Source: Kiritimatiellia bacterium (lineage in GTDB: Bacteria; Verrucomicrobiota; Kiritimatiellia; RFP12; UBA1067). From it: a stretch of DNA of 64,000 nucleotides. The notes beneath the pieces are model-generated. The model searched no databases. It was not told the DNA's origin and saw only the letters and a list, made by a program, of their open reading frames with translations. The translations under genes and the position numbers were made by a program. The stretch spans positions 751 to 64,750 of the forward strand of contig JAFUEM010000028.1 in assembly GCA_017463935.1 (NCBI GenBank). Reading direction: 5' to 3'. Each line of letters begins with the position of its first letter. Positions within the stretch are counted from its first letter, which is position 1. This document shows, piece by piece, positions 1 through 64,000 of this stretch.

Positions 1-270
1 CAATAGGGAGTAAATGCATGTTCCGCGAAAAAGGTTCAGAAGAGGCGGGAACAGCGCGAACGACTCGTCGATCTCGCTCGCCGTGAGTTTCGACATGAGC
101 GCGCGGACCTCCGCCGGCGGATGGTACGCGCCGTTCAGTTCCGCCGTGATCTTGAGCGCCTCCTGGGAGAACGCATGGAACGCCTGATGGAGCACACTCC
201 CCGCGGGGATGCCATTCACGCCGGCCATCGTGCGCCTAAATTCCTCAATTGTCATATCAAGTTTCCTCAT
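1..270 (-). CDS. hypothetical protein, N-terminal part only (gene continues past window start)
   Basis: Hand translation of minus strand from ATG at 270: MRKLDMTIEEFRRTMAGVNGIPAGSVLHQAFHAFSQEALKITAELNGAYHPPAEVRALMSKLT... with no stop before position 1; co-directional and downstream of the merR-type promoter. Confidence 0.4.
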   Translation of the reverse strand, partial: MRKLDMTIEEFRRTMAGVNGIPAGSVLHQAFHAFSQEALKITAELNGAYHPPAEVRALMSKLTASEIDESFALFPPLLNLFRGTCIYSLL

Positions 271-337
271 TGCCGCGCGCAAAGTCCGTCCGGGCGGCTT
301 CGATCTGCCGCCCGCTGTTCGGTTCTTGCGGGCTTTC

Positions 338-802
338 TTAAAATTCCACCTTGCGGCCGGTCTCGCGGCGGTAGCGTTCAAGCGTGGCTTCTCTGGACTG
401 GACGGCTTTCAGCCCTTCGCGCTTCGCCGTCTCGTAGTACCAGACCTTGAACGCGATGCGTTCCGCGCAGACGCGAAGCTCGTCCATCTGCTTCCGGACC
501 TCCGCCTCATGGCGGCGCATGAGTGCCAGACGCTGCCCGACCGACCGCTCGCCGCGTTTCGTCAGCTCCATGTAGCGGCGGATCTCGGCGAGAGGCAGCC
601 CGGTCTTCTTGAGGCAGGTGATGATGCTGATGCTGTAGTAGTCCTCGTCGGTATAGACGCGACGACCGCGTTCGCGCCTCACGGCCGGCAGAAGCCCCGC
701 CTTTTCGTAGAAGCGGAGCGTGTCGGCGGTGTACCCGGTCCGCTGGCAGATCTGCGAAATGGAGTAGCCCGCACCATCATTCTTCTGTGTCTTTGATTTC
801 AT
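338..802 (-). CDS. MerR family transcriptional regulator
   Basis: 154 aa; N-terminal HTH motif YSISQICQRTGYTADTLRFYEKAGLL typical of MerR. Confidence 0.85.
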   Translation of the reverse strand: MKSKTQKNDGAGYSISQICQRTGYTADTLRFYEKAGLLPAVRRERGRRVYTDEDYYSISIITCLKKTGLPLAEIRRYMELTKRGERSVGQRLALMRRHEAEVRKQMDELRVCAERIAFKVWYYETAKREGLKAVQSREATLERYRRETGRKVEF

Positions 803-810
803 GGTGCAAT

Positions 811-841
811 ATTATATCATCTGGAGTCAACTCCAAGTCAA
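811..841 (-). promoter_or_regulatory. MerR-type promoter: TTGACT, 19 bp spacer containing palindrome TGGAGTtgACTCCA, TATAAT; reads toward merR
   Basis: Minus strand reads gcTTGACTtggagttgactccagatgaTATAATattgcaccATG; the 19 bp spacer and dyad are hallmarks of MerR-family regulated promoters. Confidence 0.55.
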
Positions 842-1375
842 GCGGCGAAGTTCGCCCTTCTCAAGCCCGTTTTGGGTGTTTCACGGTAAGATTAAGAGCG
901 GATGTCTGTTGTGTTTATCAGTTGCTCTTGTTGTTTCCCGCCCCGTCGACAGATGCGACGAACGGGACACCCTCCCCCCAATTGCAATGCGCGCCATCGC
1001 CGCGCTCCTCGCGCAGCTTACAGACTCGTTTCAAAGTTCAATGGGGCCGAGGAAAAATCATGGGCATTGCTGCCCGCTACCTCACCTTCACGCGCAGGAA
1101 GAACGCGGACGGCGCGCCGTCGCCCAGATCTATTCGGTGATTTCGCCCATTCTACTATATGCCGTGCGAGCGAATGTAGGGAGTGTAGGCTATCGACAGT
1201 TCTAGCGGCAGAAAACCGCCGAGCCCACAACGAGCGCGGCGGATTCAGGTTTGCGCGTGTTCCGCAACTACGTGCGATTCGCCGCTATTTCGCGTCAAAT
1301 ACTAGCGGGATGCCGAACCAGTCCTTCATCCCCGCCCAGCTCTTCGCGTTCGCCGAGACATGGATAGCGGCAAAA

Positions 1376-2992
1376 CTAATCGATATAGCGTATGGGGCGG
1401 GATTCGTCCTGGTTCGTCGGCCAACGCTCGGGCAGCTCCCTGGAACCCGGTGACCTCCACCCCTTCGTGCCTTTGCGCACTTCGACGACAAGATCGGCAG
1501 GAGCACCAGTAAACACGACTTGTTTCCCCCACGAAAACTGTGCCAAACCTATCTGCGGTGCATCGCCATTGAACACGATCTTCTTCAGTTTGCCGCTACC
1601 ACAGGCAGCACATTGGCCTAAATATTGGAGGCTTTTCGGAAACTCGATCAACTCCAAATCCGGACACTCGCAAAGATTCCAAGGTTCCACATCCAGTATG
1701 CCCTCGGGGAGCTTTGCCGTTTTCAGTCCGCAACCGCGGAACGCACACCCCCCTATCTTTCTTGTCTTTGGAGAAAGCTTGACACTTTCGCGCGTTTTGG
1801 GGTAAGCGAGCAGCTTGGAAAAGTCTTTTGTATAAAGTGCCCCGTCACGGGAAGCAAAATTTTTATTCGATCTTGATATCTCGATGCTTGACAGCGATTT
1901 ACAATTGAAAAATGCTTCAGATTGTTCCAAACCTGCGGGAAGCACGACCTTGGTCATTTGTTCACAGCCACTCCAGAACGGGCTGTCATCATTATAACCA
2001 CGGCCTCCGGATATATTCGTAACCTTGTGCCCGTCAATTTTGTCCGGAATGACAAGAGTGCCGACAGGCTTCGGATCGATACCTGTGATGATAGCATTAC
2101 CACCTTCAAGTTTGTAGGAGAACTTGTATTCGACATTGGAAACATCTTTGGGATCAGTTGTTTTCGCAGATGGTGTCGCAATCACATCCTCCCCTGCCAC
2201 CTTCGCCTCTTCTATCCGGCGCTCGACCTGGACCTTGTTGAGTCCCTTGATATCATCCGAGGCGATGGCCTCTTCGTAGAGTTTCGCCGCGTGGGCGTGA
2301 AAACATCTCTCGATCTCGTCTGACTTGTCCTTGGCGTGGTTCATTGGATAGTCCCACCAGAAATCTGCAACCTTCTTGGTCGCACCTTTGCCGTCGCGCT
2401 CGGCCTTGGCAATCTCCCCGACCTTGCCGTCCGTTGCCGCGAAGTTCTCAAGCGCCCGATCCCAATCGCCGAGAAAGGCGTAGTGCTCGGCAATCTTCAG
2501 TCGAAGCGAGCGGTCGGCAGGGGTCTTCTTTACGGAACTCTCCAGCGTCTTCAGTTCGTCCGTGTAGCGCGAGCGGGCCTTTATCTCGCCCAGCATCCGG
2601 TAGAGCTGTCCGCCGTTCTTGCGCGGAACGGCGCGGAGCGAGGACTCTATGATCTTGGCCATGTCGGCGGGGGGCATGTCTGGGATGGCAGTCTGCAAGC
2701 CCTGGAGCGTCTCGATTGCCTTGTCGAACTCGCCCGCGCGGACGTAGAGGTTGAACGCGCCCTTCATCAGCAGGAGCTTCGCCGCCTCCGATTCCGCCTG
2801 GTCGGCAAGTTCCATTGCCGATTCGGCCACCTCGGCGCGCGTCTTCTTGCCGCTCTTGAGGGCGGCCTGATCGTCGCGCATGAGGTCCATGACCAATGGT
2901 TCGACCCTCTTGGTCTCTTCCTGAGTCGGCATGGCGTTCGCCGTAGCGGCGAAGGCCATCAGCCCGCTCAATATGATTTTCGTGCATTTCAT
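1376..2992 (-). CDS. secreted protein with TPR-like N-terminal region and BspA-type leucine-rich repeat C-terminal region
   Basis: ORF 1376..3073; likely start MKCTKIILSGLMAFAATANA (signal peptide); C-terminal segments such as FFNCKSLSSIEI resemble LRR_5/BspA repeats. Confidence 0.65.
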   Translation of the reverse strand: MKCTKIILSGLMAFAATANAMPTQEETKRVEPLVMDLMRDDQAALKSGKKTRAEVAESAMELADQAESEAAKLLLMKGAFNLYVRAGEFDKAIETLQGLQTAIPDMPPADMAKIIESSLRAVPRKNGGQLYRMLGEIKARSRYTDELKTLESSVKKTPADRSLRLKIAEHYAFLGDWDRALENFAATDGKVGEIAKAERDGKGATKKVADFWWDYPMNHAKDKSDEIERCFHAHAAKLYEEAIASDDIKGLNKVQVERRIEEAKVAGEDVIATPSAKTTDPKDVSNVEYKFSYKLEGGNAIITGIDPKPVGTLVIPDKIDGHKVTNISGGRGYNDDSPFWSGCEQMTKVVLPAGLEQSEAFFNCKSLSSIEISRSNKNFASRDGALYTKDFSKLLAYPKTRESVKLSPKTRKIGGCAFRGCGLKTAKLPEGILDVEPWNLCECPDLELIEFPKSLQYLGQCAACGSGKLKKIVFNGDAPQIGLAQFSWGKQVVFTGAPADLVVEVRKGTKGWRSPGSRELPERWPTNQDESRPIRYID

Positions 2993-3082
2993 TGTCTTTT
3001 TCTCCTCGTTTTCTTCGGCGGAACTCCCGCCGTCACATGTAGAATCGCATCGGCGCCAAACCTTTGACATCAAAAATCGAAA

Positions 3083-3682
3083 TTATTTTTCATCGGCGAA
3101 TTCCTCTTCAATGATCTCGGCCATCTGCTCTATGCGGGACTTGATCTTGTAGACCGCGGCCTTGGTTATGCCAAACTTCGCGGCCACATCGTCCAGCGGC
3201 ATTTCATCTTCGACGTATGCCCGATAGACGGCGCGTGATTGCGCGGATATCGCCGTTTTCGTAAGCACATGCTCGATGGCGCTTTGATGCCGCACCATCC
3301 GCCACTTGATGTCTATCTGCTCGGCGACATCCGCCGGGATGGAAGGTTCGACATCGTCAATATCGACATGCAGCCCCGCCCCACGCGCCTGGTCTTTCCG
3401 ATAGAGCGACACGAGATGCCGCCGGATCATCGTGGAAAGAAACGCCCTAAAACTGCCCTTGGACGCATCGTATCCGCCGGACTGCACGACATTCACGAGC
3501 TTGAGGAAGATATCCTGCACCACATCGTCGGGGTCGTGGGCGCTGTCATGATGGGCGACAAACCGCTTGATCGCCGGTTCGTACAGTCCGAAGAACCTGA
3601 CCCACGCCGCCTCGCGTTCGCCGGTCACCCGCACGGCAATCTTCCTCAGCAGCGTCATCGAGGTTTCGGGGAACGCGCTCAC
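3083..3682 (-). CDS. RNA polymerase ECF-type sigma-70 family sigma factor
   Basis: 199 aa; sigma-70 region 2 (DVVQDIFLKL) and region 4 HTH (LDDVAAKFGITKAAVYKIKSR); 4 bp overlap with upstream kinase gene. Confidence 0.85.
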   Translation of the reverse strand: MSAFPETSMTLLRKIAVRVTGEREAAWVRFFGLYEPAIKRFVAHHDSAHDPDDVVQDIFLKLVNVVQSGGYDASKGSFRAFLSTMIRRHLVSLYRKDQARGAGLHVDIDDVEPSIPADVAEQIDIKWRMVRHQSAIEHVLTKTAISAQSRAVYRAYVEDEMPLDDVAAKFGITKAAVYKIKSRIEQMAEIIEEEFADEK

Positions 3683-4737
3683 TTGCCGCCCTCCCTATGC
3701 TGGAGCACATCATCCGCCGAGAACAGTTCTCTGAAATCGTCCTGTTCGGGCGGCGGCGGTTCATTGCTCTTGGAACGGGACGCGGCAATGGCGACTACAG
3801 CAGCGGCAATAACTGCAACAGCGGCGACCGCAATGAACCACCAACGCTTTATGAACGCAAAGCGAGTGGCTGGCGTTTTCATCTGCGTGGATACATCGTC
3901 CTCTGTCGATTCTACCGGCTGCAACTGGCGCGGCAGATCCGAGAGCGGCAACGGGCGTTCCTGTGGATCGACGGAGAGCATCCGAGACAAGACATCGCGC
4001 CACTGGTACTTGAATCCGTCAAGCAGCGCCAGCGCCTTTGTCCCAGGTTCATACCAAAGACCCGTAAGGAGGTGAAAGAACATCACTCCGAGCGAATAGA
4101 CATCTGCTGCCGGCGTCGCGTCATGGCCTGCCAGGACATCCGGGGCCATATAGCCATCTGTGCCCATGATGAGCTTGGATTCCGTCTTGCCATCCGAGAC
4201 AATAGTCCGCGTCACATTGACTTCACGCGAAAGCCCCTCTCCGAAGATGCGCGATACGCCGAAGTCGGAAAGCATCACATGCTTGTCCTCGCGCAGAAGG
4301 ACGTTGCCGAGCTTGATGTCGCGGTGGACGATGCCCTGCGCGTGGATGTAGTCAAGCGCCTTGCACAGATCGTCAAACCAGTCGAAGATGTAGTCCTCTT
4401 CGAGATCGTCCAATTCAATGTCATCCAGCGTATGCGGCGTGCCGTCCTCGTAGGTGATCATGTCCATGACGAAGTACGGAACGCCTGTCGCCTCGTCAAC
4501 GGCCAAGTCGAACACGCGGATGAGATGCGGATTGCGCAACCGCGCCAGCACCTTCCCCTCGGCCAGGAACTTCTTCTTAAGGACATCGACATACCCGCTC
4601 TGCGCCGTGAATGCCTTGAGCGCGTAGTGCACGCCGAGCTGCTCGTGCTCTACTTCGTAGACAGCCCCCATGCCACCCTCTCCAAGAAGGCGGATTACTC
4701 GGTATGCGCCGATTTTATGTCCAGAAGCAAATGTCAT
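3679..4737 (-). CDS. serine/threonine protein kinase with C-terminal transmembrane anchor
   Basis: 352 aa; GEGGMGAVY glycine loop, VAIK-like ALK, HRDIKLGNVLL catalytic loop, DFG motif, hydrophobic WWFIAVAAVAVIAAAVVAIAA segment. Confidence 0.85.
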   Translation of the reverse strand: MTFASGHKIGAYRVIRLLGEGGMGAVYEVEHEQLGVHYALKAFTAQSGYVDVLKKKFLAEGKVLARLRNPHLIRVFDLAVDEATGVPYFVMDMITYEDGTPHTLDDIELDDLEEDYIFDWFDDLCKALDYIHAQGIVHRDIKLGNVLLREDKHVMLSDFGVSRIFGEGLSREVNVTRTIVSDGKTESKLIMGTDGYMAPDVLAGHDATPAADVYSLGVMFFHLLTGLWYEPGTKALALLDGFKYQWRDVLSRMLSVDPQERPLPLSDLPRQLQPVESTEDDVSTQMKTPATRFAFIKRWWFIAVAAVAVIAAAVVAIAASRSKSNEPPPPEQDDFRELFSADDVLQHREGGK

Positions 4738-4771
4738 TCTTTCTATACGTGTCGCCGCTCGGCAATCGAAC

Positions 4772-5053
4772 GAAAAAAAGAAAACCTCCCTTCCTGTTCT
4801 ACTAGAGGCTGTGAGAATTGCCTTGATGGAAACACGAAGAGAGGCAAGCGCGTCTGCGCTTCCTCTGCAAGGTGCCGTCCATCTTGAAACTTCTCACATT
4901 CCTAGTAACGACCGCTTTGCAGCGCAAATTGTCTTGTCGCGCCATAGCCCGTAAGGGCGTAGGCGGATTATGCGGCGGGTCGTTGCCTGCCTATATTCCG
5001 TTTACTGTGGTGTTGCCATTCCTTTCATTTTCAGTTTCACGGCTTGAGATTGA
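4772..5053 (-). ncRNA. conserved ~300 nt leader-like element (copy A) ending in an intrinsic terminator just upstream of the kinase gene
   Basis: About 75-80% identical to 40424..40706 over ~280 nt (e.g. cgacCgctttgcagcgcaaatt, ttcctttcattTtcagtttcacgGcttgagattg); minus-strand hairpin CCUCUCUUC/GGAAGGGAGG followed by UUUUCUUUUUUU at 4773..4850. Confidence 0.4.
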
Positions 5054-5449
5054 TTACAGAAAATCCGCCATGTTCGAAGGCGGCTGCGTTGGCTCTGGCG
5101 GCAGTGTTGCGGCGACTGCCTTCACTTTTTCACATTCGACCGGAATGTCGTTTTGCAGAATATCCCAAATAGTGTCGTAATCTATGTCAGCGTAATCATG
5201 CACAATCTTATGCCTGACACCAGCGAGGCCCTTCCAATCCACTTCAGGATTCTGGGCTGCAAACTCACGGGTGATGTTGTTGGCGGCCTCGCCCAGTACC
5301 ATCAAATTAAAGAGGATCATCTCAGTTGTGTTTTCATGCCGCCGCAACTGGTCGCGCTCCAAGCCCCTGCTCAGCTCTGCTATCCGTTCCATCGCATCCA
5401 GCATGTGCCGAACACGCGAATCATCACGATAAAGCGAAGGATTCGTCAT
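5054..5449 (-). CDS. hepT: HepT-like nucleotidyltransferase substrate-binding toxin (DUF86)
   Basis: ORF 5054..5470; DUF86-like sequence RVRHMLDAMERIAEL...NLMVLGEAANNI...HKIVHDYADID; abuts upstream mntA-like gene. Confidence 0.7.
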   Translation of the reverse strand: MTNPSLYRDDSRVRHMLDAMERIAELSRGLERDQLRRHENTTEMILFNLMVLGEAANNITREFAAQNPEVDWKGLAGVRHKIVHDYADIDYDTIWDILQNDIPVECEKVKAVAATLPPEPTQPPSNMADFL

Positions 5450-5739
5450 ACCGGCACGGCCTCCTTGCAAACACGATGCGCAAAGCCAAGAGACTGCGGC
5501 AGAATCCGAGATGCCACAAGGTCAACTCTGCTGCCAAGCAGTTTTTCATATGCGGATGACATTGCACGTTCATTACGCCAACTATACTCGCCCGGCATCC
5601 ATTTGACAAGAAAATCCACGTCGCTGTCGGGGCGCTCCTCCCTGCGGGCGCACGAGCCGAAGACCCAAAGCTTCTCGGCCTTGTGCCTCCTCGCGATCGC
5701 GTAGATTTCATCCCGCTTCGCGCGTATCTCGTCTAACAT
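5446..5739 (-). CDS. mntA: MntA-like minimal nucleotidyltransferase antitoxin
   Basis: ORF 5446..5751; GSxARxxxxxxSDxD motif (VFGSCARREERPDSDVDFLV). Confidence 0.7.
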   Translation of the reverse strand: MLDEIRAKRDEIYAIARRHKAEKLWVFGSCARREERPDSDVDFLVKWMPGEYSWRNERAMSSAYEKLLGSRVDLVASRILPQSLGFAHRVCKEAVPV

Positions 5740-5764
5740 GCACATTTGCAAGCGCGGATATTAT

Positions 5765-5840
5765 GCCCCAAGAGAAAACAAAGGCATTTTAGCAAAAATC
5801 ATCCTTCCCGTCAATCTGGGGAACGGCGAAAATCGCAGTG
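5765..5840 (-). promoter_or_regulatory. sigma-70 promoter (TTGACG-17-TAAAAT) plus conserved 5'UTR block shared with 41528..41600
   Basis: Minus strand: agaTTGACGggaaggatgatttttgcTAAAATgcctttgttttctcttggggcataatatcc; roughly 80% identical to the region upstream of the GNAT/RHH TA module. Confidence 0.55.
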
Positions 5841-5903
5841 TCGAAGCTGAAAATGGTTGGTTGCGCAGTATGGCCGCGTCCTCAAACCTCAAGGCAGCTG
5901 GCG

Positions 5904-6776
5904 TCAGGTAAATGTCAGCTCGGCTTTCTCCCCGGCTCTGCGTCCTGCGTCGTAGACGCGCTGCATGACAGCCGGGTCGTGGCAGACGCGCGAGATCGGC
6001 AAGGGCTCGTCCGGGGCGATGAGAATGGCCTTGCCGGCCGCGACGCGCGCGTCGATGTAGTCGAGCGCCTTGTTGTACCAGATATGGCGCGTTTTCAGCG
6101 CTTCGTAGATGGCCGGATGATGGCGCAGCAGAGGCTTCAGGACGCACAGGCGCCGGCTCGGGAACTTTCGGTAGCCGCGCGGTCGGGTGGTCACGACGAC
6201 ATTCCGCTCATAACCGAGCGACTCGAAGTACCGGAGCGGAATGCCGTCGGACAGTCCGCCGTCAAGGTACAGTCCGCCGTCGATCGCCACCGGCCGCGCG
6301 ACGACCGGCATGGAGGCCGAGGCACGAATCCAGTCGAACGCGCGCGCGTCGGCCCTGTCGAGTTTCCTGTACACGCTCCGGCCGGTCGCACAGTCGGTGG
6401 CGACGATGTGAAACGCCATCGGATTCGCCTCGAACGCTGCGGAGTCGAACACGTCCAGCTCCATTGGGAGCGTCCGGTAGCAGAACTCCGCGCCGAAGAG
6501 GTCGCCTGTGGTCAGGAGCGACCGCCACGAGCAGTAGCGCGGATCGCGGGCGAACCGCTTGTTGTAGCGGATGACGCGGCCGATCTGCCCCGACTTGTAG
6601 TTGCAGCCGAAGCACGCGCCGGCTGACACGCCGACAAGTCCGTCGAACGTGACGCCGCGCTCCATGAGGACGTCGAGCACGCCGGCCGTGAACAGCCCGC
6701 GCATCCCACCGCCTTCCAGCACAAGTCCGGTCTTCATTCTGCCTGTATCTCCGTTTACGGCCTGTTCTTCCGTCAT
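5904..6776 (-). CDS. patatin-like phospholipase
   Basis: ORF 5904..6872; likely start MTEEQAVNG; GGGMRG oxyanion motif and GVSAG nucleophile elbow. Confidence 0.8.
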   Translation of the reverse strand: MTEEQAVNGDTGRMKTGLVLEGGGMRGLFTAGVLDVLMERGVTFDGLVGVSAGACFGCNYKSGQIGRVIRYNKRFARDPRYCSWRSLLTTGDLFGAEFCYRTLPMELDVFDSAAFEANPMAFHIVATDCATGRSVYRKLDRADARAFDWIRASASMPVVARPVAIDGGLYLDGGLSDGIPLRYFESLGYERNVVVTTRPRGYRKFPSRRLCVLKPLLRHHPAIYEALKTRHIWYNKALDYIDARVAAGKAILIAPDEPLPISRVCHDPAVMQRVYDAGRRAGEKAELTFT

Positions 6777-6789
6777 CTTTTCCTTTGCG

Positions 6790-6900
6790 TTGAACAAGAC
6801 AAGAGATATTATAGCAAATATGCAGCTTGAGAAGTTGAGGCGTGTAGAGACTCTCGGCCTGCCCGCACGCAAGCGCCGCCTTGGATTGCACAGGACGAAC
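6790..6900 (-). repeat. ~100 bp repeat carrying an outward extended -10 promoter (TGcTATAAT), copy 1 of 2
   Basis: About 80% identity to 35640..35745 (tattatagcaaatatgcagcttgagaagttgagg...gcccgcacgcaagc); sits immediately upstream of the patatin start. Confidence 0.5.
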
Positions 6901-7119
6901 CGGGAAAGTATATATAGACAATTCTAAATGTCTACCGCGCGTCCGCGCACGGGAACACTATAGGAGAACGCATTTCCACGCGCCGGCTGACAGCTGCGCC
7001 GCGATTCTCGCCTGCAAGCCCGCCACGTTGCCGCGTATCGGGCTTTTCGCGTCTGGTCGGGCAATCGTCCGTCTTCGCGCCGGGCGCGGCACGGGCCAAC
7101 GTCGCGGCGGTCGACGCGG

Positions 7120-7488
7120 CTACGAGGAGTCGCCTTGCCTGTCGCAGGGAGGTGTAACGCCGTGGCGGGCGTAATATCCGCGCCCCCATTTGTCCATCGC
7201 CCTGACGATTGCTGCGGCTGATTTGCCAAGTGCCGTCAGGGTGTATTCGGTTTTGGGCGGAATGACGGGATAGACCTTGCGTGAGATTATCTCATCCGCC
7301 TCAAGTTCGCGCAACTGCTGACTGAGCATCTTGGCGGTCGCCTGCGGAATCTTGCGCTTGATGTCGCTGTAGCGCATGATGCCGCTTTCCGTAAGCCACC
7401 AGACGATTATGGCCTTGTATTTGCCGCCGAGAATGGCAATCGCAGCCTCCACCGCGCAGTGGAAGCCTTCAAGTTTCTCCCTTGTCAT
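7120..7488 (-). CDS. HxlR family transcriptional regulator
   Basis: ORF 7120..7647; start MTREKLEGFHCAVEAAIAILGGKYKAIIVWWL; HxlR wHTH signature; paralog of 13833..14189. Confidence 0.8.
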   Translation of the reverse strand: MTREKLEGFHCAVEAAIAILGGKYKAIIVWWLTESGIMRYSDIKRKIPQATAKMLSQQLRELEADEIISRKVYPVIPPKTEYTLTALGKSAAAIVRAMDKWGRGYYARHGVTPPCDRQGDSS

Positions 7489-7509
7489 GATGTACGGTTT
7501 CCTTTTGGG

Positions 7510-7565
7510 AAGTAGGCTACAAAATAGTGCGTTCTTGTCATTTGGACGCATAGTATAGTATAATC
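7510..7565. promoter_or_regulatory. divergent hxlR/dsbA control region: imperfect dyad around ACAAAATAGTGC plus TAGTATAAT -10
   Basis: aagtaggctacaaaatagtgcgttcttg ... catagtatagtataat; same architecture at 14210..14268 next to the second HxlR paralog. Confidence 0.4.
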
Positions 7566-7604
7566 TGCGGCGTTTTGCAACAGCAAGACCGGAACGGAGA
7601 TGAA

Positions 7605-8318
7605 ATGATGGTTCAGATAGACTACTGGTCGGACTACGCCTGCCCATACTGCTACATCGGCGAAGCTCGGCTCAAAAAGGCGGCGGAAGAGACTCTGCCG
7701 AAAGGAGGATGGACGCTCAGGATGCACAGTTTCGAGCTTGATCCGTCCGCTCCGCGCAAGACGGAGACCGACACCGCGACGCGCTTCGCGCACAAATACG
7801 GTCTCTCGCTTGACGGCGCAAAGGCGCGGATCGAGGACATCTCGTCGCTTGGGCGGGCCGAGGGGCTGGACTTCCGCTATGCAACGACGCGATACACCAA
7901 CACGTTCGACGCCCATCGACTTACGCATTATGCGCAAAGCCTCGGCGACGATGCGAAAACCCATAGACTCGAGGAGCTGCTCTATGCGGCCTACTTCACG
8001 AAGAATCTTGAACTTGCGGACCACGCCGTTCTGCTCGACGCGGCTGAAGAAGCAGGACTCGACAGGAGCGAAACCTCCAAGGTCCTCACTTCCGGAAAGT
8101 TCGCAGACGAGGTGCGCAGGGACGAGGCTGCTGCGGCGAGCATGGGCGTCCACGGCGTTCCGTATTTCGTCGTAAACGGCAAGCTCGCCATCCCAGGCGC
8201 AATGTCGAAGAACGACTTTGCCGCCGCGCTGAACCAGTTTATTGGCGACGCAAAACCTGCCGGAGAAGCGAAACCGAAAACGCACGTGTGCGGGCCTGAC
8301 GGATGTCGGCTCGAATAA
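7605..8318 (+). CDS. DsbA/FrnE-family thiol:disulfide oxidoreductase
   Basis: ORF 7575..8318; thioredoxin-fold CPYC active site (DYACPYCYIG). Confidence 0.8.
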   Translation: MMVQIDYWSDYACPYCYIGEARLKKAAEETLPKGGWTLRMHSFELDPSAPRKTETDTATRFAHKYGLSLDGAKARIEDISSLGRAEGLDFRYATTRYTNTFDAHRLTHYAQSLGDDAKTHRLEELLYAAYFTKNLELADHAVLLDAAEEAGLDRSETSKVLTSGKFADEVRRDEAAAASMGVHGVPYFVVNGKLAIPGAMSKNDFAAALNQFIGDAKPAGEAKPKTHVCGPDGCRLE

Positions 8319-8330
8319 GGGAGGCGCGTT

Positions 8331-8948
8331 ATGGTCGCAAGAGTTGTCGTGCGCGACGTCTTCGAGACGAACGCATATTTCGCCATTGACGAGGCCACCG
8401 GGAGCGGTTTCCTGATTGATCCGGGTGCAGAGGCTGCTCGGCTCTACGGCATCGTGCGCGACAGAGGCTGGTGCATCGAGAGGATTCTTCTCACGCACGG
8501 GCATTTCGACCATACGGCGGCGGCGGAACCATTGAGCCGTGCATTGAACGCGCCTATATCCATGCACCGCCTTGGCGCGCCGTTTCTTGCGGACGCCGAG
8601 CTGAACCTCAGTGCGCGCTGCGGCCGGCATGTCACCATCGGCGCGAGTGTCGACTGGCTTGATGACGGTGATGAAGTGCGCCTCGCTGCCAATCCAGCAT
8701 TTTCAATCCGCGTCCTGTACACACCAGGACACACGCCGGACTCAGCCACATATTATCTGCCTTCCGAGAGCTGCGCCTTTGTGGGCGATTCAATCATCGG
8801 CGGGGGCATCGGCCTTACGAAATTTCCGGGCGGAGACCAGCCGACGCTCATTCGATCCCTTGAAACGCGCATCCTCACGCTTCCAGCGGATACAACGCTT
8901 CTTTCCGGTCACTCAGCTCCATTGACCCTCAGAGAATTTCTGACGTGA
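8331..8948 (+). CDS. MBL-fold metallo-hydrolase (glyoxalase II-like)
   Basis: HxHxDH motif LTHGHFDHTAAA; 205 aa. Confidence 0.8.
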   Translation: MVARVVVRDVFETNAYFAIDEATGSGFLIDPGAEAARLYGIVRDRGWCIERILLTHGHFDHTAAAEPLSRALNAPISMHRLGAPFLADAELNLSARCGRHVTIGASVDWLDDGDEVRLAANPAFSIRVLYTPGHTPDSATYYLPSESCAFVGDSIIGGGIGLTKFPGGDQPTLIRSLETRILTLPADTTLLSGHSAPLTLREFLT

Positions 8949-9015
8949 TCCTAATCCAAAATCGTAGGTGAGCAACGAACTTCTTGTTTCTGTTAGTCTC
9001 AAAGAACCCCCAAAG

Positions 9016-9705
9016 TCACAAAGAGGCGGCGAACTTGTAGCCCAGCGAGCGGACGGACACGAGGCGATGGCCTTCAGGACCCAGCTTCTTGCGCAATACG
9101 AGGATGTGCTGGTCGAGTGTCCGGGTCGTCCCATAGTAGGTGAGTCCCCAGCAGGAGTTGAGAAGTTCGTCTCTTGAAATCACTTCGTCGGGACGCGCCG
9201 CGAAAAGGAGCAGCAGACGCAGTTCACGGGCCGTCAGCGCGACGGATTTTCCGTCCGGGCGGACAAGCGACGCCTTGCGCGGGTCTATATGCACAGTTCC
9301 AAGCGGAATTGTCTCGGGAGTGCGCGAATCCACCCTGCGCAAAACAGCGGCAACGCGGGCGAGAAGCTCGCGGACGCCGAACGGCTTGACGATGTAGTCG
9401 TCGGCGCCGAGTCCGAGTCCCTTGACCTTGTCATCCTCGCTCGACCGCGCCGTGAGGAAGATAATCGGCACCCTCGCGTCGACGGCCCTGATTCGCGCAC
9501 AGACCTCAAAGCCGTCCGCCGCGGGCATCATCACGTCGAGGAGCATCAGGTCGGGCCGCTTCTCGCCGAACGCGCGGAGCGCCGACGCTCCATCAGGCGT
9601 CTCGCGCACGGAGTAACCCTCGCTCGCGAGCGCCGCCTTCACGGCACGGCGTATTACGGGGTCATCTTCGGCGACAAGGACTTCAAGACCGCGCGACATG
9701 ATCAA
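9016..9705 (-). CDS. OmpR-family response regulator
   Basis: Receiver domain (VLVAEDDPVIRR...LLDVMMP) plus winged-helix output; 229 aa. Confidence 0.85.
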   Translation of the reverse strand: MIMSRGLEVLVAEDDPVIRRAVKAALASEGYSVRETPDGASALRAFGEKRPDLMLLDVMMPAADGFEVCARIRAVDARVPIIFLTARSSEDDKVKGLGLGADDYIVKPFGVRELLARVAAVLRRVDSRTPETIPLGTVHIDPRKASLVRPDGKSVALTARELRLLLLFAARPDEVISRDELLNSCWGLTYYGTTRTLDQHILVLRKKLGPEGHRLVSVRSLGYKFAASL

Positions 9706-10183
9706 GAAGCTTCTCCACGAGGTCCGTCAACTGGGTGGCATTCTCCGCGATAGACGCAATGGCGTCGCGTCTGTCGGACTCCTCCGGCAGTCTGTTCTCC
9801 TTCAGGAGGTCGGCATTCAGGCAGAGTCCCGTGAGCGGCGTGCGCAGCTTGTGCGAGATGTCCGCCACAAACGCCCGGTGCGCCGCCGACTGCCGCCGCG
9901 TGCGGCAGGCATCGACGGCGAAGAGTCCCGCCATTCCGCCCAGAATGATGATGAGCAGCAACAGAATCGCCGCCCCCGCCTCGGTCGCCATGCGCTCGGC
10001 GCGCGCGGAGACCTCCGCATTCGCGCGGCCGTGCTTCTCCCGGCACCCACATGTGCATTCTGGCTGGTTGGCGACCGCCGAACAGATGCCGGAACGGTCG
10101 TACATGACGAGGCGAACGCCCGCCAGCGCGATGAGAAGCGCCGGCAGGCCAATCAGCGTGATGATTGCAATGGTTCGCTTCAT
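9683..10183 (-). pseudogene. truncated sensor histidine kinase: two TM segments, Cys-rich periplasmic loop, HisKA H-box; no HATPase_c domain
   Basis: 166 aa; SHKLRTPLTGL H-box present; ORF stops directly after HisKA (…LLDHVARS*) and overlaps the response regulator start by 17-23 nt. Confidence 0.55.
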
Positions 10184-10192
10184 TGGGCGATT

Positions 10193-10438
10193 TTATTTCT
10201 TGCAGTTGCAGCCGGTCTTGCCGCAGGCACACTTCGCGTGGTCCGTGCAGCAGGTGCAGGGCTTGCCCTTGTCGCACGCGCAGGCCTTCTCCTTCGCGCA
10301 ATTGCAGGCATTGCCACAGACGCACGGCTTGCCGTCCGTGCAGGCGCACGCGCTCTTTCCATTGCACGTGCAGCATCCCGTGAAGGCCATCGCCACCAAC
10401 GCCACGACGCCCGCCATTGTCATCAATTTGCTTTTCAT
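10193..10438 (-). CDS. cysteine-rich (metallothionein-like) putative lipoprotein
   Basis: 81 aa; signal peptide MKSKLMTMAGVVALVAMAFTGC then roughly 22 Cys in CxC/CxxC arrays (CACTDGKPCVCGNACNCAKEKACACDKGKPCTCC). Confidence 0.6.
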   Translation of the reverse strand: MKSKLMTMAGVVALVAMAFTGCCTCNGKSACACTDGKPCVCGNACNCAKEKACACDKGKPCTCCTDHAKCACGKTGCNCKK

Positions 10439-10568
10439 CTCTTTGTTCCTTTCGTATTGTTGCGCCTCAAAACACCATGTCTTAAAGCGGCACGTATTAT
10501 ATCAGTTCCTCGAAGCGGAAATGTCATACGAATGTCAAACTTCCGGTGAAATCTCCACGCGCTTTCAA

Positions 10569-10916
10569 TTACCATTCAACAGGCTCGTAGTCAATCTTCG
10601 ATTCCTCGTCGGTCGCTTCGAGCTTCATGATGACGGGGCGGAGTCCATCGTTGCAGCTCACGATTGCGACGCCCGGCTTTTTGATCCAGTCGCCGTAGTA
10701 GAAGAGCGACTTGTCGGCGCCGTGCGCCAGCGCAAACACATACTGGTAGATTGCTTTCCACGCCTCGTCGCAGAATCCCCGCGGCTTCGCGTAGTCGGCG
10801 TAGAAAACGTCCCCCGCTTTCATCATCGGACAGGCGGTCAACCCGTCGATGCCGTATTCGGCGGCAAGCTCCTTGTCGAGCGTCGTCTTGAGTATCGTTA
10901 TTTTTACCTTCTTCAT
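10569..10916 (-). CDS. small conserved Cys-containing protein (TIGR04076-like), copy 1
   Basis: About 92% nt identity to 47039..47386; second paralog at 47398..47731. Confidence 0.55.
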   Translation of the reverse strand: MKKVKITILKTTLDKELAAEYGIDGLTACPMMKAGDVFYADYAKPRGFCDEAWKAIYQYVFALAHGADKSLFYYGDWIKKPGVAIVSCNDGLRPVIMKLEATDEESKIDYEPVEW

Positions 10917-11014
10917 GTTTATCACCTTCAGTTCCTGCCGAGTAACGGAGCAGCCTCTTCATTGGTAGCCGTAATCCGTTGTGTCGGTCTGAACATATCG
11001 TTTCTCTTTCAATT

Positions 11015-11332
11015 TTATTTCGCGACGAGCTTCAGGCCGACGATCCCTGCGACGATGAGCGCGGCGGACGCGATTCGCAACGCCGAGGCGGACTCGCCGA
11101 ACAGGGCGATGCCCGCGACGAAACCCCCGACTGCGCCCACGCCCGTCCATACGGCGTATGCCGTTCCCATCGGGATCAATTTCATGGCCACGGCAAGCAG
11201 CCAGACGCTGGCGGCCATCCCGCCCACAAACACCGCGTCTGCCGTGATGTTCTTGAATCCGTTTGACATCTTGAGCGCAACCGCCCAGACGACCTCAAAC
11301 AAGCCCGCGACGATCAGTATAAGCCAGTTCAT
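11015..11332 (-). CDS. sugE: SMR-family small multidrug / quaternary ammonium efflux protein (SugE/EmrE-like)
   Basis: 105 aa, four TM segments; conserved Glu in TM1 (FEVVWA); paralog at 34579..34896. Confidence 0.85.
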   Translation of the reverse strand: MNWLILIVAGLFEVVWAVALKMSNGFKNITADAVFVGGMAASVWLLAVAMKLIPMGTAYAVWTGVGAVGGFVAGIALFGESASALRIASAALIVAGIVGLKLVAK

Positions 11333-11456
11333 TCAACATTCCCTTTTAGTTTCCAGCAGAGCCAGGCGGCGAGCGTCTTTGAGTCGAGAAGATCGACGCT
11401 GATGATCTTCCCCGTGTACTTGCGCTCGGCCGCGAGCGTCTTTTTAGTCAAATCTG

Positions 11457-11915
11457 TCATTTGCTCGCTCCTATTCCGCGAAGTATTCCTCTGGTGCCAA
11501 CCGCATTTTTATCCTTCTGGTTTAACACATCCTGGAAATTTCGCTCCGCCGCCGCCTGGACGGCGTTGCGGACGCAGTTCTCGCAGCTGCACAGAACCTT
11601 TCCTGTGTCGATGCCTTTGAGGTCGCGGCAGATGGTCGCACCGCCGCACAGTTCCCTGAAGCGCGGCATGATCGCGCGGGATGCGGCCATCGCCGCACCT
11701 TTCTCAGACAGAAGCGACGAAACCATGATCGCGCCCACGAGCGCGCCGCACGTTCCCTCCATCGTTCCCATGCCCGAACCGAAGCCGGAGCCGAGCCGTA
11801 GCAGTTCATCCTCGCTTCTGCCGAGTTGGTCTGCAAAAGCGACAAGCACCGCCTGACAGCAGTTCATTTCTTTCTTGCGCAGCGCGGCGTAGTCCATGCG
11901 TTCATTGAGGGGCAT
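11457..11915 (-). CDS. C_GCAxxG_C_C family protein
   Basis: CCQAVLVAF...CGALVGA...CSCENC cysteine pattern; 152 aa. Confidence 0.7.
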   Translation of the reverse strand: MPLNERMDYAALRKKEMNCCQAVLVAFADQLGRSEDELLRLGSGFGSGMGTMEGTCGALVGAIMVSSLLSEKGAAMAASRAIMPRFRELCGGATICRDLKGIDTGKVLCSCENCVRNAVQAAAERNFQDVLNQKDKNAVGTRGILRGIGASK

Positions 11916-11941
11916 GGCGAAATCTCCTCTCCATCGTCCAA

Positions 11942-12253
11942 TCAGTCGTTGGGGTCGTCTACGTAGTCTACCTCGGAATATCCGGCGAGGAGGGTAATCT
12001 GGTGCGGGACGTTCGCAGGCAGCCGGTATGTATCGCCCTTACGGTATGTTTTCGTCTCTCCGTTCATCGTGACGCGGCATTCCCCGCTCACGACGACCGT
12101 CCACTGCTCCGCATGTGCGTGTTCCGGAAACGGCACTTCTTTTTCGGCGGAGACGAAATATACTGTTCCGGTCGAAGTGTGATCGACATGGACGCTCAGC
12201 CCGTCTATGCCGTAGTCGCGAACCGGCACTTTTTCTATGATGTCTGGAAACAT
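11942..12253 (-). CDS. cupin domain protein
   Basis: MFPDIIEKV... 103 aa with HAHAEQW cupin motif; alternative start at 12304 has a GAGGA SD but overlaps the upstream gene by 25 nt. Confidence 0.65.
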   Translation of the reverse strand: MFPDIIEKVPVRDYGIDGLSVHVDHTSTGTVYFVSAEKEVPFPEHAHAEQWTVVVSGECRVTMNGETKTYRKGDTYRLPANVPHQITLLAGYSEVDYVDDPND

Positions 12254-12279
12254 TGCAGATTGCGTTTCTTTGGTTTCGA

Positions 12280-12657
12280 TCAACCGTGGTGGTGGCTTCC
12301 GCATGTGTGTCTTTCCTCGTGGTGATGGTGGTTGCACTTGAAGTCGGCGCGGGGCGCGAGAGTTCCGGCGAGATAGGACTCGACCGCCGCTTTCGCGTCG
12401 CCTGAAACGCCGCCGACTACTTCGACGCCGGCCTCGGCAAGTGCCGCCATCGCGCCGCCGCCGATCCCTCCGCAAATGAGAAGGTCAATCTTGTTCTCAT
12501 CGAGCAGCCCGGCAAGCGCGCCATGCCCGATGCCGCCCGAAGAGACAATCTCGGACGCGACGACCTTGCCGTCCGCAACTTCGCACACCAGGAACTCCGG
12601 CGTGTGGCCGAAGTGCTGGAACACCTCTCCGTTTTCAGAACATACTGCTATTCTCAT
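12280..12657 (-). CDS. NifB/NifX-type dinitrogenase FeMo-cofactor-binding domain protein with His-rich tail
   Basis: MRIAVCSENGEVFQHFGHTPEF... ; C-terminal CNHHHHEERHTCGSHHHG. Confidence 0.7.
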   Translation of the reverse strand: MRIAVCSENGEVFQHFGHTPEFLVCEVADGKVVASEIVSSGGIGHGALAGLLDENKIDLLICGGIGGGAMAALAEAGVEVVGGVSGDAKAAVESYLAGTLAPRADFKCNHHHHEERHTCGSHHHG

Positions 12658-12675
12658 TTGATTTCCTTTCTTTTG

Positions 12676-13032
12676 TCAGTGCCTTGCAATCCAGTACCCA
12701 AGCGCTACGGCCGCGATGCCGATCGCGACGCTCCCGATGGCGTATGCCGCAAAGGCGCACCAACGTCCCGCCTCCGCAAGGGCGAGGGATTCCTTCGAGA
12801 ATGTGGAGAACGTCGTGAAACCGCCGCACAATCCGACAATCAGAGAGAGCCGCAATGCTTCGCCCCAGCCCAAACGCGACGCCCAGCCGCCCAAAAGCCC
12901 GATTGCAAAACTGCCGACGGCGTTCACGGTGAACGTTGCCCATGGGAATGCCGCCGAGCCGATCCACAGCCCCACGAGATATCGCAGGACGCTACCGACC
13001 CCACCGCCGAGAAAGACAAACAGCGCATTCAT
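12676..13032 (-). CDS. crcB: fluoride ion channel CrcB/Fluc
   Basis: ORF 12676..13047; likely start MNALFVF; CrcB signature GGFTTFSTF. Confidence 0.85.
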   Translation of the reverse strand: MNALFVFLGGGVGSVLRYLVGLWIGSAAFPWATFTVNAVGSFAIGLLGGWASRLGWGEALRLSLIVGLCGGFTTFSTFSKESLALAEAGRWCAFAAYAIGSVAIGIAAVALGYWIARH

Positions 13033-13733
13033 CCCTCCAGCCTCCATCCGAAGTCGTTGTGGTAGATCATGTTGCGGGTCATGCCCCCGTCGATGCAGAT
13101 GTTCTCGCCGGTGATGAACCCCGCTTTGTCAGAGGCGAGGTAGAGAACCATGTTCGCGATGTCCATAGGGTTTCCGACTCGCCCCGCGAAATGCTGCGAG
13201 GCGTCAGGTCCGTCGTAAGTCGCGCCAGTCGTGTCTATCCAGCCGGGCGAAATCGAATTGACGCGGACGCGACCGGCGAGGCTGGCGGCGAGCGCGTGCG
13301 TGAGCGCGGCGATTCCGCCCTTTGCGGCGGTGTAGCTCTCGCTCTGCGGCTGGCTCATCCTGTCGCGCGAGGATGAGATGTTGACGATGGACGCACCATC
13401 GGAGAAGTTGTCCTTGAAGAGTTTAGCAAGGTAGAACGGCGCGACCACGCCGACGGCCTGCGCGTAGGCGAACTCCTCGTAGGTGCATTCGTCGACGCCC
13501 TTGAAGAGAGGCATGGCATTGTTGACGAGAACATCAACCGTGCCGCTTTTCGAAATGACGTCCGAGGCAAATCGCTCAAGCGTCGCCTTGTTCGCCAGAT
13601 CGCCCACGAACCAAGACCCCTGCTGCTTGTCGATGATGTGGACGGACGCGCCCTCTCGCTCGAAGCACTCGGCGATGCACTTACCGATGCCCTGCGCCCC
13701 GCCCGTCACGACAACAACTTTGTCTTTGAACAT
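13029..13733 (-). CDS. SDR-family short-chain oxidoreductase
   Basis: TGGAQGIG cofactor motif, NNAM, YTAAK catalytic motif. Confidence 0.85.
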   Translation of the reverse strand: MFKDKVVVVTGGAQGIGKCIAECFEREGASVHIIDKQQGSWFVGDLANKATLERFASDVISKSGTVDVLVNNAMPLFKGVDECTYEEFAYAQAVGVVAPFYLAKLFKDNFSDGASIVNISSSRDRMSQPQSESYTAAKGGIAALTHALAASLAGRVRVNSISPGWIDTTGATYDGPDASQHFAGRVGNPMDIANMVLYLASDKAGFITGENICIDGGMTRNMIYHNDFGWRLEG

Positions 13734-13734
13734 C

Positions 13735-13806
13735 ATTCTGGATCCTCCACGCATTCAAAGCGCCTCATCGTCTTACCATCCTGTTCAATGATCTCGAAGA
13801 GCATTC
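13735..13806 (-). pseudogene. DUF1653 C-terminal remnant
   Basis: …MLFEIIEQDGKTMRRFECVEDPE* matches the C-terminus of the intact DUF1653 genes at 52771..52992 and 54036..54269. Confidence 0.4.
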
Positions 13807-13832
13807 TTGCCGCCGCCCGCCTTGCCGAAAGT

Positions 13833-14189
13833 CTATTCTTCGTCGCAGGGCACGGGGAGCCCCATGCGCCTGAACCAAGACTCGCCCCACCTGTCCATCG
13901 CCTTGACGATCGGCACGAGGGATTTCCCGAGGTCGGTGAGCGAATACTCCGTCTTGGGCGGCACCACGGGATAGACCTTGCGCGCGACAAGCTCGTCGTC
14001 CTCCATCTCGCGGAGCTGCTGGACGAGCATCTTCGCCGTCGCTTGCGGAATCGCCCGCTGCAGTTCGCTGAAGCGCATCGTCGTGCGGTGGTCGAGCCAC
14101 CACACGATGATCGCCTTGTACTTGCCGCCGACGAGCGCCAGCGCCGCCTCCACGGTGCAATGCAGTTTTCGTGCCTGTTCCTTTGTCAT
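13833..14189 (-). CDS. HxlR family transcriptional regulator (paralog)
   Basis: ORF 13833..14282; MTKEQARKLHCTVEAALALVGGKYKAIIVWWL; divergent from the flavin reductase gene. Confidence 0.8.
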   Translation of the reverse strand: MTKEQARKLHCTVEAALALVGGKYKAIIVWWLDHRTTMRFSELQRAIPQATAKMLVQQLREMEDDELVARKVYPVVPPKTEYSLTDLGKSLVPIVKAMDRWGESWFRRMGLPVPCDEE

Positions 14190-14348
14190 ATCATCACCCT
14201 TCCCGAAAAGTAAGTAGTGCACAAAATAGTGCCTACTTCCCTTGCGGGCATATATTATAGTATAATTCACTTCATTCCGCAAGGGCAGGGAGCAGGGAGA
14301 GTCTTCCTGTGCGAGACGGATGGTTAAAACACGAAAGGATATCGAAAA

Positions 14349-14927
14349 ATGGCAAAGAAAAATCTAGGTGTCGTCCCAGCAGTCTATCCCATGCCGGTAC
14401 TCATCGTCGCCGCGTACGACAAGGACGGCAAGGTAAACGCGATGAACGCCGCATGGGGCATGATCTGCGACATGGACAAGATCGCGCTCTTCATCAGCGA
14501 GGGTCACAAGACGACGAAGAACATCCTCAAATCAAAGGCGTTCACCGTCGCCCTCGCGGACAAGGCGCACATGGATGTCGCGGACTACTTCGGTATCGCG
14601 TCGGGCAACAACACGCCCGACAAGTTCGCGCGCACAGGCTACACGGCCACGAAGTCGCAGCACGTCAACGCGCCGGTGATCGACGAGTTCCCCGTCACGA
14701 TGGAATGCGAACTTGCGGAGGTCGTATCGACCGAGACGATGTACTGCGTCGTCGGGAAGATCGCCAATGTCGTCGCGGACGAAGCCGTGCTGTCCGACAA
14801 CGGAAAGGTCGATCCGGCGAAGCTCAACGCACTCATCTTCGACCAGTTCCAGAGCGGCTACTATGTCACCGGCGAAAAGGTCGGCCAGGCCTGGAACGCC
14901 GGCAAGCCGCTCATACAGAAGAAGTAA
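14349..14927 (+). CDS. flavin reductase-like FMN-binding domain protein
   Basis: 192 aa; paralogs at 48544..49125 and 49595..50155. Confidence 0.8.
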   Translation: MAKKNLGVVPAVYPMPVLIVAAYDKDGKVNAMNAAWGMICDMDKIALFISEGHKTTKNILKSKAFTVALADKAHMDVADYFGIASGNNTPDKFARTGYTATKSQHVNAPVIDEFPVTMECELAEVVSTETMYCVVGKIANVVADEAVLSDNGKVDPAKLNALIFDQFQSGYYVTGEKVGQAWNAGKPLIQKK

Positions 14928-15060
14928 AACCCGATTTCGAGCAAAGCGCACTTCGCGCACAAAGCCCGCCACGCCGCCGCGTGCCGGGCTTTTCTTTCCA
15001 TCAGGCATTCAGACCGGCTTCCTGCACCTTGCACCTACCATTGAACACGATGTCTTGAAC

Positions 15061-15200
15061 GCGTTCATCGTAGTTCGCCAGTTGGCTAGACACGTCTCGA
15101 AGTTTCTGTTCGCGAAAGAAACTTTGCAACGCCAGCTACGGCTAGAGTTTGCCCATTTTTTAGCACGGCTCGATTGGCGGGCGAAAAAATGGGCAAACTC
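15061..15200. promoter_or_regulatory. palindrome-dense region upstream of the sigma-54 activator gene
   Basis: 17 bp perfect inverted repeat GAGTTTGCCCATTTTTT / AAAAAATGGGCAAACTC (15145..15161 and 15184..15200, 22 nt spacer); AAGTTTCT...AGAAACTT dyad; direct repeat GCCAGTTGGCTAG / GCCAGCTACGGCTAG. Confidence 0.4.
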
Positions 15201-15236
15201 CAGAATGGCTATTATCTGCCCATAGGTGGCTAATTT

Positions 15237-16796
15237 ATGATATACTATTGGGCGTATGAAAAAGAAGACAAGCACATGGACAATCTCATCCTAACCGGCT
15301 GGGGCTGGAAGGAGTATGCCGTCTCGGCTGCCGTGACGCTGCGGGCGTTGAACGGGCAGGCGGATGTGATGGGCATGAGCAAGCGGAGGCTCCCGGAGTT
15401 CCTTGAGCTCGAAGGACGCGGCTGGAAGCACATCTACCTCATCGGCCTGTCGCTCGGCGGAGACGAGGAGCGACTTGCGGTGGCGTTGAAGTCCCTGCGC
15501 GGAACCAAGGTGACGTGGGTGAGCGCGCTCCCGATGAGCGATGAACAGGAACGTCTGATCGCGCCGCTCCTCGATGTCCGCAAGGTGGACGGCGAACTGT
15601 TCAACGGTTCTCTCGTGAAGGCGGTCGGCCATGTGTTTGATGTCGATGTTGCCGATGTCCTACCGTATGCAGTTGAGGGCGGCAAGGTTCCGAAGTCGGT
15701 GCCGCAGTACCATGAGCTGATCTGCGCCGCCATGTACGCCTATCGAAACTACCGCGACGAGGAGCCGTATGCGCAGGCGATTCGGTATCTTGCGAACGGC
15801 GTCCGAGAGGAAGCGTGGAGCGACAAGGCGCGAAAGCTTGTCGCACATTACCGGCGGTATGGCAATCGCGAGCTAATCGGGAACAGCCAGCAGATGAAGA
15901 ATCTGCGCGAACGCATCAACTTCGTGGCGGCGAATCCGGATGCCCGCGTCCTCATCCTTGGAGAAAGCGGAACGGGCAAGGAGACGGTCGCCTTGCAGAT
16001 TCACAACCGTTCTTCCCGCCGGACAGATCCGTTCTACGCATTTAATTGCGCGAGCGTCGCGCCGCAACTCCTGGAGAGCTGCTTCTTCGGACACGAGAAA
16101 GGATCGTTCACGGGCGCGGACAGGCAGAAGATCGGGCTTTTCGAGCTGGCGAACGGCGGTACGCTCTTTCTCGATGAGATCGGCGAACTGCCGCTGGAGG
16201 CGCAGGGTGTCCTCCTTCGCGTCCTGGAAGAGGGGCGTTTCATGCGTGTTGGCGGTACGGAGGAGATCGAGACGGACGTGCGGCTCATCACGGCGACGAA
16301 CAGAAACCTTCCCTCGCTCGTCCGCGAAGGAAAGTTCCGCGAAGACCTCTTCATGCGGCTCAACGTCGTGCCGCTCCGCATCCCGCCGCTCCGCGAGCGC
16401 CCGGAGGACATCGGCGCAATCGCCGATAACTGGTGGTTCAATCACTTCCGCAAGCACCTTTCAGGCGAGCAGAAGACGGCTCTTGCAGCATACTCCTATC
16501 CCGGCAATGTGCGCGAACTCCTGAATATCCTTGAACGCGCCATCGTGTTCAAGGAGGATGACTTCGCAAAGCTCATCGCCGAGCATCAGGAGTTGAGCGG
16601 CGATCTTTCTGTTGGAGGGGCGGACTTCGTGTCGGACAAGGGAAAAGAGGCGCAAGATGCTGCCGACGTACCCGATGACCTCGATGACGCTATCCGGCGG
16701 CACGTCCATCGCGTATTCGAGAAGTACGCCCGCAACGTCTCGAAAGCGGCCACCGCGCTCAACATCACCCGCACGACTCTCCGTAAGTGGCTGTGA
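15237..16796 (+). CDS. sigma-54-dependent transcriptional activator with ~230 aa non-receiver N-terminal domain
   Basis: AAA+ sigma-54 interaction domain (GESGTGKE Walker A, GAFTGA variant GSFTGA, FLDEIGEL Walker B), C-terminal Fis-type HTH; AGGTGG SD 9 nt before ATG 15237. Confidence 0.85.
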   Translation: MIYYWAYEKEDKHMDNLILTGWGWKEYAVSAAVTLRALNGQADVMGMSKRRLPEFLELEGRGWKHIYLIGLSLGGDEERLAVALKSLRGTKVTWVSALPMSDEQERLIAPLLDVRKVDGELFNGSLVKAVGHVFDVDVADVLPYAVEGGKVPKSVPQYHELICAAMYAYRNYRDEEPYAQAIRYLANGVREEAWSDKARKLVAHYRRYGNRELIGNSQQMKNLRERINFVAANPDARVLILGESGTGKETVALQIHNRSSRRTDPFYAFNCASVAPQLLESCFFGHEKGSFTGADRQKIGLFELANGGTLFLDEIGELPLEAQGVLLRVLEEGRFMRVGGTEEIETDVRLITATNRNLPSLVREGKFREDLFMRLNVVPLRIPPLRERPEDIGAIADNWWFNHFRKHLSGEQKTALAAYSYPGNVRELLNILERAIVFKEDDFAKLIAEHQELSGDLSVGGADFVSDKGKEAQDAADVPDDLDDAIRRHVHRVFEKYARNVSKAATALNITRTTLRKWL

Positions 16797-16843
16797 AAAA
16801 ATAGCCGCAACTGATTAGAAAATAGTCACATTATGGCTACGGA

Positions 16844-16871
16844 ACCCCGCTACGGCGGGGGTTTCTGCTTT
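16844..16871 (+). terminator. intrinsic terminator after the sigma-54 activator gene
   Basis: CCCCGC-tacg-GCGGGG hairpin followed by GTTTCTGCTTT. Confidence 0.55.
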
Positions 16872-16886
16872 GGCATGGATATTGCT
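16871..16886 (+). promoter_or_regulatory. sigma-54 (-24/-12) promoter TGGCATGGATATTGCT
   Basis: Matches TGGCAC-N5-TTGCW with GG and GC 10 nt apart; ~35 nt upstream of ATG 16921. Confidence 0.65.
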
Positions 16887-16920
16887 ATATGGTGGGCAAC
16901 CACATGAAAGGCAATATTCC

Positions 16921-17628
16921 ATGAATGAAAAGAAGATCGAAATCAAGGGACCGAATCTGCCTCTTGACCCAATTGTCGGAGAGACAGACCCAGTGTTTTC
17001 TGAAATCAAGGCGGTGCATGACGCCCTGCTTGCAGAGTTCAAGCGCCTTGACGAGATACGGTCGTCGCAAGTTGAGGGCGCGTCATGGAGTTTGGACAAG
17101 GACAAACGCATCTACTCTGTCGAAGAATACAACGAAATGCTTGCCGCCTACAGAGCCGCCCGCAAAGCGTATGTCGAACGGTACAGGGAGAAGCTTGAGA
17201 CCATTGACATGGTGCGTGAGAAAATCCGCAAACTGCAAGATGAAGAGGAACGCTTCGCCGCCGAGAACGGGTGCAATGAGATTGATGAACCGCCAGATCT
17301 GCCGGACTTCGAGGAGATACCAAACGAGCCCTGGGAGGACTGGTGCAAGCGGCAGAAAGAATATTGGGATCAATTGAGTGCCGCAATGGAGAAGACGCAT
17401 CAACAGATGCAAAAGCAATGCGAGCAGAACAAGTTTTTCGTTCGCCGTCTTGAGGAGATAGGCAAGTTCGGTGAACTTGAATACGAAATGGAATTCCGTC
17501 TTCGTCACACATACATCAACCCCAAGACTGGCGAACAGGAGTATCGTCCTGACGATGACGTTGGCGAGGGCTTGATCTGCGTCGGCTCACGCGACTACAA
17601 CCCAAAGCGAGAGGACTTTGATGATTGA
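16921..17628 (+). CDS. coiled-coil protein, first gene of sigma-54-driven operon
   Basis: 235 aa, highly charged, heptad-rich (EEYNEMLAAYRAARKAYVERYREKLETIDMVREKIRKLQDEEERF); GAAAGG SD. Confidence 0.6.
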   Translation: MNEKKIEIKGPNLPLDPIVGETDPVFSEIKAVHDALLAEFKRLDEIRSSQVEGASWSLDKDKRIYSVEEYNEMLAAYRAARKAYVERYREKLETIDMVREKIRKLQDEEERFAAENGCNEIDEPPDLPDFEEIPNEPWEDWCKRQKEYWDQLSAAMEKTHQQMQKQCEQNKFFVRRLEEIGKFGELEYEMEFRLRHTYINPKTGEQEYRPDDDVGEGLICVGSRDYNPKREDFDD

Positions 17629-19240
17629 TGCGGAGCGATTCTGCCGTCTTGCGGACGCGGCGGCTGACGGTCTCAAGGAGCGAGGCGAGATTGTTGCTGG
17701 TGCGCTCCTCGCCGTGCTGTCCGGCCAGTCCGTGTTCTTCTACGGGCCTCCGGGAACGGCGAAGAGCCTCATCGCACGTCGGCTTTCGGGCTGCTTCAAG
17801 TCATCGGTGTTCTTTGAGTGCCTGATGAACCGCTTTACAACGCCGGAGGAGATATTCGGACCAGTCAGCATCAGGGAACTGAAGACGGAAGATCGCTATG
17901 TCCGCAAGACGGACGGCTTTCTGCCTTCGGCCGACTTCGGCTTTCTCGACGAGATATGGAAGTCTTCGCCAGCCATTTTGAACACGCTTCTGACGATTCT
18001 CAACGAACGAAAGTTTCGCAACGGCGACAAGGTGGAGGATGTTCCGCTAAAGGCCATCGTCGCGGCATCGAACGAGATCCCCCAGCCGGGTCAGGGGCTT
18101 GAGGCGCTTTACGACCGCTTCATCATGCGTTTTGCCGTCCCGCCAGTCAGGACAAGACGCGCCTTTGAATCACTGCTCGGAAGCGGCAGCGTTGGGACAT
18201 CCGTGGACATCGCGGAGGAAGACAAGATTTCAAACGAGGAGTGGGCGGCGCTTGTTGCGGACATTGCCGGGGTCGGCGTGTCGAAGGAGGCGTTGAACGT
18301 CATCCACGCCGTTCGCGTAAAGATTCAGAAGCGGAATGCAGAGAAGCCGGAAAGCCAAATATACGTGTCCGACCGCCGCTGGATGAAAGCCGTCGGCGTT
18401 GCGAAAACTGCGGCGGCGATTTGCGGACGGAAAGCCGTCATGCCTGTTGACACATTGATTATCCCGGATTGTATCTGGTCGAAGGACGATGAACGAGACG
18501 AGGTGCAGAAGATGGTCGATGAGGCGGTTCGGGAGTTTGGAACGCCATCGGCAGAGCGGCTCGATGCGTGGGAAAAGGCATTCTCCGACTTCGAGTCAGC
18601 ATCGGTCAACCGTGCTTTCTGGGACAGGGATGTGTTCAACACGGTCATGGCAGGCAACGTGGAATGCGTCCGCATGACCTCTTCCACGGCATCGGGGCAT
18701 CGGGATGAGTTCTACATACCCGTTTCGCGGATAGGAGCGGGAGGCAGATTTCACCCGTTGTCGAAAGACGGATTGGAAAGAATGGACCTTGAATGTAGTT
18801 GTCATGGCGGAAACGACTTCGGAATCCGTACCGATCCATCCCGCACCCCTCGTTCTTTTTCTGCGCTCGGCATGATGTCCGCGCTGTCTGCATCGGCGAA
18901 ATGGAATCTTGAGAACAACATTGAAAACAACTCCCATCCGTTGATGTCAAGGTTCACACTTTCTCCAATTGCACACGCCGGAGACTGCAAAGACGTCCCG
19001 ACAGACGCACTTGGCGAGGACAGGAAAACTGCGGGGCTGTTCCTCTCCGACATCGTGGCAATCGCGTCTGACTTTGACGCAGATGCATCGTCCGAGGCGG
19101 AGAACTATCCGTTTGTGCCGAAGAAGCGTCTGGCGGCAATCGGCGACGCATATCGGTCGTGTCGACAGCGGGCGGCGAATGACAAGGTGAAATGCGAATA
19201 CCTGATACACCGCCTTGGAACGCACAAGGCGTGGACGTAG
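17621..19240 (+). CDS. MoxR-like AAA+ ATPase with ~220 aa C-terminal extension
   Basis: GPPGTAKS Walker A, FLDEIWKSS Walker B, sensor region consistent with AAA_5/MoxR; overlaps upstream stop (ATGATTGATG). Confidence 0.8.
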   Translation: MIDAERFCRLADAAADGLKERGEIVAGALLAVLSGQSVFFYGPPGTAKSLIARRLSGCFKSSVFFECLMNRFTTPEEIFGPVSIRELKTEDRYVRKTDGFLPSADFGFLDEIWKSSPAILNTLLTILNERKFRNGDKVEDVPLKAIVAASNEIPQPGQGLEALYDRFIMRFAVPPVRTRRAFESLLGSGSVGTSVDIAEEDKISNEEWAALVADIAGVGVSKEALNVIHAVRVKIQKRNAEKPESQIYVSDRRWMKAVGVAKTAAAICGRKAVMPVDTLIIPDCIWSKDDERDEVQKMVDEAVREFGTPSAERLDAWEKAFSDFESASVNRAFWDRDVFNTVMAGNVECVRMTSSTASGHRDEFYIPVSRIGAGGRFHPLSKDGLERMDLECSCHGGNDFGIRTDPSRTPRSFSALGMMSALSASAKWNLENNIENNSHPLMSRFTLSPIAHAGDCKDVPTDALGEDRKTAGLFLSDIVAIASDFDADASSEAENYPFVPKKRLAAIGDAYRSCRQRAANDKVKCEYLIHRLGTHKAWT

Positions 19241-19243
19241 CAC

Positions 19244-20653
19244 GTGGATGCTGGCGAATATATCATCGAACTTCGCGAGACGTTTCCCGACGTTTGGGAA
19301 CCGTCTATAGAGCAACAGTTTTCCGCCGATGTCAAAGCGGCGGTTTCGGCGTGCGCAAAATCCGATCCGTTTGCGGCGGCATTCGCCGTGTTGGAAGCGG
19401 CGGAGCGCGAGTTCGCGGAGAAAGGCGCGGACGATGGACGGTGCTGCCGCGACCGGGAATCGTTTGCAAAGGCGTGTCCTGGCGAGGACGCCGACTTCTG
19501 GCTAGAAGAGCTTTCGGAAAGCGATGACGATGAACGTATCGCTGCCATACACGGCGGGATGCTGCGCCATTGGCGGGCATCGCTTGAGCGCGCCCATGCG
19601 CTGTGGCGAGAGCAGATGGCCTCGGAGCGGATTGCCCGGCTCTATGCCGAATACGTGGAGCGGCTCAAATGCATCAGGAAGCTGCTGTCGGGACTTGCGA
19701 TATTTGGCAAATCGGGCTTAGGCTGGGGGCTTGAGGCTGGCGAACTCGTCAAGCACGATGCGGCAACTCTCCTCTCGTGGCTGCGCAAGATCGAGGGCAA
19801 CCAGGAGCTGAAGCGCCTTTGCGATCTACTCGGACGCCTCATGGCGGCGGAGAAGCGCAAGGAGCGCGAGGAGATTGTCACGACCGTCGAGTATGAAGTG
19901 CCGAAGATCGACACTTCCGTCAAGGAGGAGATTGCCGGGATAACCCTTGGACGCAGCATCGAGGATGTCGTGCCGTCGGAACTGGCCGCCTGCGGCGATC
20001 CAGACCTTGAGACGCTCTTTGACCTGAAGTTCATCGAGGGGCGTCTTATGTGTTTCGATAAATCTGGCGTCCTGTTCGAGAAGCGCACAAAGGACGAGGC
20101 GCAGACGGTTGAACGCGAGACGGCGGATGGGCGCGGCCCGATGATCCTCTGCATTGACACGAGCGGGTCAATGTCCGGCGACCCGGAAGTTGTCGCCAAG
20201 GCCGTGTCGCTCGCCCTCGTCATGCGGGCGCGGCAGGAGAAGCGGAAATGCTATCTCATCAAGTTCAGCACCGGAATCGACGCGCAGAACGTCGGCGATG
20301 GCGCATCGCTCGATGCCATTATCGGCTTTTTGTCGAGTTCCTTTAACAGCGGCACGGACGCAGACCGGGCGCTGAAGGCCGGAATCAAGATGATGGAACA
20401 GAACGACTACCGCAAGGCCGATCTGCTGGTGGTGTCGGATTTCTGCTTTGGCTGGCAACGCAAGAAAATCAGCAAGCGCATTAGAGAGCAAAAGAAATCT
20501 GGCAGCCGCTTCTACGCGGTTATCGTTGATAATGTGGGGTGCGGATGCCATGACAAGCCGCCGTCTGGTTTTGACGGCGTGTGGCGTTTCCGTCCCGGCA
20601 ACTGCTCGCTGACCGCCTTGAAGGAACCAGCGAGGGTGGTAGGCAATGGTTAG
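19244..20653 (+). CDS. von Willebrand factor A domain protein (vWA partner of MoxR ATPase)
   Basis: C-terminal vWA with MIDAS DTSGSMSG; ~280 aa N-terminal unknown region; GTG start 4 nt after MoxR stop. Confidence 0.8.
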   Translation: MDAGEYIIELRETFPDVWEPSIEQQFSADVKAAVSACAKSDPFAAAFAVLEAAEREFAEKGADDGRCCRDRESFAKACPGEDADFWLEELSESDDDERIAAIHGGMLRHWRASLERAHALWREQMASERIARLYAEYVERLKCIRKLLSGLAIFGKSGLGWGLEAGELVKHDAATLLSWLRKIEGNQELKRLCDLLGRLMAAEKRKEREEIVTTVEYEVPKIDTSVKEEIAGITLGRSIEDVVPSELAACGDPDLETLFDLKFIEGRLMCFDKSGVLFEKRTKDEAQTVERETADGRGPMILCIDTSGSMSGDPEVVAKAVSLALVMRARQEKRKCYLIKFSTGIDAQNVGDGASLDAIIGFLSSSFNSGTDADRALKAGIKMMEQNDYRKADLLVVSDFCFGWQRKKISKRIREQKKSGSRFYAVIVDNVGCGCHDKPPSGFDGVWRFRPGNCSLTALKEPARVVGNG

Positions 20654-20738
20654 GGAATATCCATCGTCGTGGCTAAAAAGAATCCACAACCTCCACTTGG
20701 TGGCCAGTTCGTGGGCGATTAAGCACCGATTCCCGTCT

Positions 20739-20754
20739 TGGCATGGATGTTGCT
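20739..20754 (+). promoter_or_regulatory. second sigma-54 promoter TGGCATGGATGTTGCT
   Basis: Near-identical to 16871..16886; ~35 nt upstream of ATG 20789 with the same GAAAGG SD spacing. Confidence 0.65.
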
Positions 20755-20788
20755 ACACCACTGATGAATCATCTGAAAGGTATCAAAC

Positions 20789-21283
20789 ATGAGTACGAAC
20801 ATCAACGCAAAAGAACTGAACTCACGTCTGTGGACGGAGTGGAAGAACGGCATGAAGATCATGGCGGAATCGCTGTTGAAGGATTCCGTCGATATATCCG
20901 GCTCGGGATGCACGATTGTTCTGGGAAACGAAAACTTCATACAACGGGCGGTGATGTATCTTCAGCGCAAGTCCTACATTGGCAAGTTCAAGGATTACAA
21001 GTCGAGAATTTCCGCCTACGAGAAGTCCGTCATAGAACTTGTAGATGAGGTCAACAAGATGATCGCAAGTCCGGCGTCGCAGCCGTGGTACAAGTTCGGC
21101 ACGCCCGCACCGGCAAAAATCGAATACCGCAGTACACTTGACGAGATCATCATCGACGGGGACGACCGTCTGGAGAATACTGAATGGGGCGACCATGCCA
21201 TCGCCGCGTTCGAGAAACTGGGAGACTACTTGAACAACATCATGAACGTCCTCGAATCGGCGCAGAAGGAGATCGGCAAATGA
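20789..21283 (+). CDS. hypothetical protein (164 aa)
   Basis: First ORF after second sigma-54 promoter; no recognisable motif. Confidence 0.55.
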   Translation: MSTNINAKELNSRLWTEWKNGMKIMAESLLKDSVDISGSGCTIVLGNENFIQRAVMYLQRKSYIGKFKDYKSRISAYEKSVIELVDEVNKMIASPASQPWYKFGTPAPAKIEYRSTLDEIIIDGDDRLENTEWGDHAIAAFEKLGDYLNNIMNVLESAQKEIGK

Positions 21284-21366
21284 AAGTCGCTACACGTTTA
21301 GACTAACTCGTGGAATCCGAAAAATGGTATAATATACGGCAAGAAACAAAGCACTCAAAGGCGTTT

Positions 21367-22878
21367 ATGAGATTCAAAGTCTTCATATCCAGTGTACAGC
21401 GTGAATTTGCCGCAGAGCGGCAGATGCTGGCAGAGTATGTCCGCAAGGATGCGCTTTTGGGTAAGTTCTTTGATGTGTTTCTGTTCGAGGAAGAACCCGC
21501 TTGCGATGTTGAGGCGCGTGATTTGTATCTGCCTGAGGTTGAGAAGTCCGACATTTATCTCGGTATTCTCGGAGCGCAATTCGGCAATGCAGATGCGGAA
21601 GGTGTCTCGCCAACAGAACGCGAGTACGATTTGGCGACAATCAAGGGCAAGGAACGCCTTGTCTTTGTGAAGAAATGCGAGCGTGATCCACGCGAGAAAC
21701 GATTCTTGCAGAAGGTGCAATCCGATGTCGTCCGCAAGTCGTTTGAGACGGCCGAAGAACTGCAGCTGGCCGTGTACGCGGCGCTTGTTCGCGTGTTGGA
21801 GAACAAGGGCTATATTCGTGTCGCGCCGTTTGATCTGGCTGTCGATACGGATCTTACGTTAGCCGATGTGGATGACGCGAAAGTTCGTGACTACCTCGCA
21901 CGGGCGAGGGAGGCGAAGAAGATTTCTGTTCCGAAAGATGCAGATGCGGCATGGCTGTTGACGAAGCTTGGCATGATAGTTCCTGACGGACGGCTTACCA
22001 ATGCGGGAGTCCTTTTCTTTGCAAAGCATCCTCAGCAGGCGATTGATATCTCGGTTGTCAAATGTCTTCAGTATTGGGGAACGCATGTTGAGCGTCCAAT
22101 TCCGTCCTATCAGACATACGAGGATGGAATCATCGGCATGATTGAGTCGGCCTTGGCCTTTGTCATGGGGCGCATTGACCGAACCATCGGCATCCCAGAT
22201 GAGCGCGGACTTGCCGCAGCGCAGGACGAACTGCCGCGCATGGCCGTGCGCGAGGCGATTGTCAACGCGGTCTGCCACCGCGATTATGAATCTAACGGGG
22301 CTGTTCAGGTGATGCTCTTCCGTGATCGCCTTGAGATTATGAATCCGGGCACGCTTCCGCGAGGATGGACGGCTGGGACATTGCTGACAACGCATGAGTC
22401 GGTTGCCCGCAACAAGGTGATTGCCAAGGCTCTTGATTGGGCCGGATATGTCGAGCGTTCCGGACATGGCACCGAGTTTATCATCGAAAGATGCGAAGCC
22501 CAAGGACTTGCAACGCCGCAATACAAGCCAGATTCTGCCATTTTCCACACAATCATCTGGCGGAAAACGACGGAATCGGCTGTGTCCCAAGAAGCCTCTT
22601 GTCAAGTGGCCCAGTCAAATGGCCCAGTCGCGGCCCAGTCGTGGCCCAGTCGCGTATTTGATGCAATTTCCGCAGTGGGCGAGGCGTCTACGTCAGATCT
22701 GGCAGCGGCATTGTCCTTGGATAATTCAAGTGGAAGCCTGAAACGTGCTCTGCGGATCTTGCTCGCTGACGGCATTATCGAATACACCATTCCCGAAAAA
22801 CCACGCAGCCGCTTGCAGAAATACCGCCTAACCGAAAAAGGCCGTCAAATGCTAGTGCAGAAAGGAAAGCACAAATGA
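21367..22878 (+). CDS. DUF4062 / AlbA_2 (Schlafen-like) / HATPase_c_4 / wHTH multidomain protein
   Basis: N-terminus FKVFISSVQREFAAERQMLAEYV...DIYLGILGAQFG (DUF4062-like); middle LTNAGVLFFAKHP (AlbA_2-like); REAIVNAVCHRDY...FRDRLEIMNPG (HATPase_c_4 signature); AAAGG SD before ATG 21367. Confidence 0.65.
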   Translation: MRFKVFISSVQREFAAERQMLAEYVRKDALLGKFFDVFLFEEEPACDVEARDLYLPEVEKSDIYLGILGAQFGNADAEGVSPTEREYDLATIKGKERLVFVKKCERDPREKRFLQKVQSDVVRKSFETAEELQLAVYAALVRVLENKGYIRVAPFDLAVDTDLTLADVDDAKVRDYLARAREAKKISVPKDADAAWLLTKLGMIVPDGRLTNAGVLFFAKHPQQAIDISVVKCLQYWGTHVERPIPSYQTYEDGIIGMIESALAFVMGRIDRTIGIPDERGLAAAQDELPRMAVREAIVNAVCHRDYESNGAVQVMLFRDRLEIMNPGTLPRGWTAGTLLTTHESVARNKVIAKALDWAGYVERSGHGTEFIIERCEAQGLATPQYKPDSAIFHTIIWRKTTESAVSQEASCQVAQSNGPVAAQSWPSRVFDAISAVGEASTSDLAAALSLDNSSGSLKRALRILLADGIIEYTIPEKPRSRLQKYRLTEKGRQMLVQKGKHK

Positions 22879-23423
22879 CCGAGAAAGGCAAACTGGCGTT
22901 GCGCAAGCCGCTCGTGCCGGCAAAGCAAAAGCAGAGAAGCGTCAAGAAAAACAATCGCAAGGATTGCAAAAGCAAGCTGTCTCGGACTGTCATATACGGC
23001 ATAACCGATCCCGGCAAGGATGGGCCGGCTATCATGCGGACTATAGCCGACGAGTTGCCGCGCATCCATGATGCCACCGGCGGCAGGATAGACAAGGTCG
23101 TAATTGATTGCCATTATTCCACTCAGGCATCTCTCTCCTCGCCGTTTGAAGTGGATTACGAAAAGACAACAAGTCTGCAAACTGATTTGAAGATAGGCGA
23201 ATTCACAATCCGCACCAACTATCGTAACAGTAAATATGCCGATGAAAATTCTCGCGACATCAAGGCGATATTTGAGGAGTTGAGGCGGCTCCACCATCAA
23301 CTTGGCGACCAGATAAGCGAGATAGATGATGACCCTGAAGACGCCAGCAGCGCATTGGAGGACATCCACGCCGAAATGGAAACGCAATTGGATGCTCTTG
23401 AAGAGGCGCTTGAAGAAGAGTAA
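22875..23423 (+). CDS. hypothetical protein with basic N-terminus and acidic C-terminus
   Basis: Translationally coupled (ATGA overlap) to the preceding gene; 182 aa. Confidence 0.5.
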   Translation: MTEKGKLALRKPLVPAKQKQRSVKKNNRKDCKSKLSRTVIYGITDPGKDGPAIMRTIADELPRIHDATGGRIDKVVIDCHYSTQASLSSPFEVDYEKTTSLQTDLKIGEFTIRTNYRNSKYADENSRDIKAIFEELRRLHHQLGDQISEIDDDPEDASSALEDIHAEMETQLDALEEALEEE

Positions 23424-23538
23424 GCGATGAAACGAAGTTCTCCAAGGCAGGCTCGAAAAAGCGTACCGCAACGGACATATTCCATTGTTGGTGTCTTTAC
23501 TATTAGATTACTCAAGGACATTTATTGGGAATAGTTTC

Positions 23539-24618
23539 ATGGCCTTGACAATTGGTTCATTCAATCTTTGCAATTTCAGTTCAAACGAGGACCGCAAGTT
23601 CCCCAAGGACTATAGTGCGATTGCGAATGCAATTTTAATGTCAGGCGCAGATGTAATTGCGCTTCAAGAGGTTATAGATCAGCAAGCGATAAATAGTTTA
23701 CTGAATCAACTTCGCGGACTTGGAGGCGCGAATCGAGACTGGCGGGGCTTCTTTGATAAGAAGGCGACGTGGCGCAACAATCGTGAGGGATATGCATTTG
23801 TGTGGGACGAAAAATGCGTGACTTTTGCAAAGGACGATGATGGTAATGAGGTGTTGCCCGAATTAGTAACAAAGTTTACCTCAATAAAGCGTCCACCGAT
23901 GGTTGCAAGGTTTGTTACTACGGGATCGGGTGAATTGCACTATGAACTCTGTGTAATAAACACACATATCGTTTTCAAACCAGATGGTTATCAGGCGCGA
24001 CACCCGGAGTGGTATGGAGGTGCTGCGATAAGAGCATTCGAATATTCGAAGATCGTTAACAGTGTTTATCCGCGTTTCAGCAATAAGCACTGTACATACA
24101 CGATTATTGCTGGCGACTATAACTTGAAAAGTTCTATGCTTGCTGTAGTTAATGCTCGTCCTAAGCTATCTAAAGGGCAGCCTACTATGATGTCCGTGCA
24201 AAGCGATAAGACAACAATCAAAACAACAGATTCAATGATTGATGATACATGTGAATCTCAGGGAAGTAAGCCAGATGACATAGGTCTCTTCGCTGCAATT
24301 TATAATGGCGTTATGCGGCTATTCAAGAATGGCGAGTCGATAGGTCGGCCTCCGTCTCAGTTGGCGGATAAACAAGCGCAAACAGAGAATGCAGAAACGC
24401 AGCAACCAACTGCGGATGGCACATATGTTAGTGATTATGATCACTTCAGTTTTGAAGTTGGTCGGGTTGGCGACTATGTGAGAAATGCACATCGCGTTAA
24501 CGCCCCTGAGCTTCTTTATCCAACGCCGAGTCGTATGTTTCATTCCTATAAAGAAGGAGTATCGGATCATGTGCCGATAGCGGCAACACTTGATTTGTCT
24601 GCATCACAGTCATTGTAA
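23539..24618 (+). CDS. endonuclease/exonuclease/phosphatase (EEP, DNase I-like) family protein
   Basis: IALQEV, IIAGDYN and SDHVPI motifs characteristic of the EEP fold; low-GC gene. Confidence 0.7.
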   Translation: MALTIGSFNLCNFSSNEDRKFPKDYSAIANAILMSGADVIALQEVIDQQAINSLLNQLRGLGGANRDWRGFFDKKATWRNNREGYAFVWDEKCVTFAKDDDGNEVLPELVTKFTSIKRPPMVARFVTTGSGELHYELCVINTHIVFKPDGYQARHPEWYGGAAIRAFEYSKIVNSVYPRFSNKHCTYTIIAGDYNLKSSMLAVVNARPKLSKGQPTMMSVQSDKTTIKTTDSMIDDTCESQGSKPDDIGLFAAIYNGVMRLFKNGESIGRPPSQLADKQAQTENAETQQPTADGTYVSDYDHFSFEVGRVGDYVRNAHRVNAPELLYPTPSRMFHSYKEGVSDHVPIAATLDLSASQSL

Positions 24619-24628
24619 GGAGAATAAC

Positions 24629-27469
24629 ATGAACAACATCATTTCCCAGCTATTTTCAAGGAGCGACAGGTCTCGTTCCATAACCAAAATCGACGCATCG
24701 CTCAAGCGAAGCGATGCTAACAAACTCCGAGCGGCAACTGCGCTTAACATGTGCATGGCGTCCGTGTCCGAGATTATCGCCAAGAACAACCTTGTTGCGA
24801 TGGAACATGAATATAATACGATTCTCAATAATCTCAATATGGAGTCTATCATCAAGGATGAGGCTTTGCTTAAGGTTATGAGGAAGTTACTTGACACGAT
24901 TTCGTTCTTCCGCTTGAATGACATGGAGCGCAAGCGCCTTGAAGAGCGTCATGAGCGGAAGATGAGCGGATCCGTTCTGGATAAACTTCTCTCCGGGGGC
25001 ACATCACTCATCGTATGTGTCGGCAATCCAATCGCTCTAGCAACGACTGCTGCTGTAGTTGGAGCAAGTATGTATGCAAACAAGAGGAAGGAGGATGCGA
25101 AAGAGCGGGAGAAGTTTGAGGATAAAATGTGGGAGTTGGAACGTTCGGCAATAGAGCAGCTTCATGCGCTACGTGTCGAGCTATTTGAATGTGCCTGGCG
25201 ACTTTCGGATGCCTACGAATTCAAAGATGAATGGCGGCTTACGGAAAAACAGATTGATTGGTACAATGAGGCAAAGAGCGAATACGATCCATTTCTTCGC
25301 TTTGCAAAACTCAATCAGCGTCGCGAGGATTTTTCGATTTACCCGCAGTATTGGTACGAGCTAGGTTCTGCCGCGCTTGAAATCACACAGTTGCCTGTAA
25401 AGGATGTCGATTGTGAAGATGAAATCAAGAAGGCAAGACATGAAGAGATAATCAAATCCTATCTTGATGAAGCGAAATCATGTTTTGGCAAGTATATCGA
25501 CTGTGACCCGCATCTTCTTCGTCAGGACTTTTTCTCTGCGGATGCGCGTATAAAGTATATTAGCATTGTTAAAGAAGAAACCGGTGGGTGGGCTTCCGCA
25601 CTGTTGGCGGAGGGTGATAAGTTGATGAGCGTTCGCCGTCTTGCATTGGATAATTCCGAATTGTTGCTTAAAGTGGCGATGATCTATGCTGCAGCGTTTA
25701 TTGAGTTAAAAGCAAAGGCCGAGAAAGCTCCTGTCGATGGAAGTGCAGCACTCTCCGATACCGAGAGCGACGTTGTCGCCGACTGGTATAAACAGGCGGT
25801 GGCATGTCTTGAAGTTCTTGTAATGCGCGAGTCAATGCTGCCAGTTAGTTCTGTACTCCTGAGCGCTTTACAGAAGATTAATGATGATAAGGTTGCGTAT
25901 GAGCATATCTGTCGCATAAAAGACAGTGCTCGCAATAATAAGATTATTCTCGTTGACTATGATTCTGAACATAATATCGCAGAGACAGTAAAGAAGACGA
26001 TTGAGGAATATGGTAAGAAATCAGTTGCGTCTATTAAGACGCTTTTCGCTCGGTCTTACGGAATGATTCTTCAGCTTGCAGAACCTGCATTTAATGTGTC
26101 GGAGGATGAGCAACGCAAGGTGCTTCAGAAGTGGGCTTCGGACACCAAGGATTTTCATGTGGGAATGTTGCAGTTGTGGGAGTTGCTTAAAGGCGAATTT
26201 AATACCTTCTTCATCTTTGTCGGAAGAGAGTACGAGAAATGTCCGGCTGCTGACAAACAACTTGAGGAGATAGCTAAAAAGCTTAATGATACTTTCACTA
26301 AGGAAATGGATGTCGATAAGCCTGGGAGACCTGATGAAAAGGCGTCTGCCGTTGTGCGTGTTACGGATCATATCCGCAGAGAGTTTATATCCAAAATGAA
26401 TGATTTTGTCGAGACTTTTAACGGTGATGGTGATGATAAAGTTCCAGCCGAGGAGTTTCGAGGATCGTTGTCGTTCTACATTGATTCTGTGTGTTCTCGT
26501 AAAAGTATCATTAACATAAATAAGGATAGTCGGTCTTATGACGCTTGTCGTCTTGACTATTTTAGAGGAATCGAACCGCAGAGTCTCGAAGAAGACGAAA
26601 CAGACCAGTGGGAGCCATCGCTCTTTGGTGCGGATAGGGAATATACACAAGACGGTTTGGTTTTTGAGTTTACAAAGATTGATCACGCAGAATACATCGA
26701 ACGTCTCATTGATAAGAGATTGTCATATAGAGTTACGTTTAAAGAAGCTTCGTCTCCGTCTGAGTTGCGCAGACTCGTTGAGGAGTGTATGAATCTTCTT
26801 ATATTCAAATATCAAGGCTACAATGCCAGCGTTCGAGATTTGCGGTCTAAAAGGGATTGCGGCGGATTTTGGAAGAAAACAGGCAATTTCTTCGCGAAGT
26901 GTGGCAAAAAGATATACAATATTACAAATAACCGGGATTATATCATTGAGATTTATGATGATCGGATTGATGTGGCATATCAGCGAGTGAACGATAATGA
27001 GTCTGTTATGCCGATTGCGCTTCTTTCGCATCAAGCGCTCGAGCGCGAAGTGAAACGACTGCTTAATTCTTCGATAGGGAAAGGGTCTCCTGAGTATAAT
27101 CGCCTTTGTGAGGCATTCGTTCGAACGATTGACGAAGAATTCACGGAGATGGTCTCTGAATTTGAGACCATTAAGGCCAAGCTTAACGATAAGCAAGTCG
27201 CGAAGCAAAGAGCAAAGATTATGAAGCGTTTTGTGAAAGCCATTGGTGCGTTCTGTAAGAAGGCTAATGGCAGACACCTTTGGGCCGCTAAAGAGCTGAT
27301 GTGTAATCTCCTCGGTGATGTTCATTCGGGGCAACTCAAGCTTGATATCGTGTCTCGGAACGTTATCGATGATAGTAGTCTTACCGCAGCGCAATTAGAA
27401 TTTAAGGACAGATCCGAGATTGGAGAATCTTGTACGAATCCAGTGCCTAAAGATACAGAGACCCTGTGA
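24629..27469 (+). CDS. large (946 aa) hypothetical protein, one predicted hydrophobic segment near residue 130, low-GC composition
   Basis: AAGGAG SD 7 nt before ATG 24629; uninterrupted 2.8 kb ORF in the AT-rich island; no recognisable domain. Confidence 0.7.
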   Translation: MNNIISQLFSRSDRSRSITKIDASLKRSDANKLRAATALNMCMASVSEIIAKNNLVAMEHEYNTILNNLNMESIIKDEALLKVMRKLLDTISFFRLNDMERKRLEERHERKMSGSVLDKLLSGGTSLIVCVGNPIALATTAAVVGASMYANKRKEDAKEREKFEDKMWELERSAIEQLHALRVELFECAWRLSDAYEFKDEWRLTEKQIDWYNEAKSEYDPFLRFAKLNQRREDFSIYPQYWYELGSAALEITQLPVKDVDCEDEIKKARHEEIIKSYLDEAKSCFGKYIDCDPHLLRQDFFSADARIKYISIVKEETGGWASALLAEGDKLMSVRRLALDNSELLLKVAMIYAAAFIELKAKAEKAPVDGSAALSDTESDVVADWYKQAVACLEVLVMRESMLPVSSVLLSALQKINDDKVAYEHICRIKDSARNNKIILVDYDSEHNIAETVKKTIEEYGKKSVASIKTLFARSYGMILQLAEPAFNVSEDEQRKVLQKWASDTKDFHVGMLQLWELLKGEFNTFFIFVGREYEKCPAADKQLEEIAKKLNDTFTKEMDVDKPGRPDEKASAVVRVTDHIRREFISKMNDFVETFNGDGDDKVPAEEFRGSLSFYIDSVCSRKSIININKDSRSYDACRLDYFRGIEPQSLEEDETDQWEPSLFGADREYTQDGLVFEFTKIDHAEYIERLIDKRLSYRVTFKEASSPSELRRLVEECMNLLIFKYQGYNASVRDLRSKRDCGGFWKKTGNFFAKCGKKIYNITNNRDYIIEIYDDRIDVAYQRVNDNESVMPIALLSHQALEREVKRLLNSSIGKGSPEYNRLCEAFVRTIDEEFTEMVSEFETIKAKLNDKQVAKQRAKIMKRFVKAIGAFCKKANGRHLWAAKELMCNLLGDVHSGQLKLDIVSRNVIDDSSLTAAQLEFKDRSEIGESCTNPVPKDTETL

Positions 27470-27593
27470 TGAACTGTGTTGATGAGTTTTCCGACTTTAT
27501 GAGAAGAGACATCTATTTCATAATGCCGTACCGCTCTTCGTAATCGCAGTTGGGCTGTTTGTCATCGGCCTTAATGTTTAATTAACTATTGAA

Positions 27594-28200
27594 ATGAGAA
27601 CTTCCACCGATGACATCAAGAAGCGGCTCGGGCAGCGCGAGGATATGTTCTTGCGGCGGCTGTTCGGGATGCTTGCGAAGATGGCAAAGGCGGACGGCAA
27701 GGTCGATGCGTGGGGAACCCATGCCGCCGAGGGCGCGTTTGCTCGCTTCCCGCGAGCGGCGGCGCGGCGCAAGTTCTGTGTCCGTGTGTTCAACGAGTCG
27801 AAGAAGAGCCGCATTTCGCTTTACAGACAGGCGTGGGAGTTCTCCAACAAGTATGCGTCGGCGGCGGATTGCCTCGCCGTGTATGAACTTCTCTGAGATA
27901 TTGATTGCGCCACGGGGCTTCTGAAAACTGTTCACAAGGATAACCTGAAAGGCATCTGCAAGTACCTGAATCTTCCGGAAGCCTACTTCAACATCTACTT
28001 CCGCAAGCGTTCCGGGACATTCCGCGAATGGACGTACAGCAACCAGAAGGCGCAAGAAGAAACACATCGCTCAAAACGCAAAGAGACGCATGAGCGGACA
28101 AGGCGCGAGCCGCCGCCCCGTCCAAAGACGGCATTGCAGAAAGCCTACGAGCTGATCGGATGCGCCAGCACCGCCGACGATGATGCAGTCCGCCGTGCGG
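27594..28200 (+). pseudogene. DjlA-like (TerB domain + J-domain) co-chaperone remnant with in-frame TGA and truncated J domain
   Basis: 27594..27896 TerB-like; in-frame TGA at 27897; same frame continues ...PPPRPKTALQKAYELIGCASTADDDAVRRA then loses the J-domain HPD region. Confidence 0.45.
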
Positions 28201-28254
28201 TTGGCCTTGAGGAGGAGGTGCGACCGACCATGTTTTTGGCCATCCAGATTCGAT

Positions 28255-28276
28255 TTAACACGATTCTAACACAATC
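28255..28276 (+). promoter_or_regulatory. candidate Pho-box-like direct repeat (TTAACACGATT / CTAACACAATC)
   Basis: Two 11 bp direct repeats ~75 nt upstream of the Na/Pi cotransporter start; same locus encodes PhoB/PhoR-like regulators. Confidence 0.3.
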
Positions 28277-28350
28277 CTCACGGGCGAGTAACATGGATTT
28301 GGGAGAATCTCCGGCGACAGGAAAAAAAGACAACAATGACAGGAGGAACT

Positions 28351-30042
28351 ATGACAGGAAGCTTGCAGATTGCAGTAACAGCGGTCGGAGGGCTCGCGCT
28401 CTTCATCTACGGGATGGGGCTGATGAGCGACGGCCTCAAGGAGACGGCCGGGAGCAAGCTGAAGGCCGTGCTCGGGTACATGACGAAAAACAGGTTCTTC
28501 GCGATAGCGGCGGGAGCCGGGGTGACCGCGCTCATCCAGAGTTCCTCCGCGACAAGCGTCATGACCGTGGGATTCGTCAACGCCGGCCTGCTGTCGCTGG
28601 AACAGGCGATCGGCGTGATATTCGGCGCCAACATAGGAACGACCATCACGGGGCAGATCGTTTCGCTGAAACTGGACGACCTCGCGCTTCCGGCCATCAC
28701 GATAGGCGTGGCCGGGCTGCTGGCCGCCCGCGGCAAGTCGACGCGCGGGATTCTGCGCACGGTGCTGGGATTCGGCTTCCTCTTCTACGGCATGCAGGTC
28801 ATGAGCCACGAACTGAAGTCGCTGACGGAAATGCCGGCGTTCATCCGGTTCTTCTCGACGTTCGACTGCACGCCATCGGCGACAGGACACCTTCCGCTGG
28901 GGTGCGTGCTCGGCGCGATAGCCGTCGGCACCCTGTGCACGATGCTCGTCCAGAGTTCGTCGGCGACAATAGGCATCACCATCGCGCTCGCGGAGGCAGG
29001 GGCCATCAACATATGGACTGCAATCCCGATTGTCCTCGGCGACAACATCGGCACGACGGTCACGGCCGGACTGGCGGCGATCGGCACAAATGCAAACGCA
29101 CGGCGCACGGCGCTGGCCCACGCGCTTTTCAACCTGCTCGGGACGATGATACTGACGGCGTCGTTCGCCTTTGTGTTCACCGCGCCGGACGGAGCCGGGG
29201 CGCCCGCGTTCTTCCATCTGGTCGATCTCTGCGTTCCGGGCGACAGCTTCGCGGGCGCAAACCCGGGGCGCCACGTGGCCATGGCCCACACGCTCTTCAA
29301 CATCGGGAACGTCATCCTGCTCTCCGCCTTCATCCCCGCGCTTGCCCGGATCTGCGAGACGATCATACGTTCCAAGGGGGAATCGCGCACGCTCACACTC
29401 GAACCCAATCTGCTCGTCGCCCCCGCCCTGGCATTGCAGGCGGCCGCCTCAGCAGTCGCCGAGATGACGCGCCGCGCATGGACGGTCGCCTCGGTTGCGC
29501 TCAACAACAGCCTCGGCAAGACATCCGTCAATCCTGAGTTGATCGAGGCGGCCGAACGCGAGATCGATAAAATGCGCGAGCAGATAAAGGCGTACCTCGT
29601 GGAGATTTCCCAGCGCAAGCTGTCCCAGCGCGAGGCGCTGATGATCCCGGAGCTCATCCACTGCGCAAACGACGCGGAGCGAATCAGCGACCTGGCGCTC
29701 AAGGTCTGCCGGAAGGGTGACGTCGTCAAAGGCGGCAGAGCGGACCCAGGTTCCGTTTCCCTCGTAGCAGGCGTGGCGGCACAGGTCAGGCAGTTCGCCC
29801 ACGACACAATCGACGCGATGAGAAACGGCAAGCCGCCCGCCTTCGACCCGAAGAGCATCGACGGCGGAATCAGGTCCGCCGCGCGCATGGCGACTCTCGC
29901 GCTGTGGAACGACCAGCCGTCCCGCGGCGCGCACACGCGCGAGTACCTTGCGCTGGTGTCGGTATTCAAGTGCCTCGGCGACATTTCCCGCCACATCGGA
30001 AACATCGCCGTGCGGGCCAGGGGGTTTTCGAGCGCCGTCTAA
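28351..30042 (+). CDS. Na/Pi-cotransporter II-related protein with C-terminal PhoU-like domain
   Basis: Duplicated QSSSAT motifs, multiple TM segments, soluble C-terminal half; AGGAGG SD before ATG 28351. Confidence 0.85.
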   Translation: MTGSLQIAVTAVGGLALFIYGMGLMSDGLKETAGSKLKAVLGYMTKNRFFAIAAGAGVTALIQSSSATSVMTVGFVNAGLLSLEQAIGVIFGANIGTTITGQIVSLKLDDLALPAITIGVAGLLAARGKSTRGILRTVLGFGFLFYGMQVMSHELKSLTEMPAFIRFFSTFDCTPSATGHLPLGCVLGAIAVGTLCTMLVQSSSATIGITIALAEAGAINIWTAIPIVLGDNIGTTVTAGLAAIGTNANARRTALAHALFNLLGTMILTASFAFVFTAPDGAGAPAFFHLVDLCVPGDSFAGANPGRHVAMAHTLFNIGNVILLSAFIPALARICETIIRSKGESRTLTLEPNLLVAPALALQAAASAVAEMTRRAWTVASVALNNSLGKTSVNPELIEAAEREIDKMREQIKAYLVEISQRKLSQREALMIPELIHCANDAERISDLALKVCRKGDVVKGGRADPGSVSLVAGVAAQVRQFAHDTIDAMRNGKPPAFDPKSIDGGIRSAARMATLALWNDQPSRGAHTREYLALVSVFKCLGDISRHIGNIAVRARGFSSAV

Positions 30043-30082
30043 TCCACCACAGACCACCGTGCGTTTTGGTATAATACAAATC

Positions 30083-30766
30083 ATGAATCAGCCAAAGATA
30101 CTCGTCGTCGAGGACGATCCGTCCATCCGCCGCGTAATCGTGCTGGCACTCAAAAGCGCGGACTACGCGAAGATAGCGGAGGTTGCATCGGGCGATGCGG
30201 CGCTTGAAGCCGCGTTCAGGATGCGTCCCGACCTTGTCCTGCTCGATATCATGCTTCCCGGAATGGACGGGCTGTCGGTGTGCCGGGCTCTTCGGTCGAA
30301 TCCCGAGACGGCCGCTGCGGCGGTCGTCATGCTGACCGCCAAGGGCGCAGACCGGGACGTCGTATCCGGACTGGACGCAGGAGCCAACGACTACATCGCC
30401 AAGCCCTTCTCCAAGGACGTGCTGCTGGCCCGCATCAGGGCCGCGCTGCGGACGAGCGGCGCCGCAGACGCGACGCATTTGTCGCTCGACGGTCTCGTCC
30501 TCGACAACACCACCCACCGCGTCACGCTGGACGGAGCGAACCTGAAGCTCACGCTCACCGAGTTCAGGATACTGGAGCTGCTGCTGCTCAACGTCGGACG
30601 CGTGTTCGAGCGCGCGCGGATAATCGACCGCATATCGGGCGGGGAGAAGATTGTCACGGAGCGGACCATAGACGTGCAGATGGTGGGTTTGCGCCGCAAG
30701 CTGGGTGCATGGGCCAGACACATAGAGACGATCAGGGGAGTCGGATACCGGTTGGACGGAAAATGA
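30083..30766 (+). CDS. OmpR/PhoB-family response regulator
   Basis: MNQPKILVVEDD...; TATAAT at 30071; stop overlaps HK start (ATGA). Confidence 0.85.
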   Translation: MNQPKILVVEDDPSIRRVIVLALKSADYAKIAEVASGDAALEAAFRMRPDLVLLDIMLPGMDGLSVCRALRSNPETAAAAVVMLTAKGADRDVVSGLDAGANDYIAKPFSKDVLLARIRAALRTSGAADATHLSLDGLVLDNTTHRVTLDGANLKLTLTEFRILELLLLNVGRVFERARIIDRISGGEKIVTERTIDVQMVGLRRKLGAWARHIETIRGVGYRLDGK

Positions 30767-31977
30767 AAAGGCGTTTTGACAGAAGTCTGGCGGCCGCTGC
30801 CGCCGCCGGCGCGTGCATCGTGGTGTTCTCGCTGATCCTCTTCGCCGTCGCTCGCAGCTTCCGCTCGTCAATAGCGGAAATGGCGGAGTCCGGCACCCGC
30901 GTGACAATCGTCAACGCCGACGGATCGGTTTTCTACGACACCGACGACGCTACGGACAACCACGCAACGCGCGAGGAGGTGCGCCAGGCATTCGCGCGCG
31001 GGCACAGCACCGTGCTGCGCCACTCCGACACCCTGAACCGCGACTTCCTCTACTGTGCGCGCACGGTCGACGGCCGTGTGGTCAGGCTTGCCGTACCGTA
31101 CACAGGCGTGATAAGGTCTCAGCGTCTCGCCTGGGCCGGGCTTTGCGCCGCCGTGGCGATGGGCGCATGCGTGATCGCGCTGGTCTTCGTGGTGACACGA
31201 AGGCTGACAAGGCGACTCGACGAGCAATCCAAGAGGCTGGAGATTGCCGCCGCAAACGAGAGGTTCCGCCGCGAATTCACGACAAACGTCACGCACGAGC
31301 TGAAAAGCCCCCTGACGGCGATACAAGGCGCCGTTGACGTCCTTGGGGACGGATCGTGCCTTTCGGAAGAGGAACGCAAGGATCTGTTCGGGATCATACA
31401 CGGCGAAAGCGCAAGACTTGGGTCTCTTGTCGGCGACGTGCTTTCGCTCGCCCAGATAGAGCAGGAGGAGATAGAACATTCCCACGACTTTGCGGACGTG
31501 CCCCTGGCGGAACTGGTCGATGCAGTGGCGGCCCGCGAGCAAGCCAAGGCGAACGCCGCGCATGTGAAGATCGCGGTCGTGCGCAACGATGACGTCCACG
31601 TCAAGGGTGACGTCGGCAGGCTGGAGGAAATCCTCGAGAACCTGATAGACAACGCCCTGCGCTACTCCGGGTCGGACCGCATAGACGTTTCTTCTGCGGC
31701 CACGCCGACGGAGGTGACCGTATCCGTCACCGACTTCGGAATCGGGATACCTGCGGAGCACATTCCGCACATCTTCGAGCGATTCTACCGCGTCAACAAG
31801 TCGAGAAGCAGGTCGCTGGGCGGCACCGGGCTCGGGCTGGCGATTGTGAAGCACCTCGTCCAGCTGCACGGCGGATCGGTTTCGGTGGTCTCGTCTCCCG
31901 GACAAGGCACAACATTCTCATTCACTCTTTCGCGCCTGCCGCATCCAGCCGCTCCCCACGTCGCCACCTTGCTATGA
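30763..31977 (+). CDS. sensor histidine kinase (PhoR-like)
   Basis: Two TM segments, HisKA (THELKSPL) and HATPase_c (G1/G2 boxes DFGIGI, GGTGLGL). Confidence 0.85.
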   Translation: MKRRFDRSLAAAAAAGACIVVFSLILFAVARSFRSSIAEMAESGTRVTIVNADGSVFYDTDDATDNHATREEVRQAFARGHSTVLRHSDTLNRDFLYCARTVDGRVVRLAVPYTGVIRSQRLAWAGLCAAVAMGACVIALVFVVTRRLTRRLDEQSKRLEIAAANERFRREFTTNVTHELKSPLTAIQGAVDVLGDGSCLSEEERKDLFGIIHGESARLGSLVGDVLSLAQIEQEEIEHSHDFADVPLAELVDAVAAREQAKANAAHVKIAVVRNDDVHVKGDVGRLEEILENLIDNALRYSGSDRIDVSSAATPTEVTVSVTDFGIGIPAEHIPHIFERFYRVNKSRSRSLGGTGLGLAIVKHLVQLHGGSVSVVSSPGQGTTFSFTLSRLPHPAAPHVATLL

Positions 31978-33311
31978 ACGGCAAACGACCAACGCAAACC
32001 GCACGCGCATGCATCGCAGCGGCAGGCACCATCATCTTGTCGGCGACTTCATTCGGATCCTCGACCAACCTCAACGTGTCAGCCGGGGCGGATGTCCGCC
32101 TGCGCTACGACGGAACGGACAACCTCCCGACGACATCAAGGAGGGAATCCGTCCCAAGTGACTACGCACGCATCCGCATACGCCCGTGGCTCAAGGCCGA
32201 ATACCAGGACATCGGGATGTTCGTCCGACTGGCCGACGAATTCCGCGCCTACCGCGCGCCGGACGCGCTGTCGCGCAAGCAGCGCTGGCCTGACGTTCTG
32301 TTCATCGACAACCTTTACGTCGCATGGAACGGTGCATTCGACGCCCTCGACTTCAAGCTCGGACGGCAGGACATGTCGTTCGGCGCCCAGCGCATCATAT
32401 CGGACGGCACGGGTGGCGACGGATCGAGAAGCGCGTACTTCGACGGACTGCGCGTCACCTGGCATGCCGACGAGAAGCGCACCCTCGACATGTTCGGAAT
32501 CTACCAGACGTTCGACGACTGGCTTCCGACCCTCGGCAAGGAGCACGCCAACGGCGAGAAGCCGCACGACTACGACATGACGGGGTACGGGCAGGACGAA
32601 TACGGACTTGGACTCTACTGGCAGGACAGAGCAAATGAAGACTTCGGATACGACGCGTACTACGTGGCCAAGGGCGAACGCCGTCCAGCCCATGCGAAGT
32701 ACAGGAAGGAAGGCAGCCACGCCGACTCGCACACATTCGGCGTAAGGCTCCTCCCCCGGTTTGCCGAGACGCTCTACGGAGAACTCGAACTCGCCGGGCA
32801 GGTGGGCTCCGAGATAAAGCTCGCAGGGCAGTGCTACGCGGGCCTGACATGGAAACCGGAGACGGCATGCAAGCCAAGCCTCACTGGTGCACTGTGGTGT
32901 CTCTCGGGCGATTCTGACGGTGAACGCGGCAACACCTCCTGGCACGCCGTATTCAATCGCGAAACTGGGCTCGGCGAGTCCATCGCGCCAATGTACTCGA
33001 AGTACAACTACACCAACCTCGTCTACCCGCACCTCGCAGGCGAGTGCAAGCTCGGTGACTTCTCGAAGCTCGCGTGCCAGACGGGTCCGCTCTTCACCGC
33101 AGTGCGCGAGGACGATGCCGACGGATCCTACCGAGGGTTCTACGCGCAGGTCCAGTACACAATCCACCCCGACAAGCTGTTGGGCGCCGACATCCTGAAG
33201 GGAGGCAAGCTGTCGTTCCTGGCCGAGTGCTTCGACAAGGGGAACTACTTCAGGGGCAACAACGACCACACGGCGATATTCGGGCGCATCGAGCTCGTCT
33301 GGAAATTTTAA
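31974..33311 (+). CDS. outer-membrane beta-barrel porin (alginate-export/phosphate-porin-like)
   Basis: Signal peptide, alternating amphipathic strands, C-terminal ...ELVWKF aromatic terminus; ATGA-overlapped with the kinase gene. Confidence 0.6.
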   Translation: MNGKRPTQTARACIAAAGTIILSATSFGSSTNLNVSAGADVRLRYDGTDNLPTTSRRESVPSDYARIRIRPWLKAEYQDIGMFVRLADEFRAYRAPDALSRKQRWPDVLFIDNLYVAWNGAFDALDFKLGRQDMSFGAQRIISDGTGGDGSRSAYFDGLRVTWHADEKRTLDMFGIYQTFDDWLPTLGKEHANGEKPHDYDMTGYGQDEYGLGLYWQDRANEDFGYDAYYVAKGERRPAHAKYRKEGSHADSHTFGVRLLPRFAETLYGELELAGQVGSEIKLAGQCYAGLTWKPETACKPSLTGALWCLSGDSDGERGNTSWHAVFNRETGLGESIAPMYSKYNYTNLVYPHLAGECKLGDFSKLACQTGPLFTAVREDDADGSYRGFYAQVQYTIHPDKLLGADILKGGKLSFLAECFDKGNYFRGNNDHTAIFGRIELVWKF

Positions 33312-33377
33312 CGCGATCCTCACACGACGTTAAGCCGAAGTCCGCCTTGCGGTTGTCCTCGGCGCGCGCCCCGGATG

Positions 33378-33905
33378 TCAATGGCTGACAGTAAAGAGGC
33401 ATGCATGAGCAGAAGTGCGGTAGCATGCGTTGCACGAGACGCAGGTTGATGGACGGATGTCGCCGGATTGCCACCGGTTGATCAAGTTCGGTTCGCGGAT
33501 GAGCGGGCGGGACAGCGCGATGTACTGTATGCCGGTCTTGGCGAGAACGATATGCCGGTAGCCGCGCCGTTCGGCCTCGTCGAGATAGGCGGCGATATCT
33601 TCATCCGTATCGGTAAAGCGTTCATTCCACGAGCCGATCACTTCCTCCTTCTTTGTTAGGACGTTTCGCGTCTTGATGACACCGAACGCATTGCGCGTCT
33701 GGGCGTAGGCGAAGTCGACACCGGCGGCGTTCAGCGCGTCTCCCATATCATATCAGCGCGTCTCCCATATCATAGTAGAACGGATTGGAATAGAAATTCC
33801 CGTGTATGCCCGTGATGGCGATCACGAGAGTATCCGCCTTTCCGGGCGAGAGGAACAGCGCGCCGTTCAGCACCGTCCCCCGCCGGGTGGCGACGTTCAG
33901 ATTAT
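33378..33905 (-). pseudogene. alpha/beta-hydrolase-like gene disrupted by 17 bp tandem duplication (frameshift) and lacking GxSxG
   Basis: gatatgggagacgcgct duplicated at 33737..33770; deleting one copy joins ...NPFYYDMGDAL to NAAGVDFAYAQT... Confidence 0.5.
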
Positions 33906-33914
33906 CCATTGCTC

Positions 33915-34344
33915 TTATTCCATGCCCTGTGTCATGTCGGCGACGATGCGCGCGGCGGACTTCATTTGAGAGTGTTTCCAGCCCCATTTCATGAGGGCGT
34001 AGAAGACGGGATAGAGGTCTTTGCCTTTTTCGGTCAACGTGTACTCGGATCGCTTCACCTTGCCGTCCATCAATGCGCGGCGGCGGATGACGCCCTCGCA
34101 CTCGAGTTCCTTGAGGGTAGAGGAGAGCATGGCGCGGGTTATTCCAGGCAGTTGCCGCTGGAGTTCGCCGAAACCCGCGACGCCTGTGCAGAGGCGGTAG
34201 AGAACGTCGGCTTTTCAACGTCCGCGAAAAACGTCGAGCGCGATTCCGACGGGGTATCCGCCGTCAGGCGTCACCACGCCCCGACCAGACGTCATCCGTT
34301 TCACGAACTGACGGTATGTAAAAATGGTTTCTGTCTTTGACATG
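33915..34344 (-). pseudogene. HxlR family regulator with in-frame TGA at the conserved Trp of the GGKWK motif
   Basis: MSKTETIFTYRQFVKRMTSGRGVVTPDGGYPVGIALDVFRGR*KADVLYRLCTGVAGFGELQRQLPGITRAMLSSTLKELECEGVIRRRA... Confidence 0.5.
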
Positions 34345-34578
34345 CCGCATATTATACGACATCAGCCGTCAGACACGCAATTAGTATGAAAAAACATACT
34401 ACCCGCGCACCGCCAGGTGCGTTATTGCTCTTTCGAGTCGCGTCAATCAATGCGGAATAATCTGGAGGTCGTCGGGAACGATGATGTTGCCTGTGAACGC
34501 CTCGTGCGCTTCATTCGCATACCGTTCGCCGCGTGTTTCCAGTGCCGAACATGGTTATCCTGTTGCCGTCCATACGAG

Positions 34579-34896
34579 TCATTTTGCTGCGAGTTTGAGC
34601 CCGACGATTCCCGCGACGATGAGCGCGGCGGAGGCGATGCGCAAGGCGGAGGCGGATTCGCCGAATGCGATGATGCCGACCGCCACGCCGCCGATTGCGC
34701 CGATGCCCGTCCAGACGGCGTAGGCCGTTCCCATCGGAATTGTTTTCATGGCGATGGCCAGGAGCCACACGCTCAACGCCATGCCCACGGCGCACACGAC
34801 ATCCGCGAGCGGATTTCTGAAGCCGTTCGACATTTTGAGCGCCGTCGCCCACACGACCTCGAATAGCCCCGCGACGATCAGTATAAGCCAGTTCAT
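34579..34896 (-). CDS. sugE: SMR-family efflux protein (SugE paralog)
   Basis: [21 protein letters not shown]...; about 85% aa identity to 11015..11332. Confidence 0.85.
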
Positions 34897-34897
34897 A

Positions 34898-35539
34898 TCA
34901 AAATACATACTCCTCTCCATCGTCCGGCATCAGGACGCGCCCGGCAAGGCCGCGCCGTTCGAGCGCGGCACGAAGCGTCTTGCGCGTGAGCGAGGCGTGG
35001 GCAACCGTGTCCATGTGGCTCGCGATGACCGTGGCGTTTGGCGCGGCGCGGCAGACGCTTTCGACATCCGCATCGTCCATGATGAGGCGTCCGTATGTCT
35101 TAAGCTGCGCGGCGCAGGCGTTCAGGACGACGACCTCGGGCTTGAGCGCGGACATTGCCTCCGCCGTCTCGTCGCACCAGATCGTGTCGCCGAGGATCCA
35201 GAGCGACTTCTTTTCAGCGGGCGAGGTGAAGAACACGCCGGACGCCGGGCCGCACGGCGTTTTCGTCCCGTGCTTGGCGAATGTGCGCGTGAGCGTCACG
35301 CCGCGAAAGGCAACGCCATTGACCGTGAACATCTGCACATCCTTGAACCCGGAACGTTTCATGATGGCGGCCTCGTCTTCGTTCTGTACAAAGAGCGGAA
35401 CCGCCTTGTCGAGCTTCGCGCCGGCCGTGCCGTCCGCCGCCATGTCGAAGTGGTCGGGGTGAAGGTGCGTAAGAACGTATGCATCGACGCCGCCGAAGTT
35501 GATGCGAAGCGTCGCATTACGAATTTGTTTTATTTTCAT
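34898..35539 (-). CDS. MBL-fold metallo-hydrolase
   Basis: THLHPDHF motif; 213 aa. Confidence 0.75.
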
Positions 35540-35542
35540 TCT

Positions 35543-35640
35543 GGATCCTCCACGGGTTCAAAGCGTTTCATCGTCTTTCCGGCACGTTCAACTGTCTCGA
35601 AGAACATCTTGGCGGGACGCACCCACAGGCCGCACTCACC
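35543..35640 (-). pseudogene. DUF1653 C-terminal remnant
   Basis: [34 protein letters not shown]; upstream portion replaced by the 100 bp promoter repeat. Confidence 0.4.
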
Positions 35641-35745
35641 ATTATAGCAAATATGTAGCTTGAAAAGTTGAGGAAAGTAGATATGCTTGGTATGCCCGCA
35701 CGCAAGCACCGCTTTAGATTACGCAGGACGGCCCAACCCGACTTG
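35640..35745 (-). repeat. ~100 bp promoter-bearing repeat, copy 2
   Basis: See 6790..6900; its TGcTATAAT box is immediately followed by the truncated DUF1653 coding sequence. Confidence 0.5.
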
Positions 35746-36166
35746 TCTGGCAACAAGCACTTCTCGCTCTTCTCATGGTGAGAGGAGCGGAACGTCACAC
35801 CAACCACAACAGGAGAAATCCACAATGAACGGAAAGATCAACACACCTCGCACCGTGTGCAAGGCCATCGTCGCCGTGGCAATCGCGACAATTAATCACA
35901 GTCGCGGCCATCATCGACTGCTCGTCTCTCGACGGAGGCTCGCGCAAGGCGAACATCGCCACGATCATCCAGACCGCCTACGACATGGTATCCCCGAGCG
36001 AGATTCGCCTGTCGCCGTAGGCGATCAGGTGGGCCGAATGAGCGTAGCGAATGAGCCGCAAAGCGGTCGCAAGGCCCCGCGCGAGGTGCTTTCGCATAGC
36101 GAAAGTCACAAGAGCCCGCGGAAGTGCGCCGATTGCAAGGCCCGCGAGTAGAAGCGTTCCCGCAAA

Positions 36167-36212
36167 GGCGGTCACGTCGTTCTTCGGAGCGGCGTGACCG
36201 CTTTTTTCGTTT
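36167..36212 (+). terminator. strong rho-independent terminator (GGCGGTCACG...CGTGACCGC TTTTTTCGTTTTC)
   Basis: 9-10 bp GC-rich stem with T-run; only on plus strand; no convincing protein gene upstream. Confidence 0.55.
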
Positions 36213-36286
36213 TCGGGACGTTGCGGGGGCGCGAATCAAGCCCCTATCTCACCGTCCGATAATATGCCGTAATACGGCAACCGAAG

Positions 36287-37210
36287 TCAATTTGACTTGG
36301 GTGACATGGAATCGGAGAATTCAAAATGTCTAGTCTTTATCCCCTTTGAATCAGTATATTCATGTAAGCCAAGGTAGAGTTCGCCAATAATGTCGCCTGT
36401 GTGTATGGATGTAATCACAATGCAATTGTGATTGGGTTCAAAGTGGTAGCGCAACCCATTGAACGCGTCGCAACCATGCCTAAAATGGCAACAACATTCA
36501 ATCGTTCCTCCTCGGAAGCGGAGGAACCAGTTCTCCATCAATGCGTCGCTAGCCCCACATCCATCATTTCCAGCGACATCTGAACTTGCGAACAGGAAGA
36601 CACACCCCTCATGTACCCAAATCTGGCTCTTGCGGAGTTTCAGTTCCATCTGACATGCATATTCGCTATTTGTAAAGAAAGCTATGCCGTTCGTAAAACA
36701 TATTTCCTGCTTTTCAAAGTGCCCTATGCCAGACGAGACCGACTTCCAGGCATACATTACTTGCTTCAATTCGTCGCGGGAGTATTTCAGATCCGTCACG
36801 CAGACATCATAATCCTTCATCAATTTTCGCTCGTAATCGTTCTGCGCCGTCGAATAGAACCAATTCGTCACGATGGATTTCCATCGGCTCTGAAAGTCTC
36901 TCTCGGCGTTACAAAGCATAGCGTATGAGATGCGACCTCCGCCCATCATCTTGTGCGAGGAGTCAAAATCCGCTTTCTCAACTTGATATGCCGCATACAG
37001 AGCATTCCGCTCAATCTCAATCGTATAATCAGTCTTCGCTGTCCTTGCAAACTCATTCGTCACCGAATTTACGGCACATAATTTCTCGTCAATCATGTGT
37101 ACCGCATTTTCCATGCGTGAAAGCATGACAGCAAGTCGTCTATTGTGAATTAGGCTTATTCCCAAGGCACACGCAATCGTAGCGAATATGATGCTGTTTG
37201 CCTTTTTCAT
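36287..37210 (-). CDS. hypothetical signal-anchored protein (307 aa), low-GC island
   Basis: N-terminal hydrophobic segment MKKANSIIFATIACALGISLI; Cys-rich C-terminal region. Confidence 0.5.
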   Translation of the reverse strand: MKKANSIIFATIACALGISLIHNRRLAVMLSRMENAVHMIDEKLCAVNSVTNEFARTAKTDYTIEIERNALYAAYQVEKADFDSSHKMMGGGRISYAMLCNAERDFQSRWKSIVTNWFYSTAQNDYERKLMKDYDVCVTDLKYSRDELKQVMYAWKSVSSGIGHFEKQEICFTNGIAFFTNSEYACQMELKLRKSQIWVHEGCVFLFASSDVAGNDGCGASDALMENWFLRFRGGTIECCCHFRHGCDAFNGLRYHFEPNHNCIVITSIHTGDIIGELYLGLHEYTDSKGIKTRHFEFSDSMSPKSN

Positions 37211-37285
37211 GTTTGTTTCAATCTTCTATAACTCATTTGGTGTCTCAGTCAGAAGTCCCAATGCCCTTTGCGAATCATGACCATG

Positions 37286-37975
37286 TCATGCCATAATAAT
37301 GGCCATGCACATCATCGCAGATATACCTATTAGCAATGGAATTAGACAACCTGTACTTGTTGGCGAGCCGACTTGCCGCTTGTTGCCGCTTTGCGGCGTT
37401 TCGCGTATCACAGCAGCAGTTGACGAGTAACCGAATCTTTCCGCAAACTCTTCAGCGGTCATGCCAGCAGATTTAGCACGCTTATCCGCACCCGATTCAA
37501 TCAACTCCCGCGCAACATCATCATGCCCTTTGAATGCGGCGTTGGCTAGAGCAGTCGAACCGTCCCCAGCACGCTTTTCCGTGTCTGCGCCTGCCTTCAA
37601 TAGTGCCTTTAGGATGCGTAGATATCCACGTTGTGCTGCCATACAGAGAGCAGTAAGTCCCGGTTCAATGGCTAACTTGTCGTTCGGGTTCGCACCGTGC
37701 GAAAGTAAATATTCGACAACTTCGTCTCGTCGTTGCTCAATAGCGACAAGCAATGCCGTGCCGCCCTCGAAACTCTTTGCACCGACATCGGCTCCTCGTT
37801 CAACAAGGAGTTTAACAGTATCGATATTACCGCCTCCAGCTGCTGTCATAAGGGCGGTTTCGCGGCTGCCCTCATTACGGACATTGACATCAATGCCTGA
37901 ATCAAGCATCACGCGCACTTCAGCGGCAGTACCATATGCGGCGGCATTAAGAAAATCAAAAGTTGAACAAGCCAT
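37286..37975 (-). CDS. ankyrin-repeat protein with C-terminal transmembrane anchor
   Basis: Repeated TALMTAAGGGNIDTVKLLVERGADV... ANK units; C-terminal LIPLLIGISAMMCMAIIMA. Confidence 0.8.
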   Translation of the reverse strand: MACSTFDFLNAAAYGTAAEVRVMLDSGIDVNVRNEGSRETALMTAAGGGNIDTVKLLVERGADVGAKSFEGGTALLVAIEQRRDEVVEYLLSHGANPNDKLAIEPGLTALCMAAQRGYLRILKALLKAGADTEKRAGDGSTALANAAFKGHDDVARELIESGADKRAKSAGMTAEEFAERFGYSSTAAVIRETPQSGNKRQVGSPTSTGCLIPLLIGISAMMCMAIIMA

Positions 37976-37994
37976 CTAGAAATCTCCTTTGGAG

Positions 37995-38369
37995 TTATTT
38001 GCAGTCGGGGTATGACAGTAAAATGTGCAACTTCATTTGCTGGTCTATGATACTTGTCGGCGATGGCATCGGCGCAATCGCGATCAAAGCCGCCCCTATA
38101 ATGACGAACGGAAGTGCCAGCAAAAATGCCACAGGACGCAATAGCCAATACGAACGCGCAACGGCTCCGCATCCCATTATTACACCAAGGCACACCAACC
38201 AAGACAGCGAAAACAGAAGTAGCACGAGCATTAGCGGCACTATTAGAATCTGACATGGAATATAGATTATGCGCAGCAACATACCAACAGGAGACAGTAT
38301 GAATTTGATTGCCGCCGTAATCAGTCCAAATACAACCGTATCATATCCTTTGTGCATGGTGAATTTCAA
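37995..38369 (-). CDS. hypothetical polytopic membrane protein
   Basis: 124 aa, three or four hydrophobic helices. Confidence 0.45.
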   Translation of the reverse strand: MKFTMHKGYDTVVFGLITAAIKFILSPVGMLLRIIYIPCQILIVPLMLVLLLFSLSWLVCLGVIMGCGAVARSYWLLRPVAFLLALPFVIIGAALIAIAPMPSPTSIIDQQMKLHILLSYPDCK

Positions 38370-38372
38370 ACT

Positions 38373-38600
38373 TCAAGAGATGTCACAATAACGTTCTGTA
38401 TGGATCATTGCCCAGATTGCGCCAGGCACCCATCCTATGCAAGTCAAGATAAGGCAGATTACAAACTGTATCGCCGCCACCCCCTTTGCATCTGACTCGG
38501 AAGCAAAAGGATTTGTGAGTAGAATTCCCTTGTATGCCACATATGCAGCCATCACCGGTGGCATGAGGCAAACCAGCAAGTCCATAAATATTCTACGCAT
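38373..38600 (-). CDS. Pmp3/YqaE (UPF0057) family small membrane protein
   Basis: 75 aa, two TM; ...ILTCIGWVPGAIWAMI resembles the Pmp3 signature. Confidence 0.55.
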   Translation of the reverse strand: MRRIFMDLLVCLMPPVMAAYVAYKGILLTNPFASESDAKGVAAIQFVICLILTCIGWVPGAIWAMIHTERYCDIS

Positions 38601-38608
38601 CTGCCCCC

Positions 38609-38806
38609 CTATTCTTTGACAATCATCTTATAAATCTTTACAGCACCAACTATTACCGCAATAGTCCATATGCCAAATGCCCATTGTTGCCCAACACTTG
38701 AATAGGTTGCATCGCCGCCAAAAATCAAACCGCGACCAACAGCAACCCAAACCACAAATGCGATAATCCCAATCAGCCACTTTATTGCCGCATGTTCGCG
38801 TGACAT
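38609..38806 (-). CDS. small membrane protein (65 aa)
   Basis: Two hydrophobic helices; tightly packed with neighbours. Confidence 0.4.
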   Translation of the reverse strand: MSREHAAIKWLIGIIAFVVWVAVGRGLIFGGDATYSSVGQQWAFGIWTIAVIVGAVKIYKMIVKE

Positions 38807-38807
38807 G

Positions 38808-39557
38808 TCAGTTCTCCTTCCTTACCTCGTTATTCTTGTACGATTTAATCTTGTCAAGCAATCCTGTCGCTTGGGCAGAATAGCCAAGATTGCGAATCTT
38901 GTCTACATAAATATACGCATCGGTCTTTCGACCCTGACGCAAACAAAGGTCTGCGGCTAATTGATAATACCTACAAGCATTCGTCTTCCGTTCGTCCTCC
39001 GTGCCGCCATCAGGAATCAACCAGATGCGAGCACATTCGTTATACCCACGCTCAATGCCAAGTTCTCCTGCTTTTGCATGCCATCTTAGAGCTCTGTTAT
39101 ACGGATCATTCAAAGTGATTTTCTGCGGCTTTGACATATAGAGATCTCCAAGCTCAACACATGCGGACGCAGAGAGGCTACAATTACATTCCACAACATA
39201 TTCTAGCAAAGAAGCCGTTGAATTGAAGTTTCGCAGCGATTTCTCTATTATAGCATCATACTTTTTATAAGATTTTGTTTCATAATTGTAAATGTCGCTA
39301 TCCACTTTTACTCCATTAATATATATATAGATGAACCTCGAATATGGCGACGACTCAATATATTCTACTTTGTCACTATCATGCTTTCGATATGAACTCT
39401 TAAATTCTTGCGCCATCTTATACACCTCTTCGGGCGACTTGCCCGTAATGTCGTATGGTACATGAGGTGTCCATTCCGTCCAAGCAATACTTTCTCCGCA
39501 AGCAAGCATGGTCAAGACAGACGCAATAATACGTCTCCAAGCAATTGCATTCTTCAT
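38808..39557 (-). CDS. secreted Sel1/TPR-like repeat protein
   Basis: Signal peptide; YNRALRWHAKAGELGIERGYNECARIW Sel1-like repeat. Confidence 0.5.
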   Translation of the reverse strand: MKNAIAWRRIIASVLTMLACGESIAWTEWTPHVPYDITGKSPEEVYKMAQEFKSSYRKHDSDKVEYIESSPYSRFIYIYINGVKVDSDIYNYETKSYKKYDAIIEKSLRNFNSTASLLEYVVECNCSLSASACVELGDLYMSKPQKITLNDPYNRALRWHAKAGELGIERGYNECARIWLIPDGGTEDERKTNACRYYQLAADLCLRQGRKTDAYIYVDKIRNLGYSAQATGLLDKIKSYKNNEVRKEN

Positions 39558-39601
39558 GTCGGGATCTCCATTATGGTTACTTGATAGAGTTGTTCACTTA
39601 G

Positions 39602-39799
39602 TTACCAATGTTTTTCATAACGAACTTTACCATCAGGCATTTCAACGGGCGTGTATCTCCCCCGACGTACATCTTCATCAAATTGTTTAGCCTGGTCATA
39701 CAGATTGCGCCGTTGGCTGTGCATTAAGAATTTGAACAGCGCAACCAATACTACTATAACTATTATGCCTATGGCTATCAGTTTTTGCGTTCGATTCAT
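39602..39799 (-). CDS. small single-pass membrane protein
   Basis: MNRTQKLIAIGIIVIVVLVALFKF... Confidence 0.4.
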   Translation of the reverse strand: MNRTQKLIAIGIIVIVVLVALFKFLMHSQRRNLYDQAKQFDEDVRRGRYTPVEMPDGKVRYEKHW

Positions 39800-40314
39800 T
39801 TTGTCGCCTCATCCTGCTTGTTGTTAATGTATATCTCTCTGTATGCAAATTCATCCGAGCTGGTGTTCCAGTTCAGCTCTCCTATAGCCGATGTGTTTTC
39901 TTTCTCGTAAACGCGGAATGATTCTTTTGTTCTAAACAAATCGCCCTCAACATGCACCAATTCATTCCTGACATTAAATGTAGGGCACCCACCGTCTCCA
40001 AAATCAAACCATTCGAATATCCAAGCCTTATATTCGTAGCCTGACGTTACTGAGAATATGACACCTCTGCGTAGGTGACGCCCACCTTGTTCCTTGTAAA
40101 TCTGATATAGAACCATGCCAGGCCCAGTGAGTCTAAATGTTCGTGCTGGTGACGGGATCTTACACCCACCCCAATTATCGTATACTGAACAAAGCCGCAG
40201 ACACTCTTCACGACCAATAGGGTCTTTCATGTTTGAGGTTGTATTTGTAAGTCCGACACGCTTAGCGGTCGGCTTATCACAATCTGAACCAAACAACCAG
40301 GTTAACAATCCCAT
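39796..40314 (-). CDS. hypothetical protein, first gene after leader copy B
   Basis: ORF 39796..40350; preferred start MGLLTWLFG with GGAGGA SD (alternative GTG at 40350). Confidence 0.5.
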   Translation of the reverse strand: MGLLTWLFGSDCDKPTAKRVGLTNTTSNMKDPIGREECLRLCSVYDNWGGCKIPSPARTFRLTGPGMVLYQIYKEQGGRHLRRGVIFSVTSGYEYKAWIFEWFDFGDGGCPTFNVRNELVHVEGDLFRTKESFRVYEKENTSAIGELNWNTSSDEFAYREIYINNKQDEATK

Positions 40315-40423
40315 ACTGCAATCCTCCAACATGCCCTTGTTGAGTTTCACTTCGCAAGGATCGGGCTTGTCCTCGTTCCGCGTCGCTTTGCTGTTCGGCG
40401 GTCAGATACGAATCGAGGGCATG

Positions 40424-40706
40424 AAAAAGCCTCGCTTCGTGTCTCGAGCGAGGTCGTAGAGATTACCCTGAATGAAACACGAAGCGAGGCGAACGCATTA
40501 TGCGTCCCTCTGCCAAGTGTCGTCATTCGTGAAATTCTCTACGTTTCGCTCGACGACTGCTTTGCAGCGCAAATTACTGTCATATCCACTGGTCGCAAAC
40601 CGCCGTGAAGCGGTCGCTAGAGTGGGGTGCGGATTTCTCCCGCCTTATCGTTTTAACTGTCTATGGGCATGTTCCTTTCATTGTCAGTTTCCACGATTTG
40701 AGATTG
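40424..40706 (-). ncRNA. conserved ~300 nt leader-like element (copy B) with intrinsic terminator
   Basis: Homologous to 4772..5053; minus-strand hairpin CCUCGCUCGagacaCGAAGCGAGG + CUUUUU at 40424..40453, with alternative longer pairing to upstream GCCUCGCUUCGUGU. Confidence 0.4.
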
Positions 40707-41303
40707 TTACGCAACAAGGGCGTTGCTCAATACGCAGAGCATTTGATCGTAATCAACGCCGTCTTTGCCATCGTGCCTTTCGTTCCACGATTGAAAATTC
40801 CATCGGGTGTAGAAGTTCACCAATTCGGGTGACTTCATGTCGCGTTCCACAAGAACAAGTTTGCCGCCGACAATTTCCCTCGCTGCATATAGTTTCTCGA
40901 ACGCGAGCCTTAGAAGCTCGTCGCCGCTGATGCGTTCGCCGTCCTCGATGGCAAAGTTCTTTCCGATCTGCGCAATCAGATAAACGGCTGCCGTATAGCG
41001 TTCCCCGTCCACGTCGGCAAAACGTTCGATCAAACGGCATTTGGTCTTTGACAACTTCTCCTTCCCTATGGAAAACGGTTTCAAGACCAATGTGAAATAA
41101 CCCAACAAGAGAGATGTGGTGTTGTCGTAAACCAGATACGTCATCGACGCGCCAAGATGTAGCGAATGGACAGCCTTCTTTTGCAGGAAATCTTGAACCT
41201 CCGCGTTCAAGGGACACGAGAAATCTTCAAACGAATATCCCTCAGCCAAACCGCCGGCAGATTCAAACTGCCGCAGAGATATTACTGCCACATCACGCTT
41301 CAT
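40707..41303 (-). CDS. GNAT-family acetyltransferase toxin (TacT/AtaT-like)
   Basis: 198 aa GNAT fold; 4 nt overlap with upstream small RHH-type gene; classic antitoxin-toxin order. Confidence 0.6.
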   Translation of the reverse strand: MKRDVAVISLRQFESAGGLAEGYSFEDFSCPLNAEVQDFLQKKAVHSLHLGASMTYLVYDNTTSLLLGYFTLVLKPFSIGKEKLSKTKCRLIERFADVDGERYTAAVYLIAQIGKNFAIEDGERISGDELLRLAFEKLYAAREIVGGKLVLVERDMKSPELVNFYTRWNFQSWNERHDGKDGVDYDQMLCVLSNALVA

Positions 41304-41509
41304 GCGCCAACCCTGCTACGACGGGCGCGAACAACACGCTTGACGAAATTCGCAACCTCTCGTTTGTTGCGAAACTCGTGAGCCGTTCCCGTAGGCACAG
41401 GAGCCACCCATTTCGCGGGCGGTTTTTCCGACAACAGCAAATCCACAAAGGTGTTTGCCGCCTTTGCGTTATCGCAGTAGAAGTTCGCCGTTATGCTTGA
41501 TGTTGCCAT
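41300..41509 (-). CDS. small antitoxin (RHH/DUF1778-like) partner of GNAT toxin
   Basis: ORF 41300..41602; start MATSSITANF... with GAGGTGA SD; 69 aa. Confidence 0.5.
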   Translation of the reverse strand: MATSSITANFYCDNAKAANTFVDLLLSEKPPAKWVAPVPTGTAHEFRNKREVANFVKRVVRARRSRVGA

Positions 41510-41527
41510 GTTGTCACCTCGCTTTCC

Positions 41528-41600
41528 GTTCAAGGGCATAATACCCCCAAAGAAAAACAAGTGTAGTTTAGCAAAAATCGCGGCAAGAGTCAATTGGGGC
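41528..41600 (-). promoter_or_regulatory. sigma-70 promoter (TTGACT-17-TAAACT) plus conserved 5'UTR, homologous to 5765..5840
   Basis: Minus strand: aaTTGACTcttgccgcgatttttgcTAAACTacacttgtttttctttgggggtattatgccc. Confidence 0.55.
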
Positions 41601-41716
41601 ACGGCGGCAAATCACACTTTTGAGGCCGTTTTTTACACAGTTTCATCACTCTTCGCCATCGACCGCCTTGCGGACATCGGCGAGTTGCAGCTCACAATGG
41701 CAACGCCCGGCTTCAC

Positions 41717-42766
41717 TCAATGGCAGCGTCCGTTGGCGCGGCGCGGGCAGTTCGACTTGGCCGCTCCGCCCGTACCGAGGCAGCGATAGCAGATTTCATT
41801 GGCAAGTGGCGCGCCCGCAAAATAATCATCAAGGTTCTTGAGCGTCGTTTCGGCGATGTTGGCAAGCGCCTCGTGCGTCAGGAACGCCTGATGCGAGGTG
41901 ACGATCACGTTGGGGAGCGACACGAGAAGCGACAGCGTCTTGTTCTGCCGCGTAACGTCCGAACGATCCTCGTAGAACCATTCGCTTTCTTCCTCATAGA
42001 CGTCCAGCCCCGCGCCGCCGACCGTTCCGTCGCGCAACGCCGCAAGAAGCGCCTCGGAATCGACAAGCCCGCCACGCGACGTGTTGATGAGCGTGAAGCC
42101 GCGCTTCGCCTTGGCGAGCGTGTCGGCGTTGATGAGGTGCTTCGTTTCGGGGAGAAGCGGGCAATGCAGCGAGACGACATCCGACTCCGCGAGGAGCTTG
42201 TCGAGCGTCACATATTCGAGTCCGCTCGCCGGATTTGGAAACGCATCGTAGGCGAGTACCCTCATCCCGAAACCCTTGCAAATGTCGGCGAAGATGCGCC
42301 CAATTTTGCCCGTGCCGACGATGCCGGCTGTCTTGCCGTGAAGGTCGAAGCCGGTCAAGCCCGCCAGCGAGAAGTTGAAGTCGCGCGTCCGCGCCGCCGC
42401 CTTGTGGATGTAGCGGTTGAGCGAAAGGAGCAGCGCGGCGGCATGTTCCGCGACGGCATACGGCGAATAGGCGGGAACGCGCACGACCGTGAGTCCCACC
42501 TCATACGCCGCCTTGAAGTCGACGTTGTTGTAGCCCGCGCAGCGCATGGCGAGAACCTTGATACCGCGCGCTACAAGACCTTCCACGACGGCGCGGTCGA
42601 TCTCGGCGTTCACGAACGCGCACGCCGCATCGCATCCTTCGGCGAGTGGCAACGCCGCAGCCGTCAGCCGCGTCTCGAAATACTTGATCTCGTACCGCCC
42701 GTTGTTCAACCTGTCGAACGACTCCTTGTCATACGGCTTCGCATCGAAAAACGCAATCTTCTTCAT
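41717..42766 (-). CDS. ldhA: D-isomer-specific 2-hydroxyacid dehydrogenase (D-lactate dehydrogenase-like)
   Basis: Start MKKIAFFD with AGGAGG SD; GxGxxG NAD motif GIVGTGKIG; catalytic R/E/H pattern. Confidence 0.8.
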   Translation of the reverse strand: MKKIAFFDAKPYDKESFDRLNNGRYEIKYFETRLTAAALPLAEGCDAACAFVNAEIDRAVVEGLVARGIKVLAMRCAGYNNVDFKAAYEVGLTVVRVPAYSPYAVAEHAAALLLSLNRYIHKAAARTRDFNFSLAGLTGFDLHGKTAGIVGTGKIGRIFADICKGFGMRVLAYDAFPNPASGLEYVTLDKLLAESDVVSLHCPLLPETKHLINADTLAKAKRGFTLINTSRGGLVDSEALLAALRDGTVGGAGLDVYEEESEWFYEDRSDVTRQNKTLSLLVSLPNVIVTSHQAFLTHEALANIAETTLKNLDDYFAGAPLANEICYRCLGTGGAAKSNCPRRANGRCH

Positions 42767-43965
42767 GATTGCCCTCCTTGTGCGAGCAGCGATGTGACGA
42801 GCGCGGGGATTGCCGCAAGGTCGACATCGGTTGCCTTCCACATCGGGCGGATGGATTCTGGAACAACCATGAAGCCCGCCTTGCCGAGCATTTCCTGTAG
42901 AAGCTTCACCGATTCGCCGCTCCAGCCGTAGCATCCGAAAGCCGCCGCCTTCTTGTTCTTGAACTTGAGCTGCTTCAGAAACTCCATCCATCCGGCGACG
43001 CTGGACAGGATGGAGTTCGATACCGTCGGCGAACCAACCGCAATGGCCTTGGACTTGAACACCTCGGTCATCACTTCGTTTTTGTCTGCTTTGGCGACGT
43101 TGAACACCTTTACCACGGTATCGGGGGACTGGCGGTGAATTTCGGCGGCGATTTCGTGCGCCACCTTCGCAGTCCCCTCCCACATCGTGTCGTAGGCGAC
43201 CGTCACCTGGTCTTCTTGATACGCCTTCGCCCACTCTGCGTAGAGATTCACTATCTGCAATGGATCGTCGCGCCAGATGGCACCATGCGACGGGGCGATT
43301 ATGTCGAAAGGCAGATTGAAACCAACAACCTCATCCAGTTTCTTTGTGAGAATTGGGGCAAACGGATTGAGGATGTTCGCAAAATACTTCATCGCCTCGT
43401 GTTTGAGGACACTCTGCTCCGCGTTGTCGTTGAAAAGCTCCTCCACGGCGTAGTGCTGGCCGAACGCATCGTTCGAGAAGAGGATGTTATCCCCAGTCAT
43501 GTAAGTTGCCATCGAGTCCGGCCAATGGAGCATGCGCATCTCGACAAAAACGAGCTTCTTGCCGTTTCCGATATCTACGGAATCGCCCGTCTTCACCACC
43601 TTGAAGTTCCAGCCGCGCTTGCCATACTGTCCTTCAAGAGACTTAACGCAGTTCGCTGTGCAATAGACTGGCGTGTCGGGGATCTCCGCGAGAATCGTCT
43701 CAAGCGCCCCCGAATGGTCGCACTCGCCGTGGTTGGCGACAATGAAGTCGATCTTCTTGAGGTCGATCTCCTTCTTCAGGTTCTCGACAAAATCGAAGCG
43801 GTGCGGTGTCCACACGGTGTCGATGAGGACGGTTTTCTCCTCCTCAATTAGGTAGGCGTTCTGGCTTGAACCATTCTTTATGGAGTAGTCGTCACCGTGG
43901 AACGTCTCAAGTTCCCAGTCGAGATAGCCTATCCAGCTGACATTATTCTTCACGAGCTTGCGCAT
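42763..43965 (-). CDS. FprA-type A flavoprotein (MBL + flavodoxin domains; O2/NO reductase)
   Basis: HxExDH-like NHGECDHSGA motif; C-terminal flavodoxin; start MRKLVKNN. Confidence 0.8.
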   Translation of the reverse strand: MRKLVKNNVSWIGYLDWELETFHGDDYSIKNGSSQNAYLIEEEKTVLIDTVWTPHRFDFVENLKKEIDLKKIDFIVANHGECDHSGALETILAEIPDTPVYCTANCVKSLEGQYGKRGWNFKVVKTGDSVDIGNGKKLVFVEMRMLHWPDSMATYMTGDNILFSNDAFGQHYAVEELFNDNAEQSVLKHEAMKYFANILNPFAPILTKKLDEVVGFNLPFDIIAPSHGAIWRDDPLQIVNLYAEWAKAYQEDQVTVAYDTMWEGTAKVAHEIAAEIHRQSPDTVVKVFNVAKADKNEVMTEVFKSKAIAVGSPTVSNSILSSVAGWMEFLKQLKFKNKKAAAFGCYGWSGESVKLLQEMLGKAGFMVVPESIRPMWKATDVDLAAIPALVTSLLAQGGQS

Positions 43966-44153
43966 TATTCCGCCTCCCTTATTGCGGCCACGGGGCATCC
44001 CTCGATAGCCTGTTTTACCGACTCACCGTTTGCGTCGGTCGTGTCCGAGACGGCCTCCGCCTTGCCGTCCGCGTTCATTGCGAACACGTCAGGCGCGATG
44101 CTGGTGCAAAGGCCGCAGCCGATGCACAGTTCCTGATCAACATACGCTCTCAT
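43965..44153 (-). CDS. 4Fe-4S ferredoxin
   Basis: 62 aa; CIGCGLC...CP cysteine pattern. Confidence 0.7.
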   Translation of the reverse strand: MRAYVDQELCIGCGLCTSIAPDVFAMNADGKAEAVSDTTDANGESVKQAIEGCPVAAIREAE

Positions 44154-44174
44154 CTTGATTCTCCTTATCTTATG

Positions 44175-44885
44175 TCAATCCAATGTCAGCAGCAACGCCA
44201 TCTTGAACGGCTTTTCGGCGCGGACCCAATGTGCGCCGTTCTTGGCGAACGCGAAGTTCTCCCCCGGCTTGATGACGTGTTCCTTGCCCTCGTAGCCGAT
44301 CACGCCCTCGCCGTCGAGCGCGAAGATCAGCGCCTCGCCCGGTGCGGCGTGTTCGCTCAAACCCGTACCGGCGGCGAAACTCATCAATACGAACTTCAAT
44401 TTCGGCTCGTTGATGATGTCCTTGTTGACGATGCGCCCCTCCGCGCAGGGAAGAACGTCCTTGAGCGCGAATACTTCGCCTGGATTCAGTTTCATTTTAT
44501 GTTCCTTTCCTGTTTCGATTTCGGTGTAAACTCCGCCGCGCTCCGACCTGACGCCGACCGGAACGCCGATGGGCGTGACAAACAGATCGCCTTTTCTGAG
44601 GACAGGATTAACAAGATTGACATGATTTTCCTGCTCTCTTAATTCTGTTAATCCTGTAAATCCTGTCGCGTCCGATACGCTCGGCACCACTTCAAGTTCG
44701 CCGTCCACGACAATCCACAGTTTGTGGTAGCCGTATGTCTCGGGGCTGATGTCTGTTCCGGCCGAAAGGGCGAAATGGGAGATGCGCCGTCCGTCGACGT
44801 CCGCCACGACCTTCGAGACCGTGCAGCCCTCGACTGGCGCATTCTCCGCCGCTATCGAGAAAACCTCTCCTTTGCGTTCGTTCAT
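44175..44885 (-). CDS. bicupin domain protein
   Basis: 236 aa, two cupin-like halves. Confidence 0.65.
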   Translation of the reverse strand: MNERKGEVFSIAAENAPVEGCTVSKVVADVDGRRISHFALSAGTDISPETYGYHKLWIVVDGELEVVPSVSDATGFTGLTELREQENHVNLVNPVLRKGDLFVTPIGVPVGVRSERGGVYTEIETGKEHKMKLNPGEVFALKDVLPCAEGRIVNKDIINEPKLKFVLMSFAAGTGLSEHAAPGEALIFALDGEGVIGYEGKEHVIKPGENFAFAKNGAHWVRAEKPFKMALLLTLD

Positions 44886-44895
44886 GGCGTCTCCT

Positions 44896-45636
44896 TCACG
44901 AATCGATTATCTTCCCGTCGAGCGAGAGTGTGACGACCTGCCAGGGGATGAACTTGCCACTTGCTTGCAACGCCTTCTTCGCGGCCATCTCAAGCCCACC
45001 GCAGCAAGGGACCTCCATGCGCACGATGGTGACGGACTTGATGTCGTTCTCGCGCAAGATCTCCGTCAGCTTCTCCGAGTAGTCCACGGGATCGAGCTTC
45101 GGACAGCCGACGATCGTCACCTTACCGCGCATGAACTCTTGATGGAAGTTCGCGTAGGCGTAAGCCGTACAGTCGGCGGCGATGAGCAGTTTCGCGCCTT
45201 GGAAGAACGGCGCATTGACCGGCACAAGCCGAATCTGGCACGGCCACTGAGAAAGTTGAGAGTTGTCTTGCCGGGGCGGAAGTGGCGCAGTGTCACGGTT
45301 GAACGTGCGCATTGCCTTGCCAGGGCAGCCGCCGGGTGGCGGAGTATGTCCTTCTGGATGCAGAGCCATTCCACCAGTCTTCATCTTTTCCTGCATCTTC
45401 GCCATCTTCCGCTCTTGCACGGCCTTTTCGTCGTATGCGGCGGCCTCGCGCTCGACGATCTTGATCGCTCCGGCGGGGCATTCGGGCAGGCAGTCGCCCA
45501 TACCGTCGCAGTAGTCGTCCTTGACGAGCTTCGCCTTGCCGTCCACCATCGCGATTGCGCCCTCGTGGCAGGCGTTCGCGCACAGCCCGCAGCCCGTGCA
45601 TTTCGTTTCGTCTATCTCGACTATCTTCCTTTTCAT
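44896..45636 (-). CDS. 4Fe-4S dicluster domain protein with C-terminal CCG-type domain
   Basis: Start MKRKIVEIDETKCTGCGLCANAC (AAGGAG SD); second cluster motif CDGMGDCLPECP; C-terminal MEVPCCGG. Confidence 0.65.
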   Translation of the reverse strand: MKRKIVEIDETKCTGCGLCANACHEGAIAMVDGKAKLVKDDYCDGMGDCLPECPAGAIKIVEREAAAYDEKAVQERKMAKMQEKMKTGGMALHPEGHTPPPGGCPGKAMRTFNRDTAPLPPRQDNSQLSQWPCQIRLVPVNAPFFQGAKLLIAADCTAYAYANFHQEFMRGKVTIVGCPKLDPVDYSEKLTEILRENDIKSVTIVRMEVPCCGGLEMAAKKALQASGKFIPWQVVTLSLDGKIIDS

Positions 45637-45831
45637 GTCGTCTTGACTCCTTTCTCGTGATGACGGCGCATAGTATAGCATTTCCGCCGAACAGAATATG
45701 TTGGCACGACAACATATTGATCATCGTCCGCAAGGGATGCACGCCGTTGGTGTTTTTATCTCACGCAGAGAAGCAGAGAAGCGGAAAACGCAGCGTCTGC
45801 CATCCAAGGGAAAATGATATAATATTTCTCG

Positions 45832-46512
45832 ATGCAACAGGAAGACACCTATTTGCTGGCGCGGGCCAAGCGATCCGCGCTGTTTGACGGAATCGGCACC
45901 GAAAAGCTCGCGGCGCTGCTGTCCTGCCTTGGTGCGCGTCGCCGCCGCCTTGCAAAAGGCGAGGCGCTGATGCACACGGGCGAGAAAGCCGATCGTATCG
46001 GCGTCGTGCTGTCGGGCTCGCTGGCCGTCTCGACCTACGACCTCTCCGGACGCCACACGCTCATCAAACACATCGGCGTAGCGGAAATCGTCGCCGCCGC
46101 GCAGTCGCTCGCGGGCGCCGCCACGCTCGGCGTCGATGTCGAGGCCGTTGAGGCGTCCGATGTGCTGATCCTGAAAGCCGACCGCATTCTCGCGCCGTGC
46201 GAAAATGCCTGTACGTTCCACACGCGCCTCGTGCGGAATCTGATGCAGTCGCTGGCGGTCAAGACGCTGGAGCTCAATCGCAAGATCGACATCCTTTCGC
46301 ATCGCTCCACGCAGGACCGTCTGATGGCCTACCTGCACACCGTTGCGCAGCAGAAAGGTTCAAACGAATTCGACATTCCTTTCGACCGTCAGCAACTCGC
46401 GGACTTCCTCTGCGTCGAGAGGAGTGCCCTTTCTGCTGAAATCAGCCGGCTGTCTAAACTCGGCCTCATCACATCGCGGAAAAGCCACTTCGCCCTGCAC
46501 CGCAACATTTAA
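45832..46512 (+). CDS. Crp/Fnr family transcriptional regulator
   Basis: cNMP-binding-like N-terminal domain and C-terminal HTH (RQQLADFLCVERSALSAEISRL). Confidence 0.85.
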   Translation: MQQEDTYLLARAKRSALFDGIGTEKLAALLSCLGARRRRLAKGEALMHTGEKADRIGVVLSGSLAVSTYDLSGRHTLIKHIGVAEIVAAAQSLAGAATLGVDVEAVEASDVLILKADRILAPCENACTFHTRLVRNLMQSLAVKTLELNRKIDILSHRSTQDRLMAYLHTVAQQKGSNEFDIPFDRQQLADFLCVERSALSAEISRLSKLGLITSRKSHFALHRNI

Positions 46513-46542
46513 TGACCAGCCCGCGCGCGCCGCACAGCGGAG

Positions 46543-47028
46543 TCAGGCGAGCTCTTTGTAGTACGGGCAGATATTGGCGAAGGAGCCGTCCTTCATGCGA
46601 AAGCCGTGCGGAATGGTACCGAGCTGTGTGAAGCCAAGTCGCTCGTAAAGATGCCGCGCGTGTGCATTGCTTTCAACGACAGCGTTGAATTGAAGAACCC
46701 GGAACCCGTGTTCCTTCGCCTGTGCGAGGCAGTCAAGGACAAGTTTCTCGCCGATGTGCCGCCCCCGGCATCTCGAGCTGACGGCGTAGCTAGCGTTGCA
46801 GATGTGTCCGCAGCGTCCGACATTGTTCGGATGGAGAATGTAGAGGCCCACAACTTCCCCGCCTTCGTCCAACGCGACGCCCGTGTATGTCTGTGCTGCG
46901 AAGAATTCCTTTCCAGTGTCGTGCGTCAGCTGTTCTTCCTGCGGGAACGCGTCTCCCGCCTCCACGATCTCGTTCCAGATGGCAATCATGCCGTCGATGT
47001 CATTCTCTTCGTGATTTCGGATTGTCAT
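46543..47028 (-). CDS. GNAT family N-acetyltransferase
   Basis: ORF 46543..47049; acetyl-CoA binding motif RCRGRHIGEKL. Confidence 0.8.
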   Translation of the reverse strand: MTIRNHEENDIDGMIAIWNEIVEAGDAFPQEEQLTHDTGKEFFAAQTYTGVALDEGGEVVGLYILHPNNVGRCGHICNASYAVSSRCRGRHIGEKLVLDCLAQAKEHGFRVLQFNAVVESNAHARHLYERLGFTQLGTIPHGFRMKDGSFANICPYYKELA

Positions 47029-47038
47029 TTGCGTTTGG

Positions 47039-47386
47039 TTACCTTTCAATTGGATGGTAGTCGATCTTCGATTCCTCGTCGGCCGCTTCGAGCTTCATGA
47101 TGACGGAGCGGAGTCCGTCGTTGCAGCTCACGATGGCGACGCCCGGCTTCTTGATCCAGTCGCCGTAGTAGAAGAGCGACTTGTCCGCGCCGTGCGCGAG
47201 CGCAAACACATACTGGTAGATCGCCTTCCACGCCTCGTCGCAGAATCCCAGAGGCTTCGCATAGTCGGCATAGAACACGTCTCCCGCCTTCATCATCGGA
47301 CAGGCGGTCAACCCGTCGATGCCGTATTCCGCCGCAAGCTCCTTGTCGAGCGTCGTCTTCAGAATCGTGACTTTTACCTTCTTCAT
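47039..47386 (-). CDS. TIGR04076-like small protein, copy 2
   Basis: About 92% nt identity to 10569..10916. Confidence 0.55.
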   Translation of the reverse strand: MKKVKVTILKTTLDKELAAEYGIDGLTACPMMKAGDVFYADYAKPLGFCDEAWKAIYQYVFALAHGADKSLFYYGDWIKKPGVAIVSCNDGLRSVIMKLEAADEESKIDYHPIER

Positions 47387-47397
47387 GTTATTCTCCT

Positions 47398-47731
47398 TCA
47401 CTCCCTGCCGAGAAACGGCCCGGCTTCCCTATCGGTGGCTTCGAGTTTGAAGTACACAGGGCGAAGGCCGTCGTTGCAGCATGTGATGACCTTGCCCGGT
47501 TCCTTCATCCATCCGCCGCCGTAGAACTCGCGCACCCCGCAGGCGAGGGCGAACACGTACTGGTTGATCGTGCGCCACGCGGCGTCGCACATTCCCTTCG
47601 GGCATGTATTTGTCGCGTAGAAAACCTGCCCGGCTTTCAAGACGGGACACGGCTCGAGATTCGGCACGGCGTATTCATCCGCAAGGTCTTTCTTGAGCGA
47701 TGTCTCAAGCACTGTTATTTTTACGACTGTC
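47398..47731 (-). CDS. TIGR04076-like paralog
   Basis: MTVVKITVLETSLKKDLADEYAV...; GGAGGG SD; roughly 45% aa identity to the other copies. Confidence 0.5.
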
Positions 47732-47783
47732 ATAGATCCCTCCATTTTGAATTTTACGACGAATCGTTTTGACGTTGTCATGA

Positions 47784-47872
47784 GGGAGGGCCGACCTCCG
47801 TGTCGGCCTTTCCCGACGCGGCCGGGACGGCGCCCGGCCCTCCCAGCGTGGGGACAGCGCCCGGCCCTCCCA
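47784..47872. repeat. REP array (GGGAGGGCCGACCTCCGTGTCGGCC and GGCCGGGACRGYGCCCGGCCCTCCC hairpin units)
   Basis: Palindromic GC-rich units repeated; same units at 48361..48497 on the other side of the RAYT gene. Confidence 0.6.
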
Positions 47873-47885
47873 CATTTGCCTTGTG

Positions 47886-48360
47886 TTATCGATCATGCCA
47901 TTCCAGAATATTCATTTCACCTTGATACGGCCAGTCATCCGCATTATCGACAAGGCCACGACGCACTGGGTTATTCCGCACATATTCCCACTTTGCCGCA
48001 TAACTGTCTCCACTGCGGAGTTGCGTATCCCAGCAGTTCCGCTGCCACAGCGGAATGCTGTGCTCGACGGGAAAGGTCCGCGACGAAAGCGACTTCCAAT
48101 AGTTGAGCCAACGATGGAAATCAGGCGGTGGATATGTTGATGGTGCGCAGAAGAAATGTATGTGATCGGGCATGATGACAAAACGCCCGACAAGCCAGTT
48201 GTCGGCTTTTCGCCACGCGTTGATTATACAATCAAAGGCGATCTTGTTGTCCAGCACCTTTTGTCGAAGATTCGCAACTATGGTAACGAAAAGAACAATC
48301 GTCCTGTTGTCATGCGTCAACAGAACTGAGTTCTTCGATGGCCGCTTGCGCCCACGCATG
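47886..48360 (-). mobile_element. REP-associated tyrosine transposase (RAYT, IS200-like HUH)
   Basis: HUH motif MPDHIHFF, catalytic Tyr region AAKWEYVRNNP; flanked by REP arrays; the ORF track's 5' extension to 48581 is REP-encoded. Confidence 0.7.
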
Positions 48361-48497
48361 GGAGGGCCGACCTCCGTGTCGGCCATTTCCCCCGCGGCCG
48401 GGACAGAGCCCGGCCCTCCCGCAACCATGCACATGGGAGGGCCGACCTCCGTGTCGGCCTTCTTCGCCGCGGCCGGGACGGTGCCCGGCCCTCCCGG
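48361..48497. repeat. REP array flanking the RAYT gene
   Basis: Three or more copies of the same palindromic units as 47784..47872. Confidence 0.6.
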
Positions 48498-48543
48498 CGT
48501 GCCGCCGTCACCAAAAGAAATCGTCGCTCGGCTTTGCATCCCA

Positions 48544-49125
48544 TCACACCTTTTTAAACACGAGCCCCGCCTTGAATGCATCGGCGGCCTTTTCGCCGAC
48601 CGCGAGATAGCGCCAATTCTCCTCGTCGTAGATGATCGGCTTGAGCTTCTCGAGCGAATACTTCCCGCGCTCGTCGAGGATGCTTTCGTCGGCCTGTATG
48701 TTCACGACCTCGCCCGTAATCTGCACGTGACTGCCGATTGTGACCGTATTCACGACCTTGCACTCGACAACCAGCTTCAGCTCGTTGATGACAGGCGCAT
48801 TGACCTTCTCGGCTTTCGTCACCGTCCAGCCGACTTCGGCAATCTTGTCGTGCTCGTAGCCGGACGCGATGCCGATATAGTCCGCCTCCGCCACCTGCTC
48901 AATGCTCGGATAACCGATCGTGAACGCGCCGGAGTGCAGGATGCTTTTCAGCGTCTTGCGCTTCGCCGTCGCGTTGATTGCGATGGTCAGGCACGGCGGC
49001 TTGTGGCTTGACGGCGTGTAGAACGCAAGCGTGCAGGCATCCGCCTTGCCCTTCTCGTCATACGCCGCCGCGATGATCGCGGGCGTCGGCGAAACAACCG
49101 CCCGCAGCTTGAGAGATTTCTTCAT
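48544..49125 (-). CDS. flavin reductase-like FMN-binding protein (paralog 2)
   Basis: Start MKKSLKL with AAGGAGG SD. Confidence 0.75.
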   Translation of the reverse strand: MKKSLKLRAVVSPTPAIIAAAYDEKGKADACTLAFYTPSSHKPPCLTIAINATAKRKTLKSILHSGAFTIGYPSIEQVAEADYIGIASGYEHDKIAEVGWTVTKAEKVNAPVINELKLVVECKVVNTVTIGSHVQITGEVVNIQADESILDERGKYSLEKLKPIIYDEENWRYLAVGEKAADAFKAGLVFKKV

Positions 49126-49598
49126 ATTGCATCCTCCTTGCATCGCCAGTATTTGTCGGTGTGTTTGATGGCGTGATGAAAAGCGAGGAAAACTACAGCT
49201 GCCGGCAAGAGCGCAAGCACGACAACTGCTCGTCCAGCTATAATTGCTGCAATCACAACCATCGCGGCGAACAGGAAGGCCAACGCAGCTATCAACCAGC
49301 CAAGAACCGGCGAGTCTGACTGCTTGCGCAATTTTTGTCTTATGGCGTCCATCTTGGCGGAGCCTAGCGTCGGCATGCTGTCCGCAGCCTTGAGGACTTC
49401 AACAGTCCTGCTCCATGTCCATACACCACATGGAGAACGTTTGTAACCAAGTTTCTCCATGTGAAACAATATCCTTAGCGTGCGAAGGCCCCTAATCGCG
49501 ATGTAGCACCATGCCACGAGAAAGCACAAACAAACTGCCGCCGCCGTGCCCAAGAACGCGACGAGCGCAGGGTGGTCTAATAGTTCGTTCGGAGTCAT
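49122..49598 (-). CDS. hypothetical membrane protein
   Basis: 158 aa with two or three hydrophobic segments. Confidence 0.45.
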   Translation of the reverse strand: MTPNELLDHPALVAFLGTAAAVCLCFLVAWCYIAIRGLRTLRILFHMEKLGYKRSPCGVWTWSRTVEVLKAADSMPTLGSAKMDAIRQKLRKQSDSPVLGWLIAALAFLFAAMVVIAAIIAGRAVVVLALLPAAVVFLAFHHAIKHTDKYWRCKEDAI

Positions 49599-50155
49599 GA
49601 ATGCAGTAACTTCCCGACGGAGAATGCGGGGGCAACGACATCACCCATGATGCGATAGACGTGCTGGCAGGGGTCGAAGCAGATCGGCTTCATCTTCGCG
49701 GCGTCGGGCTTGCCGTCGGTAAGCGCCGCTTCCTCGACCGCGCAGTTGATGATCTTCCCGACGACGTTGCAGCTCTCCTCGTTCATCGAGACAAGTTCGC
49801 ATTCAAGGACGAGCGGCAGCTCGTTGACGACCGGTGCGTTGACGAACTCGCTCTTCGTGAGCGTGAAGCCGCTCTTGGCGACCTTGTCGGACGTCTTGTT
49901 GCCGCTGGCGAGTCCCAGGTAGTCGCAGGCCGCGACCTTGTCGGCGGTGCCGAAGGCGACGGTGAACGCCTTTCGTGCCGCGATGTTGCCCCAGGTCTTG
50001 TGCGAGGTGTCGATGCAGATCGTTATCTCGTCCTCGAGCGTGATCCCACCCCATGCGGCGTTCATCACATCGGGCGTTCCGTCTTCCCCGTAAGTGCCGA
50101 TCATCAACACCGGCATCGGAAACATCCAGTTCTTCTTGTCAAAGTTCTTTTTCAT
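49595..50155 (-). CDS. flavin reductase-like FMN-binding protein (paralog 3)
   Basis: Start MKKNFDKKNW with AAGGAG SD. Confidence 0.75.
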   Translation of the reverse strand: MKKNFDKKNWMFPMPVLMIGTYGEDGTPDVMNAAWGGITLEDEITICIDTSHKTWGNIAARKAFTVAFGTADKVAACDYLGLASGNKTSDKVAKSGFTLTKSEFVNAPVVNELPLVLECELVSMNEESCNVVGKIINCAVEEAALTDGKPDAAKMKPICFDPCQHVYRIMGDVVAPAFSVGKLLHS

Positions 50156-50196
50156 GGTGCGGTCTCCTTTTCCTCTATAGACTTGCATGATTCTCT

Positions 50197-51570
50197 TTAG
50201 CGCTGCCAACCCTCTATCTTGCAGATGCGCTCTGCCAGCTTGCGTTCGGGCTTACCGGAGTCTGGCTTGAACCACACTTCTATTCGCGCCACATACGGCT
50301 TGCCCCAGTCACCTTCGTAGATCGTGAACTCGTTTTCGTAGAGGAACTTCTCGTCCGGATCCTGCGACCAGCCAATACGCTCGTTTGAGCTGCCGTAAAG
50401 ACGTCCCTCCGACAGGCGCGTCCCTTTCGTTACCTCGTATGCCTTCAGATAAGCCACGCCAGGTTCACCCGGATTGAGTCGCAATGTCAGATTGTAGATG
50501 CCTGGCTGCATGCCGTCGCGAAGCACGAATTCCTCAGGTCCGCGCTTGACCGCATCCGCCGGCAATTTAAGCTCGGCAAACTCCGCCTTCAGGAATGACA
50601 AAGCCGCATTGGTGATGCGCCTTTCGCGCGCCGGTGTCTGCTCGAACACCTCTACGCAGAAGTCTTTGTCGCCGAAACACTCGCAGCTTGTGAAATCGCC
50701 AGGATTAGCCGTGGAACCTCCCCATTCGCGCAACCCAGCCACGACCGTTGCCGTTGCCGGATGCTCCGCGCCTTTCTTCCGCCCGAATGGCGAATACGGA
50801 AACCCGAGAGTCGTCCGTGTCTGAAAGCGCGTGGTTCTCTGGTGGGCCTCGAAATTCTCGCCGGGACGCATCGTGCGCGAATTGCCCGAATAGTATCCGT
50901 GAAGAGGATGATTCCAGATTTCTCGCACACGCAAGCGGCGTGTCGCACTTAGGTGTCCATGGTCTTCGTGCAGCCACCAGCCAGGATGGCGGGCGAGATA
51001 TGCCATCAGTTCGTCACGCCGATTGTGGACTAAATCCGCTAGCCCGGAAAGATCGCAGGTCACCGTGGCATCTTCGCCGCCGTCTTTTGCAAGGCTTTTG
51101 AAAACGCTCAGGGCGAAGTCGTCGTCATAGACATCGGCAGTGCTGAACTGGCAGCCTTCGAAACCGCTTTCGGGCGTTACGATTGTCGCCTCGACTTCCG
51201 GAGGAATCGTCAGCGCGTCGGCAAAGTGGTCCTCGCTTGGGCCAAACATCACCCTGAAAAACAGCATCGCAACCGCGCAAAGGAAGCCGACCATCCATGC
51301 CACGCCAAGAACTGTCTGCAACAATGCTCGCTTCCAGCGTCGCTTGAAAAGCGAAACAACCCATGCGACAAAATACACGATTCCCGCAATCAGCAGCAAC
51401 GCCAGCAGCGCAAACCCGACATAGCGCACAATCGGTTTCTGCACCGTTCGCGCAAGAAAAAGATCGAGAATCGTCACAGCGACAAGCAGAGCCGTTGCGC
51501 CGCACAATACGACGAACGCGCCGTACCATGTGTCGAACAGGAATTGAACAAGGCCTTTCTCAGTTTTCAT
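50197..51570 (-). CDS. hypothetical membrane-anchored protein (457 aa)
   Basis: Four N-terminal TM helices then a large soluble domain; no recognisable motif. Confidence 0.5.
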   Translation of the reverse strand: MKTEKGLVQFLFDTWYGAFVVLCGATALLVAVTILDLFLARTVQKPIVRYVGFALLALLLIAGIVYFVAWVVSLFKRRWKRALLQTVLGVAWMVGFLCAVAMLFFRVMFGPSEDHFADALTIPPEVEATIVTPESGFEGCQFSTADVYDDDFALSVFKSLAKDGGEDATVTCDLSGLADLVHNRRDELMAYLARHPGWWLHEDHGHLSATRRLRVREIWNHPLHGYYSGNSRTMRPGENFEAHQRTTRFQTRTTLGFPYSPFGRKKGAEHPATATVVAGLREWGGSTANPGDFTSCECFGDKDFCVEVFEQTPARERRITNAALSFLKAEFAELKLPADAVKRGPEEFVLRDGMQPGIYNLTLRLNPGEPGVAYLKAYEVTKGTRLSEGRLYGSSNERIGWSQDPDEKFLYENEFTIYEGDWGKPYVARIEVWFKPDSGKPERKLAERICKIEGWQR

Positions 51571-51622
51571 CGTGATTAATTCCTTACTGGAATCTTGGTG
51601 TCAGCCATTGGATTGAAAGCGG

Positions 51623-52000
51623 TTATGCACGGAAAGCCCTCGCATCGAGCAGCGGGACTTCCTTGAAGTGCTTTGCGTTTCCGCTAAGAAGCGTGTCGCC
51701 GCTTTCAAGTGCCGTGGCGAAAATCAGCGCGTCGCATACGCCGAGGTCGCTTTTCAGCGCCGTGGACTCCATTATGGAAATCGCGCGGGTTGAGATTTCC
51801 GCAGTCACGGGCAATGTAGCGAAGCCGAGTATCGAAAGGAAGCGCTTCATTGAAAGCATTTCCGCCTTGTTCCTGACGCCTTGCAGAAGCTCCATGTAGG
51901 TGACGGAGGAAATAGAGCGCGTTGTCGCCTCGTCTATCGCATCAAGTGCCTTTCCGTTGCCGCGAAAAGCCCATATCATCACGTCGGTGTCGAAGATCAT
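51623..52000 (-). CDS. vapC: PIN-domain toxin VapC
   Basis: MIFDTDVMIW... with conserved acidic residues (D4, E, D). Confidence 0.7.
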   Translation of the reverse strand: MIFDTDVMIWAFRGNGKALDAIDEATTRSISSVTYMELLQGVRNKAEMLSMKRFLSILGFATLPVTAEISTRAISIMESTALKSDLGVCDALIFATALESGDTLLSGNAKHFKEVPLLDARAFRA

Positions 52001-52266
52001 GCGAACCTCCGCCGCGCACGGAGATTGCGGACATACTCGGTCGGCGACGTAAGGTCGTCGCGGTCCGCCCACATTCCGGCAGCTGCGCAATCCCTTGCGG
52101 ACGGCGTATTCGGCTTCGCGTCTTCCCATGCGACCATTATTGCCCAGGGGCGTCCGTGTGAAGAGACGGTGACGCGCTCGCGCCGAGAGATCGCGCCTTG
52201 GATTTCGGGCATACGCCTCCTGAAGTCAAGCATTGTGGCATTCATCTTTTGCTCCAATATGCTCAT
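51997..52266 (-). CDS. vapB: Phd/YefM-like antitoxin VapB
   Basis: 89 aa; 4 nt overlap with vapC. Confidence 0.55.
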   Translation of the reverse strand: MSILEQKMNATMLDFRRRMPEIQGAISRRERVTVSSHGRPWAIMVAWEDAKPNTPSARDCAAAGMWADRDDLTSPTEYVRNLRARRRFA

Positions 52267-52285
52267 TTAAACTGTGCATATTGTA

Positions 52286-52774
52286 TCATATGCAGTTGCT
52301 TTGTGCAAGGGGGCAATGGGTTAGTTGCCTGTAGCACTCGTACGCGGCGATGGAGACGGCGTTTGCAAGGTTGATGCTTCGCGCATGTTCGCCGGGCATG
52401 GGGATCTTGAAAAGCGATTCTTTGTAGCGGTCGTAGAAGTCCTTTGGCAGTCCTGACGACTCATTCCCGAACACAAGCGCGTCGCCTTCGGAAAAACGGC
52501 ATTCGTATAGTGACTTCTCTCCGTGCGTCGAGAGAAAGAAGAGTCGCTTGGGCTTTGCCGCCGCAAGATACTCATCCCAAGTGTCGTGAAGCACGACGTC
52601 GAGATGCGGCCAGTAGTCGAGACCTGCGCGGGCGACGTAGCGGTCGTCGAGGGCGAAGCCGAGGGGTCTTACGAGATGAAGCGGCACGCCCAGCCCCACG
52701 CAGAGTCGGCCTATCGCCCCTGTATTGTGCGGGATTTCAGGACGCAGGAGGACGATTGAAAAGCAATGCTTCAT
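52286..52774 (-). CDS. trmL: tRNA (cytidine/uridine-2'-O)-methyltransferase TrmL (SpoU family)
   Basis: SPOUT motifs LVFGNESSGLP and IPM-x-SLN. Confidence 0.8.
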   Translation of the reverse strand: MKHCFSIVLLRPEIPHNTGAIGRLCVGLGVPLHLVRPLGFALDDRYVARAGLDYWPHLDVVLHDTWDEYLAAAKPKRLFFLSTHGEKSLYECRFSEGDALVFGNESSGLPKDFYDRYKESLFKIPMPGEHARSINLANAVSIAAYECYRQLTHCPLAQSNCI

Positions 52775-52992
52775 AGTGGCTCGGACCGCTTCATCAGCTT
52801 CCCATCGCGCTCAATGGTCTCGAAGAACATCTTTGCGGGACGTACCCACAAGCCACCATCGCCGTAAAGGGCGCGATACACGACCATCTCCTCCAGCGGC
52901 TCTGAGTCCTTGGCGAACCCTTCAAGGCGGTAGCGGTTACCCTTGAAGTGCCGGAGCTCGCGCCTGACCAGACCTGTCTTATCTTCATCCAT
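52771..52992 (-). CDS. DUF1653 family protein
   Basis: HFKGNRYRLEGFAKDSEPLEEMVVYRALYGDGGLWVRPAKMFFE; paralog at 54036..54269. Confidence 0.65.
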   Translation of the reverse strand: MDEDKTGLVRRELRHFKGNRYRLEGFAKDSEPLEEMVVYRALYGDGGLWVRPAKMFFETIERDGKLMKRSEPL

Positions 52993-53047
52993 GTCCTACC
53001 CTCATATCCTACTGCCCTGATCGAAGACCAATCTGCCATGTTGTTTT

Positions 53048-53419
53048 CTACCTTGCATGGGTAAAGGGTCCGCCTTCAGCCTGTGTGCCGCACCACGAAC
53101 ACTGCGCTTGACCAGAAAGGATCGTGCGACCGCACTGGCGACATGTCAGAGGGTCAGTCTGAGTCGAGTCCTGGCCGTCAAGCCGACCATCGCGCATGTC
53201 TATCTCCTGTACCTTGGTATCAAGATCGGCATCCGTGAGGCCTGCTTTATCTTTTAGCAACTCCCACATTGCCTGGACGACCAGATACAGCCGTTCCGTG
53301 TTCTTTCGCGTCTTGTCGGATGACATGGCGCTTTCACGCGCGACATCGCGGGCGTGTTGAGCATCAACTTGCGCGATGAAGTTCTGCGCATACTCAATAT
53401 GCTGTCCCAGACCACTCAT
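53048..53419 (-). CDS. hypothetical protein with C-terminal zinc ribbon
   Basis: CRQCGRTILSGQAQCSWCG. Confidence 0.45.
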   Translation of the reverse strand: MSGLGQHIEYAQNFIAQVDAQHARDVARESAMSSDKTRKNTERLYLVVQAMWELLKDKAGLTDADLDTKVQEIDMRDGRLDGQDSTQTDPLTCRQCGRTILSGQAQCSWCGTQAEGGPFTHAR

Positions 53420-54039
53420 CAATCACTCACCTTTCTATTTTCATTGTCGGCACTACCTTCTTTGCGAGATTCTGCAACCCAGGCGTCGAGCATGGTCCGC
53501 GCTATCGATCCGTGGCGGGGGATTTCCGGCAGGTGCGCGCGGTCGAACCACCCGGACTCCACGACCTCCTCGCCGTCGGGCTTGAGTTCGCCGGAAGCGT
53601 ACTCCGCCCTGAAGCCGATCATGATGTTCGACGGGAACGGCCACGTCTGCGATCCGAAGTAGCGGATGTCCTTCACCTCGATGGACGCCTCTTCGCGGAC
53701 TTCGCGTCTGATGGCGTCCTCCAGACTTTCGCCCGGATCGACGAATCCGGCGACAAGCGACCACACGACGCCACGGTAGTGTGTATTCCTCTGCAGGAGC
53801 ACCTTGTCGCCTTTCGTGACGAGGACTATCACGGCGGGCGAAATCCTGGGATAGACCGTGTAGCCGCATTTCGCGCACACGAGCGCCCGTTCGTCGGGAT
53901 TGGCGTGCGGCTTCATCTCCGCGCCGCAACGTCCGCAGAAGCGGTTGCTCTCGCGCCATTCGGAGATCTCCGCCTCACGCGACGCCTCGCGCATCTCGTC
54001 GGGAGTCATGTCGCGGAAAGTGTCTCGGAGGTTCTTCAT
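53419..54039 (-). CDS. nudC: NAD+ diphosphatase (NudC-type NUDIX hydrolase with zinc ribbon)
   Basis: CGRCG...CAKCG zinc ribbon then Nudix box GFVDPGESLEDAIRREVREEASI. Confidence 0.8.
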   Translation of the reverse strand: MKNLRDTFRDMTPDEMREASREAEISEWRESNRFCGRCGAEMKPHANPDERALVCAKCGYTVYPRISPAVIVLVTKGDKVLLQRNTHYRGVVWSLVAGFVDPGESLEDAIRREVREEASIEVKDIRYFGSQTWPFPSNIMIGFRAEYASGELKPDGEEVVESGWFDRAHLPEIPRHGSIARTMLDAWVAESRKEGSADNENRKVSD

Positions 54040-54269
54040 TCTGAATCCTCCAGAAGTTCAAAGCGCTTCATGGTATTCCCGTCCCGCTCGACGGTCTCGA
54101 AGAACATCTTTGCGGGACGTACCCACAAGCCACCATCGCCGTAAAGGGCGCGATACACGACCATCTCCTCCAGCGTTTCGGAGTCCTTTGCGAATCCTTC
54201 AAGCCGGTAGAGCTTCCCTTTGAAATGCCGGAACGTCCGCCCGATCAGTTGTTTCTGTTCTTCTGTCAT
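54036..54269 (-). CDS. DUF1653 family protein
   Basis: 77 aa, about 85% identical to 52771..52992. Confidence 0.65.
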   Translation of the reverse strand: MTEEQKQLIGRTFRHFKGKLYRLEGFAKDSETLEEMVVYRALYGDGGLWVRPAKMFFETVERDGNTMKRFELLEDSE

Positions 54270-54290
54270 CTGCTGTTCTTCTTCGCATTA

Positions 54291-54425
54291 TTTCGCGGCG
54301 AGCTTGAGTCCAACAATCCCCGCGACGATGAGCGCGGCGGACGCGACGCGCAGCGCAGACGCCGACGCGCCGAACAGGATGATTCCCGCAACGAATCCGC
54401 CGACCGCGCCGACGCCTGCTCCGGC
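54291..54425 (-). pseudogene. sugE C-terminal remnant (44 codons) directly in frame after the gpx stop codon
   Basis: Read after gpx TAG: [45 protein letters not shown]. Confidence 0.5.
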
Positions 54426-55073
54426 CTACTTTTCCGACAGGAGCGCCTCAAGGCTGGCGGCGAGCGCGGCGGGCGTCGTCTTGGGGCCGCTGCGCTTGAC
54501 GACGTTTCCATTGCGGTCCACGAGGAACTTGGTGAAGTTCCACTCGATGTCGCCGGGCGCCTCCGCGCCGGTCATGCCGTGCTTCTTCAGAAGCGCGCGC
54601 AGCGCGGCGGTCTCTTCCGCGGGATCGTCGTCCGCCGGCTTCTGCTCCTTGAGGAATTTGAAGAGCGGCTCGGCGTTCGCGCCGTTCACCTCGATCTTCG
54701 CCAGCTGATCGAACGTCGTATTGTACTTGAGCGTGCAGAACCGGTGAATCTCGTCATCGCTGCCGGGCGCCTGGTGCCCGAACTGATCGCACGGGAAGTC
54801 GAGAATCTCCAGCCCCTTGTCGTGGTACGCGGCGTAGAGCCTCTCAAGCCCCTCGTACTGCGGCGTGAAACCGCAGCCGGTCGCCGTGTTGACGATCAAG
54901 AGCACCTTGCCCCTGAGCGATGAGAGGTCAAGGCTCGCTCCATTGCGGCCTTTTGCCGTGAACTGATAGATGGTGTCCATTTTTGTGTTCTCCTTTAGAT
55001 TGGCGCATCCGCCGCCCAGCAACGTTGCCAGGCCGAGCGACGTAAGCGCGATGAGCTTTGATGCGGTTTTCAT
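54426..55073 (-). CDS. glutathione peroxidase (putative lipoprotein)
   Basis: Signal peptide with ...LLGGGC; active-site region NTATGCGFT; 215 aa. Confidence 0.85.
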   Translation of the reverse strand: MKTASKLIALTSLGLATLLGGGCANLKENTKMDTIYQFTAKGRNGASLDLSSLRGKVLLIVNTATGCGFTPQYEGLERLYAAYHDKGLEILDFPCDQFGHQAPGSDDEIHRFCTLKYNTTFDQLAKIEVNGANAEPLFKFLKEQKPADDDPAEETAALRALLKKHGMTGAEAPGDIEWNFTKFLVDRNGNVVKRSGPKTTPAALAASLEALLSEK

Positions 55074-55082
55074 TGTCGGTTC

Positions 55083-56021
55083 CTAAGCGCGGTTGAACTT
55101 GTCCTTGGGCTGCTTGCAGCGCGGACAGCGCCAGTCGGCGGGAAGGTCCTCGAACGCGACGCCGTCGTGCTCGGCGGGATCGTACACGTAGCCGCAGACG
55201 GAACAAACGTATTTGCCTGTCGGAGTCTTGAACACGATTTCGCCCGGCGGGATGACGGCAGGCGGATTTGCGAGATCGACGACGCGCTTCGCCTCAAGGC
55301 TTTCCAGCGCCTCCGGCGTGTGCGTGCCGAGCCAGACGGTCGGACGCGCGGCGCAGAACGCGCGGCAGCGGTCGAGCGTCTCGCGGGCGGCGGCCTTGTC
55401 TTCGTAGACGACGGACAGCTTGTTCTCGTAGAAAGCCACGTCAGTGTAGGTGACGTCGCCGTGGATGAGGTAGAAAAGTCCGTCGGACTCAACGGCGACG
55501 ATGCAGTTGCCGTTCGTGTGCCCGGGCGCAGAAATGTACGTCACGCCGTCCGCTATGCGCTGCGACGCCGGGAACTCGTAGTAGGGGCCATCCTGAAACG
55601 TCGCCACGGTCGGGTTGAACGGCTTGATCTCGTCCGATTCAGCCTCGGCAGCCGAGCAGATGATCTGCGCGTTCGGGAAGAAGCGCAGTGCGCCCGTGTG
55701 GTCGGCATGCTTGTGGGTGATGAGAATCTTCGAGACCTGCTCTGGCTTGTAGCCAAGGTCGGCAAGCGCCTCGATGTACGGCTTGATTTTCTTGCCGACA
55801 TAGATTGTCGCATCCTCTGTCGGTTCACCAAAGGGGAAGTCCTCGGGGACGCCCGTATCGACGAGGATGACTTCGCTCCCAGTGTCGATCACCCAGTTCT
55901 GGAGGCACGAGCGGTACTTGACCGCAGGGTCGAGTCCTTCCGCACCTTCGCCACCAAGGGCAAATGGACGCGTCATGAAACCGTTTTCGGCAAAACGGAC
56001 GGGCTTTATCGCTATGCTCAT
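55083..56021 (-). CDS. MBL-fold hydrolase fused to C-terminal rubredoxin domain
   Basis: [14 protein letters not shown] motif; C-terminal CSVCGYVY...CPRC rubredoxin knuckles. Confidence 0.75.
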
Positions 56022-56057
56022 TTTTATAGTTCCTTTCTCTGATTGTGGCAGGATAAA

Positions 56058-56573
56058 TCAAAGCCGACTGACGAGTTGGAGGATCTTGTCGCGGGTGGCG
56101 TCCGTCTTCTGCTCGTCGATCTTGGCGGTGACGACGCCGGCGTCCTCCACGCCCCAATAGCTTTGGATGCCATGGTACTCGCCGAGCGCGCCGTCATAGA
56201 CGCCGGGCGAGTAGGAGGAGAGCAGAAGCGCCATCTTCTTCAGCTTGCCGGGCTTCTGCATGTTGTAGATGCGCTGGATCGGGGCCTGGATCTGCGCGGA
56301 CATCGTGAAGTAGTAGATCGGCGCAGCGAGCACGAGCGCCTCCGCCTCGGCGAGAAGCGGATAGAGTTCCTGCATGTCGTCCTTCTGGACGCACGTTCCG
56401 TTGCCTTTGCCGTGGCAGTACTCGCAGGCCATGCAGCCAGCGATCTTCTTGTGCGCCACATCGACGAGCGTCACTTTGTGGCCGGCCGTTTCAGCGGCCT
56501 TGCGGAACTCCCCGGCCATCCAAGCCGTGTTCCCGTTCGCCCTCGGCGAACCCTGCAATATAAGGATGTTCAT
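56058..56573 (-). CDS. flavodoxin-like NAD(P)H-dependent FMN reductase / iron-sulfur flavoprotein-like
   Basis: MNILILQGSPRANGNT...; CMACEYC cysteine cluster. Confidence 0.7.
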   Translation of the reverse strand: MNILILQGSPRANGNTAWMAGEFRKAAETAGHKVTLVDVAHKKIAGCMACEYCHGKGNGTCVQKDDMQELYPLLAEAEALVLAAPIYYFTMSAQIQAPIQRIYNMQKPGKLKKMALLLSSYSPGVYDGALGEYHGIQSYWGVEDAGVVTAKIDEQKTDATRDKILQLVSRL

Positions 56574-56599
56574 TTTGTCAATTCCTTTCGTAGGAAGTT

Positions 56600-56974
56600 T
56601 TAGGATTGTACTTCGGTCGGCCTTGCGGCGTAGTCGATTGTCACGCCGATGCCGAAGTGGACATAGTAGTCAGGATTCCCGGCGACCGGAATCCAGAAAG
56701 TGGTCATCCGCGGGGTGGTCTCCGTCTTCTCCGTGTAAAGCCACGTAGTCGTGCCGACCTTGCGCATCTGCGCCTGGCGGCAAAGGCCGGCCTTCAGCCT
56801 GGGGCACCCCTGCGCACAGACGACGCCAGGCTTGCGTCCGTAGCGATCGCACGCCGGATTGACCGCGACCACGCGGTACGTCTTGTGGCATAGTTGCACG
56901 GGTTCGGGGAGTCCGTCGTACATGAGGTGGAACGCCTCGCTCAGCTTCGCCTCAATCTGTTCTTGTTCTGTCAT
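56600..56974 (-). CDS. hypothetical protein
   Basis: ORF 56600..56998; start MTEQEQIEAK; no recognisable motif. Confidence 0.4.
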   Translation of the reverse strand: MTEQEQIEAKLSEAFHLMYDGLPEPVQLCHKTYRVVAVNPACDRYGRKPGVVCAQGCPRLKAGLCRQAQMRKVGTTTWLYTEKTETTPRMTTFWIPVAGNPDYYVHFGIGVTIDYAARPTEVQS

Positions 56975-57022
56975 CGTGCCTTCCTTTCTTGTGGGCAATA
57001 GTATACCACAATTTACGTCTGA

Positions 57023-58099
57023 CTACTTAGTCGCTTCGGCGTAGGCGGCGTCGTCCACGGGCTCGCACCATTCGTTCGACTGTTCCGTACCGGGCACTTC
57101 GAGCGCGATGTGTTGGAACCACGAATCGGGCGCGGCACCGTGCCAGTGTTTGACGTTCGCGGGGATGTTCACCGTGTCGCCTCGCTTGATGCGGCGAGCC
57201 GGTTTTCCCCATTCCTGGTAGTAGCCCTCGCCGGCCGTGACGATGAGCATCTGACCTCCGCCGGCCTTCGCGTGGTGGATGTGCCAGTTGTTGCGGCAGC
57301 CCGGCTCGAACGTCACACCGAACGCCGGCACCTGGTCGAGCGTCAGCTTGTGAAGGTAGCTGTTGCCGATGAAGTACTTGGCGTACGCCGTGTTCGGCTC
57401 GCCCACGGGAATCGGCGACCAGTCGCGCGGAAGATCTGCGGGGTTGCGCGGCAGCTGCACGCGCCGCACGATTTCCGCCGCCTGCGCGTCGGTGCTGCCG
57501 TTCAACTTCCCGATGGCGATGTGCGCCTTCATCTGCGGCGCCGTCTCGGGGCGTGCCGCGAGCGCGGCGATGGTGACGATCTCGCGCGTGCGCCAGTCGA
57601 CGTTGTTGCGCGCGAAGATGTCGCCGAAGAGATGAGTCTTCAGGTATTCGTCGAGCTGCGGATGGAAGTCGAAGAGCGCGCCCTTGACCGGTCCGCCGCA
57701 GAGCCTCGTCTGATTGGCCGTGCCGATCTCCAGCGCCTTGTCTCCCAAAACAAACGACCCGCCGTTACGGATCTTCCCACCATTCTCATTCTCTGCACTC
57801 TCCGCCTCTCCGCGCCTCCGCGTGAGACCATATCCTTCAATCTTCATAAGCGTCGCGGCGGCGTTGAGCGCACGCGGGAAGCCACAGTAGGCGTAGAGCT
57901 GCCCGACAAGTTCCTTCGCCTCGTTGAGCGTGAGTCCCGCGTCGAATCCCGCCTTGAACGCCGCGCCGAGCTTGTCCTGCTCGCCGCGCGCCGTTCCCGC
58001 GCCGATAGCGACGATCGCCGTTTCCTTGGCGGTGAGTTCCGCCGCGTTTGCCATCATTGCACTGGCCATTGCCATTCCTCCAATTATAAGTTTTTTCAT
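57023..58099 (-). CDS. secreted carboxymuconolactone decarboxylase (AhpD-like) - cupin fusion protein
   Basis: Signal peptide; CMD-like N-terminal half and C-terminal cupin; inter-domain linker GLTRRRGEAESAENENGG is encoded by the GCGGAGA repeat. Confidence 0.65.
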   Translation of the reverse strand: MKKLIIGGMAMASAMMANAAELTAKETAIVAIGAGTARGEQDKLGAAFKAGFDAGLTLNEAKELVGQLYAYCGFPRALNAAATLMKIEGYGLTRRRGEAESAENENGGKIRNGGSFVLGDKALEIGTANQTRLCGGPVKGALFDFHPQLDEYLKTHLFGDIFARNNVDWRTREIVTIAALAARPETAPQMKAHIAIGKLNGSTDAQAAEIVRRVQLPRNPADLPRDWSPIPVGEPNTAYAKYFIGNSYLHKLTLDQVPAFGVTFEPGCRNNWHIHHAKAGGGQMLIVTAGEGYYQEWGKPARRIKRGDTVNIPANVKHWHGAAPDSWFQHIALEVPGTEQSNEWCEPVDDAAYAEATK

Positions 58100-58107
58100 T
58101 TCGTGTT

Positions 58108-58166
58108 TTCCTTTCTTTTTATCTCACGCGGAGAGGCGGAGAAGCGGAGATTTTTTCGGACGGGCG
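58108..58166. repeat. direct repeat DR1 of GCGGAGA-repeat family (TTTTATCTCACGCGGAGAGGCGGAGAAGCGGAGATTTTTTCGGACG)
   Basis: 47 bp identical to 58686..58732; encodes (reverse strand) the last 10 codons and stop of the GxxExxY gene. Confidence 0.6.
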
Positions 58167-58550
58167 AGGCCCTGAATAGTCTTTCACAATCCTCGCATAG
58201 CCATCTTTCAGTTTCTCCATGCCAAAGTTGACTAGAACTCCAACATGGAGTCCTGTCACGGTCAAATATGTCTTAACTTGTTTAGCAAAGACAGGATGCA
58301 TCTGTTCGGTAGACTTAAGTTCCACAATGACCATCCCGTCAACGAGCATATCCAATCTGAAGGCAGTATCCAGCACCGCCCCCTCGTATTCAAGAGATAT
58401 GGGCTTTTGCCGTTCCACCGTATGTCCTCTCCGCTTCAGTTCCTCCGCGAGCAAGATCTCATAGACAGACTCCAGCATGCCAGGACCGAATTGCCTGTGA
58501 ATCTTGATTGACGAATCAAGGATATCCTTTGTTATCTCGTTTTCAGTCAT
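58119..58550 (-). CDS. GxxExxY family protein
   Basis: ORF 58119..58568; start MTENEITK...; GxxExxY-like LESVYEIL; bracketed by the repeats. Confidence 0.7.
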   Translation of the reverse strand: MTENEITKDILDSSIKIHRQFGPGMLESVYEILLAEELKRRGHTVERQKPISLEYEGAVLDTAFRLDMLVDGMVIVELKSTEQMHPVFAKQVKTYLTVTGLHVGVLVNFGMEKLKDGYARIVKDYSGPRPSEKISASPPLRVR

Positions 58551-58675
58551 AACACAAACCTCCGCCACTCCGCACCTCCGCGTGAGAAAAGATTCACCGC
58601 CCTGCCGAGGCCGATGCGCGAGACATCTATATCTGTGTCGCCGAGTTTCACGTACTGCATGTTTCTGTCCTTATT

Positions 58676-58733
58676 CTTTCATTCTTTTTATCTCACGCGG
58701 AGAGGCGGAGAAGCGGAGATTTTTTCGGACGAA
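58676..58733. repeat. direct repeat DR2 of GCGGAGA-repeat family
   Basis: Identical 47 bp core; additional inverted partial copy at ~58560..58600 immediately upstream of the GxxExxY start. Confidence 0.6.
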
Positions 58734-58750
58734 CGAGGGCCATGTGGCTC

Positions 58751-59263
58751 TCAGAGGGTCTCCACGAGCTCGGCGACGCTCTTGCGCTTCGCGTGCTGCG
58801 GCGCGGGCTTGGCCGAGGGATCGGCGTAGCCGACGGGGAAGATGGCGACGAGGTCGTAGCCGGCGAGTCCGGGAATCAGCGCCTGGAGTTTCGGCGCGTC
58901 GAAATGTCCGACCCACGTCGAGGCAAGCCCCTGGTCTTCGATGGCGAGCATCAGGTGCGTCGCGACGATTGTCGCGTCGACATCGGCGAAGTTCGCCTTG
59001 TCCGCCGGGCGCACCCACGCATCCTCGCGTTTCGCCCCGACGACGAGAAACACGCCCGCGCCGAAGGTGAACGGCGTCGCGTCGTGTATCGCCTTCACGG
59101 CGTCGGGCGACTTGGCGACCCAGATCTTGAACGGCTGCTTGTTCACCGCCGTCGGAGCGAGAATGCCCGCCTCGATGATCGCGTCGAGCTTCTCCTGCTC
59201 CACGGGTTTCGCCGCCAGTTTGCGGCACGAGTAGCGGCGTCTCGCCAGTTCGTTGAATGTCAT
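58751..59263 (-). CDS. nitroreductase family protein
   Basis: 170 aa; typical NAD(P)H nitroreductase N-terminus RRSCRKLAAKPV. Confidence 0.8.
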   Translation of the reverse strand: MTFNELARRRYSCRKLAAKPVEQEKLDAIIEAGILAPTAVNKQPFKIWVAKSPDAVKAIHDATPFTFGAGVFLVVGAKREDAWVRPADKANFADVDATIVATHLMLAIEDQGLASTWVGHFDAPKLQALIPGLAGYDLVAIFPVGYADPSAKPAPQHAKRKSVAELVETL

Positions 59264-59300
59264 TGTCGTTCTCCTTTCCTGATGTCCGTCTTCCGGACCT

Positions 59301-59929
59301 TCACCTGTAAACCGCGAAATCCTTGACCGCGCGCCGCTCGAAATGCATCTTGTTCGGCGCGGTACCCTTCAGCGGATAGCCGACGTCGAGAAGGAAGGAG
59401 GGCGTGAGATTGTCCGGGATGTCAAACGCCGCGGCGACTTCCTGAGGATTGAAGAACTTCACCCAGCACGAGCCCAGCCCCTGCGCCGTCGCCTCCAGCA
59501 TCATGTGCGTGCCGACGATCGAGGTGTCCATGACGCCGGAACTGTCAGTGGCGTCGAACGGACTCACCCACGCCTTCGACCTGTTGTAGCACACGAGGAA
59601 AACGACAGGCGCCTCGTACGCGCACCGCGAGAGCTTGTTGATCTTCGCGATCGCCTCTTCGCTCTTCAGCACGTAGATCTGGAACGGCTGCAGGTTCTTG
59701 GCCGTCGGCGCAACGCGCGCGGCTTCGAGAATGGCGTCGATCTTCTCCTGCTCGACAGGCGTCTTCGCGTAGTAGCGGACGGAAAACCTGTCCTTCGCCA
59801 GCTGAAGAAAGGTCGGATTCCCTTTTCCGCCGCCTCTCCCTTGCCGGCCTCCTCGCAGCCGGCGGCGAGCGCGAACGCCGGCGCACAGGCCGCCGCTCCC
59901 AGTCCCCTGATGAATTCTTTTCTGTTCAT
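59301..59929 (-). pseudogene. nitroreductase lipoprotein with frameshift between signal peptide and mature domain
   Basis: Signal/lipobox ORF (MNRKEFIRGLGAAACAPAFALAAGC...) is one frame off from mature nitroreductase ...GNPTFLQLAKDRFSVRYYAKTPVEQEKIDAILEAARVAPTAKNLQPFQIYVLKSEE...; shift maps to ggcggaaaagggaat tract. Confidence 0.5.
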
Positions 59930-60064
59930 TTTGCTTTTCCTTTCCGGGTCTCGTTTTCCTTCTTGAAAATCTGCTTCATGCCGCTGTCGTCGAGCGGCGC
60001 ATCGGCACGAGTGCGAGCGACTTGATCATGTGCGGCGTGCCTTCCTTGTACGTGCGCCGCGCCG

Positions 60065-61189
60065 TCAGCCGACGATAAACCGCCCGACGAAGGGTACGCG
60101 GCGGAGCAAAACGCCCGCGGCGGAGGCGAGGGCATAGGTCGCCGCAGCCGTCGCGAAGATCGTCACGGGCGTGCCGCAGCCGGCGTGCAGCGCGGCGAAC
60201 ATCGGCAGCAGCACGAACATGTGCAGAAGATAGGTGCCGTAGCTCGCCTCGGCGAGCGGGCGCACAACGCGCCGGTAGAACGCGCCATCCGCCTTGATCT
60301 TCCGAATCAGCAGGAACGCCGCGATCACCGTGATCGCCACGCCGAAGGAGCAGTATTCGATGCTCATCTCCAGATCGACCGCGAACGCATACGGCCGGGA
60401 GCACGGAAATTCGGGGATCCGGAAATAGAATCCGCCGCCGATGATCGCCGCCCCGGCCAGCCACAGCGGAACCGCCACGGCGAGCGTGCGCCGCCAGGAA
60501 AGTTCCGGCGCGAACCGCCTGAACCAGAAGCCGAGCAGCAGGTAGCCGACGAAGCCGCTCACAGGATGGAACATGCCGAACATGTTCCAGGGGCATTCCC
60601 CGTAGAGATACGGCACGGCGCCGAACGAAGGCGCGCCGTAAAGCGCCGACCAGACGCGGCGCAGGTACGGGAACAGCGTCGTGAACAGCCAGAGGATCAG
60701 CCAGCCGCGCAGTTCGCGTTCCCGCACCCTTTCGGCCCAGGGCGAAAGAAGCGGCATCAGCAGATAGAGGCCGAGCAGCATCGGCACGAACCAGAGGTGG
60801 CCGCCGGCGTCCGGAAAGTTGAAGCACGCCTTGCCCCAGCTGTCGCCGAACCATCCGATGTACGCGCACGACCAGACAAGGAACGGCACGACGATGCGCC
60901 CGAGACGCCGCCGGAAGAACTCGCCGGCCGGCCGCTTCAGCGGGAACAGGAGGTAGCTGGACGCCATCACGAACAGCGGCACGCACACGCGGCAGACGCT
61001 TTCGACGAGCGACACCCAGAAGGCATCCCACCTGTTCGCGATGAATGTCACGTTCGGCGCCGCGCCGCCAAGATAGAAAGGTTCGCAGGAATGGATGACC
61101 ATGACCATGAAACAGGCGATGATCCGCAGCCAGTCCAGGAACACGACTCTTTCGCCGACCGTCTTCGTCTTTTCCGCAAGGTCTGTCAT
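60065..61189 (-). CDS. acyltransferase family 3 (OafA-like) membrane protein
   Basis: ORF 60065..61240; start MTDLAEKTKT; about 10 TM segments; VFLDWLRIIACFMVMVIH motif. Confidence 0.75.
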   Translation of the reverse strand: MTDLAEKTKTVGERVVFLDWLRIIACFMVMVIHSCEPFYLGGAAPNVTFIANRWDAFWVSLVESVCRVCVPLFVMASSYLLFPLKRPAGEFFRRRLGRIVVPFLVWSCAYIGWFGDSWGKACFNFPDAGGHLWFVPMLLGLYLLMPLLSPWAERVRERELRGWLILWLFTTLFPYLRRVWSALYGAPSFGAVPYLYGECPWNMFGMFHPVSGFVGYLLLGFWFRRFAPELSWRRTLAVAVPLWLAGAAIIGGGFYFRIPEFPCSRPYAFAVDLEMSIEYCSFGVAITVIAAFLLIRKIKADGAFYRRVVRPLAEASYGTYLLHMFVLLPMFAALHAGCGTPVTIFATAAATYALASAAGVLLRRVPFVGRFIVG

Positions 61190-61239
61190 TTCTCCCGTCT
61201 CCCCCTCAACTCGTCGTGGGCGATCATCTGCCGACCGCA

Positions 61240-62268
<1,029 letters not shown>

Positions 62269-62356
62269 AGCGTGCGTAGTATATCAAAAAAAGGAGCGCG
62301 GCAGTTTCGCCGCGCCCCCTTTTCCCTTGCGCGGACGAGCCGCCGCGCCGGTTCCG

Positions 62357-63667
62357 TCAGTCGTTCAGCGCCGCGACGCCGGGGAGGACCTTGCCTTCGA
62401 GGAACTCGAGGCTCGCGCCGCCGCCCGTCGAGACGTGGCTCATCTCCGCCGCCCTGCCGGACTTCTTGACCGCGCTCACCGAGTCGCCGCCGCCGATGAT
62501 CGACACGCCGCCGTTCGCCTTGACGGTCGCGACCGCCTCGCACACGCCGTACGTGCCCTTCGCGAGCGGCGCGAACTCGAAGCAGCCCATCGGGCCGTTC
62601 CAGACGACCGTCTTCGCGCCCTTGACCGCCTCGCTGAACGCGGCAATCGACTTCGGGCCGATGTCGAGGCCCATCCAGCCGTCCGGGATGTCGCCTTCGT
62701 TGATCTTCATCGTGATGTCGCTCGCGTCCTTCGTCTCCGGGAACTTGTCGGCGATCACGTTGTCGCTCGGCAGCAGGATCTTGATGCCCTTCGCGGCCGC
62801 CGCGTCGAGCATCTCCTTGCAGTACGCGACCTGGTCGTCCTCGCAGAGCGACGCGCCGACCTTGTAGCCCTGCGCCTTCTTGAAGGTGTAGGCCATGCCG
62901 CCGCCGATGATGAGCGTGTCGACCTTGTTCAGGAGGCTCTTGACGACCGCGAGCTTGTCGGAGACCTTCGCGCCGCCGAGGATCGCCACGAACGGGCGGA
63001 CGGGATTCTCGACCGCGTCGCCGAGGAACTTGATCTCCTTCTCCAGCAGGAAGCCCGAGACGGCCGGCTGCAGGTAGTCCGCGACGACGGCGGTCGAGGC
63101 GTGCGCGCGGTGCGCGGTGCCGAACGCGTCGTTGCAGTAGATATCGCCGTAGCTCGCGAGCTTCTTCGCCATCTCGGCGCGCTGCGCCTTGAGCTCGGCC
63201 TTCTTCGCCGCGAACTCCTCGTCGGTGAGGTGGATGCCCTTCTTCTCGTCATCCTTCTTGACCTTGCCGTCCTCGGCCTTGTAGAAGCGGGTGTTCTCCA
63301 AGAGCGCGACCTCGCCCGGCTTCAGCGCCTGGACGACCGCGTCGGCCGCCATGCAGTCGGGCACGAACGTGACCGGCCGGCCGAGCTTCTCGGCGAGCGC
63401 CTCGGCGACGGGCTTGAGCGTGAACGCCGCGTTGTCGGGATTCGGCGCCGCGCCGAGCTTGACGCCCTTCGGACGGCCGAGGTGCGACATGAGCACGAGC
63501 GAACCGCCCTGTTCGAGAACATACTTGATCGACGGCAGCGCCGCGACGATACGCGTATCGTCGGTGATCTTGCCCGAGCCGTCCTTCGCCATCGGGACGT
63601 TGAAGTCGACGCGCATCAGCACGCGCTTGCCCTTGATCTCAACGTCACGGAGTGTCTTCTTTGCCAT
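62357..63667 (-). CDS. pgk: phosphoglycerate kinase
   Basis: RVDFNVP and GGGASLE motifs; 436 aa (about 40 aa longer than typical). Confidence 0.9.
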
Positions 63668-63775
63668 TTTTCTTTTCCTTTCTTTCCGATTGTTCGAGTT
63701 GAAATTTGCAAGGGCACCCAAGGTGATGTCCCCGGATGCCCTTCGCCGTCACATTCCCGTTCAGCCTTTTGTGGT

Positions 63776-64000
63776 TTACTTCGCGTCCGCTGCGGCGGCT
63801 GCGTTCATTTTGTTCAGCTTGAGCTGGGCACGGGACTTCTTGCGGTCGGCCGTGTTCTTGGAGATGATGCCCTTCTTCGCGGCCTTGTCGAGGCCCGAAA
63901 CAAATTCCTTGAACTTCTTCTCGGCCTCCTCCTTGCTGCCGGCGTCGGCGGCCTTGAAGAGCTTCTTGTGCGCGTCGTGAAGCTTCGCCTTGGCGACGGA
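63776..64000 (-). CDS. rpsT: 30S ribosomal protein S20, C-terminal part (gene continues past window end)
   Basis: ...AKLHDAHKKLFKAADAGSKEEAEKKFKEFVSGLDKAAKKGIISKNTADRKKSRAQLKLNKMNAAAAADAK*. Confidence 0.75.
   Translation of the reverse strand, partial: SVAKAKLHDAHKKLFKAADAGSKEEAEKKFKEFVSGLDKAAKKGIISKNTADRKKSRAQLKLNKMNAAAAADAK

Follow-up and report, generated by a model that had tools for sequence, protein, structure and literature searches.

A putative GNAT toxin-antitoxin cassette upstream of a leader RNA read as a transcription attenuator in Kiritimatiellia

Among toxin-antitoxin (TA) systems of type II, those of the GNAT/RHH kind include TacAT, AtaRT, KacAT, GmvAT, and ItaRT. GNAT toxins have a C-terminal xFYxxxGF motif that carries the catalytic tyrosine, and the acetyl-CoA-binding motif A of GNAT proteins is Q/R-x-x-G-x-G/A. 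Riboswitches and attenuators (the trp, pyr, and T-box leaders among them) are a second point of reference, and a third is the placement of TA genes in chromosomes: many TA families gather in sedentary chromosomal integrons or variable hotspots, where they lie beside accessory genes and could stabilise them (PMC11023631). Here we describe a locus that resembles each of these in part. It lies in a 64,000-nucleotide stretch of a Kiritimatiellia genome, which we call the window.

A preliminary description of this DNA had proposed a promoter, a small antitoxin gene and a GNAT toxin gene that overlap by 4 nt, and a leader that ends in a run of U. The promoter, both ORFs, and the leader were found, on the minus strand (Table 1). 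Our preferred explanation of the locus, hereafter copy B, which we hold with moderate confidence, is that a single transcription unit combines two separable components: a type II TA cassette and a cis-acting leader of about 280 nt, which we read as a transcription attenuator. The promoter has an extended -10 element (TG precedes TAAACT), and the module formed by the promoter and the 5'-UTR is present at nine loci, some of them with other cargo. The inverted repeat in the 5'-UTR may serve either as an operator or as an RNA hairpin; RNAalifold on eight related loci found some compensatory differences, for instance in L039 and L026.

Table 1. Positions of features in the window; copy B unless copy A is named
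Feature	Position	Strand	Details
Sigma-70-type promoter	41565..41593	minus	TTGACT 41588-41593, 17-nt spacer, TAAACT 41565-41570
5'-UTR inverted repeat/hairpin, CUUUGGGGG...GCCCUU..GAAAG	41522..41552	minus	just 5' of the SD of the small ORF
69-aa ORF, putative antitoxin	41300..41509	minus	ATG at 41509 behind GAGG
198-aa GNAT-fold protein	40707..41303	minus	ATGA, a 4-nt overlap with the 69-aa ORF
Non-coding leader, 283 nt	40424..40706	minus	3' end GAGGC + UUUUU (40424-40428)
Leader 5' domain	40576..40706	minus	begins right after the toxin stop codon
Region 0, AAUUUGCGCUGCAAAGCAGUCG	40554..40575	minus	local hairpin or pairing with region 1
Long hairpin (regions 1 and 2), 111 nt	40443..40553	minus	helices P1-P5, conserved internal loops
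Long-range stem of predicted terminator, 14 bp	40429..40490	minus	5' arm GCCUCGCUUCGUGU 40477-40490; 3' arm ACACGAAGCGAGGC 40429-40442
U-run	40424..40428	minus	directly after the terminator stem
Second leader module, form 1, AUGCCCUCGAUUCGU...GCGGAACGAGGACAAGCCCGAUCCUUGCGAAGUGAAAC..AGGGCAU	40331..40422	minus	kept before unrelated genes; pairings by eye
First gene of low-GC island, 172 aa	39796..40314	minus	ATG 40314, SD GGAGGA 40322-40327
Copy A cargo	5054..5814	minus	promoter 5783-5814, MntA-like nucleotidyltransferase 5446-5751, HepT 5054-5449
Copy A leader	4771..5052	minus	region 0 4909-4930; terminator arms 4832-4845, 4784-4797

The 198-aa protein is likely an aminoacyl-tRNA-acetylating toxin of the TacT/AtaT kind, to judge from a profile of its homologues and from its predicted fold. 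In the PDB, the profile matched TacT, KacT, AtaT, and GmvT (E = 3e-7 to 3e-6). When the AF2 model (pLDDT of 88.9) was compared with the PDB using Foldseek, ranks 1-29 were all GNAT TA toxins (E = 2e-8 to 1e-6), namely, TacT, AtaT, AtaT2, KacT, GmvT, and an unnamed "bacterial toxin" entry, 7byy. These toxins outranked SpeG, PaiA, and Naa60 as sequence or fold matches, and the earlier label of GNAT toxin is supported. F164-Y165 is invariant in 30 homologues. In the alignment with the toxins, it falls on their C-terminal motif, opposite FY in GmvT and FF in TacT1 chain 7ak8. An invariant LIAQIGKN (residues 109-116) lies in the strand-helix region where motif A is expected; the alignment with the toxin sequences stops short of it. 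No Pfam, NCBIfam, or PADLOC model matched the protein, and its kinship to toxins is visible because a profile and a predicted fold were used.

The 69-aa protein is likely the antitoxin and an autorepressor. Its ORF and its place in the operon are as the preliminary description had them, but no known antitoxin family was matched: Pfam, NCBIfam, and PADLOC gave nothing, a search of the PDB with a profile of the antitoxin alignment was empty, and there was no RHH or DUF1778 match. The AF2 model of the monomer has low confidence, with helices at residues 15-26 and 49-68 and a disordered N-terminus, and is too poor for a fold search. The start of the protein, MATSSITANF, is shared by 48 homologues, and MATSSITANFxC..KAAN is invariant at the N-terminus. 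Both the ORF and the 4-nt overlap are retained with distant GNAT homologues in unrelated contexts (loci L007-L012). We also considered whether there might be no TA pair at all, with the 198-aa protein acting as an ordinary acetyltransferase and the 69-aa ORF encoding some small protein or regulator unrelated to it. The empty family searches for both proteins, including the missing RHH or DUF1778 match, would fit this, as would the low identity of the 198-aa protein to known toxins (just 14-19%). However, it is TA toxins specifically that match it best, both in sequence and in fold, the layout of the operon is the usual one (small gene first) and is conserved elsewhere, and the same slot holds recognised TA pairs in other genomes. 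We consider the absence of a TA pair to be improbable.

The preliminary description had called this locus the second copy of a TA framework. The window does hold another copy of the non-coding frame, copy A, which encloses a different TA pair, MntA/HepT. The MntA and HepT proteins have no relationship to the copy B pair and sit in the same slot, while the leaders behind the two pairs are 77% identical; thus, the frame is independent of its cargo. Nor is the frame a property of a TA module. At about nine genome loci, the leader lies directly behind a promoter with no ORF between them, and the GNAT pair, for its part, is found where the leader is missing: loci L007-L012 lack the frame.

The slot between promoter and leader is a favoured site for TA cassettes in gut and rumen Kiritimatiellia: among 110 copies with enough upstream sequence, fewer than 400 nt separate the leader from an upstream TA-like gene in 73. 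The families in the slot, as checked with Pfam, are HepT/MntA, PIN, GNAT, DUF3990, AbiEii-like, and Rpn-like. Could a mobile or recombination element, such as a MITE-like or attC-like hairpin in the DNA, be moving these cassettes? The leader is a multi-copy sequence with a long imperfect palindrome, and TA cassettes are exchanged at the same slot. Partial or truncated leader copies adjoin cassettes in L046, L047, and L057; 5' remnants of MntA lie as scars upstream of other cassettes in L014, L029, L048, and L058; and in L016 and L034, the slot is filled by a PD-(D/E)XK Rpn-like nuclease. These traces are what such an element might leave, but the pairing in the leader includes G-U pairs, which would be A-C if the other strand were used and so point to RNA. 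Also, the breakpoints of the truncated copies differ, which argues against a fixed crossover site; each locus has a single element and no array; the island of copy B has no repeated attC-like sites or hairpins; no integrase was noticed in an unsystematic look; scanned viral contigs gave no matches to the leader; and the copies keep a fixed distance to gene starts. We regard a DNA-level element as quite improbable and return to the leader as an RNA.

The leader is a structured RNA family that is absent from Rfam 15. Across the whole window, there was no match at the gathering score, and three leader copies searched at E up to 10 gave only chance-level matches. The folding of the copy B leader has z = -4.7 relative to shuffled sequences, and the G-U pairs imply that the transcribed strand is the TA strand. 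The core of the leader was found at 46 genome loci, nearly all of them in Kiritimatiellia MAGs and often several per genome, and at 120 or more loci in metagenomes. Together, these MAGs and metagenomes contain at least 165 copies, all retrieved with one 22-mer (region 0), so conservation across the family is overestimated. The Kiritimatiellia that carry the leader are from gut and rumen. In the window, searches for its motifs (up to 3 mismatches) and with nhmmer profiles, whether these included the 22-mer or not, turned up no copies other than A and B. In a literature search, we found neither the RNA nor the arrangement described.

Two alternative structures were identified near the 3' end of the leader. 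First, regions 1 and 2 form a long hairpin, which we read as the antiterminator state. We scored 40 pairs, 33 in the long hairpin and 7 in the adjacent region-0 hairpin. Double changes were seen in 23 of the 40, all of them inside the long hairpin. In the scored pairs, 95.8% of cells are paired, as compared to 40-47% if the partner is slid, and none of 500 shuffles reached the observed value on four of five measures. The result was confirmed on 130 distinct sequences.

Second, a long-range stem followed by the U-run is read as the predicted terminator. The preliminary description had folded the 3' end as a short hairpin (CCUCGCU/AGCGAGG) and had pointed to an upstream repeat of its 5' arm that would allow an alternative longer pairing. 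Both are present in copy B, and the repeat is complementary to the 3' arm of the long-range stem, but conservation of the short hairpin is confined to its CCUC/GAGG part (there, 76% of cells are paired across 42 copies in alignment A4), and the hairpin is mostly specific to copy B. As the conserved predicted terminator, the short hairpin gives way to the longer pairing, whose stem has compensatory changes: it is 92% paired in the 42 copies, where 7 of its 14 pairs show double changes, and 97.8% paired in 130. In 129 of those 130 copies, U makes up at least 5 of the 9 nt that follow the stem. This stem closes a loop of about 36 nt, atypically long for an intrinsic terminator, and a simple terminator scan called neither the short hairpin nor the long-range stem because their loops exceed 8 nt.

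The 5' arm of the terminator stem is also part of the long hairpin. Since both structures use columns 101-114 of alignment A4, they are mutually exclusive, and both show compensatory changes; the attenuator-like arrangement that had been suggested for the 3' end is upheld in this form. By constrained folding, the energy of the terminator state minus that of the antiterminator state is +1.5 +/- 5.4 kcal/mol (130 copies), and 57 of the 130 are more stable in the terminator state. The predicted energies are thus balanced, as expected of a switch.

What lies beyond the U-run varies. The median distance to the first downstream start codon is 88 nt, and the second module (form 1) extends close to the ribosome binding sites of unrelated genes. 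In copy B, the first gene belongs to a low-GC island that reaches to about 36160 and is closed by a hairpin at 36164-36205; the 172-aa product had no family match. In copy A, the leader is followed by a Ser/Thr kinase gene (3679-4737) and then by an ECF sigma gene. More broadly, the genes 3' of the leader are diverse envelope and accessory genes, with examples including kinase plus ECF sigma, Sel1, LRR, PrsW, DUF805, and lectin/FGE. Because these have no single common function, they are a poor fit to a metabolite riboswitch.

The leader might instead be a small RNA, either trans-acting or derived from the 3'-UTR, that carries its own terminator; in that case, the long hairpin would serve for stability or processing (for example, as an RNase III site), and read-through would be incidental. 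Some copies do lie directly behind a promoter of their own and end in a stem plus U-run, and there are multiple copies per genome. Several loops contain GGA (AUGAAAGGA, GCAGAGGAA, and CAAGGCA), and GGA-containing loops recall small RNAs that sequester proteins. However, two exclusive, covarying structures with balanced energies would be superfluous for a simple small RNA, and a gene on the same strand starts at a regular distance (the median of 88 nt), after a conserved second module that runs toward its ribosome binding site. A small RNA is unlikely, in our judgment, and we continue with the attenuator.

The 5' domain of the leader contains nested helices S1 (AUCGU/ACGAU) and S2 (AACUG/CAGUU) around a conserved AAUGAAAGGAAC (block 40671-40706). 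S1 and S2, which are based on single-sequence folds, differ compensatorily between subtypes. RNAalifold on the mixed alignment of the domain recovered hairpin H2 (40629-40644) alone, whose five positions are each paired in 24-25 of 25 copies. An additional hairpin at 40586-40625 is seen in copy B only. The domain also contains a mini-ORF (AUG AAA GGA ..., 6-8 codons), which raises the idea of attenuation by translation of a leader peptide. In most copies, there is an in-frame stop after AUGAAAGGA, and the peptide would be MKGTCP in copy B and MKGMATPQ in copy A. However, no SD precedes the mini-ORF; its AUG is replaced by ACG, GCG, or AUA in L015, L059, L020, L030, and L057; the block is wholly missing from the subtype in which the leader directly follows a promoter; and more than 100 nt separate the mini-ORF from the competing helices downstream. 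We give leader-peptide attenuation very little credence and rejected it, given the unconserved AUG and the absent SD.

Region 0, which follows the 5' domain, may act as an anti-antiterminator by pairing with region 1. This candidate pairing is 94% compatible across copies, as compared to 21-54% if slid. Region 0 served as the search pattern, which by itself accounts for its invariance, and no covariation is therefore seen for the pairing; in columns 63-68, in region 1, the variation consists of transitions only.

We propose the following model for how the leader would work. Its strands would be region 0 (the invariant GCUGCAA..GGUCGUC), region 1 (GACGAC..UUGCAGAGG), region 2 (GCCUCNCUUCGUGUUUC), and region 3 (ACACGAAGNGAGGC, followed by the U-run). 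If region 1 pairs with region 2, the long hairpin would form, region 3 would stay free, and transcription would read through. If region 0 pairs with region 1 instead, region 2 would be released and could pair with region 3 to form the terminator. The balance would be set by some factor, perhaps a small ligand or a protein, at the 5' domain or region 0. The leader would thereby control read-through into accessory genes, which at copy B would be the low-GC island. The TA cassette would be a passenger between promoter and leader, in a slot that many TA families use in related genomes, and autoregulated TA promoters would also feed the leader.

A broader reading is tentative, and we think it possible rather than probable: the leader would be a signal-sensing RNA switch of a new class. 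It would act as a riboswitch that responds to some global signal or a second messenger, or else be bound by a dedicated antiterminator protein, and it would govern a regulon of envelope and accessory genes acquired horizontally in Kiritimatiellia while doubling as a dedicated docking platform for TA cassettes. TA autoregulation and the switch would then jointly gate the expression and retention of the variable islands. If our model of the locus is correct, a poorly studied gut and rumen phylum has a large and well-covarying RNA family with a clear switch architecture, for which an effector could be looked for directly. There would also be a genomic rule for where TA modules of many families settle, namely, between a promoter and one particular leader, and the old puzzle of how chromosomal TA modules come to have their positions could be tested in a new setting. 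Candidate reasons are stabilising adjacent variable genes, stress-responsive transcription, and simple recombination bias. Finally, the cassette of copy B would extend the GNAT toxins by a divergent branch whose partner protein is unclassified.

Overall, how does the locus compare with described systems? Copy B is like the GNAT/RHH type II systems in the fold of its putative toxin, in its best matches, in the C-terminal FY, in having the small gene first with a 4-nt overlap, and in the varied genomic contexts of the pair. It differs in that the toxin has 198 aa, instead of about 160-175, and falls outside the Pfam GNAT models, and its partner is a 69-aa protein without a DUF1778 or RHH match.

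As in other riboswitch and attenuator platforms, the exclusive helices of the leader share a strand, there is a U-run, and the predicted energies are balanced; the stem is rich in G+C and an alternative structure excludes it, as in an attenuator with an intrinsic terminator, apart from the atypically long loop. As in the multi-segment designs of the trp, pyr, and T-box leaders, an extra upstream segment could sequester the antiterminator strand. Unlike these platforms, the terminator stem encloses about 36 nt, Rfam 15 has no match, and TA operons are embedded upstream of the presumed sensor part. A riboswitch would combine an aptamer with one pathway; the leader does have conserved, structured 5' parts, but its downstream genes are heterogeneous.

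The locus also recalls TA genes in integrons and hotspots, in that many TA families occupy one defined type of site next to variable accessory genes. We rejected an integron cassette or attC site as its identity, on the grounds of one element per locus, an island without repeated hairpins, and heterogeneous breakpoints. In contrast to integrons, the leader loci have no attC array or fixed crossover point (and no integrase was noticed in the unsystematic look); the common sequence is a structured RNA that is predicted to be transcribed, and the slot lies upstream of it. The HepT/MntA (type VII) pair of copy A illustrates the arrangement: neither of its proteins is related to the copy B proteins, and it has the identical slot, a related promoter and 5'-UTR, and the same leader.

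The minus-strand locus at 40424-41600 (copy B) is probably a GNAT-type toxin-antitoxin (TA) cassette that sits in the 5' portion of a transcription unit whose conserved core is a predicted bistable leader RNA. Every element that the preliminary description had listed here, from the promoter to the leader, is present when the minus strand is read from 41600 down (see table).

Features of copy B and of copy A, the second leader locus in the window
Feature	Position	Strand	Remarks
Copy B promoter, TTGACT	41588-41593	minus	17-nt spacer to the -10 element
Copy B promoter, TAAACT	41565-41570	minus	preceded by TG
Inverted repeat in 5'-UTR	41522-41552	minus	
69-codon ORF	ATG at 41509, end at 41300	minus	GAGG in front of the ATG
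198-codon ORF	40707-41303	minus	ATG overlaps the TGA of the 69-codon ORF as ATGA
Non-coding stretch, 283 nt	right after the stop of the 198-codon ORF	minus	ends GAGGC-UUUUU; without conserved ORF
Extra hairpin in 5' domain	40586-40625		noted in copy B only
Long hairpin (copy B)	40443-40553	minus	RNAalifold on 42 leader copies
Long-range stem	40477-40490 with 40429-40442	minus	GCCUCNCUUCGUGU with ACACGAAGNGAGGC
U-run	40424-40428	minus	
Second module, form 1 (copy B)	40331-40422		
Hairpin closing the island	36164-36205		
Copy A promoter	5783-5814		
Copy A MntA-like nucleotidyltransferase	5446-5751		
Copy A HepT	5054-5449		

The 198-aa protein has no match in Pfam, NCBIfam, or PADLOC, and just one of its 285 homologues in public data is named ("GNAT family acetyltransferase," from Kiritimatiellae). 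A profile built from 30 of these homologues matches GmvT, TacT1, TacT, KacT/TacT, AtaT2, and AtaT in the PDB (E from 3e-7 upward). The AF2 model is confident (pLDDT 88.9), and when it is compared with the PDB by Foldseek, GNAT TA toxins take the first 29 places (TacT, TacT1-3, AtaT, AtaT2, KacT, GmvT, and 7byy, which is described merely as a bacterial toxin); the ordinary acetyltransferases SpeG, PaiA, and Naa60 rank below them. The catalytic tyrosine of TacT, AtaT, and KacT sits in an FY motif, to which the invariant F164-Y165 of the 198-aa protein is aligned. The N-terminus of the 69-aa protein (MATSSITANFxC..KAAN) is invariant among its 48 homologues, but the protein is without a relative in Pfam, NCBIfam, PADLOC, or the PDB; its AF2 monomer model is poor, and it is not recognizable as an RHH/DUF1778 antitoxin. 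At loci L007-L012, the small gene again comes first, with a 4-nt overlap, and the GNAT homologues are 50-56% identical; these contexts are quite different, and their flanks lack the non-coding frame of copy B. Given the profile and fold matches and the recurring two-gene arrangement, we consider the pair to be a probable type II TA module, with a GNAT toxin and a small partner.

Copy A lies behind an MntA/HepT cassette, and yet its promoter and 5'-UTR (about 90 nt) share 73% identity with those of copy B, and the roughly 290 nt that follow the toxin's stop codon share 77%. Both leaders fold much more stably than shuffled sequence (z = -4.7 for copy B and -3.4 for copy A). Thus, the two copies have a non-coding frame that is common to TA pairs with unrelated proteins. 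Across related loci, at least the following cargoes occupy the slot between promoter and leader: HepT/MntA; six groups of PIN proteins (four confirmed by Pfam); the GNAT pair; a DUF2204/AbiEii-like nucleotidyltransferase or a DUF3990 protein, each with a small partner; a PD-(D/E)XK Rpn-like nuclease; a membrane protein pair; and an ORF6N protein. One of these lies less than 400 nt upstream in 73 of the 110 copies whose upstream sequence is 700 nt or longer.

This slot often shows signs of turnover. At L014, L029, L048, and L058, unrelated cassettes (a DUF2204 nucleotidyltransferase or a PIN variant) come after some 110 nt from the 5' end of an MntA gene; these fragments look like scars of cassette replacement. 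Remnants of the 69-aa gene precede PIN cassettes at L026 and L039. Partial leader copies (L046, L047, and L057) lie upstream of cassettes that are each followed by a full leader; at L047, the first copy is interrupted within helix P1 of the long hairpin by a promoter-plus-PIN cassette. Similarly, degenerate remnants of region 0, a leader segment, precede the MntA promoter at L023 and L055, and a full leader follows. We considered whether the leader is a mobile element at the DNA level, but because the breakpoints differ, homologous or illegitimate recombination fits better than a site-specific system. Separately, L037 has two HepT genes between about 1200 and 120 nt upstream of its leader, apparently as two tandem MntA/HepT cassettes before a single leader.

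The leader belongs to a large RNA family, copies of which were sought by an exact scan for the 22-mer AATTTGCGCTGCAAAGCNGTCG. With one genome per GTDB species, the scan returned 49 loci, 46 of them genuine and 3 due to chance. Nearly all of the genuine loci are in rumen and gut MAGs of Kiritimatiellia or "Verrucomicrobia," and several MAGs have 3-4 copies. Metagenomes yielded at least 120 loci; viral contigs yielded no matches to the 22-mer. Since the 22-mer was the sole entry point, its invariance is an artifact of the search, and the breadth of the family is a lower bound.

Two structures of the leader are supported by covariation. RNAalifold on 42 aligned copies gave 40 pairs, 33 in a long hairpin (1:2) and 7 in an adjacent small hairpin in region 0. 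Changes on both sides that keep the pair were found for 23 of the 40, all within the long hairpin, and many of its positions show all four Watson-Crick types. The paired fraction of cells was 95.8%, versus 40-47% when partners were slid by 1-3 columns, and there were 298 doubly changed cells versus 82 +/- 12 in shuffles. Among 130 distinct sequences, including metagenome copies, each pair of the long hairpin is standard in 92-100%. The second structure (2:3) is a long-range stem, in which 92% of cells are paired across the 42 sequences (7 of its 14 pairs are doubly changed) and 97.8% across the 130; a U-run follows it in 129 of the 130. The two structures are mutually exclusive, since the 5' strand of the stem doubles as the 3' strand of helices P3-P4 in the long hairpin. 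In constrained folds of the 130 copies their energies are nearly equal (terminator minus hairpin state, +1.5 +/- 5.4 kcal/mol), and the terminator state is the more stable one in 57. Frequent G-U pairs indicate that the folded strand is that of the TA genes. As for the short 3' hairpin proposed in the preliminary description (CCUCGCU/AGCGAGG), conservation is limited to its CCUC/GAGG part (76% paired), and the hairpin is an extra of copy B.

A possible fourth segment is the invariant region 0 (CUGCAA...GGUCGUC). Its sequence is the complement of region 1 (GACGAC...UUGCAG), the strand that forms the 5' side of P3-P4. Cells are compatible with 0:1 pairing in 94% of cases, versus 21-54% when slid. 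Columns 63-68 of region 1 show transitions only, which preserve pairing with region 0 by wobble and with region 2 by compensation; the adjoining columns 59-62 vary freely. Because region 0 cannot vary in this 22-mer-selected sample, these alignments can at most be called compatible with a 0:1 pairing step. The 0:1, 1:2, and 2:3 pairings would then act as anti-antiterminator, antiterminator, and terminator.

In most copies, the upstream gene's stop codon is immediately followed by the start of the RNA, (C)CAAUCUCAA. A conserved AAUGAAAGGAAC lies inside two nested helices, S1 and S2, and a GC-rich hairpin, H2, comes next. Both helices are compensatory between subtypes (S1, AUCGU/ACGAU, CCGU/ACGG, and UCCG/CGGA; S2, AACUG/CAGUU and ACUC/GAGU), and they appear in single-sequence folds of most copies. 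In one subtype, whose 5' part differs, the leader sits right behind a TATAAT promoter, without an ORF (L027, L031, L051, L053, L054, and L061, and also L020, L029, and L057). A second conserved module comes 3' of the U-run, in two forms; form 2, found in copy A, has a U-run plus CGUUCC, which could base-pair with the RBS GGAACGAAAAUG by complementarity. The median distance from the leader's U-run to the first plausible start codon is 88 nt. We considered whether the leader is a trans-acting sRNA, but the regular spacing, and conservation that extends toward the RBS of unrelated genes, favor a cis-acting leader over a free-standing sRNA. Attenuation by a leader peptide was also considered. Neither these two readings, nor a mobile element, nor a pair of non-TA ORFs accounts for two covarying, energy-balanced, exclusive structures together with a fixed spacing to downstream starts.

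Some other short elements recur around the leaders. A conserved AUGAAAGGA in the 5' domain (window 40655-40678 and 5003-5029, and related loci) starts a 6-8-codon mini-ORF (MKGTCP* in copy B and MKGMATPQ* in copy A), whose AUG is missing in several copies. This block is similar to the RBS of genes behind form 2 leaders; both are complementary to UUUUCGUUCC, which comes after the terminator. At L031, L051, L053, L054, L061, and L027, a conserved non-coding stretch (..CTAACTGTCACTAATCC.., ..GCCGCGATTTT..) lies 5' of the TATAAT promoter, 100-200 nt upstream of the leader.

The genes downstream of the leader are very diverse: a Ser/Thr kinase and an ECF sigma factor at copy A and, elsewhere, Sel1-repeat and zinc-ribbon proteins, a PrsW-type membrane protease, a BspA-type LRR surface protein, DUF805/SHOCT, lectin/FGE-domain proteins, and many proteins without a family match. 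Copy B is followed by a low-GC island (0.41-0.49) that encodes a 172-aa protein without a match, a weakly Sel1-like protein, a Pmp3-like peptide, and an ankyrin protein. Across loci, downstream GC content (0.51) is slightly below that upstream (0.54). L003 and L004 have the same GNAT pair and leader as L001, but differ in their islands (an additional 65-aa gene; a 307-aa gene replacing a 279-aa gene), so island content turns over among close strains.

The window has other repeats and low-GC sequence. A second low-GC stretch (23000-27500, 0.42-0.47), with a 959-aa ORF on the plus strand (24590-27469), has no leader copy in front. A 90-nt stretch at 6808-6897 and 35641-35730 (82% identical; minus-strand end ATTTGCTATAAT) precedes a patatin-like gene (5904-6872) and an MBL-fold/SMR operon (34898-35539), each with an HxlR-type regulator gene nearby, and looks like a promoter/operator common to two paralogous operons. 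Three copies of a 67-nt GC-rich palindrome (GGGAGGGCCGACCTCCGTGTCGGCC...GGCCGGGAC.G.GCCCGGCCCTCCC; 47784-47850, 48360-48426, and 48435-48501) are REP-like. A 65-nt sequence that starts T-rich and contains three GCGGAGA-like units occurs twice (58108-58172 and 58677-58741, 92% identity), perhaps as a repeated regulatory region.

Most likely, the leader of copy B chooses between predicted termination at its U-run and read-through into the island. The TA operon would supply or replace the promoter of the leader unit and, by its presumed autoregulation, would modulate the leader's input; addiction could stabilize the adjoining variable genes. Because the regulon is heterogeneous, a pathway-specific metabolite is disfavored as the effector; a global signal or a dedicated RNA-binding protein may be involved instead.

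Neither Rfam 15 nor the literature searched contained a matching family or a description of this RNA and its recurrent role in docking TA cassettes. The attenuator logic itself is already known, and the arrangement of 0:1, 1:2, and 2:3 pairings resembles the classical attenuator-type layout. The probable 198-aa toxin is a divergent new member within a known kind of toxin.

Follow-up and report, generated by a model that had tools for sequence, protein, structure and literature searches.

A GCGGAG-type repeat recurs between and within genes in a 64,000-nucleotide stretch of a Kiritimatiellia bacterium genome (contig JAFUEM010000028.1; hereafter, the window), with several copies around a small GxxExxY gene, which raises the question of whether it is chance GC-rich sequence, a structure serving its host, or part of an element that moves. 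Our analysis indicates that the repeat is the arm of a hairpin-forming, apparently selfish DNA element of many bacterial phyla; no description of this palindromic element was found in the literature searched.

Repeat copies in the window

A search of the window recovered every motif copy listed in a preliminary description, at or near its coordinates, confirming that the copies are real. The three-unit pattern TCTCAC(GCGGAGnn)x3 has 5 copies in the window against ~0.02 expected by chance, and the generalised pattern (RCRRAR n2-3)x3 gives 6 overlapping matches, all at the same five sites, against 0.14 expected. The view that the motif is chance low-complexity GC-rich sequence can appeal to the 12-mer TCTCACGCGGAG, which, with 2 mismatches allowed, is no commoner in the window than in shuffled sequence. 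It is refuted by the motif counts and is further contradicted by the fixed polarity of partner arms (see below) and by a third unit, not demanded by the search pattern, in 117 of 166 external matches (70%, versus ~1% by chance), so that we give it practically no credence. The features of the window are as follows.

44601-44667, minus strand: complete hairpin of a sister class with ACAGGATT-type 9-nt periodic arms, in frame in the bicupin gene (44175-44885), encoding TGFTGLTELREQENHVNLVNPV
45759-45786, plus strand: degenerate solo arm of the GCAGAG subclass, TCTCAC GCAGAGAA GCAGAGAA GCGGAA, between divergent genes, upstream of a Crp-family gene
57023-58099, minus strand: host gene for a CMD-CMD-cupin protein of 358 aa (open reading frame and domain assignment)
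57780-57829, minus strand: solo purine-rich arm, TCTCAC GCGGAGGC GCGGAGAG GCGGAGAGT GCAGAGAAT GAGAATGG, in frame in the CMD-cupin gene, encoding LTRRRGEAESAENENG
58108-58172, minus strand: DR1, the conserved cassette tail, the 3′ pyrimidine-rich arm (TCTCCGCTTCTCCGCCTCTCCGCGTGAGA-TAA) and the beginning of the CMD-cupin 5′ UTR; an orthologous junction (L046) has the identical arm
58119-58550, minus strand: GxxExxY / PDDEXK_3 gene, 143 aa (PF13366, E 2e-36; TIGR04256, E 9e-37)
58556-58590, minus strand: 5′ purine-rich arm TCTCACGCGGAGGTGCGGAGTGGCGGAGG, assigned from TCTCAC(GCGGAGnn)x3, inverted repeat I1 and the polarity rule of external arm pairs
58589-58660, minus strand: aldo/keto reductase remnant comprising the first 24 codons (MQYVKLGDTDIDVSRIGLG...), joined to the 5′ arm and called within a 37-aa open reading frame
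58677-58741, minus strand: DR2, a solo 3′ end (tail and 3′ arm) that begins 10 nt past the nitroreductase stop

The plus-strand G-rich cores (58122-58150 and 58691-58719) each lie inside one copy of the direct repeat, and reverse-complement copies of the motif lie at 58556-58590 and 57799-57827. DR1 and DR2, initially described as 47 bp identical repeats, are 65 nt long and share 60 of 65 bases, with a longest identical run of 50 nt. They had been taken to bracket the GxxExxY gene; the repeats exist, but the structural unit is the inverted pair 58119-58153/58556-58590 (I1; 35 nt, 83% complementary), rather than the direct repeat, one member of which is a relic.

The segment 58119-58590 probably represents one complete copy of a palindromic element, consisting, on the minus coding strand, of a 5′ arm, a gene-bearing loop and a 3′ arm. 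The loop comprises a ~125-aa PD-(D/E)XK 'GxxExxY' nuclease gene and a conserved GPRPSE tail. The 5′ arm, correctly placed in the preliminary description right before the GxxExxY start, stops 8 nt short of the ATG at 58550, and its last unit includes GGAGG, the Shine-Dalgarno sequence of the gene. The complementary, pyrimidine-rich 3′ arm ends in GTGAGA-TAA, providing stop codons; DR1 does encode the 3′ end of the gene, as was noted, although it contributes the last 17 codons and the stop, not 10 codons. The family core spans aa 5-122 of the open reading frame, and the tail GPRPSEKISASPPLRVR, with its stop, reads through the 3′ arm; a GP(R/K)PS tail is kept in GxxExxY homologs. The complete element is located inside a co-directional array of small redox genes, and its gene has a GC content of 46-50%, versus 62-67% in the surroundings. 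No recognisable promoter was found for the element, and promoter or terminator consensus sequences are absent at the window repeats checked. Folding of the mRNA predicts that GGAGG is masked by the nearest arm pair (z -4.4).

The function of GxxExxY proteins is listed as unknown (PMC3424549). Membership in PF13366/TIGR04256, the invariance of D67 and E77-x-K79 in GxxExxY proteins, and a predicted structure (AF2 pLDDT 95) with Cas4 and lambda-exonuclease as nearest folds suggest that the protein is probably nuclease-competent.

The remaining copies are best read as debris or offshoots of the same element family, namely, the solo arms at 57780-57829 and 45759-45786, and DR2. No canonical partner arm for DR2 was found in the survey of arm-pair polarity; on the mRNA strand, DR2 is predicted to pair with the 5′ arm 58556-58590. 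DR2 is best read as the surviving 3′ end of a second cassette, the rest of which has been deleted. The adjacent aldo/keto reductase remnant matches the N-terminus of a PF00248 protein of 330 aa (68% identity over 19 aa), the gene for which lies, at another locus (L164), directly upstream of the same GxxExxY cassette. Deletions that left DR2 behind would also have taken most of the aldo/keto reductase gene.

Two copies lie in frame within protein genes. The 57799-57827 core, in open reading frame 57023-58099 (minus strand), encodes GLTRRRGEAESAENENGG; it had been described as an inter-domain linker, and it is indeed in frame, but it separates the N-terminal CMD domain (aa 10-82) from another CMD-like region (aa ~144-214), ahead of the cupin domain, and does not directly join CMD to cupin. 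The proposed check on orthologs bore out the insertion: the arm is absent from CMD-cupin orthologs with a short type-B linker, and other alleles carry different periodic motifs at the same linker site. Likewise, most bicupin orthologs (214 aa) lack the hairpin at 44601-44667 (predicted dG -28.6, z -5.4), and others have different inserts in the same loop. Thus, the in-frame copies are polymorphic among orthologs, and the CMD-cupin arm is best read as a copy fixed in frame in a tolerant protein linker.

A superfamily of periodic-arm hairpins

The repeat family is not specific to this genome but spans many phyla. At least 120 genome stretches, drawn from more than 10 phyla, carry this motif, those of the isolates Trichlorobacter thiogenes and Geminisphaera colitermitum among them. 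It was also found in 33 viral contigs and on plasmids of Sphingomonas, Sphingobium, Nostoc PCC 7120 and Gemmatirosa; most of the comparative data are metagenome assemblies and bins. Its usual form is an "empty" hairpin, that is, a purine-rich arm, a loop of 3-260 nt and a pyrimidine-rich arm. These comparisons show that the arms belong to a superfamily of periodic-arm hairpin elements, most copies being short-looped and gene-less, with the general form YCAC-(RCRRARnn)n ... (nnYTYYGY)n-GTGR and 8-9-nt arm periodicity. Polarity is fixed: adjacent purine-then-pyrimidine arm pairs are separated by less than 300 nt in 81 of 89 cases, the reverse order being rarely so close, and an ungapped 28-nt partner arm lies downstream in 51/166 occurrences and upstream in 1/166. 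The predicted hairpin folds are stable (-44 kcal/mol, z -6.6 to -8.1, for L046).

Conceivably, albeit improbably in our view, these hairpins are host-serving structures of operon transcripts (REP-like mRNA stabilisers, RNase III sites or translational couplers), the GxxExxY gene being unrelated and lodged there by chance, and the additional copies in the window resulting from local duplication and deletion. Consistent with this possibility, most hairpins are gene-less and sit between co-directional genes, the genes next to them are of common housekeeping types (147 neighbouring open reading frames represent 148 different Pfam families, with no enrichment of mobile-element genes), predicted folds are strong, and no target-site duplication was found at the hairpins examined. 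However, terminator features are absent from the hairpins, and a host role leaves unexplained the near-identical arm sequences over more than 10 phyla, viral contigs and plasmids, the in-frame copies within proteins, the nesting and tandem arrays, the different arm classes at one orthologous site, and the way in which arm classes follow GxxExxY lineages.

The proposed check on whether other GxxExxY genes are similarly bracketed was positive. Complementary periodic arms bracket 15 of 19 GxxExxY loci, with flanks complementary at 15-20 of 20 positions; at least 6 arm classes occur at these loci, and cognate 5′ and 3′ flanks match best, i.e., the class co-varies between the two sides. GxxExxY genes are thereby shown to be typically bracketed by matched pairs of periodic arms. 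Isolates of Sphingomonas (fabD|cassette|fabG, GCGAAG arms) and Bacteroides (radA|cassette, CACAGAGG arms) conform to this arrangement, and the read-through peptides LRASAPPRE and LTQRRGEAESAE are found on GxxExxY homologs. The association proposed in the preliminary description is, nevertheless, one-sided: most GxxExxY genes have arms, but only 1 of 153 motif-selected loci has the gene. Among 72,556 plasmids, the motif is on only 31 and a GxxExxY gene on only 7; Gemmatirosa plasmid NZ_CP007129.1 has both. Given the gene's presence at only 1/153 motif loci, most hairpins persist, and perhaps spread, without GxxExxY, and the nuclease could be a passenger of the hairpins.

Another scenario, which we rate as rather less likely still than a host role, is that the hairpins are non-autonomous MITE- or REPIN-like elements mobilised in trans by a transposase encoded elsewhere (e.g., Y1/RAYT), with GxxExxY as cargo. 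The inverted arms with a short loop and the large excess of empty over gene-bearing copies would fit, as would the absence of target-site duplication, a feature of the Y1/IS200-type chemistry of REP elements, and a RAYT-like Y1 transposase is encoded in the window. That transposase, however, is flanked by another palindrome, GGGAGGGCCG..., not by GCGGAG arms; no linked transposase was found, and no transposase family is enriched beside ~150 copies of the hairpin; and the gene that is consistently flanked by arms, as RAYT genes are by their REPs, is GxxExxY.

Probable mobility and proposed mode of spread

By sequence comparison, the same cassette is shown at different junctions, along with nested hairpins and filled beside empty copies. 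Specifically, the cassette with its arms, at 91-97% aa identity, occupies four different gene junctions (L162, L163, L164 and the window). L046 has the order Fe-ADH|empty hairpin|CMD-cupin at the orthologous junction, with a 3′ arm identical to that of the window, and a different arm class occupies the same orthologous site in L161. Filled and empty modules are found in tandem, arms are nested (hairpin within hairpin) in L169 and L188, and the gene order of the island is shuffled among relatives. No strain pair differing solely by the presence of the gene at one site was found among the comparative genomes. The four junctions, the empty hairpin at the orthologous junction, the low-GC gene, the CMD-cupin orthologs without the linker copy and the non-random motif counts uphold the earlier suggestion of a mobile or recombinogenic mini-element tied to the GxxExxY cassette.

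We favour, with a probability of roughly 60%, an ORF-bearing palindromic element, similar to IVS, REPIN and RPE, that spreads into hairpin loops and promotes rearrangements. Spread would proceed without target duplication, by homing, the element entering hairpin loops that already exist: its nuclease, specific for structure or sequence, would cut an empty hairpin or cruciform, and repair would copy the filled hairpin, the conserved arms providing homology. We infer a driving role of the GxxExxY nuclease in this process. Dispersed arms would also serve as substrates for ectopic recombination, which could shuffle, truncate and fuse neighbouring genes and leave solo arms behind. In the operon transcript, the arms would pair, masking the ribosome-binding site of the cassette and probably creating a double-strand RNA processing site; hence, we propose, insertion between or within genes is tolerated. 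Opposite arms, however, are often mismatched at the variable 'nn' positions, where G·T and A·C mispairs are about equally frequent (61 vs 51), so that this test, itself biased, lends no support to selection for an RNA helix in one strand.

As with free-standing homing endonuclease genes, a small nuclease gene would lie inside its own recognition site and spread by cleavage of empty sites and recombinational repair, and filled and empty versions of one site do exist; here, however, the mechanism is inferred only, and the target would be a hairpin present in many copies instead of one unique, conserved gene. The intervening sequences (IVS) of 23S rRNA genes (Leptospira, Coxiella) contain a small ORF of an otherwise orphan family within terminal inverted repeats, which pair into a long stem once the host gene is transcribed. 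The element resembles the ORF-bearing IVS in its inverted-repeat-enclosed small ORF, tolerated inside an essential transcription unit, but it resides in or between protein-coding genes instead of in rRNA helices, and its ORF belongs to PF13366, not to the four-helix-bundle IVS protein family.

Integron gene cassettes similarly combine a promoterless small ORF with a hairpin-forming site, attC, the core sites of which are RYYYAAC and GTTRRRY. The small ORF beside an imperfect palindrome and the co-directional array of small genes, in an order that varies among relatives, are reminiscent of such cassettes. Nevertheless, the arm ends, YCAC...GTGR, are unlike attC core sites, the gene lies within the hairpin instead of preceding it, no further arm copy is present in the 9-51 nt spacers between the other array genes on the downstream side of the cassette (54426-58099), no integrase is found among the 147 neighbouring ORFs in other genomes, and the element occurs singly inside core operons, e.g., fabD-fabG. 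An integron origin is therefore highly improbable.

Rickettsia palindromic elements (RPEs), which belong with other intragenic MITEs, are palindromic repeats found in frame within metabolic genes that are unrelated to one another, where the additional peptides that they encode are tolerated at the protein surface (PMC10969869). The in-frame arm of the CMD-cupin linker and the complete bicupin hairpin, both absent from orthologs, parallel such insertions. Unlike RPEs, the elements described here occur in many phyla, in bacteria that are free-living or inhabit the gut or rumen, are shorter (~30-nt arms, 60-100-nt hairpins) and, in some copies, carry a nuclease gene, which RPEs are not known to do; the sequences are unrelated.

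REP and REPIN sequences are short imperfect palindromes, intergenic, often in inverted pairs and lacking target-site duplication, and the associated RAYT (Y1) gene is flanked by inverted repeat copies. The likeness extends to the dispersed palindromes in inverted pairs, the lack of target-site duplication and an enzyme gene flanked by its own repeat. However, the flanked gene here encodes a 125-aa PD-(D/E)XK nuclease, not an HUH/Y1 transposase; the arms, which lack a GTAG-type head, are made of purine-rich units with an 8-9-nt period; one and the same arm sequence is shared by many phyla, whereas REPs are usually lineage-specific; and copies also occur in frame in genes. A textbook RAYT gene with flanking repeats is present in the same window, at 47784-48581.

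Repeat arms and the GxxExxY cassette

Our analysis bears out the GCGGAG-type repeat family claimed in the preliminary description. Within the window, which comes from a Kiritimatiellae metagenome assembly, the three-unit pattern is matched 5 times vs 0.02 times in shuffles, and the matches of a generalised purine-rich pattern, of which 0.14 were expected, are confined to the same five sites. The arm core reads TCTCAC-GCGGAGnn-GCGGAGnn-GCGGAG(A). The arms and the genes that they touch are the following:

58122-58150 and 58691-58719, + strand: copies of the arm core
57799-57827 and 58556-58590, - strand: reverse-complement copies of the arm
45759-45786: degenerate arm of the GCAGAG form
58119-58550, - strand: GxxExxY (PDDEXK_3) gene, recognised by the PF13366 and TIGR04256 profiles
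57023-58099, - strand: CMD-CMD-cupin gene, with the repeat in frame, encoding GLTRRRGEAESAENENGG

Both + strand copies lie inside a 65-nt direct repeat (DR1, 58108-58172; DR2, 58677-58741) with 60 of 65 positions identical. The direct repeat is present as near-identical copies, with a longest identical run of 50 nt, not the 47 nt first described. Its supposed role as a bracket of the GxxExxY gene has to be abandoned: the inner flank of the repeats corresponds to the 3′ tail that GxxExxY homologs conserve, so that DR2 is the remnant of a second cassette rather than a boundary of the present one. On the coding strand, the nitroreductase stop is followed by DR2 (a cassette tail and pyrimidine-rich arm), the 5′ UTR and first 24 codons of an aldo/keto reductase (AKR), the purine-rich arm, GxxExxY, DR1 (the GPRPSE tail and pyrimidine-rich arm) and the CMD-cupin gene. 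The AKR stump matches the start of a PF00248 gene that is complete (330 aa) in a related contig, where it lies directly 5′ of this same cassette. The last unit of the purine-rich arm, GGAGG, stands 8 nt before the GxxExxY ATG, and the pyrimidine-rich arm of DR1, preceded by the conserved GPRPSE tail, terminates in GTGAGA-TAA. The gene has a GC content of 46-50%, its surroundings 62-67%. The window holds a hairpin-bounded, promoterless GxxExxY cassette together with relic and solo arms. An Rfam search of the whole window returned no family at gathering score, with noise alone at the locus (E above 3).

When the mRNA strand is folded in silico, the DR2 arm is predicted to pair with the arm 5′ of GxxExxY and to cover its ribosome-binding site. 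A search for a promoter or terminator consensus at the repeats found none. One of the two main rivals of the reading that we propose below is that the hairpins are host regulatory structures and GxxExxY is a passenger. Within GxxExxY itself, the stretch that encodes LAEELKRRG (CTCGCGGAGGAACTGAAGCGGAGAGG; 58428-58457) resembles an arm unit; this segment is 70% complementary to the flanking arms and pairs with the 3′ arm in the predicted mRNA fold. A nitroreductase-family ORF of 123 aa (59301-59672) has a Pfam match confined to the C-terminal half of the profile. The ORF preceding it (87 aa) is in a different frame and has a signal-like start (MNRKEFIRGLGAAACAP); the region 59301-59929 may represent a frameshifted or truncated gene.

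The GxxExxY protein scores 125 bits against PF13366 (cut-off 22) and 126 bits against TIGR04256 (cut-off 35). The residues G24-x-x-E27-x-x-Y30, D67 and E77-L-K79 do not vary among 44 homologs. Cas4 SSO0001 and lambda-exonuclease are the solved folds closest to the AF2 model (pLDDT 95), with a weak E (3e-3); no solved structure matching the protein by sequence was found. Judging from catalytic residues and modelled fold, this is a predicted PD-(D/E)XK nuclease. The function of the family is listed as 'Unknown' (PMC3424549), and none for PF13366/TIGR04256 was found in the literature searched.

Periodic-arm palindromes across phyla

The arms of the cassette belong to a family of periodic-arm palindromes that crosses phyla. 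The exact pattern TCTCACGCGGAGnnGCGGAG occurs in 33 IMG/VR contigs and in GTDB genomes, where at least 120 stretches contain it; among the matches listed are two cultured isolates, genomes of 40 to 74% GC, and members of Verrucomicrobiota, Kiritimatiellae, Planctomycetota, Gemmatimonadota, Acidobacteriota, alpha-, beta- and gamma-Proteobacteria, Geobacter relatives, Spirochaetes, Chloroflexota, Nitrospirales, Armatimonadota and Bacteroidia. It is also present, without annotation, on Sphingomonas, Sphingobium, Nostoc PCC 7120 and Gemmatirosa plasmids, with up to 22 places on one 1.1-Mb Gemmatirosa plasmid. A third unit, beyond what the search pattern demands, is present in 70% of the matches vs ~1% by chance. 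Arm polarity is fixed: in 81 of 89 adjacent pairs, a complementary pyrimidine-rich arm comes within 3-260 nt after a purine-rich one, and of 166 occurrences, 51 have a strong partner on the downstream side and 1 on the upstream side. The resulting hairpins, predicted to fold stably, have arms of 26-35 nt and, when empty (gene-less), measure ~60-320 nt overall. Sister arms with the same grammar (GCGAAG, GCAGAG, GCAAAG, CACAGAGG, CACGGATG, ACAGGATT) adjoin GCGGAG arms or nest with them. Mispairs between opposite arms comprise 61 G·T vs 51 A·C, a comparison biased by the selection of the arms. The coding position of hairpins was judged from individually inspected cases; open-frame length was dropped as a test of coding vs intergenic position, given that high-GC genomes yield long spurious frames. 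On a Sphingomonas parapaucimobilis plasmid (NZ_CP155751.1, 2470-2720), purine-rich GCGAAG, GCGGAG and GCAGAG arms stand in series and are followed by pyrimidine-rich GCGGAG and then GCGAAG arms that match the outer two, producing nested hairpins between two convergent housekeeping genes.

The notion that the motif marks GxxExxY genes was dropped, because tblastn and a custom HMM recovered the gene from just one of 153 loci selected by the motif, and gave way to the converse association, that of GxxExxY genes with arm brackets, which is strong. The preliminary description had asked whether such genes are similarly bracketed in relatives: among 19 metagenome GxxExxY loci (35-97% identity), 15 have flanks complementary at 15-20 of 20 positions. 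These flanks fall into at least 6 sequence classes, and each 5′ flank is best matched by its own 3′ flank, i.e., the bracket covaries with the gene. In a Sphingomonas isolate, GxxExxY lies between GCGAAG-class arms at the fabD-fabG junction, and a Bacteroides isolate carries a CACAGAGG-armed copy after radA. Motif and gene, each rare among 72,556 plasmids, occur together on one Gemmatirosa plasmid. GxxExxY is the only ORF repeatedly seen between arms, and no recurrent gene family was found in loops of 200-2500 nt. The read-through extensions of GxxExxY homologs are translated arms, and the arms account for a common annotation artefact, N- or C-terminal extensions such as LRASAPPRE and LTQRRGEAESAE. 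In the literature searched, we found neither the link between GxxExxY and the arms nor the arm sequences themselves described; in full text, only three papers name the family, and the arm sequences turn up in no relevant context.

Insertion polymorphism between and within genes

Presence, absence and context of the elements are polymorphic. Cassettes 91-97% identical to that of the window occupy different gene junctions:

Fe-ADH and AKR
AKR and FMN-reductase
another gene and FMN-reductase
nitroreductase/AKR stump and CMD-cupin (the window)

At an Fe-ADH/CMD-cupin junction, one relative (L046) has a hairpin that encloses no gene and shares its 3′ arm exactly with DR1, and another (L161) has a GCAAAG-class hairpin. 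Elsewhere, filled (gene-enclosing) and empty modules are adjacent in tandem arrays, and arms nested within arms suggest that loops serve as entry sites. In two such arrays (L165, 370-1290; L166, 2690-3600), near-identical hairpin modules are separated by a conserved ~80-nt spacer (TAAAAAGTGCCGGGGAGAATGTATTTACAAACTTCGTG...); one module holds GxxExxY, and the loop retained by its empty neighbours, AGAGTTTCAAC, is similar to the first codons of the gene. The gene order of the redox-gene island (window 54426-59929) is different in every relative examined (L156, L159, L160, L161, L164), and the arms appear as recombination hot spots that shuffle this island among gut and rumen Kiritimatiellae. The island consists of small co-directional genes (nitroreductase, FMN reductase, flavodoxin, ABM, cupin, lactamase_B-rubredoxin, glutathione peroxidase); in L164, periodic-arm hairpins stand at several of its junctions.

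The elements also insert in frame into protein genes. The CMD-cupin orthologs are 83-95% identical elsewhere and sharply divergent at the linker, where the window has a solo GCGGAG arm (99 nt). As for whether orthologs would lack this insertion, those with the type B linker (63 nt, without periodic motif) do; in further forms, GCAAAG stands in tandem with GCGGAG/GCAGAG, or the linker holds a GTTGAAAG/TCTACACG array or a GGGAACGGGGAAT array. A second gene carries a whole hairpin:

44601-44667, - strand: complete 67-nt hairpin with ACAGGATT-type 9-nt periodic arms, in frame in a bicupin gene (44175-44885)

Placed in a cupin-domain loop, it adds ~22 residues (TGFTGLTELREQENHVNLVNPV), giving 236 aa vs 214 aa in most orthologs, which have no hairpin; three orthologs (P0241, P0266, P0268) carry different insertions in this loop. 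As the sequence itself shows, an arm read in the purine-rich sense contains no stop codon, and since three 8-nt units equal 8 codons, any frame gives similar hydrophilic peptides. A 16-residue insertion (GISPERSEHCAAMSLE) after HAKT in the cupin domain of three CMD-cupin orthologs (P0043, P0056, P0116; alignment A1, columns 305-320) is a possible further in-frame element. An aspartyl-tRNA synthetase-like ORF (...AKGLAWMK-ISRGGAEAQR-VLEGG...) of a Spirochaetaceae MAG of 49% GC (JAISIL010000138.1, ~1624-1643) contains the exact GCGGAG motif in frame, in a loop about as long as that of E. coli AspRS.

Known systems and a putative dedicated nuclease

In their in-frame insertion into protein genes (CMD-cupin, bicupin) and their absence from orthologs, the hairpins resemble the rickettsial palindromic elements (RPE; PMC10969869), a likeness of behaviour only, and extend the phenomenon of in-frame palindromic elements in enzymes to free-living bacteria. 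Like 23S rRNA IVS-type elements, the cassette is an ORF within inverted repeats able to form a transcript stem, but it lies between protein genes, outside any rRNA helix, and the window contains no rRNA. An integron cassette/attC reading was rejected: the arms end in YCAC/GTGR without attC core sites, the other intergenic spacers of the cassette's array (54426-58099) have no arm copy, the one other hairpin of the window (44601-44667, of a different arm class) is in frame inside a gene, and no integrase is found among the 147 neighbouring ORFs.

The second main rival holds that the hairpins are mobilised by an unlinked transposase, which would again make GxxExxY a passenger. The hairpins share with DDE-type MITEs their small size and terminal inverted repeats. 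Unlike these, the hairpins lack target-site duplications (none in 43 of the 54 compared, and 1-4 nt, the chance level, in the remainder) and a parent IS sharing their ends, and the 147 ORFs beside them include no transposase; these ORFs represent 148 Pfam families, with no enrichment of transposases, integrases or any other family. As short, multi-copy, extragenic imperfect palindromes, often in inverted pairs, the hairpins are similar to REP/REPIN, but the gene flanked by GCGGAG arms belongs to PF13366 rather than encoding the Y1 (HUH) transposase of REPIN-RAYT systems.

The reading that we propose is that spread proceeds by nuclease-assisted homing into hairpin loops, that the arms mediate ectopic recombination, and that masking or processing at the RNA level renders insertion tolerable. 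A bolder reading, to which we give a probability of roughly one in four, would make GxxExxY proteins nucleases dedicated to a superfamily of periodic-arm hairpins that crosses phyla, a PD-(D/E)XK counterpart of RAYT-REPIN in which each nuclease recognises its own arm class and drives homing of the gene into loops, with the far commoner gene-less hairpins, solo arms and in-frame insertions being decay products or parasitic derivatives. If the dedicated-nuclease reading is true, a large orphan protein family gains a function, and bacteria a previously undescribed class of mobile elements that reshapes operons as well as loops of proteins. PF13366/TIGR04256 is a large, widely transferred family, and the arm grammar is common to Kiritimatiellae, Proteobacteria, Bacteroidota, Gemmatimonadota, cyanobacterial plasmids and viral contigs; the consistent bracket of matched arms and this shared grammar make the function of the family directly testable, as a nuclease that might act on its own arms.

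Two further structures were observed in the window. A hairpin at 15142-15203, with 26-nt arms that are 88% complementary and an A/T-rich centre (CTAGAGTTTGCCCATTTTTTAGCACG / CGGGCGAAAAAATGGGCAAACTCCAG), shows no kinship to the GCGGAG family and looks terminator-like. A RAYT-like Y1 transposase gene (Y1_Tnp; 47886-48581, - strand; PF01797, 23.4 bits; HUH motif PDHIHFF) has on both sides (47784-47870 and 48360-48495) the palindrome GGGAGGGCCGACCTCCGTGTCGGCC / GGCCGGGACGGCGCCCGGCCCTCCC, which differs from the GCGGAG arms; the stretch 47784-48581 is a classical REPIN-RAYT arrangement.
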